Source: Nemertoderma westbladi
Lineage: Eukaryota; Animalia; Xenacoelomorpha
Assembly (NCBI GenBank): GCA_032718475.1
Contig: JAUCBJ010006914.1
Location: forward strand, 1-64,000
Direction of reading: 5' to 3'
DNA length: 64,000 nucleotides
Shown here: piece after piece, positions 1-64,000 of the stretch
How the letters are laid out: every line of letters starts with the position of its first letter
Position numbering within the stretch: position 1 is the stretch's first letter
Program-made: the position numbers and the translations under genes
The notes under the pieces: model-generated
Database searches by the model: none
Told to the model about the DNA's origin: nothing
The model's input: only the letters and a program-made list of their open reading frames with translations

Positions 1-240
1 CATGATCATTTGATACAGTGTTTACATAGGAATGCGGTGAAAAATATTTTGTAGTGTACCATGCATCAGCAACAATGACCATGATTGAACACTGAGTAGG
101 TGTTACTGCAACTGCTACGAGAAATGTTATGAATTTTAGTAATATCTGTAGGCCTATATCGAATAGCTGGCAAAACCAATAAATGGTGTTATTCTTTATG
201 TTTTTATACCTAAATACACCATGTCCCATAGTATACAGTA

Positions 241-1090
241 GTGTCATTTTCTGATGACACGGACCCCCCCCCCCCCCCCAAATTTTTCTACAAATATTTA
301 TCATATTGCTTGAAATTTGAAACACCACTAGTTCAACTCACCGTCGATGACCCCATGAAGCCGGAATTTTCGATTTCGCCTTTAAATTTTTTTAATAAGC
401 GTTTTAAAAAAGTGTCTATTGCGAAATCGCACCCTCCGTGTCGTTGCCATTCTTTATATTAGTCATATTTTTTTACATATCATTGGAAAGCTTGCGTTGC
501 AAGGATTCCAAATATGTAACAATGTCAGAATTTCATTGAGAAACAGCTGAGATATAGGCGTTCAAAGATTGCAATAACGATCATTCGCTGTAGGCCATTT
601 ATTCTATCAAATAAATACACAAAATTCTAGAATGTGTTATTTATTTTATAAGTTGGTTGGCAACAGCGGTATTCCTATCCAATATATATATTGCGTAGCT
701 ATTCATGCATAAACAAAATGTTTCAGAACATCGTGTATTTATTAAATATAATAAATGGCCTTCAGCGAACGATATTTCTTGCAATCTTTGAACGCCTATA
801 TCTCAGCTGTTTACGAAATTCAGATATTGTTACATATTTGGAATCCTTGCAAGGCAAGCTTTCTAATGATATGATAAAATTACGACTAATGCGAAGAATG
901 GCCACGATATGGAGGGTGCGATTTCGCAAAAGACACTTTTTAAAAACGCGTATAAAAAAATTTTTAAGGCGAAATCGAAAATTCCGGCTTCATGGGGTCA
1001 TCGACGAGTGGTGTTTCAAATTTCAAGCAATATGACAAAGATAGGTAGAAAAATCTGGGGGGGGGGGGTCCGTTCATCAGAAAATGACAC
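241..1090. mobile_element. Foldback MITE (non-autonomous DNA transposon), TA-flanked
   Basis: Begins GTGTCATTTTCTGATGACACGGACCCCC and ends GGGGGTCCGTTCATCAGAAAATGACAC. The arms (~241-640 vs ~715-1090) are reverse complements along most of their length, e.g. GTCGATGACCCCATGAAGCCGGAATTTTCGATTTCGCC vs GGCGAAATCGAAAATTCCGGCTTCATGGGGTCATCGAC. TA lies on both sides (239-240, 1091-1092). No coding capacity. Confidence 0.85.
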
Positions 1091-1639
1091 TATATTACGG
1101 TTCATGGTGTAGTTTTAGAATGAATTTCGTACTTTGGGCTAACCGTGTATTTCTACAATTAAATATAGCTTGGTATTTACCATGAATTAAAGAACTAAAG
1201 AAGTACTAAAGAACTACTCTTCCCCGCCTGGGGTGTAATGATTAAAAAAAGTATTTACCATGACCAGTAATTTTCGTTTTTTGGTGGCATGGAAGTCTTG
1301 ATCTTTCCAAACACCCATAGATGTGAGGCAGAAATAACTGAAATGTTTTGTTAAATACCGGTATGTGTTTAACAGTTTTTTTCATTATACCTGTAACTAA
1401 TTCTGGAAATATTGTTGTATAAAGTATAAAGAATTACGTTGGCTAAATGTGGCCAAACATTTCACCTATTTTTTATTTAACGACCCCCCCCCCCCCCCCC
1501 CCCCCCCCCCAATCTGTATAACATGCAGCACAGGGACCCTCCCCCCTCTCACCCCACTCAAAGGTCTCCCACTCACTACATAAAAATAAAAAGCCCCCCC
1601 CCCCCCCCTCCCGGATGTATACAAACTTTTTAAAACTTA

Positions 1640-1771
1640 CTAACTTTATATAAGAACTTAGCAAAACTTGAAAACTTTAAATAAGAACTTAGCAAAACTT
1701 GATAACTTTAAATAAGAACTTAGCAAAACTTGATAACTTTATATAAGAACTTAGCAAAACTTGATAACTTT
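1640..1771. repeat. 31-bp minisatellite (AACTTTAWATAAGAACTTAGCAAAACTTGAT), ~4 copies, degenerate copies follow
   Basis: ATAAGAACTTAGCAAAACTTG recurs at ~1650, 1681, 1712 and 1743. Confidence 0.85.
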
Positions 1772-2406
1772 CCTTAATACATTTTTCAAGATAATTACAC
1801 ATTTGATAAACTTAACAAAACTTGCAAATTCTTAAATTAATTTGATAGACTTGGTAGGTATTTTAAAATGTATGTTCTAAGCTTACTATGTTTTGCAAAG
1901 TACTTCTCACATTTTTGAACCGAATTACTTACAAGTATTTTCTAAATTAGTAAGGTATTATGGTCCGGGATACCTACCTATCGAGAATACAGTAGCCGCG
2001 GGGGGGATTATTCGAGAAGGATAAACTTTGATCCCGAGCGACACATACAGACTGCATGACATACTGTAGGCCTTACTGCACATACCATAGGCCATGCTGA
2101 GAGAGATAATGTAGGCGATAGGATAGCGCGAACAACGGGATTAAACCCGGAAGTCGCGGAGTATATACCAGCAGGTAGGCCAGAAGTAGATAGGCCTATA
2201 CCGGTACAAGCACAGCAGTAAGACTACATACAGCATGCAAGGACATAACATATACCCAGGGGAGGGGAGATTTATTGCGGATACGTGTATGCGCCCCAAT
2301 ATATTAACATCAACCCCAGTACCAAACATACCGGTGGGGGGGGGGGGACAGGCCCACATCACAATATCAACAATATACCCCAATAGGAGTAAGAACATCG
2401 AACCCC

Positions 2407-5010
2407 TTGGATGAGAATAGATCGTGTGACACAGAAATATGGAGGGGGCCACTACCCCCTATGATATATCCAAGTCAGAGGAAAGCAGCAGACAGGACGA
2501 ACGGACCGCACCCAACGGGAGAACCTATACAGCACCCATTGAACCCATTGGAAGCGCAAGCGATGGGGATGGCCACGTTAATCGATGCATTAAAGACCAG
2601 GATCGAGTTACCACCCGTGGAACCATTCAAATTCGATGGAAGTAGGCCGGAAGAATACCTACAGTTTCGGCGCATGTATAGTAACGAAATACTAACAAAG
2701 AATTTGACGCAGGCGGAGTGCCTAAAGTATCTGCAAGTATATACAGGGGGCCCAGCATACGACATCGTGAGGCAATACCAGGACATCAAGGGTGGCTTCA
2801 CGACGGCATGGCGGGCGTTAGACAGGGAATACGGACACCCGGCCAAGATCATCCGGCAGACCCTGAGAGGTATAACATCAGGTGGCCTACAAGATAACCC
2901 CATTAGCATAAAGACATTCTCTAACAAAGTCGAAAAGGCGCTAATCGTGCTAAAGACGCTAGACGCGCCATACTAACTCAACGCGTCCAACAACATCACC
3001 ACGATAGCGCAGGCACTACCGATGTGGTTGCGCAACAAGTGGAGGAAAATCGCTTTCTCCACTCGAGATAGGAAGGGTGCGGAACTGGGTTTAGAAGAGA
3101 TGTCAAGCTTCTTAAACTATGAAGCTGAACTTATAACGGACCCAGTCTATAGCGAGGATAGCCTGGGAAAGGGATCAAAGACCGATTACCACAGGCCGAA
3201 ACCAGAGCACAACGCGTCGAACGCATTGCCAAAGCTCAGACAGTCACTGCCGTACTCAGCAACGCAGGGGACTACCAGTCCACAAGTAGCCGGAGATAAG
3301 ACCACATCATGGAGCGGACAGGAGAAAAATAACAACACAAATAAACATAACCCCAGTACACCCAGTAGGCCGAGCCCAAACAATAAGAATAGTAGGAACT
3401 TTGGTACAAATGCAACTGCGATATGCAATGCACTGTATAAGGACGGCTACGACCCAAAGAGCAAATGCCAGCTACATACAAATGCACTTCATCAGACCAT
3501 GAATTGCAGGCACTGGCAAGCGCTACCCAGGGAAGATCAGGTAGAATACGCGACAAGAAATGAGATCTGTTCGCGATGTGTGATGAGTGGACACAGAGCC
3601 AAACAATGCAAAGAGACGCCGATTAAGTTCGGTCAAAGTAAAGGCCAAATGATGGCAACGAGCACCGTAGGAGCGAAGAAGAGAGGAACGGTACTACTTG
3701 GGGTAGTACCAGTGCGAGTGATCGGGGAAGGCAATCGATCAGTGACCACACTGATGCTGGTCGACAGTGGTGCAGCCTTCACCTTAGTTGAGGATTGGGT
3801 GGCCGAAGAGATAGGATTGAGAACGAGGCCAAGTAAAATGGTGGTGACAACCATCTCCAGCAAAGATGAGGTTCTGGAGATGAAGACCGGATGGTGCGTG
3901 ATAGCGATAGCGATAGCACCGGGATGCGACTATGGGGCGACCATTGACCCCATCCAGGTGATAGAGTCGATAAATATTAACGCCAGGCGGCCAACCAACA
4001 TCAACGTCGAACAATATAGATTCCTGGACAGTATCGACTTCTCAATCCCAGAGGTGGACATCAGGAAGGTATCCATCATAGTAGGAATGGACTGCCCGAC
4101 GGCCCACGAGAGAATGCAAATGGTCTTCGGCAAAGACAGGCAGTGTGACCCGGTGGCGATATTAACACCATTCGGGTGGACGCTGAGTGGCCCAATCAGG
4201 AGTAAGATACCATTTAGGATGTCGGAGACATCAGGATGCATGTTCGCGGGAACTATGCGAGAAATGGGAGATGAGGGAGCGGAGGAGCAGCTCAGGAGAC
4301 TGCTCAGGCAGGATTCCGAGGGATTAAAGGAGACCGGGGTTGGAACCTCGGTAGAAGACAAGCAGGCTTTACAAAGTGTAAAGGAATCGATGGCATGCGA
4401 TGAGGGGCGGTATACCATAGGAATGGTATGGAAGCTACCGAAGCTACCGTTACCCGACAACAAAGGGATGGTACTCACGAGGCTTCGTAAGTTAAAGCAG
4501 ACATTAAAACGGAGCCCCGAGAAGAATGAGTACATTCACAAGACAATTAGAAAGTATGTCGAGAAAGGATGGGCCGTGGAATTACCGGTCGACGAACCAA
4601 ACACGGACAGGACCTATTACCTGGCACTCCACGTGGCTCTAGACCCGAAGAAAGGTAAACTGCGGATGGTAGTTGACGCATCGGCCAAGACCAACGGAAA
4701 ATGCCTAAACGATTATCTGCTGGAGGGTCCCAACATCTACAACTCAGGGATCGAGGTCCTACTCAGATTCAGGAATGGTAGACACGCTTTCACCTGCGAC
4801 ATCGAAGGCATGTTCAACAAAGTCCGTGTAACGGAAGAGGATAGCGACAGCCAACGCTTCCTATGGTACGACGGCGATGAGGAACCGTCGACCATACCAA
4901 TGTATAAGATGATAGTACAGAATATGGGAGCCAAGTCGTCTTCGTTTACAACGACTATGGCCGTAAGAGACATGGTAGCAGGGAAGGAAGATAAGTTCAG
5001 TGCCAAAGCC
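2407..5010 (+). pseudogene. A1 gag-pol: BEL gag (DUF1759-like), zinc knuckles, aspartic protease, N-terminal RT
   Basis: PFKFDGSRPEEYLQF...YLQVYTGGPA gag motif, CSRCVMSGHRAKQC knuckle, LMLVDSGA protease, and YYLALHV...KLRMVVDASAK...LNDYLLEGPN...DIEGMF BEL RT. In-frame TAA at 2974-2976 (GAA in A2). Homology to A2 ends at 5010, before the YVDD motif. Confidence 0.9.
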
Positions 5011-5011
5011 G

Positions 5012-5737
5012 ATCGCAGTAATGTATTCTGACAGCGGGACCAACTTTGTGGGGGCGGAGAACGAGATGGCAGAGGCCTTGGATATCTTGGAAGGGGAGGA
5101 AGTCAGGGCAGCCATGCGAAGGTGACAAGTGAAGTGGGAGAGGAGGACGCCGTATGCTCCGCATACCCTAGGATGCGTCGAGAGACTCGTGGGTAGTTCG
5201 AAGCGTCTGATGACGAAGTTGATGAACACCCACATGGTCATGGAGGACGTATTGAGGACGGTACTAGCAAAGTGTGAGGGTGTCATTAATAGCAGACCGC
5301 TATATCCAGAAAATGATGACCCTGAGTCATTAGACATGCTGACGCCCAGTCACTTTCGAATGGAAAGGCCAGCGACAATCGACATGCGGGGTGTAGACCC
5401 AGACGATATACACTCCCGACAGAGTTGGAAAGTCGCTAAGGCGATAAGCGCACACTACTGGAGGAGGTGGGTCGAGGAATATCTGCCCACACTACATAGA
5501 AGAAGTAAGTGGAGGAATACGAATAGAGAGTTAAAGGAGGGTGATCTGGTGATCGTCACGGATGATACCATCATTAACAACCAATGGTGGTTGGCGAGAG
5601 TTGTGGGCACTTACTCCGATGAGGACGGAAGAGTCCGATCGGTAGAAGTGCGAATAGGTGGCAAGATAGGTGCGAAAGACAGGAAGACCTACAGGAGGGC
5701 TGAAGGGAAGTGCTGTCTGCTAGAGGGGGCACCTTGA
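5012..5737 (+). pseudogene. A1 integrase core and BEL C-terminal (DUF5641-like) domain
   Basis: SDSGTNFVGA, GCVERLVGS, INSRPL, LTPSHF, YWRRWVEEYLPTL, GDLVIV...WWLARV...DGRVRSVEV. In-frame TGA at 5123-5125. Confidence 0.9.
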
Positions 5738-5877
5738 GTTAGAGTGGATTTTAGCGGAGTTTAGTCGTCCAAGTTTTGGACTAAGGGGGGTGGGATTGAG
5801 GGCGAGACACCCTTCCCATACAAATAAATAAAAAAAAAAAAATAATAGTGCATAATAGGTGCGCAGTTAGTAGGCAG

Positions 5878-6044
5878 CAGTTAGTTAGTAAGTAGCAAGT
5901 AGTACCGCTAGTTAGATAGTGGGAAATTAGTAGTAAGAGGGTACGTAGTACCGTTAGTAAGTAGCAAGTAGTACCGCTAGTTAGATAGTGGGAAATTAGT
6001 AGTAAGAGGTTACGTAGTACCGTTAGTAAGTAGCAAGTAGTACC
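5878..6044. repeat. 69-bp TAGTA-rich tandem repeat in A1 post-pol region (left part)
   Basis: Unit GTTAGTAAGTAGCAAGTAGTACCGCTAGTTAGATAGTGGGAAATTAGTAGTAAGAGGGTACGTAGTACC starts at 5884, 5953 and 6022, and is interrupted at 6044. Confidence 0.9.
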
Positions 6045-6215
6045 CAATAGATTAGTAACCTCTGCTGCCGAATAACTCTGCGTAATTGGTACTGAACTGT
6101 ACTGCTGTACTGACTACTGCCTTGACAACTGTCAGACTTTGTGGCGCCAAATTATATATTTCTGATTGTGTCGCCTCTCTATTCGAGTGAACGCGTCACT
6201 GCAGCCGGCGTTTTG

Positions 6216-9200
6216 ATGGCAGCTTGTTGCGGCTGCAATGGATGGTCCGGGCGCTGCAAGAAATGTATATGCGTCAGGAATAGCTTGCGGTGCTTATCGT
6301 GTGCCCCAGGAAGAAACGGCAATTGCGAGAACAGCCAGCACCCTTCCTCTCAACCTCTACCGGATCGCCACGAACGACCTTCGTTCTCCCAGACGTCAGT
6401 CTCACAGCCGCTTAACTCTTGCGCAGCTTTGGAAAGTCCAGCGGACGATACATTGATGGATCAGGACGAAACTATACTGGGTGGATCCCCGATCGTCCAG
6501 GATAATCCGCTAGCTGCCAGTGCATCAGCATCATTGAACTCTCCAGTTTGGTCTCCGGGCGCAGCACGAGCGAGGGCCAGTGCCATCATATCTAGGATTC
6601 GGAGCCCCGGTACAGGGTCTGCTTTGGGGTCAGCAGTTAAAGACGTTATACTTCAGACCCCGAACTTTTCAGATCCCCGAGCAGTCCAGTCCGTTCCTTC
6701 AGCAGTCCAGTCTGGTCCCCCTTCAGTCCAGTCGGGTCCCCCTGCAGTCCAGTCGGTGCACCCAGCAGTCCAGTCGGGTCCCCCATCAGTCCAGTTGGGT
6801 CCCCCACCAGTCCAGTTGGGTCCCCCATCAGTCCAGTCGGTGCGCCCAGCAGTCCAGTCGGGTCCCCCATCAGTCCAGTCGGGTCCCCCATATGTCCAGT
6901 CCAGTCGGGTCGCCCAGCAGTCCCAGTCGGGTCCCCCAGCAGATCAGTTGGGTCCCCCATCAGACCAGTCGGGTCCCTCGGGAGTCCAGTCGGGTCCCCC
7001 AGCAGTCCAGTCGGGTCCCCCTTCAGACCAGTCAGGTCCCTCGGGAGTCCAGTCGGGTCCCCCAGCAGTCTAGTCGGGTCCCCCATCAGTCCAGTCGGGT
7101 CCCCCATCAGACCAGTCGGGTCCCTCAGGAGTCCAGTCGGGTCCCCCAGCAGTCCAGTCGGGTCCCCCTTCAGTCCAGTCAGGTCCCCCATCAGACCAGT
7201 CGGGTCCCTCAGGAGTCCAGTCGGGTCCCCCAGCAGTCCAGTCGGGTCCCCCTTCAGACCAGTCGGGTCCCCCTTCAGTCCGGTCGGGTCCCCCAGCAAT
7301 CCAGCCGGGTCCCCCACCAGTCCAGTTGGCACCCTCGGCATCTATCGGTCGACCTCTGCCATCCTCCCTGTCCAGTGTTGTACTCACTTCAACAAGTCGA
7401 GTCGACTCCGCAGTATGGTTCAATGAATCCTTGCCCAGGCACCAAATAATAGAGTCAATCAACACAGTGTACAACAGCATAGTACACTGGCGGCCAAACC
7501 TATTCCTGGTTCCTCAGGGGGCCGTGGGTAGAGAATTGGTGGCAGAGATTTCTCGGTTGTTGGCGCTGGCAATCAGTGAAAATCCCCTACATGAGGTCGC
7601 CCTCACGGCAATGATGATATTGCCAGCTCTCCTCTTACAGAAACCGAGTCGGTCTTCCACCACGGCCACACACCGGCACATTCTCCAACGCCGTCTAGTG
7701 AGCTGGAGGGAAGCAAAATTCGACGAACTCATGGTGGAGGCCAGGGCCATTCAGACACACCTTCCTAAGCGACGACCCCCAGCCTCTCAGGACGTAGCAC
7801 TCCAGAAGGCGTTCACCCGCCACATGCTGACTGGGAATATTTCGGCGGCGACGAGAGTTCTTGGACAGTTACACCGCGGTTCTCCACTGAGTCTGAATGA
7901 CTCATTCACGGACAAAGATGGGAAAACCAAGGTGGTCTGGGATGTTCTGCGAGCGAAACATCCTCCAGCGCAGCCCGCAGACGAGTCGACCCTGCTATCG
8001 CATTTCCCTGAGGCGCCACAGCACCACAGCGTTGTGTTTGAGGCGATCGATGGGAAGCTCATCCTTGGGAGCTTGCTTAGAATGAAGGGAAACGCCGCTG
8101 GTCCATCGGGAGTTGATGTTCAGGGTTGGAAGCACCTCCTTACCCGGTTTCGGAGACAGTCTTCCGAGCTGGGTGAGAGGATCGCAGACTTGGCGAAACA
8201 ACTCGCACAGACCAAGACTTCTCAGGGGTCTCTATCTGCGCTACTGTCTGCCAGACTTATTGCACTGGACAAAAACTCGGGCGTCAGACCCATAGGGATA
8301 GGTGAGGTGTTGCGCCGCGTCATAGGTAAATCTATCACCCATTGTATCCGTCAGGATCTTGAGTCTGTCGGTGGGAACACCCAACTCTGTCTGGGTCAGA
8401 AGGCTGGCATTGAATTCGCCATCCACAGCCTCACGATGGAGTGGGACTCGGACGACTGTGACGGGGTTCTACAGATAGACGCTACAAATGCCTTCAACGT
8501 ACTGAACCGTTCGGCTGCCCTCCACAACATTGGAGTTGTCTGCCCTGCCCTTCTCACTGTAGTCACCAATTGCTACAGCGAACCAGCTCGACTCTTTGTG
8601 GGAGGGGAGACGTTGCTCTCTGAAGAGGGGACCACACAGGGTGACCCCATTGCCATGGCGATGTATGGGTGCTCCATTATGCCACTATTAGCTGAGTTGG
8701 GACGTGCAAGCAAGGCCACACAGCGGTGGTATGCGGATGATGGCAATGCGGCAGGAAAACTCACTGACCTACGGGCCTTCCTAGAGGTTGCTACCACAAG
8801 GGGTCCTCTCTTTGGCTACTTCCCATCCAAGTGTCACATCACAGTGAAACCAGCAATGTTGGAAGAGGCTGAGATTCTTTTCGCCAATACTGGTGTCACC
8901 ATCAACACAACAGGCCATGAGCTACTCGGCGGGGTTGTTGGCACTGAGGAGTATCGCACCACGTTCCTAGAAGAGAAGGCTCAGGAGTTCGCCATGGAAG
9001 TGGATCGTCTCGCAGGGGTGGCAGCAGTGGACCCCCACTGTGCGTACGCGGGCCTCGCGTTTGGCCTTGCCTGTCGGTGGCGGTTCATCACCCGTGTTGT
9101 ATCCACCACGCCAGCCCATCTCACCCTGTTGGAGGAGGCTGTAAATCGATTCCTTTGCCATCTCACCGATCGGCCAGCCATCTCAAAAGAGGAACGCCTG

Positions 9201-10253
9201 TTACTTTCCCTGCCAGTCCGTGACGGGGGTATCGGCATTCCGGTGCCCACTGACCTGTCACATCAGTATACCAGCTCGCTTCGGGTCTGTGAGCCATTCA
9301 TCAGCGCCACACCAGATACAATGGGGCAGGCCCGGGAGAAACAAACAGAGGTGGTGGGCAGGTTGAAGGTAGAGGCGCTGCTCCAGTCGATGGAAAAGAG
9401 AGAGGAAGTGGTGGGAATATTATCTCCTCCCCAGCGGCGGCTCCACGGACTGACCACTGAAAAGGGCGCTTCTATCTGGCTCAACACCAAGCCACTCATC
9501 CTCCAGGACACCCACCTGGACAAGGGTGAATTCAGGGATGCCCTGTGCCTCCGATATGGGTGGATGCCAAAGTCTCTACCGTCTCGTTGTGTCTGTGGGG
9601 AGCGATTTTCTCCTACCCACGTTCTGTCGTGCCCCACTGGAGGATTTCCTTCCATCAGGCACAACGAGATCCGGGACTTTGTCGCTGATGCTCTGACGGA
9701 GGTGTCACATAATGTGGCTGTGGAGCCAGTCCTCCAACCGCTAACGGGCGAGCAGTTTGAACACCGCAGCACTTCAACGGACCAGCTGGCGAGATTGGAC
9801 GTCTCAGTGAGCGGCTTCTGGGGCAATCGGTTCCAGAAGACGTTCCTAGACGTCTCAGTCTTCAATCCACTGGCAGAAACTAATGCTGCCATGTCCCTAC
9901 CGTCAGCCCACCTTTACCATGAAGCGCGGAAGAACCTAAAGTATCAGGAACGAGTGAGGGAGGTGGAACACGCCACCTTCACGCCTCTGATATTTTCCGC
10001 GTTTGGTGGTATGGCGCCTTCAGCCATACATCTGGTGAAGCGGTTGGCGCACCGCCTGGCGGAGAAGAGAGAAACGCGGTATGCGGAGTGCATCACATGG
10101 GTTCGGCGAAAGTTGAACTTCGCGTTGTTGCGGTCGGCCCTCATGTGTCTCCGTGGACACCGGTCGGCTGCTAGACGACCCATTCGCTGCACAAATTCAG
10201 TTGCAGACATAGCCATTGTGCATGCGAATGCGGATGTTGCCCCACCGCCGTAG
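6216..10253 (+). pseudogene. CRE-like polyprotein: N-terminal Cys-rich (CXC-like) domain, SVQSGPP repeats, RT, CCHC finger, PD-(D/E)xK endonuclease; one nonsense codon
   Basis: ORFs 6141-7073 and 7326-10253 share a frame, separated only by TAG at 7071-7073 (CAG in sister repeats). Motifs: RLIALDKNSGVRPIGIGEVLRR, GTTQGDPIAM, WYADD, CVCGERFSPTHVLSC, RHNEIRD, ARLDV...FLDVSVFNP...EARKNLKY. Confidence 0.88.
6682..7330 (+). repeat. 21-bp coding minisatellite (CAGTCCAGTCGGGTCCCCCNN), ~30 units, encoding (S/A)VQSGPP
   Basis: Direct tandem repetition is visible in both the DNA and the translation. Confidence 0.95.
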
Positions 10254-10412
10254 ACCACAACGAGTGAAGACAAGACCACGAAGAAACTGATGTTAATGAT
10301 TTTTTTTTGTGTGTAACTCTATATATAATTTTTGATCTCGTAATAATTTTCAACTATGTGAATTTGTTATATTTATTAGCTATAGATATAGTTTAACTAA
10401 ATATATTATACT

Positions 10413-10720
10413 AAGTAGTACCGCTAGTCAGATAGTGGGAAATTAGTAGTAAGAGGGTACGTAGTACCGTTAGTAAGTAGCAAGTAGTGCCGCTAGTTAG
10501 ATAGTGGGAAATTAGTAGTAAGAGGGTACGTAGTACCGTTAGTAAGAGAGTATGTAGTACCGCTAGTCAGATAGTGGGAAATTAGTAGCAAGAGGGTACG
10601 TAGTACCGTTAGTTAGTTAGAGAGAGTTAGAGGTTAGTAAGAGGGTACGTAGTACCGTTAGTTAGTTAGTTAGAGAGAGTTAGAGGTTAGTAAGAGGGTA
10701 CGTAGTACCGGCTAGTAAGA
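10413..10720. repeat. Continuation of the A1 TAGTA-rich tandem repeat after the CRE insertion
   Basis: The same unit resumes at AAGTAGTACCGCTAGTCAGATAGTGGG, then degenerates into shorter variants. Confidence 0.88.
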
Positions 10721-11210
10721 GGAAGAGGTAGAAGGGTATGTATAATATAGACATTAGTTAGTAGTTAGTAGCGAGAGGGGGGCATATGAGTACAGCTGGA
10801 TAAATCGTGTAGGCCATGCGACGCATACTGTTGTACTGCACAAGCCCACAGAGTAGGCCAGAATGTGGATTATGGAATAGAGTAATCCATTGGCAATAAT
10901 AAGTAGTAGCACAGTAGTAGGATTGAATTAAATTAAAATATTAAAAATAGAAAAGGGCTAAGACAATCAACAAATTATGGTAACAGTAGAAAGTAAATTC
11001 TGGAACATAATTAAAGTAACTGACAAAATTGTAATTTAAAGTACAATTTGGTAGCTTCAGAAATTAGGTAGTGTAAAATAGGCTATATAACTTAGTAATT
11101 CAGAGAGAGACAGGCCATCGAACTGAAATAAACCATCTTAACCTATCACTCATCCTATTGCGCCTTGGCAAGGCACCACCCAACGGGTGAGCGATCGGGC
11201 AGAGTTTGAG

Positions 11211-13733
11211 ATGGCAGGCAAACTTGTGCGAAAGAGAAAGGCGGAGCTAGGAGGAAAGGAGATACTGGTGGATTTCACCAAGAGGCATCCGGAAGAGAAG
11301 ACGAGGGGATACTACAAGCGGTTAGAGAGAGGTCACGCAGAGCGAGCGCTACATGACCATTTCAGGGAGGTGCACGAACAGCGGCTGGTCGGGACCTACG
11401 GGACGCCGTCGCTGGACAACGCGATCTTCGAGCATTTCCACTACGTGGTGAAAGGAGATGAGGCGAAGTTCGGGATTCTGAAGTACGCGAGAGAGCCACC
11501 GAGGAAAGATTGGAAGAGGTTCGTAGAGTCCGTCAGCAGGGGAGGATATATGACCCTAGACGACGAAGGAACCGTGGAAGACGAGGAGGGTTCGAAGAGA
11601 GGATCGGCGGGGTCGGCCAGAACCATACTCCTACATTTGGCCGCGCCAAATGGGGATATATTCCTATTCGATCTAGGAACGTATGGAAAGAAGGATGGGC
11701 CGAAGTTGAACCGGTTGCCGAAGGCGGTGCAAACCCTAGTGAGAGAGAAGTCGACGACGAAAGTGGGATCGGCGATTCGCGTCGATGCGGAGAGAATCAT
11801 CAGTCCGGACACCCCCAACCTGCTGGATATGCAGACGGTCTATATGGCTATGACAGCACCAGACGGGTTGGGACTAGTAGAGAACACAGGACATTGCGGG
11901 GTGGTGGCAATGGGCCAGTTAATGGGGCTCGTGTGTCACAAACCGATGGACTGGAGTAAGTTCAGAGGGGAGTACGGAGCGGACTTGGCGAACTCGCTGA
12001 AGTGGGGAGCGAGGCCAGGGAGACAAGAGGTGTATCAATTCTGGAGAGGAGCGATAAAGGTATATCAGAAGCGATATATCCTACAGGAGGACTGGATAAT
12101 GATGGGTTTGCTTAACCTATTCATGACCGTGGTTATCGAGAGGGAACCAACGGCATTCCTATTATCGGGATCACCCCTAAGCTACTGAAGAGCCTTTAAG
12201 ACGGCTTTCGAGGGTCTGGTAGACCACCTGGGGCTGAAGGGCGAGTTGGTGTACTACAACAGCCGACATCTGGTAGACGGGGAGGTAGATACGTCGTATC
12301 AGAGGTGGGAGCAGCTAGAGACGGATAGACGAGAGGCGATGCAATTGGAAGAAGTCGCTAGACATGAGAGGAGAGAAGCAGAGGAAAGGGAGGAGGAAGC
12401 TAGGGCACAGAGCTACGGCTTCGAGGAACAGGCGGGCTTAGACGAACGTCGTTGGACCTTATCAGGGAGTTCAGGGGAGTCTCTAGGGCGAGAACTAGGA
12501 TGGATGGTGGGATCACCGAAACAGTCGACGTCAGGATTGCAGACGACGCCCATACCAGCGGGTGCCGAGGGCGACCAGCCGCTAAGGAGGCTAGGGGAGC
12601 TAGAAGGATGGAAAGCTACGGGCGAGAGCCAAGGCGGGAAGGGACATAGTGGGTCCACCAGGATACCAGGGTTGGAGCCACTGCCAGAAGAGGACGAGGA
12701 CGACGACGAGTTCGGAGAGATGCCGCCCATCGGGAGGATCGGCCACTCGGACACGGATTGGGTTGGCGGGAGGGTGGTGACGGCCAGTGGGGCAAGGGCC
12801 TTCTGGGATAGACCCGGCAAACGGGCCTGGGTGCATGAGGAGCCGGCGATGGATTTCGCGGGGAGCACCATCAGGTTGGGCGAGCAACCGGGGACGGCAC
12901 CATGGGTGGTATTCGGGGAGACGATGCCCGGGAGGGGCAAGGAGATCGATGTAGACAGGGACGCTAACGTCCGGAAGTTCGCTTACCAGCGACTCCACAG
13001 ACCGTGGAGATCGCTTGGGACGAAAGACGACGTGGGGCGGGAGACATTGGTGCTCGGCTGTGACTACTGTGGGAGACAGACCCATCAGGAAAGGAGCTGT
13101 TTGTACCAGTTCCAGAAAGGGACTAGTTGTCTCTACTGCCGCGAGTCGAGCCACAGGATGGGGGCGTGTCCACGGTTGCACAACCAATGTTCGAAGTGTA
13201 ACTTTCGGGGACATTACGGACGCCAGTGCGACTGGATGGACGACGAAGAGAAGTTTAGGGTCTTCGAGGAGTGGGCCGACGTCGGGGCCATGACTCGGCA
13301 ACGCATGAAGGCCCAGGAGTTCCGGTGGGGCTTCTTTAACATCAATCAGGAGGCTCACATGGAGATTATCAAATGGAGGCTTCCGTTTACCTACCAGGAA
13401 GTGGCGACGGCGGTGTCATATGCCGGAGTGATAAATACGCAGAGGTATTTGGATAGGTGGACGCCACAGAACAGAGGAGAGTTCAGGGACTTCTTGGCGG
13501 AGCATGTGCCTCGGGCAATGAAAATGATCCTATGGGACGCCACCAGGGGGAGACAGCAGGGCCACTCGGAGGGGCCACCCGCGAAGCGATACCGGGAACT
13601 AATAACACTGGCACCCAAGGAGTTGACGACCGGGATCAGTAAGGAGGTGGCGGCGAGAGTCCGAAGCCAGAAGGCAGACAAGACCAAAGGAGCGGCAGTG
13701 ACCAGGAAACAACCAAGGGAGGAGGACGACTGA
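11211..13733 (+). pseudogene. Family A accessory ORF3: DEDDy 3'-5' exonuclease (RNase D/WRN/MUT-7-like) plus acidic linker plus three CCHC zinc knuckles; one in-frame stop
   Basis: ORFs 11187-12188 and 12246-13733 are in frame with one TGA at 12186-12188. First ATG is at 11211. ExoI MTLDDEG, LLHLA..DIFLFDL, LP..VQTLV...TKVGSAIRVD (ExoII), LLDMQ, W...YQKRYILQED (ExoIII-like). Knuckles: CDYCGRQTHQERSC, CLYCRESSHRMGAC, CSKCNFRGHYGRQC. Confidence 0.78.
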
Positions 13734-14414
13734 AGGAAAGACTTGAGGTGGTTCCCAAAGGCAGGTGGAACGAACTAAGACTTCGGTGTAACATACCTGG
13801 AAGGCACCACGTGAGACGTGCGAACTCCTAAGTACAAATTCAAGTAATTTAAATAATTGAAAAGTGCAATTAGTAGGTACGTACGTAGTAATCATTATTA
13901 GTTTAGCAAAATATAATCGAAGTAAGTACTATAGTCATTCAACCTTTTTCCAATTAGCTACTGGACTGGGGGACGACTGACTATGACGAACGGGACGCTG
14001 GACGACATCACACTTCTTGAGTGCGACGGCACAGGAGGGGGGTGAAACTCGTTGGGAATGAGTGGGAGAGATAGGGGTTGAGTTGTAGTGCGGAGAGGGT
14101 GCAATTCAAGTGTGGGGGGGGAGGGGAATAAGAGGCTGAGTGAGGGACAGGGAAGTCCGAAAGTTAGAGTGGAAGTGAGGAGAAGTAGAGGAGAGTCAGG
14201 GTGAGAACAGAGTAGAGTTAGTGGTGATAGTGTTGGGGAAACAAAAGTCGTGTGAGAGGAGCATATGATCGGCCAGACACGGGACGCCAGGTAAACAGGG
14301 TAGCGATATCACCCATAGGGGGCGGTCTGGAAAGCCGGCTCCGAGGAAAATAGTTCCACCCCACACTCGATACTAGGTCAAGATCCAGCGGAATTGTAGC
14401 GCACTAGAAGTGGA

Positions 14415-14450
14415 TGCTATCTTCTCACCGAGAAGATAGCATGGGGGGAG
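14415..14450 (+). promoter_or_regulatory. Hairpin plus polypurine tract of A1
   Basis: ATGCTATCTTCT-CACCG-AGAAGATAGCAT is a perfect 12-bp stem, followed by GGGGGGAG directly abutting the LTR TG at 14451. Confidence 0.75.
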
Positions 14451-15031
14451 TGTTAGCGTATTCAATTCCACTAGCCAGGCCCAAACAGAGTTGGTTTTAA
14501 GCAATATTGGGAGCACGAGGTTGGTTACCAATCAACCTCGTGTCACCCCAATAAGCGGGGTCAATAGGCCCCAAGGGAACACACACAGCAGGGGTCAGAG
14601 GTTATACCTCCGGGAGGGAGAGAGAGACAGCAGCGGGGGGGGGGGGGGGGAGCACACCGAGAGAGATGGGAGGGTGACAAGTGAGTTATTAGCCAATGGG
14701 GGGAAGGCATCGGCTGAGTAGTGTAATGCGGCCGACCGGTGCAATATATTACCAGTAACCGTGTTATTCATTCACTCATTAGCTAGTCAGTTCAGTTAGG
14801 GTAGGATGGCAACTTTTATTACCGTTCAGCCGTTTATTCATTCATGTTATCTGTATACTGCAATTACTAACTGCATTCGCTATAACTGTGCTTATACTTT
14901 ATACCACTTTATATTATATACATACCGAGCGATTAACAACAGGAACTCTAACAAACTCTTTTCACACGGCGGGACGCATAAATAAACCTAACCACCGGAT
15001 AAACCGGGATCCTCTATCTGATCCCATCACA
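14451..15031 (+). repeat. A1 3' LTR
   Basis: Starts TGTTAGCG after the PPT and ends ...GATCCCATCACA. Homologous to 50122-50638. Contains CCAAT (14693), a TATA-like ATATATTA (~14744) and AATAAA (~14981). Confidence 0.8.
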
Positions 15032-16829
15032 AGATAGTTCATTTATATTATTAAACAACTCATTGTATTTAACGGTAAATTTACCTCGATAACTCCGTTG
15101 TTGCCCTAGTAAGGTATCCAAGTCGACATTAGTATTTAATTGTGCAGAAACACGGCCACCACGAGCCTGTGAGCGTAACGAGGTAGAGCTCGAACTTTGT
15201 GACCCATAATGTGTTTTATTTGTATGCGACATTGTACAGTTGTATGATTGTAGGCCCCCTACCGTACTTCTGGCATCTAACACGACCCAGGTGTGTAGGT
15301 GTAGTGTATTATTATAAATACCGGTATTGAAATATTATTAACTACTGCCTACCACAGCGGTGGACAGCTTAGTCTACAATACAGCAATATGTTGATATAC
15401 GAAAAATAGGCCTAGGCCTGTAGGCTATAGTACGTACTGAGGTATATATATACAAATATAAGTATATGGGCCTACCAGGTAGGTACCGGACCGGTCCTAC
15501 TGAGTACAGAGAAATTAAAACAGTTAATTAAATGCACAAATGTAGGCTATGCTGCTACGGCTATAGGCCTCTACAACCTAATATTGCTAGATTTATGCAC
15601 TGCGGTTTTATCTGATTATCACTAACTGGCAGTCAGTCAGTTAGTCGTAGGCTAGGTTAGGCCCTCCTAGTCTGCCAGTCTGCAGTCTATGGTCTTGGGA
15701 AAAAAAACAGCAAAAAAATTGACTAGGCCTACCGCACTACAGGTACCGGGTATGGTATTTATTCTGCCTAGGCCTACCTGGATTGCTGTCCGTCAGTCAG
15801 TCAGTCTGTCAGTACAGCAGTAGGCAGGCATACGTGTCCAGGTGTCTGCATGCCAAGTAAATCTGTAAATACGTAAATTTCAGAATTTTTACATGTACGT
15901 ACAGACATATGACTAATAATTTGATATCGCTCCTTTACTGTCCTGGATGCCGGGCGGCTAATGCCACTATATAGGAAATTTGAGCTCGCTAAATGTAGTT
16001 TACGTATGGGAGTACGTAATCTGGTAATGGTATAATAAAGGGTTGACGACCCTTTCATGCATCCGAGTATACACAGTAAGGTTGACAGATAGCTGGATAG
16101 TTGAACAGTTGAATGGCAAGTGCTGAAGTGGGTTACAAAGGACTGCATAGATCAGTGGATAAGGTAAATGTGAAATGAAGTGCTACCAAATACAGCAAAT
16201 AAGGACGGGTACGGGTAAGGGATAAGGCAGATAGGTGGAGGATGGTGAAAGTAGGCTGGCGGGGTTCACACTCCTACCCAATGCATAGAAAATACATAAA
16301 AACTAAACAATGATATATTCTTTATCCTGTAATATATATATGTCTAAACAGCTACACCCGGAGAGCTACCGGTAACTGCATATCCTAGCACCTAGTCCTG
16401 CTGTCCTGAATACTGGAATAACTATACAACTAAATGTAAAGGAGCGATGCGAGCTCATGGGGAGACACGCATTTGATAAAGGTTACTGAAGTACGTCTGT
16501 ACTGGAGTAGCCTAATTTGCATATAATAATGGAAGGGGCATCAATGCGTCTGCATTGATGCGTAAATCACAGTATGCAGTATATCCGCTATTAATCAAAA
16601 GAGTACAGACTGCACAATGACAGGAAGACACCGTGACAATGAGAAATCCGCAATCAGCGATACTGGAGATAACTTCAGTACCAGTGACATATGATTTATG
16701 AATCATAAACTACTGTATCTATCCAAAAGGATGGTTGTACTATAAGCTGTAAAGGTCGGCTGAGTGACTATAAAATGTAAATTGAAATGCAATCAGGAGA
16801 TGGCCCACGTAATCCATGACATAGTCTGG

Positions 16830-17650
16830 GTACGCTAAATAACAATATTGAAAATAGTCCCGGTGAAATTGATCAAAATAATGCAAGTAATAACGTAACA
16901 AATCAACAAGGTGAGGCCAGTGGCGGTATAATTAATACAAATGTCGGGGAAGCAGGCAATTCGCCTAGAGAGGGCCTACAAGGCCACGTGGTTGTGCAGG
17001 GAGGAACGCGGGCGAATAAACCTAGGGAGAACAGAACTAACGTGTCGAGTGGAGGAGAACATGGGCATGGGGGCGAAGTGAGAAGTGACAGGTGGGGGGG
17101 CTACGGGCACCCCACCACAACCAATCAATGACGAGAGGGGGGGGGGGGGGGGCAGAAAACGCTCCACAGATGTCGACGGGAAATATGCTCGGTGATTCAA
17201 GTGAACCGGAGCTCCCGATGACGGAGAAAATGGGGGTGGGGCAACAGAAGCCCCACGAGCCCCGGAAGACAATGCGCACGGTGAGTTAAGTGAACCGTGG
17301 CACCCGACGACGGAGCATAATAGGAGGGCAGCGAATATCCGCGAGGCCGTACAACCGGGTAGAGGGAGGGACATTGGTGCCGTAAGCGGTCAAACGAGAA
17401 AACGAGAAACCGATCGAGGAAGAAGACAGAGGAGGGGATCGGAGGGAAACTTCCCGTCAGAACGTAGCTGCCGATCGAGGATATGGTAGTCGCGGGGAGG
17501 ACTTCTCGGAACATTCAAGAAGATTAAACTTCGATCCAAAAGGACACAGGCAGACTGCAGAACATACTTGGTTAATACCCCACTTACAGGTACCGGAAGA
17601 CAGCCCCAAGACTGGTGTGACCGTACGGGCGGGGGGGGGGGGGGGTAATA
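16830..17650 (+). mobile_element. Degenerate, rearranged family A gag fragments
   Basis: GGGGGGGCTACGGGCACCCCACCACAAC matches 52846-52873. TTAATACCCCACTTACAGG...TGGTGTGACCGTAC matches 52044-52098, but in swapped order. Confidence 0.6.
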
Positions 17651-19172
17651 ATATTTTATTTTATTCTTTATTGCAGGCATTGCCCATAGTAAAATTGCTA
17701 AATAGTATACAGTAAATAGCACAGAAGTATAAATATAGTGATACACAGATATACATATATATTATATACCAGTATTGAATAACTATTTATTTAAGAATAA
17801 AATTAATATAGATATGCACTATTATCGAAAGTTTCGCGGATTCTAGAACAACAGTAGGTGACGTTATAAACTGAATTAACGACAGTGTTTATTGAACAAT
17901 AAATCCTATTAAAGAGACTATTTACACTACGAAATCTAATATGTACGAAACACGGTAAATTATGTTCTCTAAAAAATTGTGACATGCTGTTAGAGACCTG
18001 TGCACTAGAAAGTCGGGGAATCTTAAATAGTATTCGAGCTGCGTTGTTGTAGGCAACTCTAACGCGGTTATATACAAAAGATGAGTAATTCCGTTTCGCC
18101 CACAGAGCATTGCAATACAGAGGTGTGAGGAACGCACGGAATAAACAACATTTGACCGATACAGAACAGGCACTAAATTTACGAATTAATAAATTAGCAC
18201 GTGCATAAATGCTCCTCATAGTTTTCTTGATATCATAATCATCATCGCGAGTGCGATGTATTATGTATCCCAGATATTTAAACATATCAGATTCAATTAT
18301 TCATTTACCATTTAGAAAGACTGGAGCCATACCAACAATTCCAGTACGCTTAGAAGCAAAATACATAAACTTTTGTCTTTTTTAGATTGAAGAGGATGCC
18401 ATGTTTCGAGGCAAAAACTTCGCAGATATCAAGCAAGCTTTGCAAACCAATAACGGAATTAGAAAGCAGATTTAGGTCATCAGCATACATCAAATGATTG
18501 ACCCTCTTGCCATCCAATGCAGAACCGAAACCGGCCTTGGATAGCAAGACGGACAAATCATCCATATAAACATTGAATAAATATGCAGAGAGCACTCCGC
18601 CCTGTTTTACACCATTAGACACTGTAAAAGGAGTAGAAAATGATGACCCCCATTTAACACGTATTGATTGACTAGAGTACCAATATGCTATCATACGCAC
18701 AATGTATAGTGGCACATTACGCTTTATCAGCTTCTGGTACAATGTACTGTGCACATTGCACAATTCGATCAAAAGCCTTAGAGGCATCCATAAAGCAAAC
18801 ATAAACTGATGAATCGTTGTACAACTAGTAGTCTATTATATCTAATAGAGTGTACCTACACAATTCAGTTCCACTACAACGTTTGTACGCGAATTGATTG
18901 TCGGTCGTTATCAAATATGATTCTATTCTAGAAAGAGCTACATATTCAAACACTTTACTAATCATTGTCGCTATAGCAATACCCCTATAATTTGACTTGT
19001 CGTCAATGGGACCATTCTTATCCTTAATGATTGGAATAATAAAACAGTCAAGGATGGCATTGGGCATGTAACCATGAGTAAGCATAGATGTGAATAATGA
19101 CGCCAATAGATTATTCAGGTTGTCACTTTTACTGTGAAATAAGTGTTGTGGGGCAATTCCATCTGGCCCCAT
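17650..19172 (-). mobile_element. APE-type LINE 3' portion (RT ORF2 remnant, CR1/L2- or RTE-X-like; clade not resolved)
   Basis: GPDGI...IIPIIKDK...NYRGIA, NGVKQGGVLSAYLFNVYMDDL, HLMYADD, FKYLG. Frameshifted. AATAAA and an (AATAA)n-like tail on the minus strand near 17650-17675. Confidence 0.85.
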
Positions 19173-20250
19173 TGTAAAAGCTTTTGCGGAATTAGCTAGT
19201 CATTTTCCCCGCAAAGTACTCGGTAGGTGTTTTAGCGGACATAAAAAGCCATTTCCTTACTGTACCGGTGTTTTAGTGGACATAAAAAGCCATTTCTTCT
19301 GTAGGTGTACTTTAGCGGACATAACTAGCGATTTTATGTCGCAATAAGCCAAAATACTCTTGATACAGTGCAGTTCAGATGACGACATCTATCAGCTGAT
19401 ATGTCCACGTCAGTGTGTATTTTTCCTAAGCCTAGAACACCGGCTGTGGAATTATTCTGTGTTTGAGACTTTAGCCAAACATTAGAACAGTTTTGATCAT
19501 AGAAACGTATAACTGTTATTCTGCCAAACTGGCATACAGCCCATATCATACCATACATACCTTTCACCGCATTATTTTACTGCTATTTACTGTCGGTTAT
19601 TAATTGTACCAGTTGATGGAATATTGTTATATTTGGAGAATATCGATAAATAATCGTAAAACCCCAATCTTCTTGATATACTGAAGGTGAGAGACCGGTT
19701 ACATATAGCAATTGCGACTTACATTATATTGGTTTTGGAGTGAATTTAATGCTATTTCATAGGCCCTACATGTGTCGGTTGCTGTTCTCTTTATATGTGA
19801 CTAAAATTAGTGAAGGTCGGCAGAGATCGGTGTGCAGCATTGTGCGGTAGTGTGCATGAGTTTGATAGATAACAAAGCATCTCCTAAAGAATGCACTTTA
19901 TACGTGAATCAATAGCCATCCTGTTGTGTTTAGTGTAAGTCATAACTCTGTTTACATACTTAGAGCGCCACGTCCAAAAGGAACTGTTGATATTTCCCGA
20001 AAGTGAATAATATTTGTCAGAGATTATATATTAACGATCAATCGAATAATTCAGTAGGCCTACACAGCAATAAGGTCAGAGCTTCCGAATCCAGTCTCCC
20101 GGGTAAATCCAGCGGGTGAATGGTCGTGCATAGGCTGGCTTTGGCTAATGTAGTGTATCAAATACTTGTCATAGGCTAAAGTCGAATTATAACCTAGAAG
20201 ACACCTAAATTTGGCAGGTTAAACTGCTAAAAGGTCTAAAAGCGCGAACA
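19173..20250 (+). repeat. B1 5' LTR (lacks an ~80-bp segment present in the 3' LTR)
   Basis: Near-identical to 30532-31689. U3 holds three sub-repeats of TTTAGYGGACATAA. Confidence 0.92.
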
Positions 20251-20262
20251 ATAACAGTTATA
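20251..20262 (+). promoter_or_regulatory. B1 non-tRNA primer-binding site ATAACAGTTATA, complementary to LTR site 19508-19519
   Basis: Its reverse complement TATAACTGTTAT occurs at 19508-19519. No TGG start. Confidence 0.75.
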
Positions 20263-21849
20263 TCTTCTGATTGCAGTGTAGGCAATAAATACAGTTTAAT
20301 ATTGTTCTGGTAAGAACAATAACAGTTGTAAAGTACCGGTCGACCGGTAACCAGTAGGCCTGACTGCCTAACCACCCGAACCGGTACTTACAGCAGTACA
20401 GGTACAGCAGTATTATTCGATTTTGATAATTATATACCAGTAGGTCTTAATATTTAATCGGGGACGCCTGGTTTTTATTGGGATTTTACTTAGGCCTATT
20501 TCTGTCAGTTTTATTTATTTGAAAGTTAATATTGAACAGAAGGCGTGTAAGCCTGCTCAGATTGTACAGATAATTTGTAGGCTGGATTGTTGTCTGGCTG
20601 TTGTTAAGTCTGAAGAGATTGCAGTGTGTGTAGAGTGTATGTCCGATAAAGTACTAGTTAGGAACGTAGGGGCTTCCAGAGCTGTAAGGTAAATCCCCCC
20701 CCCCCCCCCCCCCCCGAAAGAATAAGTTGTACTACTCGGTTAGAACGCATACTAACTAACCATTTCGGAGTCTGCATATACTGTAGTTTATTTAGGCTTG
20801 ATAGTAGTCTGCCAGCATTTGGTTTGTATTTTGTTTGTGTAGTCTGTACGGGTAGCGTAATATTTATTATTCAGAGTTTATGCGATTATTCGCAACATTC
20901 ACAAACCCCAAGTTTATTCCTACAGTAATTGTGCTTGTTATACATACCTAACGGTATGTATAACAAGCACAATTAAGCGCAGTTAAATTAACCCCGGTAC
21001 TACATCAGGGCTGTTTGGCGTAGGTAAAGACTAGAGATTTTATGCTTTGGTCACTCTGGCAGATACCGTGGTTCTTTTAGCTGTACAAGTATTTTTTAAC
21101 TGCTGGTTATTTGTTGTATAAGTACTTGTACCTAATTTAGGGTTTAGTGTACAGTGCTTTCCGAAGGTAATTAGCGTGTAAGCAGTATATTTGTGTTGTA
21201 AAGTGGTTAATAGGCACGTTGGCTCTGGTAGGCCGCGGTAATTAACTTCTAGGTAGGAACACTCCGTGATACATAACGTAGTACTTATAGTGCTATGGCT
21301 ATAAGTCATCAGACGGTGGTATTTTTCCTATCTGGACAACGCAATATATTTACTACTGCTTTATTATTTTCAAATACCGTATTATCCTGTCCGTTTGTAA
21401 TAACCAGATTTTCTAACCCTTTGTTAGGCTGGTTTGTAGACTTCTTGTAAAATTACCCTAAAAATTCGTACGTGTAATTTTTGTGTTTATTATTAGAGAT
21501 TGTAATCTCACCCCGCAATTGTACATAATTTGTAGTAATAAGTAACTTAGGCAAGTAGAATTATTTGTTTTAGTGTCCAACAAGTAGCACTCCACTGAAA
21601 GCCTACAGCTTCTGTGTAGTGACTCCTTCCCAGAAATAATAAAATTTATTTCAAATATTGTAAAAAAACCCATTAAACGGGTATATATATTATAAATCAA
21701 CTCAAACCGATTTATAAAATAGTAGGCCTGTCATACAACAATTAGGTCTTAATATCAGTTGGACTACTGCTTAAATAATGGTAATAAAGTAAAGTAAAGT
21801 AACCAAGTAACCCCTTAAATTCAGAAATTCAATTATTCTAAAATAATTG

Positions 21850-22105
21850 ACATACCGGTATTTACAATAGGCTTATTATATTTATTTCTATAAATTTAAG
21901 CTGAAATTATATACCGGTATTCTGTAATTAATTCTAGTCTATAATTATACTTATATATACATTATAAGTGTAAGCTGTATACCGGTATTCACGATAGGCT
22001 TATTATATATTTCTATATATTTGTGCTGAAATTATATACCGGTATTCTGTGACAAATCTAGTCTGTAATAATACTTATATATACTATAAGTGTATACCGG
22101 TATTC
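21850..22105. repeat. Degenerate tandem repeats built around the palindrome ATACCGGTAT in the family B 5' leader
   Basis: TACCGGTAT at ~21853, 21912, 21980, 22037 and 22095. Equivalent arrays at 46195-46447 (B2) and 59640-60010 (B3, with extra units). Confidence 0.75.
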
Positions 22106-22242
22106 TAATATATTGTGTATATATATCACGTTACACTGAGTAACGATATCGGTAATTAATTACTAGGCTAACAGTTGATACTGAATTACTAGACTTGCTT
22201 TAACAGTAATATAGCAGTAGGCATTCAACTGTACAAACAAAC

Positions 22243-25200
22243 ATGTCTGACACAAAGCAAAACCTGTCAGACAGTCTCCTAGATACAAGCATCTGTGACC
22301 CAGACAGGAGTGTGGAACGTGTGAGACTGAAGTTCAACTCACCTCCTACTGTGAGAAAGATCATCCCTCCAGTAGTGGTATCAGACCCTAGATAGTCCAA
22401 CACCGTAGGTCTATCATAGGCACTCGGGCTCAAGTCAAGCAGGACCAAGAAGCAGCTGTTAAACAGCAGCAACACTCGAGCCGAGAACTTATTTCTCAGT
22501 GGCCCGACAGCTCCAGTAGTTCGGATACTGTAGAGCTGACACCCGAGCGCGGAGCAAAGATGGCAGATGCAGTTTATTCGGATCCCCTTCTCATCCTTCC
22601 TGCAGCCGTACTCACTAGGGTATTGATTGCGGTGGAGGAACACCAAATTGATTGGGCGAGAAGTAAGCGATCGACCAAGGATAGTTATGCAGGATACACA
22701 AGGGAGGAACTGAAGTCTATTGTCGAGTCGCAATGGAACTTCCCCGGACCCGGACTCCCGTTTGACTTATCGGAAGCTGCCTGGGAAGACATACACAGGA
22801 TGGGAGTGACGAAAGACACTAGTGATCCAGCTGTGTGGAAGAGGTCGGCAGCAGGATATGTACAGGGATTCTTCAGCTCTTTGGAGCGATTAGAAGAACA
22901 ACTGTTTCGACAACCCCAAGGACCTCAAGAGTAGGGAGAGCTGCTTTATCAAGTTCGAGAAAGAATTCTAAGGATCAGACTAATCCTATCGGCCTTTGAG
23001 GAAGCTTCGAAAAGAAGACAAGACACGTCGTTGCAAGTTGCCGTAAAGACTTGGTTCCAGCGGGTGAGTCTCAAGGTTCAAGGAACGGCCCAGTGGAAAT
23101 TTCAGCTGGCTGAGCGCTCAACCCACAGAGAATCAACAGACGCTACCTTTTCTCAAGTGGAAAGCGAAGCGATAGCGGAGAAACCGCAGCAGAGGGACGC
23201 TATTGACATCTATCTGTCAGACTATCAACGATTCCTAGGTGACAAAGAGTTGAGGAGACGGCTGTCTGGACTTCGCCCTAATAGTGACGGAGCCAAGCTT
23301 GTGTTGGACGCAATAGATGCGGAAATGTTAGCTGCGAACCAAGCTAAATTTGATTAAAGCAGCCGCATCGCTAGGGTCCAAGAAGAACAAGTAAAGAAAA
23401 AACGTATAGAAGACAGAAAGACAGCAGCAGCAGCGGCAATGGCAGCGGCAGAAGCGGAAAGAAAGGTGGCAGAGGCAGTGGCAGAGGCAAAAGCGGCAGC
23501 TGCAGCAGTAGAAGCGGAAAGAAAAGCAGCAGCGGCAGAGGCAAAAGTGGCAGCGGCAGAGGCAAAAGCGGCAGCTGCAGCAGTAGAAGCGGAAAGAAAA
23601 GCGGCAGCGGCAGAAGCGGAAAGGAAGATAGCAGGGGCAGAAGCAGAACGAAGAGCATCTGAAGAGACCACCCAACTAGAGTTGGAAAATCTGCAAGAGA
23701 AGCAAGACTACATAGATAAACAGAGAACAGCTACTCAGTGGCAGCTGATAATTCGATCCACCCCCAAGCAACATGGCTTTACATCATCGGATGAAGGCGA
23801 TACAACAGATCCTGAAGGCGGAGGAAATAGATCTCGTCTCAGCAGGCGTAGAAGAATGCCCCACCGTCAGAAATTGCCTGATTTGCCCCCAGCTGTGAGA
23901 AGGCAACTAGCTAGCACAGACTTAGGTAGTACAGAACCCACAGACCAATTATTGTAGAAAGTCTCCCTACTATAGTAGATGAACCTGAAATAATTAGGCC
24001 TGTTCTCGAAGCCACCCCTTCGGTGATAGAGACACCTGTACTCCCAGAACCTACCTCTAAATTCCCTTTGCACAGCACTAAACTACCTGTGCCCAGCAGA
24101 ACCGCCCCTGAGACAGTTCCTGTCCTGGACTCCAAGCGAAATATCAACGATTTGTCGCCCGTGGTCCCTCGCCTGCCCGCTACTATGTTGGCGGCTCCCG
24201 CTTCGGCGGTCGAGTGGGTGGATGAGGGGCGGCGGGGGATGAATCTCCTGCTCGGGCAGATGCAGGAGACTGTTCATCAGTTTAAGGGAACTGTAAGGGA
24301 AAGTAGGTTAGAGTTGCAAGAAGTGCAGCAGAGTATCGCGTTAGAACGCGATAAATTAGTAAATACACAAAAGGGTATACCACCACCCCCTGTAACAATG
24401 TGTCAACCTGTTAGGTCTGAAGTATTTCATGCGCAAGGTGTGGAGCCTACACGCATCTATACTGCTAGTGAAGTGGAAACTCCTATAGTAAACCCTATTA
24501 AGGGTAATTCTAAACCTGTTGACAATGATATTCCATAGACCATAGACCCCATAGACCTCCATAGACCTGATCATAATCCGAGAAATTTATATACCGATAA
24601 CTCGATATTAAATAACACGATGGCCCAAGAAAGTTTTACGCGTCAAATGGCTAGAACCGAAGCCCGTCAAGCGGTAAAGGTGGGAGAGATCGTCAAGTTC
24701 AATGGAGATGAGATGAAATGGTTACCTTTTAATGAATATTACAAAGATAACATACAGAACTCTGTGCTATCTAACGGAGAGAAACTTAGATTCCTCATCG
24801 AGTGCTTGGAAGGATCTCCCAAGTTAATGGCGTTAAAGTTTATTGGACATCCAGATGGATTAAGACAAGTTTGGGATACACTGAACATCAGGTATGGTAA
24901 TAGGTAATAGCTAGGTATTTATATGCGAAATTAATGGCGCCCCGAAAGTTTCTTAGCAGCGGGATTATAGAGTTTTCCAACGAGATTCAGGAGATCTGTA
25001 GACAACTAGATTGGTTAGGTAAGTCTCATGAATACTAGAATTCTATGGTTGTAGGAGCCTTAGCATCTACTTTGCCCAAGGGCGGAGTAGGTACACGCTG
25101 GGACAAGAAAGTGTTATATATGATGGAACAACAACGAAGAGATCCTACCATGGCTGATCTCATGTCATTCTTAGATGGAGAGGTAAAATTACAGCTCCTA

Positions 25201-27265
25201 AAGCAGTCCAGAGAGAAGACACCGGAAAATAAGGTAAGTGAGAAACCCGTTTCTAGGAGAAAGGTAATACCAGTGTGTTATACAGACGACGGTGAAAGCC
25301 AGGCTTCTCAAGAGGAAGACAGTGGGAAAGACACTGAAAGATCTTACTATGACAACAAAGCGCCTAAGGACGTAAGTAAATTCAAGTCTCGAACCAATGA
25401 CAGGAGAGAACAGGTAAGAAAAACTCCTCCTACGACTCCTAAGAGAATTGATGGAAGAAAGCCCGAGGAAAGAACGAGTGTGCACAACGTTATCCAAAGT
25501 AAGGTAAGTAACATCAAACCAAAATGTGTGTTGTGCGATGGGCCCCACCGTTTAAGTGCGTGTGATGAATTCCTGAGGAAATCATTAAAAGATAGACGTG
25601 AACTCATGTGGGATAAGCGGTTGTGTTATAATTGCCTCAGACGAGGACACCAACGACGAACCTGTTACTCCGACACAAGGTGTGCTAAGTGCGGCGCAAA
25701 ACATCATATCTTGTTGCACACTGAATTCGAAAGAAACAGCCCGAGTCAGGTAAGTGAGTCCGAACTACATGTCCAATTCAGTGATGTGAACGACACTGAT
25801 CAAAGTTCTGAGATGGAAGGATTCTATACTGATAAATTCTCCGACGAAAACGAATCCTGTTACCTAATAAATACCGCAGTGTATCGAGCACTTACGTATG
25901 AGAAAGAAACCGATAGTGAGCTCCCCCCAACTGCTCCTGACCGACAACCATCTTGGAAAGCACCAACATCCAATGTAGGAATCCGAGAATTTCCCGTAGT
26001 GCAGTTGAGAGTCCACGGGCCTAAAAAGAGTTATATAGTGAACGCCCTCCTTGACTCCGGCAGCACACGAACATTCATCGACAAAGAACTAGCCGAAGAC
26101 ATCTTTGCTGGACAACCCAAGTTCCGAACTAAGTTGAACCTTGCAGGAATTATGCAGGTTTGGAAATCTACAGTAGTTACAGACTACTATGTAGGCGCGT
26201 TGTCCACCCCCCAGGATGAACTAGGAGAACACAGTATAAGGTCAGTAAAAATGGTGGTGATAAAGAACTTCGCTACCAGCCAAGTGGAACCTTATAACTG
26301 GGATGAGGACTATTTCACCCAGCAGCATAAGATACCTAGATTCAACACAGACTACCCTGGAGTGCAAATACTCATCGGCCAAAATGCGCATGAGGCGCTT
26401 GAGACATTGGAGAAACAGCCTGCTCAACCGCAACCACTGCAAACCTATGCGGGAAGAACAAGAGTAGGTTGGTACCTCACTGAACCTTCCCGTAGGACAC
26501 TCTTGGAAAGGCTACCCAAAGATCGGGTCCATAAGAAGAGAGTGAATGGGAAGAAGACATCAGTGAGGGAGACGACCCAACTGAGGGAACACCATACTCC
26601 TCAGATAATGGCGATATTAACTCCAATGTAGATCAATGGAGACATTGCCCCGAGACGATTAATCTAGCCGACATCGCTTCCAGAGGAGCAACTCCTCAAG
26701 AACTGACAGATACTCCAGACAGGTTAGGTGGACCCGACTTCCTAATTAAAGAAGATGAATGGCCTCCCCATCTTACCACGGCTGAGATTAGACAAGCCAA
26801 GGGAGCAGAGAAAGTCAAACCTAAATCCCGGACGAGTAAATCAAGGTTATTAAACCCGTGATAGATCTGTCTGTACAACACATTGCCAGGGCCAACACTG
26901 TGGATCTAAACTCCCCCACCGCGAACAGATCTGTTGTGGAGATCAGAGAGAGAGACTGGAGATCTGGAACACCAGACGTCTCGCAGGGACCCTCACCTCT
27001 CCTGCCGGGAGCGATGGACCACTATAGCTCCTGGAATCGGCTTTGTAAGGCCGTCGTGTATTTGAAGCGATGTTTCTATCGTCACTATTCCAGGACGAAG
27101 AGGAAACCTGGAATTGTCTTCGAGACACAGCAGCTCAATCGCCCAGTTGGTCGTTTATGTTTACTGGAAAGAGACAGAGAACTCTCCTGAAACTATGGAA
27201 GGCAAGATACTCTTCCCACGACCACCTCCCTAATCCAACCAACATCTAGGGACTCCCCAACGTAA
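22243..27265 (+). pseudogene. B1 gag-pol remnant (gag, three knuckles, protease, RNase H fragment, integrase tail)
   Basis: Colinear with B2, with many stops. VKFNGDEMKW, CVLCDGPHRLSAC/CYNCLRRGHQRRTC/CAKCGAKHHILLH, LLDSGS. Deletion junctions near 26620 (RT removed) and 27100 (integrase removed). Confidence 0.9.
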
Positions 27266-27789
27266 CAGCGTCTGGAGTGGGTGTGTGACTATATTATTTT
27301 ATATAATATGTTCTTATTATTTTATATTTATGTATGTATTATTATGTAATTTTATTCTAATCGTTTTCTTTAATTTTATTTAGTAGAATGTTATTTTAGC
27401 GATTATTTAGTAGATTAGTGCCATATATATATTCGCGTTTATTACTTAATTACTTATATATTATATATTTAGTGCGACGGCGAGAAATAATTCTTTTTCT
27501 CTTTATATTTTTTCTCTATTATAAATACGTGACTACAGTAAGATGAAATATCCGTACTTATTAAAGTACAATAAAGCTCCTACTATATTCAAGTATTATT
27601 GGTAAGTAGAGTATTAGGAATGCAAAATTCAGATCCTCGTGTCTCGGCTAAACCAAGCTCTGGGTAGACCTTGGAAACGACTTACCTCTTCTCACTGACA
27701 TTGCTTCTTGCGATATTGCTCTCATACAGTATATTAAATAATACATATAGTAGCGTGATGTCCCTTTAACAGTAGCGTAAAACGCAAAA

Positions 27790-28180
27790 TAAATCTGTTA
27801 AACCCTTTGACCATCTGTAATTCTAGTCGATTAAGATATTGCGGCACCCACCAATATACTTGAAAGACAAAATTCTAGAATCAGTGGTTAATGTCCCCAG
27901 ACAAGTTCTGGAATAAATTGGTGCCCATCTTAAATATTAACTATTAATATTTGTAAAATCTGTCAAATAAATACAATAGAGTAACTATTTACAAGTTAAC
28001 TCTAGAAAATCTAAAAATTAAAATCTGTAAAATTTAGATCCTTTAAAATTCTAGTCAATTAAGATATCGTAGCACTTACCGATACTCTTAAAAGGACAAA
28101 TTTCCTAGAATCAAGGATCCCAGTCCCCAGATATGTTCTGGAATAAAATTGTGTCTATTTTAATATTAAATAATAAAATT
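27790..28180. repeat. Diverged tandem duplication (~230-bp period) in the family B post-pol spacer
   Basis: AATTCTAGTCRATTAAGATAT...CTAGAATCA...GTCCCCAGA...GTTCTGGAATAAA occurs at ~27819 and ~28047. Also present in B2 (~36920-37330). Confidence 0.7.
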
Positions 28181-28968
28181 TACAGGAATAAATTTAAATT
28201 CATTTCTTTTAATGAATTTGATAAATTGTCATTTTTATACAATTTATAACATTCCCAAAATTCCATTAATTAATAGATCATGGGAGCGGATATTCACCCT
28301 ATTAAGTATATTAGTGTGCGATAATCTCCAATATATAGTCAATAGCCGATAAAATTCATAAAATCATGTATAAAGGGGATATTGACAATTAAAGAATTAC
28401 TATTAAATAGCATCCCAGATCTGTATGCATGAGAATTACCCTAATTCTACCGCTAGCTTTCCATAATGTCACCATGGCAACAACCACGCTAGAATTAGAA
28501 GTGAGTTAAAAGAACGATAAAGGCTTGCCCCATTGAATAGCATAAGGAATAAATAGCACACTGCTAGTATCCCAGGATACCCAATAATAACGTGGCATTC
28601 TGGAAGGCACTTGACTAACGGACAAATGGCCCAAATGTGTGCGGTTTGTGACAGTTGTGTGGAATGTGTGCGTTTATAGGTGAATGTTACTACTAAAGTG
28701 TGTTTACAGTAGCGAGTCCCAATTGTGAAAGTAGCCCTAACTCTCCAGTAAGAACCTGAAGTAAATCTAAGCCTTTGGGACGGACGGTGGAGTGACTCGC
28801 GCTGGTTGTGGAAGTCGTTGTGCAGCTACTATGTTGGCGATAGCCACATCGGCAAAAGTACACCAGCGCTGAGAATCTTACGCTGTCCGGGGGCCGAGAG
28901 GGGTAGGCAGCGACGCCCGCTAGCCTAATTATAACTAATTATAATATTGATAAACTCATATAGCAGCT

Positions 28969-30453
28969 ATGACTGAGTTGATAGAAGATGATCTTGGTAT
29001 CAGGGAGAAATATACTCTACCGTTGCAAGCGTTTGTTGATAGCTTGATATGCAGCGACACTAGTCCAACTACTACGGAGGATGATGGTCGTTATATCGAA
29101 CCGCCGATGTCCCAGGAGTAACTTACGCTTGAATTGGACTATCGAAAATTCACTGCTCGCTATACGCATCGTAATGGTACGCATATAGACTTCTTAACTG
29201 CTGGTCATCCTATCGATTTACACGATACGGATGATGTCGACACCGAAAGGGAAATGGTACTATTTAAATATCCTACCCAGCGGAGTCGGAACGATAACTG
29301 AAAATCGAATGCGAAAATTCTATTCGAAACGACTCGAAAGAGAAACGTTGTAAAACCGAATAAATATCACCAGCGTTTCCCCTACAAGACGTGCGTCTTT
29401 GGTATTATTGCGATAAATGCCCAAGATCCAACCAACAAACGGAAAGACATAAACATCCGCGGAGACGTTGCTTTAAACACGGTTTTACTCACTATATTTA
29501 CGGGAGTTTCGAGCGAAACTTGTTCGATGTATCACCTACGCTCGCTCGATTCAAACGATCCTTAAATAAACCCATGATCAGAGTTCCGGAATACTCGGTC
29601 AGACCTCCTCATTCCCTAGTTAGACCTCAGACTCTTGATCCTAATAGTATCACGGATCCTCCCGAACTGTACTCACTGTTCAAAGATCTTGTGTTACCCG
29701 AACAGTTAGTCGGTGGCACTCCGGTTGTGGGCTCCCTAAATATTCGCCCATCTTACCTAGTTGGATTGGGACGCGGACATCTAATATCGCCATTCAACCA
29801 TATCATCGTCCCGGTTTAACCCGATACAACCTGTCACCGAGGTGGAGGAGAGCGTTGTACGAAACGCGTTGGACACTATTCGTCAAAAGATCGGAAAAGG
29901 AACCTACAATTGTTTAGAGAAACGTAAATTGTAGCAGCAAGTCCAAGCGGTAAACGAATTAGCTTTATCTCAGTTCGATCAGGAAATCCAGAATCTAACC
30001 AGTATCGAACTTGGACGACTCTACTCTAAAAGAGTTTTAGACGAATGCTTCCAACAACAAGAGGAGGAAAATCAGCTCGAGGAGAAGCATATCGATTCCG
30101 ATAGAGCCCGAGAACGCGAGTTGAAAAGAATCATCAAACCGAGGAAATTTCTCACTACACACTGTCCACCTAATGCTCTTGTGCAGACGAATCGTCAGGG
30201 ACCAGTGGGAGCTGCTGTCTTAAAATGCGCTCTCAAGGTTGTTCGACCTCGTTCCACTGAGGTTGATATAGATCAACCAGGTACCTCAACCGGCGGATAC
30301 ATCGACCGTAATTCTAAACCTTCCGATGCAATTGTATTGCACCCTTCACCAAGGAGTTATAGCCCTCCTAGTAAAGTGGCTCGCCCCAAAGAGAAAAGGA
30401 CTCTTGCTAGCCTCAGAGAACTGCGTAAACGCCGTCCGCGCAAGAAAGACTAA
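28969..30453 (+). pseudogene. Family B accessory ORF3 (~490 codons), unknown function, B1 copy
   Basis: ATG at 28969 (MTELIEDDLGIRE...) to TAA at 30451-30453. ORF-track pieces 29391-29819 and 30121-30453. Homologous to B2 34607-36127, with disruptions at different places in each copy. Confidence 0.65.
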
Positions 30454-30531
30454 CTGTTTAGAGTATTTTTATATTTTAGAAACTGTGATTTTTTATATTT
30501 TATAGAATTAAATCCCATTTTCTGGGAGTGG

Positions 30532-31689
30532 TGTAAAAGCTATTGCGGAATTAGCTAGTCATTTTCCCCGCAAAGTACTCGGTAGGTGTTTTAGCGGACA
30601 TAAAAAGCCGTTTCCTTACTGTACCGGTGTTTTAGTGGACATAAAAAGCCATTTCTTCTGTATGTGTACTTTAGCGGACATAACTAGCGATTTTATGTCG
30701 CAATAAGCCAAAATACTCTTGATACAGTGCAGTTCAGATGACGACATCTATCAGCTGATATGTCCACGTGTAACTTTTTCTTTGTTCGGTCGACCAATCA
30801 GAGCGATTTTCTTTGTGTTGGACAGTGCATATAGAAACTCACGCAATTCAGTCAGTGTGTATTTTTCCTAAGCCTAGAACACCGGCTGTGGAATTATTCT
30901 GTGTTTGAGACTTTAGCCAAACATTAGAACGGTTTTGATCATAGAAACGTATAACTGTTATTCTGCCAAACTGGCATACAGCCCATATCATACCATACAT
31001 ACCTTTCAACGCATTATTTTACTGCTATTTACTGTCGGTTATTAATTGTATCAGTTGATGGAATATTGTTATATTTGGAGAATATCGATAAATAATTGTA
31101 AAACCCCAAGCTTATTGATATACTGAAGGTGAGAGACCGGTTACATATAGCAATTGCGACTTACATTATATTGGTTTTGGAGTGAATTTAATGCTATTTC
31201 ATAAGCCCTACATGTGTCGGTTGCTGTTCTCTTTATATGTGACTAAAATTAGTGAAGGTCGGCAGATCGGTGTGCAGCATTGTGCGGTAGTGTGCATGAG
31301 TTTGATAGATAACAAAGCATCTCCTAAAGAATGCGCTTTATACGTGAATCAATAGCCATCCTGTTGTGTTTAGTGTAAGTCATAACTCTGTTTACATACT
31401 TAGAGCGCCACGTCCAAAAGGAACTGTTGATATTTCCCGAAAGTGAATAATATTTGTCAGAGATTATATATTAACGATCAATCGAATAATACAGTAGGCC
31501 TACACAGCAATAAGGTCAGAGCTTCCGAATCCAGTCTCCCGGGTAAATCCAGCGGGTGAATGGTCGCGCATAGGCTGGCTTCGGCTAATGTAGTGTATCA
31601 AATACTTGTCATAGGCTAAAGTCGATTTATAACCTAGAAGACACCTAAATTTGGCAGGTTAAACTGCTAAAGGTCTAAAAGCGCGAACA
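30532..31689 (+). repeat. B1 3' LTR
   Basis: Preceded by PPT-like CTGGGAGTGG. Starts TGTAAAAG, ends GCGCGAACA, followed by the TSD CCCAT. Confidence 0.92.
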
Positions 31690-31840
31690 CCCATTGACTT
31701 ACCACATTTCAAGTTTGAAATTGCACAAGATATTTCACCTGCACTAACGTTAATGTCGGCACTATACCGTATCCCCGAAAATAAGTTATTCAGGTCTGAG
31801 GTTGCCTCGTCATTGGACTCATTGCTATTAGCGACAGAGA
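31690..31840 (-). mobile_element. Upstream continuation of the LINE ORF2 split by B1
   Basis: Minus-strand translation ...DLNNLFSGIRYSADINVSAGEISCAISNLKCGKSMG joins MGPDGIAP at 19172, restoring the typical LKxGKxxGPDGI motif. Confidence 0.85.
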
Positions 31841-31911
31841 GGAGTGGATGGCAAGATGTCCGGAGGAACGTCCGGAAGAGACGCCGGTCCGGTTGAGAGG
31901 CATACAGTGAG

Positions 31912-33292
31912 TTAACCCTATTAGTACCGGGCTATAAAATGTTGTACAAATACCGGGGGGGGGGGTCATATTGACCCCCCCACCCCCCCCCCCCCCCCCC
32001 CCCCCCCCCCTCTAAAATCTACAAATATTTACGAAAACGTCTGATTTTTTGTTTGTACGTAGGTATCACTTGTCTGGATCCGACCGAAAAAAAAGTTATT
32101 CGAAAAAATGTACTGGGGTGGTTATATTGCAGCACCAAAATTACAAGTAGTGCACAATTTTCACCAAATTTGAAAGTTACATTTTCGGCTAATTATTTTT
32201 CAATACAGGTTTTCTGGCGTGCAAAATACATTGGAAAATATTAAAAAATGATATGATTACTATAAATGGCTGTTTAGTCCTATCTGCGTAGGAAAAAAAT
32301 GAAAAAAACAAGTAACCAGCTATTTTCAGTTAGAACACAAAATTTTTAATTCACTTATACGATGCTATAAATTCACATTTTCAGGTTTTCAAGGGCGCTG
32401 ATTCTAATGGAATACATTTCTAATATGCCATATCATTGCTACTTGTATTTTTCGGCGTAATTTGGCAACTTTTGGTGCTAGCACCAAATTTCGTACCCAT
32501 CATCAAAAAGTACAAGTTTGCGATGTCCAGTGCTGTTTTTATTGATTCCATCGGATTCAGGACCCTCATAAACCCGTATAATGCAAGAAACAAGGTGATA
32601 CTATCTACTTATCAATTTGCATATTTTCCAAAATTTGGTGCTGGCACAACAATTTTCACCCACCGGCGAAAAATACAAGTTTGAGATCTCTTATGAAATT
32701 TTTACTGATTCCATTGAATTCAGAACCATCACAAACCCGTATAACGCAAGAAACAAGGTGACACAATCAATTGATATATTTGATGGTTTTCAAAATTTGG
32801 TGCTAGCACCACATTTTGCACCCACATCCGAAAAATACAAGTTTGAGATGTCTAATTCAATAATTATATTTTCTATTGAATTCAGAACAGCCATAAACCT
32901 CTAAAACGCAAGAAATAAATTGTAACAAGCAATTTTATCTATTGAATGGATTTTCAAAATTTCGTGCTAGCACCAAAATTTGCACACAGCACCTGAAAAT
33001 ACAAGTTTGATACGCTTTGTTCAACTCGTATATATTTCATCGAATCCAGAAACCCAAAAAACCCCAATTGCGTAAAAAACAAGTTTCAAACGATCAATTT
33101 ACAAAGTTGACTTATTTCAAAATTTGGTGCTGGCACCAAAATTTGGCACCCACCGAAAAAAACAAGTTTGAAATTTCTAAATCAATTTAAATGAATTCCA
33201 TCAAATTTCTAACACCAAAAAACCGGTGTAAATCAAAAATAGAGATGTTACAATTCATATTTAATGAAATGTAATTTTCAAAAAAACGTCTC
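31912..33292. mobile_element. Non-coding DNA-transposon-like element (TTAA-CCCT start) with internal ~163-bp tandem repeats; target of B2
   Basis: TTAACCCTATTAGTACC at 31912. A possible far end TAGGGTTAA lies at 49223-49231, after B2. Palindrome-bearing units TTTGGTGCTRGCACCAAA at ~32471, 32634, 32796, 32960 and 33123. Confidence 0.5.
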
Positions 33293-34528
33293 TGTTCGCG
33301 CTTTCAGACCTTTAGCAGTTTAACCTGCCAATTTTAGGTGTCCTCTTGTTTATAAATCGACTTTAGCCTATAACAATTATTTAATGCACATGAAGTAACA
33401 TTAGCCGAAGCCAGTCTATGCGCGATCATTCACCCACAGTTAAGGGAGACTGGATTCGGATGCTTTGACCTTATTGCGTTGCAGACCTACTGTATTATTC
33501 GATTGATTGTTACTATATAATCTCTGACAATATTATTCACTTTCAGGGAAATATTAACAGTTCCTTTAGGACGTGGCGCTTTAAGTATAAAACAGAGTTA
33601 TGACTTATACTAAACACAACCAGATGGCTAATGATTTTCGTAAATAGCGCATTCTTTAGGAGATGCTTTATTATCTGTCACAATGCTGCATACGATTTCA
33701 CACTGCTGCACACTGATCTGCCGACCGTCACTGAATTTGATCATATATAAGGAGGATAGCAACTGACACATGTAGGGATTATGAAATAGCATTTAATGCA
33801 CACTAAACCACTGTAATGTAAGTCGCAATTGCTACCGGTAACCGGTCCCTCTAACCTTTAGTAATCAAGAAGATTGGGGTTTTATGATTATTTATCGATA
33901 TTCTCCAAATATAACAACATATCCATCAACATATAACCATTAATAACAGACAGTAAACAGAAGTACAATAATGCGGTGATATTCAGCCAGTATCGTTAAT
34001 ACCGGTACCGCAGGTGCCAAGTGACCAGTTGTTATGGTTAGTTGCACAGTTGCACAGTGCAGCAGGGCCAGTAATGGATCCAGTCAGTCCAGAGATAATA
34101 GATTTACGTTCTTGTAATCAAAGCCATCTAATGTTGGCCAGATTCTGAAACTTCTAACACAGAAGTACAGAATAATTTCTAAGCAGTTGTTCTCGCTCAG
34201 AAAGGTAAAACCAAGACCGTCATGCATTGCGCGGTTTTCCGTAGGCCTCTGTGCAAAATAAAATGAAAATCGCTCTGATTGGTCGAGCGAGCCGAACAAA
34301 GAAAGTTAAGAAAGCTCCACATCGACATCAAATCAGCTGACAGATGTCGTCATCTGAACTACACTCTATTTAGAGTATTTGGCGTATTGCGGCATAAAAT
34401 GGCTTGTTATGTCCGCTAAAACACCTACAGGGTACATTGCGGAGAAAATGGCTTGTTATGTCCGCTAAAACAACTAAACAGTTTATTGCGGAGAAAAATG
34501 ACTGGTTATATCCGCAAAAGCTTTTACA
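33293..34528 (-). repeat. B2 3' LTR
   Basis: Near-identical to 47965-49200. Preceded on the minus strand by CTGGGAGCAG. Confidence 0.93.
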
Positions 34529-34606
34529 CTGCTCCCAGAAAATGGGATTTAATTCTATAAAATATAAAAAATCACAGTTTCTAAAATATAAAAATATTCT
34601 AAACAG

Positions 34607-36127
34607 TTAGTCTTTCTTACGCGAACAGCGTTTACGCAGTTTTTTGAGGCTAGCAAGAGTCCTTTTCTCTTTGGGGCGAGCCACTTTACTAGGAGGGCTA
34701 TAACTCCTGGGTGAAGGGTGCAATACAATTGCATCGGAAGGTTTAGGATGACGGTCGGTGTATCCGCCGGTCGAGGTACTTGGTTGATCGGTATCAACCA
34801 TCAGTGGAACGAGGTCGAACAACCTTCAGAGCACGTTTCAAGACAGCAGCTCTTACTGGTCCCTGACGATTCATCTGCACAAGAGCGATAGGTGGACCGG
34901 ACCTTGTGTAGTGAGAAATTTACTCGGTTTGATGGTTCTTTCCGACTCGCGTTCTCAGGCTCTGTCGAAATCAATATGCTTCTCCTCGTGCTGATTTTCC
35001 TCCGCTTGTCGTTGGAAGCATTCGTCTAAAACTCGTTTAGAGAGTAGGGTCGTCCAAGTTCGATATCTTCTTAGAGATTCTGGATTTCCCGATCGAACTG
35101 AGATAAAGCTAATTCGTTTACCGCTTGGACTTGCTGCTGCAATTTACGTTTCTCTAAACAATCGTAGGTTCCTTTTCCGATCTTTTGTCGAATAGTGTCT
35201 AACGCGTTGCGTACAACTCTCTCCTCCACCTCGGTGACAGGTTGTATCGGGGTTAAACCGGGACGATTATATGGGTTGAACGGCGATATTAAATGTCCGC
35301 GTCCCAATCCAGCTAGGTAGGATGGGCGAATATCTAGGGAGCCCACAACCGGAGTGCCACCGACTAATTGTTCGGGTAACACTAGATCTTTGAACAATGA
35401 GTACAGCTCAGGAGGATCCGTCATACTATTAGGATCAAGAGTCTGAGGTTTCACCAGGGAATGAGGAGATCTGACCGAGTATTCCGAACTCCAATCAGAG
35501 GTTTATTTAAGGATCGTTTGAGTCGAGCGAGCGTAGGTGATACGTCGAACAAGTTTCGCTCGAAACTCCTGTAAATATAGCGAGTAAAACTGTGTTTAGC
35601 GCAACGTCTCCGCGGATGTTTATGTCTTTCCGTGTGTTGGTTGGGTCTAGGGCATTCATCGTAATAATACCAAAGACGCACGTCTTGTAGGGGAAACGCG
35701 GATGATCTTTCTCCAGTTTTACAACGTCTCTCTCAAGAATTCCAAATATACGTTGAAGTCACTGCATTTATCCAGTTCTTTAACGTCTTCTTTAACGTAA
35801 ATTTAACGTAAACTTTAACGTTAATCAAATATAATTTTCGTGTTCGATTCTCAGTTTGTCGTTCCGACTCTGCTGGGTATGATCTTTAAATAGGATCATT
35901 TCCCTTTCGGTGTCTACATCGTCCATATCGTGTAAAATTAGCGGTGAATTTTCTATAGTCCAATTCACGCGTGAGTTGTTTCTTGGACATTGGCGGTTCG
36001 ATATAACGGCCATCGTCCTCCGTAGTAGAGGGACTAGCGTCACCGCGTATTAAACTATCAACAACGCTTGCAATGGTAGGGTATATTGCTCCCTGATACC
36101 AAGATCATCTTCTATCAACTCAGACAT
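34607..36127 (-). pseudogene. Family B accessory ORF3, B2 copy
   Basis: Minus-strand ATG at 36127 (MSELIEDDLGIRE). ORF-track pieces 35451-35681, 35071-35454 and 34607-34822 match the B1 ORF3 peptides. Ends LRKRCSRKKD*. Confidence 0.65.
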
Positions 36128-37852
36128 AGCTGCTATTTGAGTTTATCAATATTATAATTAATTATAATTAGGCTAGCGGGCGTCGCTGCCTACCCCTCAT
36201 GGCCCCCGGACAGCACAAGATCCTCAGCGCTGATGTACTGTCGCCGCTGTGTCTATCGCCAACGTAGTAGCTGCACAACGACAACAACAACCAGCGCGAG
36301 TCACTCCACTGTCCGTCCCAAGGGCTTAGATTTACTTCAGGTTCTTACTGCAGGGTTAGGGCTACTTTCACAACTGCGACTCGCTACTGTAAACACACTT
36401 TAGTAGTAACATTCACCTATAAACGCACAAACTCCACACAACTGTCACAAAGTGTACACATTCGGGCCATTTGTCCGTTAGTCAAGTGCCTTCCAGAATG
36501 CCACGTTATTATTATGTATCCTTGGATACTAGCAGTGCACTATTTATTCCGTATGCTATTCAATGGGGCAAGCTTTCTATTGTTCTTTTAACTTGCTTCT
36601 AATTCTAGCGTGGTTTTTGCTATGGTGACATTATGGAAATCTAGCAGTAGAATTAGGGTAATTCTCATGCATACAGATCTGGGATGCTATTTAATAGTAA
36701 TTCTTTAATTGTCAATATTCCCCTTTATACATGATTTTATGAATTTTATCGGCTATTGACTATATATTGGAGATTCTCGCACACTAACATACTTAATAGG
36801 GTGAATCTCCGCTCCCATGATCTATTAATTAATGGAATTTTGGGAATGTTATAAATTGTATAAAATAACAATTTATCAAATTCATGAAAGGATATGAATT
36901 TAAATTTATTCCCGTAAATTTTATTATTTAATATTAAAATAGGCACAATTTTATTCCAGAGCATGTCTGGGGACTGGGATCCTTGATTTTAGGAAATTTG
37001 TCCTTAAGAGTATCGGTAAGTGCTACGATATCTTAATCGACTAGAATTTTTAAAGGATCTAAATTTTAACAGATCTTGATTTATAGATTTTCTCGGTTTA
37101 CAAACTCCTTAGAGTTTATTTGCGTGCATTTACTCTATTATAACATTTGTTTTAATAGATTTTATAAATATTAACTATGTAATATTTAAGATGGGCACCG
37201 ATTTATTCCAGAACATGTCTGGGGACATTAACCACTGATTCTAGAATTTTGTCTTTCAAGTATATCGGTGGGTGCCGCGATATCTTAATCGACTAGAATT
37301 ACAGATGGTCAAAGGGTTTAACAGATTTATTTGCATTGTACGCTACTGTTAAAGGGACATCACGCTACTATATGTATTATTTAATATACGGTATGAGAGC
37401 AATATTGCAATAAGCAATGTCAGTGAGAAGAGGCAAGTCGTTTCCAAGGTCTACCCAGAGCTTGGTTTAGCCGAGACACGAGGATCTGAACTTTGCATTC
37501 CTAATACTCTACTTACCAATAATACTTGAGTATAGTAGGAGCTTTATTGTACTTTAATAAGTACGGACATTTCATCTTACTGTAGTCACGTATTTATAAT
37601 ATGATACGGACAGTAAGGAAAGAGAAAAAGAATTATTTCTCGCCGCTGCACTAAATATATAATATAAGTAATTAAGTAATAAACACGAGTATATATTGCA
37701 CTAATCTACTAAATAATCGCTAAAATAACATTCTACTAAATAAAATTAAAGAAAACGATTATTATAAAATTACATAATAATACATACCTAAATATAAAAA
37801 TATTAAAAAACGAATATAAAATAATATGGTCATACACCCACTCCAGACGCTG

Positions 37853-40800
37853 TTACGTTGGGGAGTCCCTAGATGTTTGTTGGATTAGGGAGGTGGTCGT
37901 GGGAAGAGTATCTTGCCTTCCATAGTTTCCGGACAGTTCTCTGTCTCTTTCCAGTAAACATAAACGACCAACTGGGCGATTGAGCTGCTGTGTTTCGAAC
38001 ACAATTCCAGGTTTCTTAAAGTTACGTTGCATGACGACGAGTTCTACCGATCGCACCAAACCATCATCTGAGATATGAGTCTCGATGATACGACCTGTCT
38101 GCCACCACTTACGTGGAAGATCTGATTCCACAATAAGGACCATGTCTCCGGCGCTGATGTTTTCTTGCTGCGCAAACCACTTGGTTCGAAGTTGTAGCGT
38201 AGGCAGATAATATTTTTCGAAATGGTCAGCGAAACGACGGGATAATAACTGCATAAGTTGCCAAGTTTGTTGGCAGTATTCGTCTATGTCCGTGATTTCC
38301 GATCGTGGGAGCATGGCTACAGGTTTCTTCAGTAGGAAGTGCGCAGGTGTTAGCGCTTCCAGGGAGTCGGTACTCGATGAGACTGGCATAAGCGTTCTTT
38401 CGTTAAGATAGGCGGTGATTTCTTCCATTAATGTCCGCAAAAGTTCGTCGGTGAGATACGCGCGGCATGGCACTATAAAGTGAAATGTGGTCTTCACGCT
38501 TCTTATTAATCTCTCGCAACTTCCTCCCCACCAAGGGGCGTTGGCGGCATTGAATGTCCAGCTAGATGATGTTACCCTTAGCTGATCGTCCACCTGTCTT
38601 TGGTTCCAATCTCTAACGTAAGCCTTGATCTCATTATTGGCGCCAATGAAGTTCGTCCCCTTATCAGATCTCATCGTGTTGCTAGTTCCAAAGCGAGCGA
38701 TCTGTTGGCGTAGACTCAGTATGAAGCTGTTGGTAGATAGATCGTTCACCATATCTAAATGGATCGCTCTACAAGTCATACAGACAAAGATGACACACCA
38801 TCGCTTGACTATATTCCTGGCACGATATACTTCAATAGGGCCAAATAAATCCACACCAGTATTAGTAAAGGGTGGTTCATAGAAGCTTACTCGTTCCCTA
38901 GGTAATTCTGCCTCTCGCTGTGTTAAAGGCCTACTGAATGCTTTCCTACAGGGTATACAGTTCCTAAGAACTTGGTTCAGAGCTCTACGGGGTTTATGAA
39001 AATAATAGCGAGTTCGAATTTCGCTAAGAACTCGTTCTCTACCAGCATGGTAAAGCTTACTGTGAACATCTACAATCATCTTGATTTGTATTTCAAGATT
39101 TCTAATGAGTATGGGAAACTTAGTGTCAAAGGATAATGGAGCATTAGTTAGTCTCCCTCCAACACGTATTAACCCATCTATCATTGTGCTAGAGAAACGA
39201 TCCCTTAAGCGCATCTATGGATTTCTCAACAACAGGAAATACTTATCGGAATCTTCATAGCATTGCAGGAGTCTCAGTATCTGCTTATTGGTTTCTTCAT
39301 GCTCCTGGTAACTGATCTTCTCCGTCAGAAACCTATCTGAGATTTTATATTTGGGAAGATCTTTAATAGCATGGACCTGCACAGATGTCAGTGGAGCGGT
39401 ATCACTAGCGATCTTCGTCCTGGAGTAGTGATGATGAAAGCATCGCTTTAAATATACGATGGCCTTACAAAGCCGATTCCAGGAGCTATAGTGATGTATC
39501 GCTCTCTGTATGAGAGGTGAGAGTCCCTGTGAAACGTCTGGTGTTCCAGATTTCCAGTCTCTCTCTCTGATTTCCACAACAGACTTATTTGTGGCGGGGG
39601 AGTTTAGATCCACAGCAACGTCTCCGGAAATATGTAGTACAGACAGATCTATCACGGGTTTAAATAACTTCGATTTACTCGTCCGGGTTTTAGGTTTGAC
39701 TTTCTCCGCTCCCTTGGCTTGTCTAATCTCAGCCGTGGTGAGATGAGGAGGCCATTCATCCTCTTCTTTACTTAGGAAGTCGGGTCCACCTAACCAGTCT
39801 GGAGTGTCTGCCAGTTCTTGAGGAGTTGCTCCTCTGGAGGCGATGTCGGCTGGATTAATCGTCCCAGGGCAATGTCTCCATTGATCTACACTAGTGCGAC
39901 TAAGTATAACGACTACTCTGTTGGTAACGAAGACGCTGAACTGACAGACTTCATTGGTTATATACTCCATAACGAGTAAAGCATCAGTCCAATAGACAGT
40001 TTTCTCCAGTGGATAGTCGATCTGTTCTGTGACATTCCGGCCGATGGCTGTAGCGTATAGAGCTGCCTTTAACTCCGCTCGAGGAACTCGTAGCTTGTAG
40101 TTTATCAAGGCCTTAGAGGTAACCAAGGCAACTTTAATTCCATCCGGAGTTTCAACCCTCAGGTAGGCTACTATACCTATTCCCATATCGCTGGCGTCTC
40201 CAAACACATGGAGTTGATAGGAATATGTGGGGAGAACATGACCAAAATATGAACGGGAAATCGTAAAGTTCCCGATGGATGGTAGAGAATCTTCCCATTT
40301 CATCCACTTCTTTAGTAGTTCTCCCTTAAGTGGATCGTCCCACGAGTGGTTTTCAAGCCACATTTGTTGAACTAAACTCCGAGCAACCAATATAACTGGG
40401 CGAATAAATCCCAATGGATCGAAATAAGTGCTCGGATACTTAGACAAATCCGTTTAGTTCGAATTGGATTATCTCGCTGTTTTAGCTGGAAAAACAGGAT
40501 ATCTCTCTCCGTGTCCCATTTCAAACCAAGCGTCTTGGTTTCTGGAAGATCGTCCTTGATAAGGTCTAGATCTTTAACTCCTCGGTCTTCTACCGGGATC
40601 GATTCCAGAAATTCACGGGAGTTACTGGTGAATTTAGTTAATCGAAATCCACCTCTTTTCAAGCACTCTACCGTTCCCTTGGCGACATCAATGGCTTCTT
40701 CCACCGATGGGAGGGACTTTAAATTGTCGTCCATGTATATATCCCGTTTGATGTTACCGATAACCACTTTAGAGAAGGCGTCCCGGTTGTCATCAGCAGT

Positions 40801-43800
40801 GGTGCGCACTACTGAGCAGGCGTTTGAGGGGCTCGAGATGATCCCAAAAGCCTGGATGGTCATCCAGTACTCCACCGGTTTCTGGTTGAGGTCTCCTTCA
40901 GGCCACCACAGAAATCGTAGGCTGTCTCGATCCCTATTCAGCGCCTTAACTTGTAAGAACATGCCTTCTATATCCGAGGCGAAAGCAATCGAATATTGTC
41001 GTAATCTTAAGAGTATTCCCAACAAGGATTGGAGTAAGTTGGGTCCCGGCAACAACTCGGAGTTAAGGGATTGGCCCATGTAGAGGGCGAAGCCGTCAAA
41101 TACTACCCGGACTTCGTTGGGTTTACCGGGTTTGGGAACGTAATGATGTGTTAAATAGTACGTTCTCTCAGTTATGGGTGTTTCTTCCTGTACTCGCTCC
41201 GCATATCCCTTGTCAATGAATTTCTTCAGCTGGGTCTTGTACATCTCCTTAGCTGAAGCATTTGCCGTAAGGCGTCGATGTAGTTGCGCGATTCTCTTCT
41301 CTGCCAAGGGTCGGTTATTTATAAAATTGGGTTCTCGCCGTCGGAAAGGCAGACCAATCTCATACCTACCTTGATCTTTAAGAAAACGTGTAGTCGTTTC
41401 CTGTATCTGCTTGGCTCTTTCCTCTTCTACCGATAGGGCCTTATCATAGGAATTAGGCTCTACAGCTTCTTGAGTAAAGAATCGTATGGCGTGTTCATCG
41501 CGAGTCTTCGCGTTGTAATGATCTATCACTTCATTCAGTTCGTCGTTGTAATCGACTTGTCCACCTGGATGGATGAGGTGACACAGGTTCACTTGGTTTT
41601 GCCAAGTTTCATTTTCCGTAAGGAGGTCGATGGTATTCTCCTTGTTGAATAGTTGATGAATATCGTCATTATCTGAGGAGTATGGTGTTCCCTCAGGTGT
41701 GTCGTCTCCCTCACTGATTTCCTCTTCCCATTCACTCACCTGGTGGACTTGATCTTTAGGTAGCCTTTCCATGAGTGTCCTACGGGAAGGTCCAGTAAAG
41801 TACCAACCTACTCTAGTTCTTCCTGCATAGGTTTGCAGTGATTGCGGTTGAGCAGGCCTTTTCTCTAATGTCTCAAGCGCCTCATGCGCATTTTGGCCGA
41901 TGAATATTTGTAACCCTGGGTAGTCGGTGTTGAATCTAGGTATCTCATGCTGCTGGGTGAAGTCGTCTTCATCCCAGTTATAAGGTTCCTCTTGGCTGGT
42001 AGCGAAGTTCTTTATCGCCACCATATTTACTGACCTTATACTGTGTTCTCCTAGTTCATCCTGGGGGGTGGATAACGCGCCTACATAGTAGTCTGTAGCT
42101 ACTGTAGATTTCCAAACCTGCATAATTCCTGAAAGGTTCAACTTAGTTCGGAACTTGGGTTGTCCAGCAAAGATGTCTTCGGCTAGTTCTTTGTCGATGA
42201 ATGTTCCTGTGCTGCCGGAGTCAAGGAGGGCGTTCACTATATAGCTCTCTTTTAACCCGTGGACTCTCAACTGCACTACGGGAAATTCTCGGATTCCTAC
42301 GTTGGAAGTTGGCGCTTTCCAAGATGGTTGTCGGTCAGGAATAGTTAGGGGGAGCTCACTATCGGTTTCAGTCTCATATGTAAGTGCTCGATACACTGCG
42401 GTGTTTATCATATAGCAGGATTCGTTTTCGTCGGAGAATTCGTCCGTGTAAAATCCTTCCATCTCAGAACTGTGGTCAGTGTCGTTCACATCACTGAATT
42501 GGACATGTAGTTCAGACTCACTTACCTGACTCGGGCTGTTTCTTTCGAATTCGGTGTGCAACAAGATATGATGTTTCGCGCCGCACTTAGCACAACTTGC
42601 GTCGGAGTAACAGGTTCGCCGTTGGTGTCCTTGTCTGAGACAATTATAACACAACCGCTTATCCCACATGACTTCGCGTCTATCTTTTAGGGATTTCTTT
42701 AAGAATTCATCACACACACTTAAACGATGGGGCCCATCGCACAATGCACATTTTGGTTTGATGTTACTTACTTTACCTTGGGTAGTGTTGGGTACACACG
42801 TTCTTTCCTCGGGCTTTCTTCCATGAACTCTCTTAGGAGACGTAGGAGGAGTTTTTGTTACCTGTTCTCTCCTGTCACTGGTTCGAGACTTAAAATTACT
42901 TACGTCTTTATGTGCTTTGTTGACATAGTAAGATCTTTCGGTGTCTTTCCCGCTGTTCTCCTCTTGAGAGGTTTGGCTTTCGCAGTCATCTGTATAACAC
43001 ACTGGGGTGACCTTTCTCCTAGAAACAGGTTTTTCAGTTACCTTATTTTCTGGTGTCTTCTCTCGGGACTGCTTTAGGAGCTGTAATCTTACCTCTCCAT
43101 TTAAGAATGACATGAGATCAGCCATGGTAGGGTCTCTTTGTTGCTGGTCCATCATATAGAGCACTTTCTTGTCCCACCGAGTACCTACTCCACCCTTTGG
43201 CAAAGTAGAGGCTACGGCTCCAATAACCATGGAACTCTGATATTCATGAGACTTACCTAACCAATCTAGTTGTCTACAGATCTCCCGAATCTCATCGGAA
43301 AACTCTATAATCCCGCTGCTAAGGAACTTTCGGGGCGCTACTAATTTCGCATACAAATACCTAGCTATGTTTGTCCTATTACCATACCTGATGTTTAGTG
43401 TATCCCAAACTTGTCTTAATCCATCTGGATGTCCAATAAACTTTAACGCCATTAACTTGGGAGGTCCTTCCAAACACTCGATGAGGAATCTAAGTTTCTC
43501 TCCGTTAGATAGTACAGAGTTCTGTATGTTATCTTTGTAATATTCATTAAAAGCTAACCATTTCATCTCATCTCCATTGAATTTGACGATCTCTCCCACT
43601 TTTACCGCTTCACGGGCTTCGGTTCTAGCCATTTGACGCGTAAAACTTTCTTGGGCCATCGTGTTATTTAATATCGAGTTATCGGTATATAAATTTCTCG
43701 GATTATGATCAGGTCTAAATTGAATATCATTGTCAACAGGTTTATAATTACCCTTAATAGTGTTTACTATAGGAGTTTCTACTTCACTAGCAGTATAGAT

Positions 43801-46058
43801 GCGTGTAGGCTCCACACCTTGCGCATGAAATACTTCAGACCTAACAGGTTGACACATTGTTACATGGGGTGGTGGTATACTCCTTTGTATATTTACTAAT
43901 TTATCGCGTTCTAACGCGATACTCTGCTGCACTTCTTGCAACTCTAACCTACTTTCCCTTACTGTTCCCTTGAACTGTTGAACAGTCTCCTGCATCTGCC
44001 CGAGCAGGAGATCCATCCCCCGCCGTCCCTCATCCACCCACTCGACCGCCGAAGCGGGAGCCGCCAACATAGTAGCGGGTAGACGAGGGACGACGGGTGA
44101 TAAATCGTTGATGTCTCGCTCGGCGTCCAGGACAGGAATTCTCTCAGGGGCTGTTCTACTGGGCACAGGTAGTTTAGTGCTGTGCAAAGGGAATTTAGAG
44201 TTGGGTTCTGGAAGTACAGGTGTCTCTATCACCAAAGGGGTGGCTTCGAGAACAGGCCTAATTATTTCAGGCTCATCTACTATAGTAGGGAGTCTTTCTA
44301 CTCTAATAATTTGGTCTGTGGGTTCTGTACTACCTAAGTCTGCGCTAGCTAGTTGCCTTCTCACAGCTGGGGGCAAATTAGGCAATTTCTGATGATGAGG
44401 CGTTCTTCTACGTCTGCTGGAACGAGATCTATTTCCTCCGCCTTCAGGATCTGTTGTATCGCCTTCATCAGATGATGCAAATCCCTGTCTCTTGGGAGTA
44501 GATCGACTTATCATCTGCATATACTTAGCTGTTCTTTGTTTATTGAAGTAATCTTGCTTCTCTTGAAGATTTTCCAACTCTAGTTTGACTGTCTCTTCAG
44601 ATGCCCTCCGTTCTGCTGCTGCCACTGCCTCTGCCGCCTTTCTTTCCGCTTCTGCCGCTGCTACCTTTCTTTCCGCTTCTGCCTCTGCCGCCGCCATTGC
44701 CGCTGCCGCTTTTCTTTCCGCTTCTGCCGCTGCCGCTTTTCTTTCCGCTTCTGCCGCTGCCGCTTTTCTTTCAACTTCTGCCGCTGCAGCTGCCGCTTTT
44801 CTTTCAGCCTCTGCCACTGCCGCTGCAGCTGCCGCTTTTCTTTCAACTTCTGCCGCTGCCGCTGCCGCTGCTGCTGCCTTTCTGTCTTCTATCCATTTTT
44901 TCTTTAATAATTGTTGTTCCTGTTCCCTGGCGATGAGGATGCTTTCATCAAATTTAGCATGCTCTACGGCTAACATTTCCGCATCTAATGCGTCTAACAC
45001 AAATTTGGCTCCCTCACTAGTAGGATGAAGTCCAGACAGTCGTCTCCTTAGCTCTTCGTCTCCTATAAATCGTTGATAGTCCGACAGATAGATGTCAATA
45101 GCGTCCTTCTTCTGAGGTTTCTCCAATGTCGCTTCGCTTTCCACTTGAGAAAAGGTAGCGTCTGTTGATTCTCCATGGGTTGAGCGTTCAGCCAGCTGAA
45201 TTTTCCATTGGGTTGTTCCTTGGACTTTAAGACTTACCCGTTGGAACCAAGTCTTTACGGCAACTTGCAACGACGTGTCTTGGCTTCTCTTCGAGGCTTC
45301 CTCAAAGGCCGAAAGGATCAGTCTGATTCTTAGGATTCTTTCTCGAACTTGGTAAAGCAGCTCTCCCTGCTCTTGAGGTCCTTGGGGTTGTTGAAACAGT
45401 TGTTCCTCTAATCTCTCCAAAGAGCTGAAGAATCCCTGTACATATCCTGCTGCCGACCTCTTCCACACAGCTGGATCTCTTGTGTATTTTGTCACTCCCA
45501 TCCTGTATAGGTCCTCCCAGGCAGCTTCCGATAAGTTAAACGGGAGTCCGGGTCCGGGGAAGTTCCATTGCGTCACGACAATAGACTTCAGTTCCTCCCT
45601 TGTGTATCCCGCATAACTGTCCTTGGTTGATCGCTTACTTCTCGCCCAATCGATTTGATGTTCTTCTACCGCAATCAATACCCTAGTGAGTACGGCTTCA
45701 GGAAGAATGAGAAGTGGATCCGAATAAACTGCTTCTGCCATCTTGGCTCTGCGTTCGGATGTCAACTCTACCATATCTGAACTACTGGAGCTATCGGGCC
45801 GCTGAGAAATAAGTTCTCGGTTCGAGTGTTGCTGCTGTTTAACAGCTGCCTCTTGGTCCCGCTTGACTTGAGCCCGAGTGCCTATGATAGACCTACGGTA
45901 CTTTACTAGCCTAGGGTCGGATACTACTACTGGAGGGATGACCTTCTTACAGTAGGAGGGGACTTGAACTTCGGTCTCAAACGTTCCGCACTCCTATCTG
46001 GATCGCAGACTGTTGTTTCTAGGAGACTATCTGACAGATTTTGCTTTGTGTCAGCCAT
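37853..46058 (-). pseudogene. B2 gag-pol polyprotein (near-intact): gag, three knuckles, protease, RT, RNase H (peptidase A17-like), integrase
   Basis: The 1800-aa ORF 40372-45774 has LLDSGS and YMDD. 39215-40447 has LHVFGDAS, YWTDA and NPADIASRG. 37853-39214 has the HHCC finger, GVDLFGP, SDKGTNF and CERLIRS. Lesions: N-terminal frameshift, frameshift near 40440, TAG at 39215-39217. Start inferred from B1/B3 (ATG at 46058). Confidence 0.93.
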
Positions 46059-47953
46059 GTTTGTTTGTACAGTTGAATGCCCACTACTACAACTACAGTT
46101 AAAGCAAGTCTAGTAATCCAGCACTAACTATAAGCCTAGTAATTAATTACCGATACCGTTACTCAGTGTAATGTGATATATACAATATATTAGAATACCG
46201 GTATACACTTATAGTATATAATATAAGTATTATTACAGACTAGAATTAGTCACAGAATACCGGTATATAATTTCAGCATAAATATTAAAATATATAATAA
46301 GCCTATCGTGAATACCGGTATACAGCATACACCTATAGTATATATAAGTATAATTATAGACTAGAATTAATTACAGAATACCGGTATATAATTTCAGCTT
46401 AAATTTATAGAAATAAATATAATAAGCCTATCGTAAATACCGGTATGTCAATTATTTTATAATAACTGAATTTATGAATTTTAGGGTTACTTTACGTTAC
46501 TTTATTACCGTTATTTAAGCAGTAGTCCAACTAATATTAAGACCTAATTGATGGATGACAGGCCTACTATTTTATAAATCGGTTTGAGTTGATTTATAAT
46601 ATATATATACCCGTTTAATGGGTTTTTGTTACAATATTTGAAATAAATGTTATTATTTCTAGGTAAGGAGTCACTTCACAGAAGCTGAACGCTCTCAGTG
46701 GAGTGCTACTTATTGGACACTAAAACAAATAATTCTAATTTACTAAGTTACTTATTACTACAAATTACGTACAATTACTGTGTGAGATTACAATCTCTAA
46801 ATAAAAACAAAAGTTACACGTACAAATTTTAGGGGTAATTTTACAAGAAATCTACAAACCAGCCTAACAAGGAGTTAGAATTTCTGGTTCTTACAAACAA
46901 ACGGACAGGATACTACGGTATTTGAAAATAATAAAGCAGTAGTAAAGATATTGCGTTGTCTAGATAAGAAAATACCACCGTCTGATGACTTATAGTCTCT
47001 AGCTTTACAGCTCTATAAGTACTACGTTATGTACCCGGAGTGTCCCTACCTAGAAGTTAATTACCGCAGCCAACCAGAGAGCTAACGTGCCTATTAACCA
47101 CTTTACAACACAAATATACTGCCTACACACTAATTACTTTCGGAAAGCACTGTACACTAAACCCTAAATTAGGTACAAGTACTTATACAACAAATTACCA
47201 GCAGTTAAAAATACTTGTACAGCTAAAAGAACCACGGTATCTGCTGGAGTGACTAGAGCATAAAATCACCAGTCTTTACCTACGCCAAACATCCCTGATG
47301 TAGTACCGGGCTTAATTTAACTATAACGGTATGTATAACAAGCACAATTACTGTAGGAATAAACTTAGGGTTGTGTATGTTGCGAATAATCGCATAAACT
47401 CTGAATAATAAATATTACGCTACCCGTACAGACTACACAAACAAAATACAAACCAAATGCTGACAGACTACTATCAAGCCTAAATAAACTACAGTATATG
47501 CAGACTCCGAAATGGTTAGTTAGTATACGTTCTAACCGAGTAGTACGACTTATTCTTTCGGAGGGGATTTACCTTACAACACTGGATGCCCCCACCTTCC
47601 TAACTAGTATTTTATCGGACATACACTCTACACACACTGCAATCTCTTCGGACCTGACAACAGCCAGACAACAATCCAGCCTACAAATTATTTGTACAAT
47701 CTGAGCAGGCTTACACGCCTTCTGCTCAATATTAACTTACAGATAAATAAAACTGACAGAAATAAGTAAAATCCCAATAAAAAACCAGGCGTCCCTGATT
47801 AAATATTAAGACCTACTGGTATATAATTATCAAAATCGAATAATACTGCTGTACCTGTAAGTACCGGTTCGGGCAGTTGGGCAGTTAGGCCTACAGCTTA
47901 CCGGTCGACCGGTACGTTTGACTTTATTGCCTACGGTGCAATAAAGAATCTGA

Positions 47954-47964
47954 AAATCTATTAT
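47954..47964 (-). promoter_or_regulatory. B2 non-tRNA PBS ATAATAGATTT, complementary to LTR site 48767-48777
   Basis: Plus-strand 47954-47964 AAATCTATTAT is the exact reverse complement of plus-strand 48767-48777 ATAATAGATTT. Confidence 0.75.
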
Positions 47965-49200
47965 TGTTCGCGCTTTCAGACCTTTAGCAGTTTAACCTGC
48001 CAATTTTAGGTGTCCTCTTGTTTATAAATCGACTTTAGCTTATAACAATTATTTAATGCACATGAAGTAACATTAGCCGAAGCCAGTCTATGCGCGATCA
48101 TTCACCCACAGTTAAGGGAGACTGGATTCGGATGCTTTGACCTTATTGCGTTTCAGACCTACTGTATTATTCGATTGATTGTTACTATATAATCTCTGAC
48201 AATATTATTCACTTTCAGGGAAATATTAACAGTTCCTTTAGGACGTGGCGCTTTAAGTATAAAACAGAGTTATGACTTATACTAAACACAACGAGATGGC
48301 TAATGATTTTCGTAAATAGCGCATTCTTTAGGAGATGCTTTATTATCTGTCACACTGCTGCATACGATTTCGCACTGCTGCACATTGATCTGCAGACCGT
48401 CGCTGAATTTGATCATATATAAGGAGGATAGCAACTGACACATGTAGGGATTATGAAATAGCATTTAATGCACACTAAACCACTGTAATGTAAGTCGCAA
48501 TTGCTACCGGTAACCGGTCCCTCTAACCTTTAGTAATCAAGAAGATTGGGGTTTTATGATTATTTATCGATATTCTCCAAATATAACAACATATCCATCA
48601 ACATATAACCATTAATAACAGACAGAAAACAGAAGTACAATAATGCGGTGATATTCAGCCAGTATCGGTAATACCGGTACCGCAGGTGCCAAGTGACCAG
48701 TTGTTATGGTTAGTTGCACAGTTGCACAGTGCAGCAGGGCCAGTAATGCATCCAGTCAGTCCAGAGATAATAGATTTACGTTCTTGTAATCAAAGCGGTC
48801 TAATGTTGGCCAAAGTCTGAAACTTCTAACACAGAAGTACAGAATAATTTCTAAGCAGTTGTTCTCGCTCAGAAAGGTAAAACCAAGACCGTCATGCATT
48901 GCGCGGTTTTCTGTAGGCCTCTGTGCAAAATAAAATGAAAATCGCTCTGATTGGTCGAGCGAGCCGAACAAAGAAAGTTAAGAAAGCTCCACATCGACAT
49001 CAAATCAGCTGACAGATGTCGTCATCTGAACTACACTCTATTTAGAGTATTTGGTGTATTGCGGCATAAAATGGCTTGTTATGTCCGCTAAAACACCTAC
49101 AGGGTACATTGCGGAGAAAATGGCTTGTTATGTCCGCTAAAACAACTAAACATTTTTTTGCGGAGAAAAATGACTGGTTATATCCGCAAAAGCTTTTACA
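47965..49200 (-). repeat. B2 5' LTR
   Basis: Minus strand TGTAAAAGC...GCGCGAACA, with only scattered differences from the 3' LTR. Confidence 0.93.
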
Positions 49201-49747
49201 GTCTCAAAAAAAGTGCCAAAAGTAGGGTTAAAAAATGGTGCTATAACTCGAAAAGTACCCAATATTTTTGAAAACGGTTTTCACTACTAGGAAGACAATA
49301 GATTTTTAGGAAAAGTCTTAAAATTTCAGATTCCCAACTGCGTTTGTTTTAGAATTATAATAAAAAAACCACGGCGGGGTCATTCTAAAAACTGATAGTG
49401 TGGCATTGTTGGCTAGAATTAGTAGGTATTTCACTATGCTGAATCGAATGTAATTATATTCCATTTCCTAAAATTGAACTGGATGCTATTTTTCGTGCAA
49501 CTAAGAAGTGGGCGTGGCACTTCAAATTTTGAAAAATACCCCCATCTTTTGATTTCAACTCGTTTTTATAGGTTTTCTGGACTGCTGAATCGATTGAAAA
49601 TATTATCGAAGCCTGGCGCCACCTAGCGAGGTATGGCAATACTGCTTTTTACCGAATGTATATATAGTGCAATTTAAATCATAATTATCAGACTCGGTAT
49701 TATTTTACATACCCCACGTTGGGTAGCTAATAGGCCATACTTTTCAG

Positions 49748-49958
49748 CACTACACTACACTACACTACACTACACTACACTACACTACACTACACTACAC
49801 TACACTACACTACACTACACTACACTACACTACACTACACTACACTACACTACACTACACTACACTACACTACACTACACTACACTACACTTCACTACAC
49901 TACACTACACTACACTACACTACACTACACTACACTACACTACACTACACTACACTAC
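49748..49958. repeat. (CACTA)n microsatellite, ~42 units
   Basis: Direct observation. One variant unit near 49891. Confidence 0.97.
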
Positions 49959-50121
49959 TTACTGACTTCCGAATCCATGATCCCAGGTAACAGAAGTCAT
50001 CCACATGCTCAAGCATACCATCTTTTGAGTTTATGCTCATCCGATCAAAGTTAACTGTCAACATTTTGGTCTTTCTTGTTAGCTTATCCAATTCCGCTAA
50101 CCTACCCCATAAAGTGAGCCG

Positions 50122-50638
50122 TTAAGCAATATTGGGAACACGAGGTTGATTACCAATATCAACCTCGTATCACCCAACAAAGTGGGAAGGAGAAAATACA
50201 CACACACACGCACAATAAGGGTCAGGGGTTACACCCTTGAAAGAGAGAGAATAGCAGGGGCGAAGGGAAGCACTTCAGGGGGGGCAAAGGGCGACAACAG
50301 GGTTATTAGCCAATGGGGGGAAGGCACCGGCTGGGTAACGTAACTTGGCCAACCGTGCAATATATATTATCAGTGCAGTAATCATTTCGTTCACTTATAG
50401 TAAGTCAGCTTAGCTAGGGTAGTACCGGAACTTCAATTACTGTCTTCGTATACCATCCGTGTATCCAATATCATATCATATACCTTGTGTCATCGTTTAT
50501 ATATCTTATATCATATCCTTACTATTATACCCAGAAGACTATATACAGCGATCAATAACTCTCTTTACCTTTCACACACGGCGGGGACGCGTAGATTGAA
50601 AACCGGATAAACTGGGATCCTTCATAGATCCCGTCACA
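50122..50638 (+). repeat. A2 5' LTR (first ~45 bp missing)
   Basis: TTAAGCAATATTGGGA...CCAATGGGGGGAAGGCA...ACCGGATAAAC.GGGATCC...GATCCCGTCACA aligns with 14497-15031. Confidence 0.78.
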
Positions 50639-50698
50639 GTAATTTAATCCAAACTGCCGCCCTAGTTAAACAGCCCAAACTGACTGCCAGATACCAAG

Positions 50699-53600
50699 AT
50701 GAGTCGAACAGGAGAGACGACACCGCCGCGGACCCTGGACGGAGACCTAACGATCCGCGAGGCCGCGACCAGACTGTATAGACCCGCGACGCCGGACCCA
50801 TCGGTAACGGGAGATCCGGCAATCCAAGATGAGGGGGGCCGTCTACAACCGGAGAGCGAGTTGAGAGAAAGGAGAGACGAGTCGGGAGAAGAGAAAGACG
50901 AGTCGATGGGGAGCGGGGGTCGACGTACCGATGTCGCCGGCCAGCCACATGCCGAGGGCGACAGACGGTCCACCGGAACGGTGACGGTGGAACCGACGGT
51001 ACGACGCCGAACCCGGAGAGATGGAGGAGATGTCGGCGATGAGGACATCGGGGTCAGCGATCGACTTCGACGGGCCTACAACGCGACCCGGAAGATACTC
51101 AAAGAGGCCAAAGGAGGGGCGAAGATAGATGAGGTAAAGTTGAAGAAAAGATTAGGTGAGTCGAACGAACATTTCAACTATCTAATGTGCTTTGGACAGA
51201 GAGAACTAGCCGAGGACAGAGCGAAAGGGGTTGCCAGCGAACTGTCTGATCTATGGGAGTGTATGAGTATGCGGGCTAGTGTAGTGTACATAGGGCCATA
51301 CTTAGTCGATGCCCGGGGGATAAAATTAGTGGGTTGGAGGAGACCGCAGGAGGGCGAATCCGAGGTTAACCCCAAGGATTCCGTCTCGTCGGTCGGAGGA
51401 AGTTCCGGGAGGCGGGGGAAAGTTAGTAGGACGGGAAGGCGGAGGGAATCCGTTGCAACTGATAAGTCTGCTACATCCTCCGCAAAAGAAAGACGGGTGA
51501 TGGAATTAAATTTGGCTTACCAAGTCGATCTAGCGGCGCAAGACCAGAGAGAAATAGAGAGACAGTTAGAGGAGGGGAAAGCGCTATTAGAGAAGGAAAT
51601 GGAACTGGTTAGGGAGACCGGAGAGAGGGCCGAGAAGGCCGCGAGAAGCTTTAGGGAGTGTGAGGAAATAGGGAGGAAGGAACAAGAGGAGCGTGAAGCG
51701 AGAGACCAGAGTGAACGTAAAGAGCGTGAGGCGGAACGTAAAGAGCGTGAGGCGGAACGTAAGGAGCGTGAGGCGGAAAGCAAAGAGCGTGAGGTGGCGA
51801 GGGAGGCAAGACGAATGCAGGGAGCCGCGAGAGAGAGGGAATTGGCCGAGCAAAGCGCGCGGGAGAATAAGGAGAGAATGGCAGAGGAGACGCGTGTACG
51901 GGAGGTTTTAAATGCCCGTCGGAGGGAGCTTATTCAGTACCAAGCCATAAAGAAACACAAACTGAAACTGGCGCAAATGGGGTTGTCAGAGAGTGACGCT
52001 GGCTCGACTGCTTTCGAGGGGCCAAGGGTCGTGGAAACATTTATTAATACCCCACTTACAGGAACCGCATGACAAACCCGAGAATGGTGTGACCGTACAG
52101 GCGGGTGGGGGGGGGGGGGGTAATAATAATACTACAGTAGACGACGTTAATATTAATAGTACCATATTAGATAATCCTAACCAAACCTTTATTCCAGGAA
52201 ATATTTTACCTAGTAGTCTAGTAGTAATTTAAACTTAAATGCATTTAATCCAAATAATTTAAATAATGATCCAAACCCGAATTTGCAAAATAATCCAAAT
52301 AATGTACCCACGCAAAATAATTCAAATAATCCTATCTCGAACGAACAAAATAATTCTGTTTCTAATTTTGGTGCACAAAATAATTTAGGTGAACTAGAGG
52401 GCCAAATTGGCGACAACCACAGTGGTGCTATTAACGTGAACGTGTCGGACATACACAACCCGGCAAAAGGGGGCCTGGTAGGCCACGTAGTTGGTAGGCA
52501 GGAAGTGGCGGGGTTAAGCCAACCCGACGGGGGCCTGGTAGGCCACGTAGTTGGTAGGCAGGAGGTAGCGGGGTTGAACCAACCTGAGGTGGGCCTGGTA
52601 GGCCACGCAGTAGTAGAGAGAGAGGCGGGGGTGAATGGACCCAGCCGTAGTAGAGACAGTGCGTCGACTAGAGAGGGGTGTAGAGGTGAAGTGAGAGATA
52701 GTGAAGTGAAATGTGGCGAGTGGGGGGGGGGGGGTACGGAGCGCCCCATCACGGAAAATTAGTGACGAGAAAAGGGGGGTGGAGAATGTCCGACAGGAGG
52801 GACGCAGAAGTGTGGTAGGAGATGGTGAAGTTAGATGCGGCGGGTGGGGGGGGCTACGGGCGCCCCACCACAACAGATTAGTAGCGAGAGGGGGGGGGGG
52901 GGGCAGAGAGTGTCCCACAGGCGTCGGCGGATAATGCGCGGGTCGAGCTAGGTAAACCGCAACACCCGGCGACAGAGAGTAATAGGGGGATTGCGAGTAT
53001 CCCCAGCGACGTGCGATCGAGCAGAGAGAGGCAGGTTGACGTCGCGAGAGGGCAGACGAAGCGTCGAGCCCGATCAGAAGAGGGAAGAAGAACAGTGGAG
53101 TTTAACCGGGAGATGGAGGAGAGATCTCATGAGCGGGAATACTGCACTGGAGAGAGAAGAAGAGAAGATAGTAGGAGAAGTGTCGCCGCGAACGATAGGA
53201 GAGCGAGGACGGATAGCGAGCCATCGATAGTCGAGATGGGAACGGAGAGTCGGTGGGGTCGAACTTCGGGAGATTGCCGTCGCCCCGGAGAAGCGCGACC
53301 TGACGAGGCGCACCACGCGCCGATAGGGGGGTACACGATGTACCGACATGAGGACGAGAGTAGTGGAGGGGGTCGAAGAGAAACTTTCCGGCGGAATATA
53401 GCTACCGATCGAGAATACGGTAGCCGCGGGGAGGATTATTCGAGAAGATTAAACTTCGATCCCGAGCGGCACATACAGACTGTAGGACATACTGTAGGCC
53501 TTACTGCACATACCATAGGTCATGCTGACAGGAATAATGTAGGCGATAGGATAGCGCGGACGACGGGATTAAACCCGGAAGTCGCGGAGTACATACCGGC

Positions 53601-56513
53601 AGGTAGGCCAGGAGCTGATAGGCCTATACCGGTACCAGCACAGCAGTATGACTACAGCATGCAAGGGCATAACATATACCCAGGGGAGGGGGGAATGATT
53701 GCGGATAGGTGCATGGGCCCCAATATATTAACATCAACCCCAGTACCAAGCATACCGGTGGGGGGGGGGGGGGACAGGGTGACATTCCCCCATCACAATA
53801 TCAACAATATACCCCGATAGGAGCAAGAACAACGAGACCCTTGGATGAAAACAGATCATGCGACACAGAAATATGGAGGGGGCCGCTACCCCCAATGATA
53901 TACCCAAGCCAAAGGAAGGTAGAAAATAGGACGGACGGACCACACGCAATAGGAGAAACTATACAACATCCATCGAACCCATTGGAAGCGCAGGCGATGG
54001 GGATGGCCACGTTGATCGATGCTTTAAAAACTAGGATCGAGTTACCACCCGTGGAACCGTTTAAATTCGATGGGAGTAGGCCGGAAGAATATCTGCAGTT
54101 TCGGCGCATGTATAGTAACAAAATACTAACAAAGAACTTGACGCAGGCGGAGTGCCTAAAATATCTGCAAGTATATACAGGAGGCCCAGCATACGACATC
54201 GTGAGGCAATACCAGGGTATAGAGGGCAGTTTCACGATGGCATGGCGGGCATTGGACAGGGAATACGGGCACCCGGACAAGATCATCCGGCAAACCCTGA
54301 GGGGCATAACATCGGGTGGCCTATAGGATAATCCCGTTAGCATAAAGACATTCGCTAACAAAGTCGAGAAGGCGCTAATCATGCTAAAGACGCTAGACGC
54401 GCCATACGAATCAACACATCCAACAACATCACCACGATATCGCAGGCACTACTGATGTGGCTGCGCAACAAGTGGAGGAAGATCGCTTTCTCCACTCGAG
54501 ATAGGAAGGGTGCGGAACCGGGTTTAGAAGAAATGTCGAGCTTCTTGAACTACGAAGCCGAATTAATAACCGACCCAGTCTATAGTGAGGACAGCCTGGG
54601 AAAGGGACCAAGAACTGACTACCATAGACCGAAACCAAAACAAAACTCGTCAAACGCATTACCAAAGCTCAGGCAATCATTGCCATACGCAGCGACGCAG
54701 GGGACTGCAAGTCCACAGGTAGCCGGGGGGTAAGACCACATCATGGAGCAGACAGGGGAAAGATAACAACACAAATAAATATAACCCCAGTACGCCCAGT
54801 AGGCCGAACCCAAACAATAAGAATAGTAGGGACTTTGGTACAAATGCAGCTGCGATACGCGATGCACTGTACAAGGACGGCTATGACCCAAAGAGCAAAT
54901 GCCAGCTACATACAAATGCGCTTCATCAAACCATGAACTGCAGGTACTGGCAAGTGCTACCCAGGGAAGATCAGGTAGAGTACGCGGCGAGGAACGAGAT
55001 CTGCTCGCGATGTGTCATGAGTGGACATAGAGCTAGGCAATGCAAGGAGACACCAATTAAGTTCGGTCAAAGGAAAGGCCAAACGATGGCAACGAGCACA
55101 GTAGGGGCGAAAAGGAGAGGAACGGTGCTACTTGGGGTAGTACCAGTGCGAGTGATTGGAGAAGGCAACCGATCAGTAACCACATTGATGCTGGTCGATA
55201 GTGGAGCTGCCTTCACATTAATTGAAAATTGGGTGGCCGAAGAGATAGGATTGAGAACGAGGCCAAGTAGAATGGCGGTAACAACAATCTCTAGCAAAGA
55301 TGAGGTCCTGGAGATGAGGAGCGGACGGTGCACGATTGCAGCGGTGGCACCGGGATGCGACTACGGGGCGACCATCGACCCAATCCAAGTGATAGAGTCA
55401 ATAAATATCAATGCCAGGTGGCCAACCAACATCGAGGTCGAACAATATAAATTCCTGGATGATATCGACTTCTCAATCCCAGAGGTGGACGTTAGGAAGG
55501 TATCCTCATAGTAGGAATGGACTGCCCGACGGCCCACAAAAGAATGCAAACGGTCTTCGGCGAAGACAGGCAGTGTGATCCGGTGGCGATATTGACGCCG
55601 TTCGGGTGGACGCTGAGTGGCCAAATTAAGAGTAAGATACCATTTAGGATGTCGGAGACATCGGGATGCATGTTCGCGGGAACTATGCAGGAAATGGGGG
55701 ATGAGGGAGCGGAGGAACAGCTCAAGAGACTGCTCAGGCAAGATTTTGAGGGACTAAAGGAAACCGGGGTCGGAACCTCGGTGGAAGACAAGCAGGCTCA
55801 GCAGAGCGTAGAGGAGTCTATGAGATGCGATGAGGGGCGGTATACCATAGGAATGGTATGGAAGCTACCAAAACTACCGCTGCCCGATAATAAAGCAATG
55901 GTACTCACGAGGCTTCGTAAGTTGAAACAGACGTTAAAACGGAGCCCCGAAAAGAATGAGTACATTCATAAAACAATCAGAAAGTACGTCGAGAAGGGAT
56001 GGGCCGTGGAGTTACCGGTCGACGTACCAAACACAGACAGGACATATTACCTGCCACTCCACGTGGCTTTAGATCCGAAGAAAGGTAAACTGCGGATGGT
56101 AGTGCAAAGACCGACGGGAAATGCCTAAACGACTATCTGCTAGAGGGTCCCAACATATACAACTCTGTGATAGAGGTCCTACTCAGATTCAGGAATGGAA
56201 AACACGCCTTCACCTGTGACATAGAAGGCATGTTCAACCAAGTCCGTGTGATGGGAGAGGATAGCGACAGTCAACGCTTCCTATGGTGCGACGGCGACGT
56301 GGAACCGTCGACAATACCGATGTACAAGATGATAGTACAGAATATGGGAGCCAAGTCGTCTTCTTTCACGACGACTATGGCCGTAAGAGACACAGTAAAG
56401 GGAAAGGAAGATAAGTACAGCACTAGAGCCATCGATATGATTCGACGCGGCTTCTACGTAGACGACGGGATGGAATCTGCAAACACGGTTAAGGAGCTAT
56501 TGGACACAGGACG
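50699..56513 (+). pseudogene. A2 gag-pol, 5' part (long gag with EREAERK coiled-coil repeats and N-rich tract, protease, RT through YVDD)
   Basis: ORF pieces 50699-52072 to 56167-56532, colinear with A1. LMLVDSGA and GFYVDDG. Frameshifts, several of them at poly-G runs. Confidence 0.88.
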
Positions 56514-57710
56514 TGTAAAGGCTTTTGCGTAATTAGCCGGTTATTTTCCCCGTAAAGTACTCTGTAGTTGGTTTAACAGGCATAAAAGGCCGTGTCCTTA
56601 CTGTACTGTTGTTTTAGAGGACATAAAAGCCATTTCTTCTGTATGTGTACTTTAGCGGACATGATTAGCAATTTTATGACGCAATGCGCCAAATCCTCTG
56701 TAAACAGTGTAGCTACCATGACGACGGCTAACAGCTGATGCTGTATACGTGGACCTTTTTCTTTGTTCTCTGTTCCTTCTTTGTTCGGTCGACCAATCAG
56801 AGCGTTTTTTGCCTCTGTGTTAGAGATTGTATATAGAAACTCGTGGAGTTGAGTCAGTATGTGATTTGTCCACAGCCTACAACACCGGCTTTGGAATCTC
56901 CGTGTTTCAGTCTTTAGTCCAACATTAGTAGGCTTAATTATAGAACGTATATCCGTTATCATACATACATAACTCACTTAACTTAACTAATCATACCATA
57001 CTGACATACTTAACAAAGCGATCATATCAATTTATACCTTAACATTTTGCTGCTTTTACTGTCGGTTATTCATTATATTTGTTGATGGAATATTATATTT
57101 GGAATACTGATAAATAATCAGACACCCCAATCTTCTTGATATACTAAAGGTTAGAGAGACCGGTTACATATAACAATTGCGACTTACATTAAGTGGTTTG
57201 AAGTGAATCTAATGCTATTTTATAGGCCCTACACGTATTGTCTGTTGTTCTCCTTATATGTGACTAAAATTAGTGAAGGTCGGCAGATTGGTGTGCAGCA
57301 TTGTGCAGTATTGTGTATGATCGTGATTGATAACGAAGCATCTCCTAAAGAATGCGCCATATACGTGAATCTATAGCCATCCCATTGTGTCTGGTTTAAG
57401 TCATAACTCTGTTTATATATTTAGAGCGCCACGTCCTAAAGGAACTGTTAATATTTCCCGAAAGTGAATAATATTTGTCAGAGATTATATATATTACGAT
57501 CAGTCGAATAATACAGTAGGCCTACCCCGCAATACGGTTAGGCTCCCGAATCCAGTCTCCCGGGTATATCCAGCGGGTGAATGATCGCGCATAGACTGGC
57601 TTCGGCTAATGTAGTGTATCAAATACTTGTCATAGGCTAAAGACGATCTATTATCTAGAAGACATCCCAATTTGGCAGGTTAAACTGCTAAAGGTCTGAA
57701 AGCGCGAACA
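56514..57710 (+). repeat. B3 5' LTR
   Basis: Homologous to the B1/B2 LTRs. 57391-57710 is duplicated at 61435-61754. Confidence 0.92.
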
Positions 57711-57722
57711 ATAACGGATATA
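57711..57722 (+). promoter_or_regulatory. B3 non-tRNA PBS ATAACGGATATA, complementary to LTR site 56948-56959
   Basis: Its reverse complement TATATCCGTTAT occurs at 56948-56959. Confidence 0.75.
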
Positions 57723-60147
57723 AAGTTCGGATTGCAGGGTAGGCAATAAATACAGTTTAATATTGTTCTGGTAAGAACAATAACAGATATATACGTACAA
57801 TCAGAAGATATATTTGTCTATTGTTCTGGTAAGAACAATAACAGATATAGCTTCTGTATTGCAGTAGGCAATAACGCTGAAGTACCGGACAACCGGTACC
57901 TAGTAGGCCTGACTACCTAACCACCCGGACCGGTACCTACAGCAGTACAGGTACAGCAGTATTATTCGATTGTGAAATTGTATACCGGTAGGCTGTTTAA
58001 GAGATTAGGGACTGTACACCCCTTGTTTCTTTTGGAGCTTACTTATTTCTGTCAGTTTTATTTATTTGTAGGCCAGTATTGAGCAGAAGGCGTGTAAGCC
58101 TGCTCAGATTGTACAGATAATTTGTAGGCTGGACTGTTGTCTGACTGTGGTTAAGTCTGAAGAGACTGTAGTGTGTGTAGAGCATATGTCCGAAAAAGTA
58201 CTAGTTAGGAAAGTAGGGGCTGCCAGTGCTGTGAGGTGAACCCCCACGAAAGAATAAGTCGTACTACTCGGTTAGAACGCATACTAACTAACCATTTCGG
58301 AGTCTGTATATACTGTAGTTTATTTAGGCTTGATAGTAGTCTGTCAGCGTTTGGTCTGTACCTTGTTTGTGTAGTCTGTACGGGTAGCGTAATATTTCTT
58401 ACTTAGATAATTTGTAGGCTGGATTTTGTCTGGCTGTTGTTGGGTCTTGAGAGATTTCGGTGTGTGTAGAGTGTATGTCGTCCGATAAAGTGCCAGTTGG
58501 GAACGTAGGGGCTTCCAGAGCTGTGAGGTAAACCCCCTCGAAAGAATAAGTCGTACTACTCGGTTAGAACGCATACTAACTAACCATTTCGGAGTCTGCA
58601 TATACCGTAGTTTGTTTGGGCTTGATAGTAGTCTGTCATCATTTGGTCTGCATTTTGTTTGAGTAGTCTGTACGCGCAGCGTAATATTTATTATTCAGAG
58701 TTTATGCGATTATTCGCAACATTCATTCCCCAAGTTTATTCCTACAGTAATTGTGCTTGTTATATATACCATTACAGTTAAACTAACCCCGGTACTACAT
58801 CAGGGCTGCTTGGCGTAGGTAAAGACTGGAGATTTTATGCTTTGGTCACTCCGGCAGATACCGTGGTTCTTTTAGCTGTTCAAGTATTTCTAACTGCTAG
58901 TTATTTGTTGTATAAGTACTTGTACCTAATTTAGGGTTTAGTGTACAGTGCTTTCCGAAGGCAATTAGTGTGTAGGCAGTATATTTGTGTTGTAAAGTGG
59001 TTAATAGGCACGTTGGTTCTGGTAGACCGCGGTAATTAACTTCTAGGTAGGAACACTCCGTGATACATAACGTAGTACTTATAGCGATACGGCTATAAGT
59101 CGTCAGACGGTGGTATTTTTCTATCTGGACAACGCAGTATATTTACTACTACTTATTATTTTCAAATACCGAAGTAACCTGTCCGTTGTAATAACCAGAT
59201 ATTCTAACCCTTTGTTAGGCTGGTTAGTAGACTTCTTGTAAAATTACCCTAAAAATTCGTACTTGTAATTTTTGTGTTTATTTAGAGATTGTAATCTCAC
59301 CCGAATTGTACGTAATTTGTAGTATTAAGTAACTTAGGTAAATTATAATTATTTGTTTTAGTGTCCAACAAGTAGCACTCTACTGAGAGCGCACAGCTTC
59401 TGTGTAGTGACTCCCCCCAGAAATAATAACATTTATTTCAAATATTGACAAAAACCCATTATAACGGGTATATATATTATAAATCAACTCAAACCGATTT
59501 ATAAAATAGTAGGCCTGCCATACAACAATTAGGTCTCAATATCAGTTGGACTACTGCTTAAATAACGGTAATCAAGTAAAGCAAAGTAACCAAGTAACCC
59601 CTGAAATTTCAGAAATTCAATTATTCTAAAATAATTGACATACCGGTATTTACAATAGGCTTATTATATTTATTTCTATAAATTTTAGGCTGAAATTATA
59701 CCGGTATTCTGTAATTAATTCTAGTCTGTAATTATACTTATATATATACATTATAAGTGTAAGCTGTATACCGGTATTCACGATAGGCCTATTATATATT
59801 TATAAATTTAGGCTGAAATTATACCGGTATTCTGTAATTAATTCTAGTTAATAATTATACTCATATATACTATAAGTGTAAACTGCATACCGGTATCCAC
59901 GATAGGCCTATTATATATTTATATATATTTGTGCTGGAATTATATACCGGTATTCTGTGACAAATCTAGTCTGTGACAATACTTATATATATACTATAAG
60001 CATACCGGTATTCTAATATATTATATATATATTACGCTACACTGAGTAGCAGTATCAGTAATTAATTACTAGGCTAACAGTGATACTGAATTACTAGGCT
60101 TGCTTAAACTGTAATATAGCAGTAGGCATTCAACTGTACAAACCAAC

Positions 60148-61437
60148 ATGTCTGACACAAAGCAAAACCTGTCAGACAGTCTTCTAGATACAACCATATG
60201 TGACCCAGACAGGAGTGTGGAACGAGTAGGACCGAAGTTCAATTCACCTCCTACTGTAAGAAAGATCATCCCTCCCGTAGTAATATCAGACCCTAGGCTA
60301 GTCCAACATCGTAGGTCTATCATAGGCACTCGAGCTCAGGTCAAGCGGGACCAAGAAGCAGCGGAACCGCAACAACCCGCGAGCCAAGAACTTATTTCTC
60401 AACGGCCCGACAGCTCCAGTAGTGAGGATACTGCAGAGCTGACACCCGAGCGTGGAGTAAAGATGATGGATGCGGTTTATTCGGATCCCCTTCTCATCCT
60501 TCCTGCAGCCGTACTCACTAGGTTATTGATTGCGGTGGAAGAACACCAGATCGATTGGGCGAGAAATAAGCGATCGACTAAAGATAGTTATGCGGGATAC
60601 ACAAGGGAAGAACTGAAGTCTATTGTCGAGTCGCAATGGAACTTCCCCAGACCCGGACTCCCGTTTGATTTATCAGAAGCTGCCTGGGAAGACATACACA
60701 GGATGGGAGTAACAAAGAAACCATCGATCCAGCTGTGTGGAAGAGGTCCGCAGCAGGATACGCACAGGGATTCTTCAGCTCCATGGAGCGATTAAAAGAA
60801 CAACTGTTTCAACAACCCCAAGGACCTCAAGAGCAGGGACAGCTGCTTTATCAAGTTAGAGAAAGAATTCTACGAATCAGGCTAATCTTATCGGCCTTTG
60901 AGGAGGCTTCTAAAAGAAGACAAGACACGTCGTTGCAAGTTGCCGTAAAGACTTGGTTTCAACGGGTGAGTCTCCAGGTTCAAGGAACAGCTCAGTGGAA
61001 ATCTCAGTTAGCTGGGCGCTCAACCCATGGAGAATCAACAGACGCTACTTTTTCACAAGTGGAAAGTGAAGCGACGGCAGAGAAACCGCATAAGAGGGAT
61101 GCCATTGACATCTATCTGTCAGACTATCAACGTTTTTTAGGTGATGAAGAGTTGAGGAGAAGGCTAGATGGACTTAGCCCTAATAGTGAAGGAACCCAGC
61201 GTGTGTTGGACGCCATCGATGTGGATATGAGAGCTGCGAACCAAGCTAAATTTGATGAACAACTCCGCATCGCTAGAGTCCAAGAAGAACAAGTAAAGAA
61301 AAAACGTATAGAAGACAGAAAGATAGCAGCAGCGGCAGCAGCGGAAGCAGAAGCAGAAAGAAAGGCGGCAGAAGCAGCGGCAGAGGCAAAAGCGGCAGCG
61401 GCAGAAGCAGCGGCAGAGGCAAAAGCGGCAGCAGCTG
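60148..61437 (+). pseudogene. B3 gag N-terminal part
   Basis: MSDTKQNLSD... colinear with B1/B2. Frameshift near 60720. Ends in the AAAEAK repeat at the deletion junction. Confidence 0.88.
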
Positions 61438-61754
61438 GTTTAAGTCATAACTCTGTTTATTTATTTAGAGCGCCACATCCTAAAGGAACTGTTAATATTT
61501 CACGAAAGTGAATAATATTTGTCAGAGATTATATATATTACGATCAGTCGAATAATACAGTAGGCCTACCCCGCAATACGGTTAGGCTCCCGAATCCAGT
61601 CTCCCGGGTATATCCAGCGGGTGAATGATCGCGCATAGACTGGCTTCGGCTAATGTAGTGTATCAAATACTTGTCATAGGCTAAAGACGATCTATTATCT
61701 AGAAGACATCCCAATTTGGCAGGTAAAACTGCTAAAGGTCTGAAAGCGCGAACA
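61435..61754 (+). repeat. B3 truncated 3' LTR
   Basis: Near-identical to 57391-57710. Confidence 0.9.
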
Positions 61755-62740
61755 GGACGCGAGGTTCGCGACATCCTTAAAGGATCCGGCTTCAACCTAA
61801 CCAAATTCCAATCCAGTTCGAAGGAACTTATCGAGGCGATAAGAGATGAGAGACCAGGATCGACCATGGATAATCCCACAACAGCCAAGGGGCAGGACAT
61901 GGCGAACAAGAGAATAGAGTCTCAACAGAAGGCACTGGGAATCGTGTGGAACAGAGAAACGGATGAACTGAAGTACCAGTTGAGTCAGGAGGGCGCAGAT
62001 ATCCACACAAAAAGGGGTTATGTGTCATACATAGCAAGGATATACGATCCCCTAGGCCTAGCATCCCCACTACTAGTCACGGGGAAACAGATACTCAAGA
62101 AAGTATACAAGCTAAAGGACGAGTGGGACGCAGAGGTCCTGGAAGAAATCAGAAAGCAGTGGCATAAGCGGACAGAGAGCCTGGAGCAGATGGGAACATA
62201 CAGCATGCCAAGAGTGTATTTCCCGGATGGGGACATGACGAATCTGGACTTACACATGTTCTCCGATGCGTCGTTGGAGGCATACGGAGCGGCACTCTAT
62301 TTAGTACAACGAGAGGGGGCTCACAAGCCCAGACTCGCCTTCAGCAAAGCGAAGTCAATGCCACCAGATTCAGCATCAGTTCCCAAACTATAATTGACAG
62401 CTGCGAGACTAGGAGTTAGGGCTACAGCCTACCTAATGGATGCTATTCCCAACATAGTGGAGACGCACTACTGGACGGATTCCATGGTAGTGCTTGGTTG
62501 GCTACATAACGAAAGGACGAGATACCCTATATTCATTGCGAATAGGGTGGACGAAATAAGGGCGACCACAGAACTGGAAAGGTGGCACTACTGCCCAACA
62601 GACGAGAACCCAGCGAACTTGTTATCGAGGGGCGTGGTACGCCACACTTTCTTGAAGAAAGAAGTATTGTGGCAACACGGGCCACAGTTTCTGAGTGATA
62701 GGGAGGCCTGGCCGCCGTTGAGAAAGGTGGACCCGGGCTC
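61755..62740 (+). pseudogene. A2 pol continuation: RT C-terminus and RNase H (peptidase A17-like)
   Basis: GFNLTKF, KALGIVWN, IYDPLG, LHMFSDAS, YWTDSM, WHYCPTDENPANLLSRG, WQHGPQFL. Confidence 0.9.
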
Positions 62741-62742
62741 AT

Positions 62743-64000
62743 ATATACTATACTATAATATACTATAATATACTATACTATACTATACTATACTATACTA
62801 TACTATACTATACTATACTATACTATACTATACTATACTATACTATACTATACTATACTATACTATACTATACTATACTATACTATACTATACTATACTA
62901 TACTATACTATACTATACTATACTATACTATACTATACTATACTATACTATACTATACTATACTATACTATACTATACTATACTATACTATACTATACTA
63001 TACTATACTATACTATACTATACTATACTATACTATACTATACTATACTATACTATACTATACTATACTATACTATACTATACTATACTATACTATACTA
63101 TACTATACTATACTATACTATACTATACTATACTATACTATACTATACTATACTATACTATACTATACTATACTATACTATACTATACTATACTATACTA
63201 TACTATACTATACTATACTATACTATACTATACTATACTATACTATACTATACTATACTATACTATACTATACTATACTATACTATACTATACTATACTA
63301 TACTATACTATACTATACTATACTATACTATACTATACTATACTATACTATACTATACTATACTATACTATACTATACTATACTATACTATACTATACTA
63401 TACTATACTATACTATACTATACTATACTATACTATACTATACTATACTATACTATACTATACTATACTATACTATACTATACTATACTATACTATACTA
63501 TACTATACTATACTATACTATACTATACTATACTATACTATACTATACTATACTATACTATACTATACTATACTATACTATACTATACTATACTATACTA
63601 TACTATACTATACTATACTATACTATACTATACTATACTATACTATACTATACTATACTATACTATACTATACTATACTATACTATACTATACTATACTA
63701 TACTATACTATACTATACTATACTATACTATACTATACTATACTATACTATACTATACTATACTATACTATACTATACTATACTATACTATACTATACTA
63801 TACTATACTATACTATACTATACTATACTATACTATACTATACTATACTATACTATACTATACTATACTATACTATACTATACTATACTATACTATACTA
63901 TACTATACTATACTATACTATACTATACTATACTATACTATACTATACTATACTATACTATACTATACTATACTATACTATACTATACTATACTATACTA
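62743..64000. repeat. (TATAC)n microsatellite array, >1.25 kb, runs off the window
   Basis: Essentially perfect pentamer array after two variant units at the junction. Confidence 0.97.

Follow-up and report, generated by a model that had tools for sequence, protein, structure and literature searches.

The Juno and Vesta retrotransposon lineages are Ty3/gypsy-like. DEDDy-like ORF3s with the motif DEED, whose activity was not shown, were described in the Juno, Vesta and Athena/Terminon elements of bdelloid rotifers (Rodriguez, Kenefick and Arkhipova 2017, PMC5408684), a report that is repeated in the available text of two reviews (PMC6431247, PMC5718144). The available portion of the 2017 paper reports no knuckles for the rotifer ORF3s and describes variation as mostly neutral in the env and GDSL ORF3s that were sequenced (PMC5408684). 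Joined to an exonuclease, zinc knuckles are known from the trypanosome RNase D, TbRND, whose CCHC fingers bind RNA and raise cleavage according to the accessible part of its description (PMC7797062; PDB 7c42, 7c45). As to BEL/Pao elements, only gag, pol and env are listed in the ICTV profile of the Belpaoviridae (PMC8742986), and the survey of de la Chaux and Wagner (2011), in its available text, names env alone as a third gene and contains the word "exonuclease" 0 times (PMC3118150).

The locus described here lies in a window of 64,000 nucleotides from Nemertoderma westbladi (the whole stretch that was analysed), a piece of eukaryotic, repeat-rich DNA with nested retroelements. It is a BEL/Pao-type element with a third reading frame, ORF3. 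Like the ORF3s of Juno and Vesta, as far as the available text of PMC5408684 describes them, this frame places an RNase D-type exonuclease in the env position behind pol, has no transmembrane segment and is open to the same candidate roles. Whereas Juno and Vesta are low-copy and carry the motif DEED, the carrier here is BEL/Pao and high-copy, and its ORF3 has a three-knuckle module, is under clear purifying selection and reads DEDE in the window copy and DEDE or DEDD in the family. With TbRND it shares an N-terminal exonuclease followed by C-terminal CCHC knuckles, a family profile that matches both domains, and a matching fold; TbRND, in the part of PMC7797062 available, is cellular, with four fingers and a 28-residue linker, whereas ORF3 is retrotransposon-borne, with three knuckles, a linker of ~300 residues and a helical extension. 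EXD2, the WRN exonuclease, Nibbler/MUT-7, EXD1, Egalitarian and Rrp6, all PF01612 relatives, have the same fold and the same order of Exo I-III motifs; unlike ORF3 these are host genes, they are 9-18% identical to it in structural alignments, and its knuckle module did not match them. The element resembles the Belpaoviridae in its Gag DUF1759, protease-RT-integrase order, DUF5641, polypurine tract (PPT) and TG...CA LTRs of ~0.6 kb, and departs from them in that the summed parts seen suggest, as an estimate, a length above the 10-kb range given in the available text of PMC8742986 and PMC3118150.

The initial annotation had named both bdelloid rotifer elements and nematode Cer1 as precedents for a transposon-borne DEDDy frame. 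The rotifer precedent stands (PMC5408684), whereas that of Cer1 was not found in the papers checked, the available text of the rotifer paper containing "Cer1" 0 times and that of the Cer1 CERV paper containing "exonuclease" 0 times. The same annotation considered both the BEL/Pao setting and the triple-knuckle fusion unusual; for exonuclease plus CCHC there is a structurally solved precedent in trypanosome RNase D (PMC7797062, accessible text). A search of freely accessible full texts gave no report of a BEL/Pao exonuclease among the papers listed. Older papers on C. elegans Cer elements may mention an exonuclease domain. Exonuclease ORF3s and exonuclease-plus-knuckle proteins were each known before, and the BEL/Pao carrier appears to be new, a priority that is not certain given the scope of that search and the possible mention in the Cer-element papers.

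A BEL/Pao element with a third reading frame

The features of copy A1, the carrier of ORF3, are as follows.

2308..5028, plus strand: Gag (DUF1759), protease and first part of the reverse transcriptase (RT) of copy A1 (Pfam DUF1759, E 4e-10; Asp_protease_2, E 4.5e-5)
5126..5737, plus strand: C-terminal part of the integrase of A1, the end of pol (Pfam DUF5641, E 3.7e-24)
5828..6044, plus strand: 69-bp tandem array, left part, within the pol-ORF3 spacer (95% identical to 10413-10561)
6045..10412, plus strand: non-LTR retrotransposon, a later insert in the spacer, outside the BEL/Pao element (RVT_1 match in a 1059-aa frame)
10413..11210, plus strand: non-coding spacer, continued, including the right-hand part of the 69-bp array (pyrimidine-rich tract, AG at 11170-11171)
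11211..13733, plus strand: ORF3, 840 codons in the window copy (ATG at 11211; stops at 12186-12188, TGA, codon 326, and at 13731-13733)
11505..12143, plus strand: DEDDy-like 3'-5' exonuclease domain, about residues 99-311 (profile, fold, motif columns, ESM Atlas)
12294..13050, plus strand: predicted long charged helix (residues 362-403) and low-confidence linker (407-614) (AlphaFold model; unconserved in the alignment)
13059..13403, plus strand: three CCHC knuckles, then a conserved helical extension (with F-E-x-x-A-x-x-G-x-x-T, G-F-F and Y), together the most strongly conserved region in the family
14414..14450, plus strand: 13-bp hairpin, then the polypurine tract GGGGGGAG (14443-14450), ~0.7 kb after ORF3
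14451..15031, plus strand: 3' LTR, 581 bp, TG...CA, with homology over its full length to the A2 5' LTR (50077-50638)

Copy A1 is a damaged one: its gag-pol is 5'-truncated, has a stop at 2974-2976 and a deletion after ~5037, and the copy is without its 5' end and most of the RT/RNase H/integrase region, the RNase H being deleted. Its relative A2 (53398-56450), which keeps a 5' LTR, is 88.6% identical to the gag-pol of A1 at the DNA level. DUF1759, protease, RT part and DUF5641 follow one another in A1 in the order typical of BEL/Pao, and the RT of A1 aligns with that of a second BEL/Pao family of the window, which has Peptidase_A17. Because of these Pfam domain families, together with the Peptidase_A17 of the second family, A1 and A2 can be assigned to BEL/Pao, an assignment that we regard as established as far as domain content and order can establish it. 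The linkage of ORF3 to a BEL/Pao element, as originally proposed, is borne out by Pfam domains, PPT, LTR and spacer. The second family is present in at least three copies (20330-30654; 34397-47919, minus strand; 57750-62400); a tblastn search (E 0.01) gave no ORF3 match in it, no frame of more than 172 codons lies behind its integrase, and the ~3 kb after the integrase hold short broken frames only. Further on from A1, at 16800-17700, is a decayed gag-like remnant akin to family A (68-87% to 52044-53493).

The non-LTR retrotransposon is flanked by a 10-bp target-site duplication (6035-6044 / 10413-10422), behind which the 69-bp array resumes; it is therefore a later insertion, and the native spacer measures ~1.1 kb. 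The element looks young, with an N-terminal Cys-rich stretch, an RT and a C-terminal restriction-like endonuclease region, a 21-bp tandem array encoding SGPP repeats, and a single stop (7071-7073) in ~1375 codons. It resembles HERO-type elements. ORF3 does lie between integrase and PPT/3' LTR, the order given by the initial annotation, but is not adjacent to the integrase, the 4.4-kb insert standing between them. Directly 5' of the PPT, the hairpin at 14414-14442 has a perfect 13-bp stem. Both LTRs have a terminal hairpin just before CA (15006-15025 and 50613-50633) with the same stem, GGGATC...GATCCC, and unlike loops.

ORF3 had been described as a frame of ~840 codons with a single internal stop. 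Frame and internal stop are both present, whereas the stop taken as its end is likewise a peculiarity of the window copy and the true family protein is longer. All covering contigs from public DNA of the same organism depart from the window at base one of the internal stop (37, 34, 23 and 1 in four runs) and likewise at base one of the terminal stop, 13731 (28, 19, 17 and 3). Both stops are therefore private decay of the window copy, and the family protein extends further at its end. The copy in the window is dead.

An identity as env was considered and ruled out, as the initial annotation had done: the N-terminus is basic, the best 19-residue hydropathy mean of ORF3 is 1.32 and falls within the last helix of the nuclease, and there is neither a hydrophobic segment fit for an anchor nor an env-like signal.

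Exonuclease domain, linker and zinc module

Single-sequence searches of Pfam, NCBIfam, PHROGs and the PDB (phmmer) did not detect the exonuclease domain, word-index protein searches found no relative of ORF3, and a single-sequence structure model reached a pLDDT of 33 and gave no match in a fold search. In the ESM Atlas, the neighbour of the protein is a Werner-like exonuclease cluster (score 0.94) with PF01612 on 38% of its members. A HMMER search of 1.84 billion representative proteins returned 72 relatives at E <= 0.001, the best-matching stretch of all falling on the knuckle region. Half of them (36/72) have at least 470 residues, and 32 of these 36 score at least 20 bits on a profile of the exonuclease domain, a count in which only 3 proteins are independent, 29 having helped to build the profile; none of the 36 short ones scores. 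The long relatives share a layout of exonuclease, disordered linker and three-knuckle zinc module in 32 of 36 cases. Contigs of 9-19 kb carry the long relatives P0005, P0006, P0010, P0017, P0025, P0047, P0059 and P0069. A profile of 32 aligned proteins matched EXD2 (E 1.1e-13), trypanosome RNase D over both domains (3.2e-10), WRN (3.4e-5) and Egalitarian (1.1e-4), and, through the knuckles, Lin28 and nucleocapsids. PF01612 itself came just under its cut-off in 2 of 38 relatives, and the window protein is below the Pfam threshold. When the family profile was run against bacterial PF01612 loci, 21/40 scored above 10 bits on one strand and 0/40 on the other. Judged by sequence comparison, the ORF3 protein belongs to a deep protein family that has no Pfam name.

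In an AlphaFold model made with the family alignment, nuclease core and zinc module are confidently predicted, whereas the linker is not. With this model Foldseek gave 38 matches at E <= 0.001; the named ones among the matches listed all have the 3'-5' exonuclease fold (Egalitarian, Nibbler, EXD2, TbRND, Exd1, Rrp6, NrnC, RNase D and the apicoplast polymerase), and one further listed match is an unnamed nuclease. These matches and the profile match to EXD2 point to a predicted DnaQ-like alpha/beta fold. Family profile and predicted model thus agree with the exonuclease fold anticipated from the motifs. Chance spacing of the motifs was ruled out, a profile built without the ORF3 protein giving it 70 bits as against at most 5.2 for 500 shuffles. 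In a library of viral folds the best matches were giant-virus and phage exonucleases, with no retrotransposon protein among the matches listed. Locus scans of metagenome contigs and viral contigs found neither ORF3 nor relatives.

The motifs lie where they had been placed by eye: D-D-E at 11559-11567, KVG..D ending at 11784-11786 and YILQED at 12075-12092. Only the reading of the last of them has to be corrected, the fourth acid of Exo III having been taken as the Asp of YILQED, whereas the residue at Y+4 is Glu293, one before that Asp. The catalytic set of the window protein is accordingly D117, E119, D192, Y289 and E293: the DxE of Exo I and the Asp of Exo II are present, and Exo III reads YxxxE instead of YxxxD, for which reason the domain is classed as DEDDy-like and not as a strict DEDDy member. 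Across 30 aligned domains the D117 column is kept in 21, E119 in 24, D192 in 23 and Y289 in 24, and the last-acid column holds Asp in 16 and Glu in 8. The complete set (D-E-D-Y/F-D/E) occurs in 19 of the 30 at a median pairwise identity of 18%. Residues of the set are lost in 9 of 28 full-domain members, the remaining 2 of the 30 being cut short at the start. In a tree of the 30 domains (a quick one with long branches and without host outgroups), the window protein groups with P0006 and P0010, all three YxxxE, with a support of 96. Glu at 293 looks like the state of this family in the host, because the tallies of changes among copies leave no unlisted change that would give Asp at codon 293. 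Glu as the fourth acid may mean weakened or altered catalysis.

The three knuckles of the form CX2CX4HX4C reported at the outset are confirmed at 13059-13100, 13128-13169 and 13188-13229. Twelve columns are invariant in 32/32 rows of the alignment, all within the knuckles, and the pLDDT of the model is ~90 over residues 641-700. No Pfam family named the helical extension that follows. The zinc module is doubled in the relatives P0002 and P0032, and stands without a recognisable exonuclease in P0040, P0060 and P0064; the module therefore moves on its own.

Linkage to the element and selection among copies

Public DNA runs from the same organism (four runs, at most three samples) gave 8991, 5713, 6216 and 101 contigs on 10700-15300. 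Those running on into unlike sequence make up 0-1% in the three deep runs and 28% in the shallow fourth, and no common end points are listed. In other copies, ORF3 is connected with the spacer on its 5' side and the 3' region by contigs or deletion joints; a join of integrase and ORF3 is seen in the window copy alone, none of the contigs spanning it elsewhere. The purine fraction is 0.60-0.64 in gag-pol, both spacer halves, ORF3 and the 3' region, and 0.485 in the non-LTR insert. Behind ORF3 follow a PPT and an LTR matching that of A2, with likeness from TG to CA (71% over 384 columns, 77% over 70). This match is looser than that of gag-pol, which calls for caution on the linkage. Contig depth drops to the level of unique sequence just past the 3' LTR of A1. 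The ORF3-bearing family is plainly abundant in the host, ORF3 bins having a summed depth of ~9,000-60,000 in the deepest run as against 30 in the flank (a depth, not a copy number).

Deleted forms without the exonuclease (joint 11228-12366) have a depth of 420-720 as against 20-34 in the unique flank, and internally deleted forms are probably amplified non-autonomous derivatives. Forms deleted at 11228-12366 (exonuclease) or 13225-13796 (sequence 3' of the knuckles) were seen repeatedly, in three of the runs, at a depth of 375-720.

Selection was assessed on contigs of three runs (two studies) matching 11500-12120, among the matches listed (40 of 46), the units being contigs and not counted copies. 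Thirty-nine sites were classed singly, 38 from the 11500-12120 listing (two double rows collapsed) and one from the 10700-15300 set. Variation among copies affects 31 of these sites, with 26 silent changes and 5 replacements where 29% silent would be expected (P 4e-10, among the matches listed). The 8 sites private to the window copy are all (8/8) replacements, as expected because the other copies are constrained. For comparison, the gag-pol of A1 and A2 differ by 121 silent and 43 replacement changes. All 12 listed indels (of 82) fall outside ORF3, which spans 55% of the stretch compared (P 7e-5, some rows being the same event). Other copies of the family thus carry ORF3, as the initial annotation would have it, and keep it under purifying selection.

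Possible functions

Nibbler, EXD1 and TbRND act on small RNAs, and EXD2, the best sequence match, acts on DNA as well as RNA. We propose, and give an even chance to, the view that ORF3 is an accessory gene combining an RNase D/EXD2 fold with three knuckles, likely a 3'-5' RNA exonuclease that blunts host silencing. Its protein would be made from a separate, probably spliced, message: within 10423-14450 the most pyrimidine-rich 40-nt windows begin at 11127-11142, and a run of pyrimidines that closes with AG, 40 bases 5' of the ATG, in a purine-rich element, is suggestive of splicing, with the AG at 11170-11171 as candidate acceptor. Positions 11127-11182 are taken to be non-coding because of 1-bp indels among copies there. 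By analogy with trypanosome RNase D, the knuckles would take hold of single-stranded RNA and direct its 3' end into a two-metal active site. The least certain steps are the last ones, namely that the targets might be host small RNAs or host-added 3' tails on element RNA, and that the gene might raise transposition without being essential to it. Anti-silencing is favoured because gag and pol are described as all that BEL/Pao elements need (PMC8742986), because nuclease-less derivatives spread, and because several of the closest folds act on small RNAs. Against the RNA-exonuclease reading count, at the level of sequence, the match to EXD2, Glu as fourth acid and the incomplete catalytic sets of 9/28 members. 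More broadly, ORF3-type proteins might form an old family of retrotransposon suppressors, in which a knuckle-guided exonuclease destroys or mis-trims host piRNAs/siRNAs in dozens of deeply diverged element lineages; this wider proposition we hold to be doubtful.

Alternatively, the nuclease may serve the replication of the element by trimming, in the particle, primer RNA, the end of genomic RNA or extra bases at cDNA ends, with the knuckles acting like a second nucleocapsid. The knuckles do score against retroviral nucleocapsids and Gag, the fold is common to WRN and polymerase proofreading domains, and the constraint on ORF3 is as strong as that on gag-pol. A primer site of the tRNA type, for tRNA-Arg or tRNA-Gly in BEL/Pao elements, is, moreover, not apparent, as TGG does not occur among the 60 bases that follow the A2 5' LTR (50639-50700), nor any 8-base complement to the A2 LTR in these same bases, although this observation comes from one decayed copy. 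We nonetheless consider such a role rather unlikely, BEL/Pao elements being described as replicating with gag and pol alone (PMC8742986) and the second BEL/Pao family of the window being without such an ORF.

On a further reading, which we consider unlikely, the main task of the protein is to bind RNA as an adaptor or decoy, its active site being weak or dispensable; like Egalitarian or EXD1, it would localise or shield the RNA of the element. Foldseek places complexes of Egalitarian with BicD and RNA (one of them with I-factor RNA) and Exd1 at the top of the fold matches, the zinc module is conserved far above the nuclease, and to the 9/28 full-domain members short of catalytic residues are added 4/36 long relatives from which the domain is absent. 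The Foldseek ranks are close, however, with large rmsd values; a complete catalytic set in 19/30 domains at so low an identity is hard to explain without catalysis; and the changes listed at codons 119 and 192 are silent, with none listed at codon 117.

Finally, it is highly improbable that ORF3 belongs to a different mobile element, or to a host retrogene, inserted into this BEL/Pao copy. In favour of such an origin are the nested insertions of the window, the lack of any other copy read through from integrase to ORF3 and an A2 LTR match looser than that of gag-pol. Against it, contigs and deletion joints elsewhere link ORF3 to spacer and 3' region, no ends and no target duplication were seen around it, and its strand has the purine bias of the element.

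With ORF3 in a BEL/Pao element, the exonuclease-ORF3 arrangement is seen in another LTR superfamily, the second one. Among copies, the ORF3 nuclease domain is shown here to be under selection, the rotifer ORF3s having been described without evidence of selection. The finding bears on the question of whether animal retrotransposons encode enzymes against small-RNA silencing, and brings to light a protein family with no Pfam name and at least 32 further members, among which catalytically complete and incomplete ones provide natural intact proteins for assay. The suppressor family, if true, would mean that an animal LTR retrotransposon carries a gene for enzymatic counter-defence.

Follow-up and report, generated by a model that had tools for sequence, protein, structure and literature searches.

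Family B, a group of BEL/Pao retrotransposons, appears to prime reverse transcription with RNA derived in some form from the element itself, a reading drawn from sequence to which we assign a probability of about 0.9. Nested LTR retrotransposons fill the window, the whole 64-kb stretch of DNA analyzed here, and three of them (B1, B2, and B3) are copies of this family. The BEL/Pao assignment follows from a gag-PR-RT-RH-IN order with BEL/Pao-type domains. B2 encodes DUF1759, RT, Peptidase_A17, Integrase_H2C2, and DUF5641, its nearest RT homologs are BEL/Pao polyproteins (35–46% identity; the named ones are mostly from marine invertebrates), and the 120 RT homologs listed for B2 carry the same domain families. 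The LTRs have TG...CA ends, with a purine tract before the 3′ LTR and 5-bp target duplications in all three copies. LTR ends were set from the paired LTRs and these duplications in every copy, which places the terminus, ...GCGCGAACA, independently of the PBS. The elements are laid out as follows.

19173–20250, plus strand: 5′ LTR of B1, 1078 nt, target duplication CCCAT
22308–27100, plus strand: gag-pol remains of B1, frameshifted; with no RT match within it, B1 is non-autonomous
30532–31689, plus strand: 3′ LTR of B1, with an 11-mer identical to the 5′ copy at 30951–30961, a TATA-like box at 30828, and TCAGT at 30848
47965–49200, minus strand (read 49200–47965): 5′ LTR of B2, 1236 nt, target duplication GAGAC
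37853–45993, minus strand: gag-pol of B2, three open stretches separated by one frame change and one stop
33293–34528, minus strand (read 34528–33293): 3′ LTR of B2, with the same 11-mer and inner partner as the 5′ LTR
56514–57710, plus strand: 5′ LTR of B3, 1197 nt, target duplication GGACG
61435–61754, plus strand: remnant of the B3 3′ LTR, cut down by the deletion that also removed pol

The open stretches of B2 run from 45993 to 40372 (gag, protease, and RT), 40453 to 39215, and 39214 to 37853 (integrase); no RT match was found in B1 or B3. Since the LTR pairs differ at only 15 of 1073 columns in B1 and 19 of 1234 in B2, both insertions are young. B1 and B2 are arranged tail to tail with 1.6 kb between them. 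B3 (56509–61759) is nested in a family A element's pol region, and its own pol and most of its 3′ LTR are gone.

These elements lack an 18-nt PBS complementary to the 3′ end of a tRNA: no family B 5′ LTR is followed by TGG. The 64-kb window contains no tRNA genes, whose internal segments are what the PBS matches in half-tRNA priming (Ty5, Osser, and Bianca type). As the original prediction held, the bases after the 5′ LTR are in all three copies the exact complement of one site in the LTR, directly behind AACGT. Its coordinates and letters were all correct on re-check.

19509–19519, plus strand: candidate self-primer 11-mer of B1, exact complement of its PBS
20251–20261, plus strand: PBS of B1, offset 0, no TGG
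48767–48777, minus strand: candidate self-primer 11-mer of B2, exact complement of its PBS
47954–47964, minus strand: PBS of B2, offset 0
56949–56959, plus strand: candidate self-primer 11-mer of B3, exact complement of its PBS
57711–57721, plus strand: PBS of B3, offset 0

The complement at offset 0 spans 12, 11, and 12 nt in B1, B2, and B3, respectively, with a single exact site per LTR, and in each copy the 3′ end of the 11-mer is flush with the U5 boundary, as had been claimed. A pairing of 13 out of 13 had been given for B1; it is exact over 12 nt, and the 13th pair uses the LTR's own last A. These lengths (11–12 nt in 3/3 copies) fall within the Tf1-type definition of at least 10 nt of LTR complement in a PBS located 0–5 nt after the 5′ LTR. 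All 33 site–PBS cells are Watson–Crick, and sliding the register by 1–3 columns gives 8–13 of 33. When every site is compared with every PBS, the diagonal shows no mismatches and the off-diagonal cells show 2–3, i.e., each PBS fits its own copy only. The four variable positions were indeed all mirrored in the PBS of the same copy (one private change in B1, two in B2, and one in B3). RNAalifold on the three copies selects the primer–PBS helix, with 4 compensatory pairs. Variation in the 11-mer, at 4 of 11 columns, is about that of the LTR background (283 of 1017).

Several controls set the chance level. Internal 11-mers with an exact LTR complement number 2 of 10191, 7 of 13291, and 4 of 3631 in the individual copies; 126–206 of 200000 shuffled PBS sequences have one, and a liberal search that permits split matches as well is satisfied by 1, 8, and 2 of 200 shuffles in the three copies. 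The sequence after the 3′ LTRs matches over at most 5 nt at offsets 0–4, with one 8-nt match at offset 5. Both sites are in phase in only three copies, and because these are mutually related, the weight rests on the four mirrored substitutions. By a hand estimate from the private substitution rates (0.035, 0.128, and 0.094), mirroring by drift would have a probability of ∼1e-6.

All four sequencing runs were examined as contigs. Family B is abundant in the contigs of the DNA runs, with at least three site types among them, and the PBS complement is 11–12 nt in most copies; one contig of run X1 carries a B2-type PBS whose complement reaches 3 nt further upstream (14 nt). Summed X1 contig depth on B3 falls from 90501 at 56959–61 to 1121 at 56965–67, a collapse just past the 11-mer that marks where a conserved island ends on its 3′ side and is due in part to B3-specific sequence. 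Two contigs of run X5, which is possibly RNA and has another organism label, miss the prediction made from the X5 PBS variant, a sample (n = 2) that is too small to weigh. A DNA pattern scan of metagenomes came back empty.

The variation itself bears on whether the pairing might be regulatory only, hiding the PBS or tuning packaging or translation, while a host RNA, for example a piRNA or a fragment of a tRNA, serves as the primer. Copia half-tRNA primers without TGG do exist according to the available text of PMC6317226, which lends this idea a precedent. A host primer would, however, keep the PBS constant, and the PBS differs in all three copies, among the contig variants, and in about nine families of relatives, with the varying sequences always matching the element's own LTR. 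We consider a host primer very improbable.

Near the PBS there are also downstream duplicates of the LTR end plus PBS, which are possibly fossils of earlier priming or of strand-transfer slips.

20314–20330, plus strand: duplicate in B1, one mismatch relative to the junction
57775–57796 and 57833–57849, plus strand: duplicates in B3, each with one mismatch relative to the current PBS

A downstream duplicate in B3 is complementary to a site type present among the X1 contigs. Right after the PBS, all three copies carry an ATTGC/GCAAT hairpin with a variable loop that ends in a conserved AATAAA (20269–20290, 57735–57752, and, on the minus strand, 47945–47920).

Relatives of family B extend these observations. 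Loci were fetched by RT alignment and comprised the 80 best among 557 confirmed stretches of metagenome sequence and 40 from genome bins (120 in all). A flanking direct repeat is present in 52 and absent from 68; the 3′ copy ends within the contig in 25 and runs off it in 27; 20 are CA-ended and 5 are not; and with 2 non-credible cases (L092 and L114) removed, 18 have credible LTRs. Five of these 18 have a TGG-type PBS, and 13 do not. Perfect pairing over 11–15 nt with a GT-AG splice junction of the element's own LTR is seen in 11 of the 13 without TGG and in none of the five with it, where the best self-complement is 4–6 nt. The case for self-priming is consequently stronger than originally argued. 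Ten of the junction matches are equaled by 0–2 of 200 shuffles, and the remaining one (L012) was added by a wider LTR window. Donors read GTAAG, GTGAG, or GTACG, and the acceptors are pyrimidine-rich. Two further cases judged by eye, L081 (10 of 11 across the junction) and L062 (an unbroken 10 nt at offset 4), are not counted as perfect. Allowing for near duplicates (L002/L003 and L012/L021), the relatives represent about nine families. Between L084 and L085, three changes are mirrored, in the exon-1 part of the complement. A complement that exists only after splicing needs the element's RNA, which excludes DNA-level correction of an inverted repeat. A splice-junction primer was also considered for family B itself and rejected, as its contiguous match equals or exceeds the split one in length and the 11-mer has no pyrimidine-rich acceptor in front of it.

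Blind scans of loci with an undefined LTR end gave 2 matches among 13 loci (2 of which had unusable regions; nulls 0) and, in a second set of 10, 2 perfect matches, 2 with one mismatch, and 6 without a match (null 0). No relatives were found in viral contigs. In the RT tree, B2 sits on a long branch (1.21; best identity 45%) within a 36-row group (support 98/94) that includes all of the self-complementary elements and no named reference element that would place it in Pao, Sinbad, Dan, Flow, or Suzu; four TGG-type rows stand apart, on long branches. One element with a TGG-type PBS, L046, has an RT that falls inside the self-complementary clade and may represent reversion, recombination, or tree error. 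The 40 loci with BEL/Pao RT matches from bacterial and archaeal genome bins (L081–L120) are probably eukaryotic contigs binned with symbionts.

The persistence of these LTR introns, although the primer needs splicing, would be accounted for if short LTR-initiated RNAs from any copy or solo LTR, spliced in the relatives, primed a separate genomic RNA in trans. The AATAAA directly after the primer in L084 and L085 and the abundance of family B in the DNA runs agree with such a source. Free priming in trans, with copying of the PBS, should, however, produce mismatched copies, and each PBS matches its own LTR only despite the several site types among the contigs. On balance, it seems improbable.

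Priming by the element's own transcript is further informed by a second partner of the primer. In an exhaustive scan of the three-copy LTR alignment for helices that are Watson–Crick in all copies, with the PBS excluded, only two helices of at least 6 bp have 2 co-varying columns, and both engage the primer segment. Primer positions 6–11 pair with 57330–57335 of B3, and CGT plus positions 1–4 pair with 57359–57365. This inner partner lies ∼400 nt downstream of the 11-mer, inside the LTR, with a conserved 23-nt hairpin between its strands.

19869–19904, plus strand: inner partner of B1 (6 nt, 23-nt hairpin, 7 nt)
48311–48346, minus strand: inner partner of B2 (6 nt, hairpin, 7 nt)
57330–57365, plus strand: inner partner of B3 (57330–57335 and 57359–57365)

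The inner partner mirrors all four variable primer positions, and in B2 and B3 the helix extends over positions 12–13. Column shuffling gives expectations of 1.4e-4 and 3e-6 for the two helices, and none of 300 shuffled alignments contains two such helices (mean 0.0). Since primer copying cannot rewrite the inner site, its covariation argues for selection on RNA pairing. The original prediction had attributed the covariation to rewriting of the PBS when the primer is copied. Such rewriting is plausible but not needed, because a partner that cannot be rewritten mirrors the same four changes, and PBS covariation alone does not prove it.

Single-sequence folding with 45 upstream nt predicts pairing of the primer with the inner partner at 0.48–0.97 in B1 and 0.83–1.0 in B3; in B2, the prediction is 0.87–0.99 for positions 6–11 only, with the second arm at 0.1. 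Primer–PBS pairing on the naked RNA is predicted at just 0.00–0.07, so a chaperoned switch must be assumed. Single-sequence folding thus prefers the inner partner, whereas the alignment fold prefers the PBS helix, and as the two pairings are mutually exclusive, they suggest an RNA switch. Among the spliced relatives, an inner match is significant in 2 of 9 (0 and 1 of 300 shuffles) and not in the other 7 by an exact-match test. Rfam over 56400–58100 returned three weak matches, all far below the gathering score and none on the three-way junction that the primer forms with the inner partner. We rejected a hammerhead reading of that junction, in which the linkers (AA and 3 nt) lack the hammerhead core and for which Rfam gave no match.

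We next consider where the transcript starts, as this determines the position of the primer within it.

56793–56858, plus strand: predicted core promoter of B3 by motif match (CCAAT at 56793, TATA-like box at 56830, TCAGT at 56854–56858)
56910–56928, plus strand: upstream strands of B3, predicted to pair as 56910–56918 with 57636–57644 and 56922–56928 with 57606–57612

In B3, the CCAAT, TATA-like, and TCAGT motifs precede the 11-mer by 156, 119, and 95 nt, with a similar arrangement in the B1 3′ LTR; the predicted B3 start is at ∼56856. By eye, TATA-like boxes are located 115–135 nt upstream of the primer in B1, B3, and 6 of 9 spliced relatives. Helices predicted nearby also engage nucleotides upstream of the 11-mer. 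The segment 39–31 nt upstream (56910–56918) forms a 9-bp helix with U5 that has one compensated pair and two G-U-preserving changes; it is one of 2 helices of at least 8 bp (0 in 12 shuffles), with the caveat that it rests on that one compensated pair and that a U3 strand (56803–56809) is likewise compatible with that U5 column. Beside it is an invariant 7-bp helix (56922–56928 with 57606–57612), and the inner-partner helix itself uses 3 nt upstream of the 11-mer. The simplest reading, as these patterns suggest, is a transcription start ∼95 nt upstream of the 11-mer. Because the upstream helix and the CCAAT-TATA-TCAGT array suggest a start there, the primer is probably internal, unlike that of Tf1. 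The Tf1 geometry first proposed, in which the RNA would begin with the 11-nt primer, is disfavored by the helices and the distant TATA boxes, and the alternative put forward alongside it, a start ∼100 nt upstream at the TATA/TCAGT site, gains from both.

Some features count against an internal primer. Two relatives have TATA-like boxes at Tf1-compatible distances as well, 31 nt (L033) and 26 nt (L085) upstream; B2 retains CCAAT with a degenerate TATA and initiator; and an 80-nt deletion relative to the 3′ LTR has taken the CCAAT/TATA region out of the B1 5′ LTR. A strictly Tf1-type mode, in which the 11-mer, at the transcription start or within 3 nt of it, is cut off and primes while the inner and upstream helices form in the 3′ LTR copy, whose U3 is transcribed, and shield it, would fit those two boxes, and a 5′-terminal primer would account for PBS length by run-off. 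The complement length has a sharp 11-nt mode in family B and its relatives, as it does in Tf1 by the available text of PMC7175516. A T/A step sits just before the 11-mer, and an invariant AACATTAG occupies the TATA position, 31–21 nt upstream. However, R would then have to extend 415–700 nt beyond the primer, past hexamers that are poly(A)-like and conserved (GATAAA, +137 to +210; AATACA, +538 to +610) and that precede the +688 partner, and 95 nt upstream CCAAT, TATA, and TCAGT are canonically spaced, an arrangement found again in L084 and L085 (TCAGT at −94 and −89). We judge a strictly Tf1-type start unlikely.

A start 95 nt upstream would also give a plausibly short R if the 11-mer were the 3′ end of the transcript, at a poly(A)/cleavage site in the 3′ LTR, and folded back to prime, which is another self-derived mode. 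Yet none of the three LTRs has AATAAA or ATTAAA upstream of the 11-mer, the stretch after it is A/C-rich and not GU-rich, such a 3′ end would be missing the inner partner 400 nt downstream, and fold-back would erase the LTR intron of the relatives in one cycle although the introns persist. It is a highly improbable mode.

We lean modestly toward an internal 11-nt LTR primer, ∼95 nt inside the transcript, that would switch from the inner partner to the PBS and prime from a cut 3′ end. Transcription would start at the TATA/TCAGT promoter, and the R-U5 fold would join CGT and the 11-mer with the inner partner in a three-way junction (7 bp, the hairpin, and 6–8 bp), keeping the primer shut. In the particle, the 11-mer would move to the PBS, probably helped by the Cys-His nucleocapsid domain, and by analogy with Tf1 the element's RNase H would cut after position 11 to give the priming hydroxyl, such that DNA synthesis would begin at the LTR's last base. 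The 5′ limit of the primer could be set by a second cut or where plus-strand copying stops. Against this reading, a 95-nt tail on the primer is a difficulty for plus-strand transfer. Host splicing would build an equivalent primer in the spliced relatives; the family B version comes ready-made. More tentatively, and at somewhat less than even odds, tRNA priming may have been replaced across a large, mostly aquatic branch of BEL/Pao by an RNA switch in which a buried, often splice-built primer is locked by a PBS mimic and released by cleavage only in the particle, an arrangement that would tie splicing and RNA folding to the onset of reverse transcription.

Family B appears Tf1-like at the PBS without being a member of the Tf1/sushi group, from which it probably differs in the position and gating of the primer. 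Cer7-group BEL elements of Caenorhabditis elegans reportedly have a proposed element-encoded primer RNA, tRNA-like and located in the internal region; the family B primer would differ from this in being a segment of the LTR. In Tf1, an 11-nt LTR-encoded primer is released by an RNase H cut between bases 11 and 12, according to the available text of PMC7175516, PMC4600332, and bioRxiv 10.1101/2022.12.06.519325. As far as the accessible descriptions go, Tf1/Tf2 (Schizosaccharomyces pombe), Tj1, Tosmo, and the Tf1/sushi chromoviruses resemble family B in having no tRNA site and an 11-nt LTR complement by the 5′ LTR. That group is Ty3/gypsy, whereas family B is BEL/Pao, with no chromodomain match in the domain search, and thus falls outside the Tf1/sushi lineage. 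In the same accessible descriptions the Tf1 primer is 5′-terminal, while that of family B is probably internal and its relatives build theirs across an intron. The second co-varying LTR partner of family B is likewise absent from the three-duplex "pretzel" as described there; of the corresponding duplexes in family B, the LTR-end helix is predicted and invariant (1–5 of 60 shuffles as strong), and a leader–U5 duplex is not significant (10–35 of 60 shuffles as strong).

Self-primers have been predicted for Tcn1 (Ty3/gypsy) and for TAR, Houba, and Osr-1 (all Ty1/copia) from an LTR complement of at least 10 nt located 0–5 nt after the 5′ LTR (PMC6317226, available text). Family B shows the same signature; those elements are from plants and fungi, and the available text describes no inner partner or intron for them. 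In fungal GalEa Copia elements the PBS is likewise replaced by a self-pairing sequence, the Conserved Hairpin Site, which in the accessible part of PMC5445492 is a local hairpin of conserved sequence with no LTR complement according to its authors, whereas family B pairs with its LTR. ICTV describes Belpaoviridae as primed by host tRNA, with an 18-nt PBS that complements tRNA-Arg or tRNA-Gly (PMC8742986); family B shares the domain content and order, the ∼1.2 kb LTR, and the purine tract before the 3′ LTR, and differs in having no tRNA PBS. No report of self-priming or of a splice-built primer in BEL/Pao was found in the full-text literature searched; the available text of PMC5341516, PMC3601003, PMC10886601, and PMC13524379 reports no BEL/Pao self-priming, and a term search of what is accessible of PMC554778 and PMC3118150 gave no mention of PBS or tRNA.

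If correct, these findings would extend self-priming to a third LTR superfamily, BEL/Pao, for which ICTV gives tRNA priming and calls replication poorly understood (PMC8742986). They would add an internal, gated, often splice-built primer, a mode absent from the accessible text of the Tf1 papers. They could also account for BEL/Pao elements in which no PBS is found. The self-complement is a computable signature for annotation, and the reading predicts exact RNA ends. Such elements would be expected to evade tRNA-fragment control and to depend on splicing instead.

Finally, several other features of the window were observed. At the start of U3 (19173–19330 and its equivalents), a TTTTAGCGGACAT-like unit is repeated imperfectly three to four times, and an invariant 8-bp helix, possibly by chance, joins this part to the end of U5. 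Family A, another and distant BEL/Pao family with its 5′ LTR and leader at 50078–50660, likewise has no TGG site. The end of its LTR together with the next 6 nt (50636–50644) is complementary to 50435–50443 of its own LTR, and with only 6 exact nt beyond the LTR end, this self-complement is suggestive at best. Long arrays of the CTACA pentamer occur at 49740–49960 and 62700–64000, one of them beside the family A 5′ LTR.
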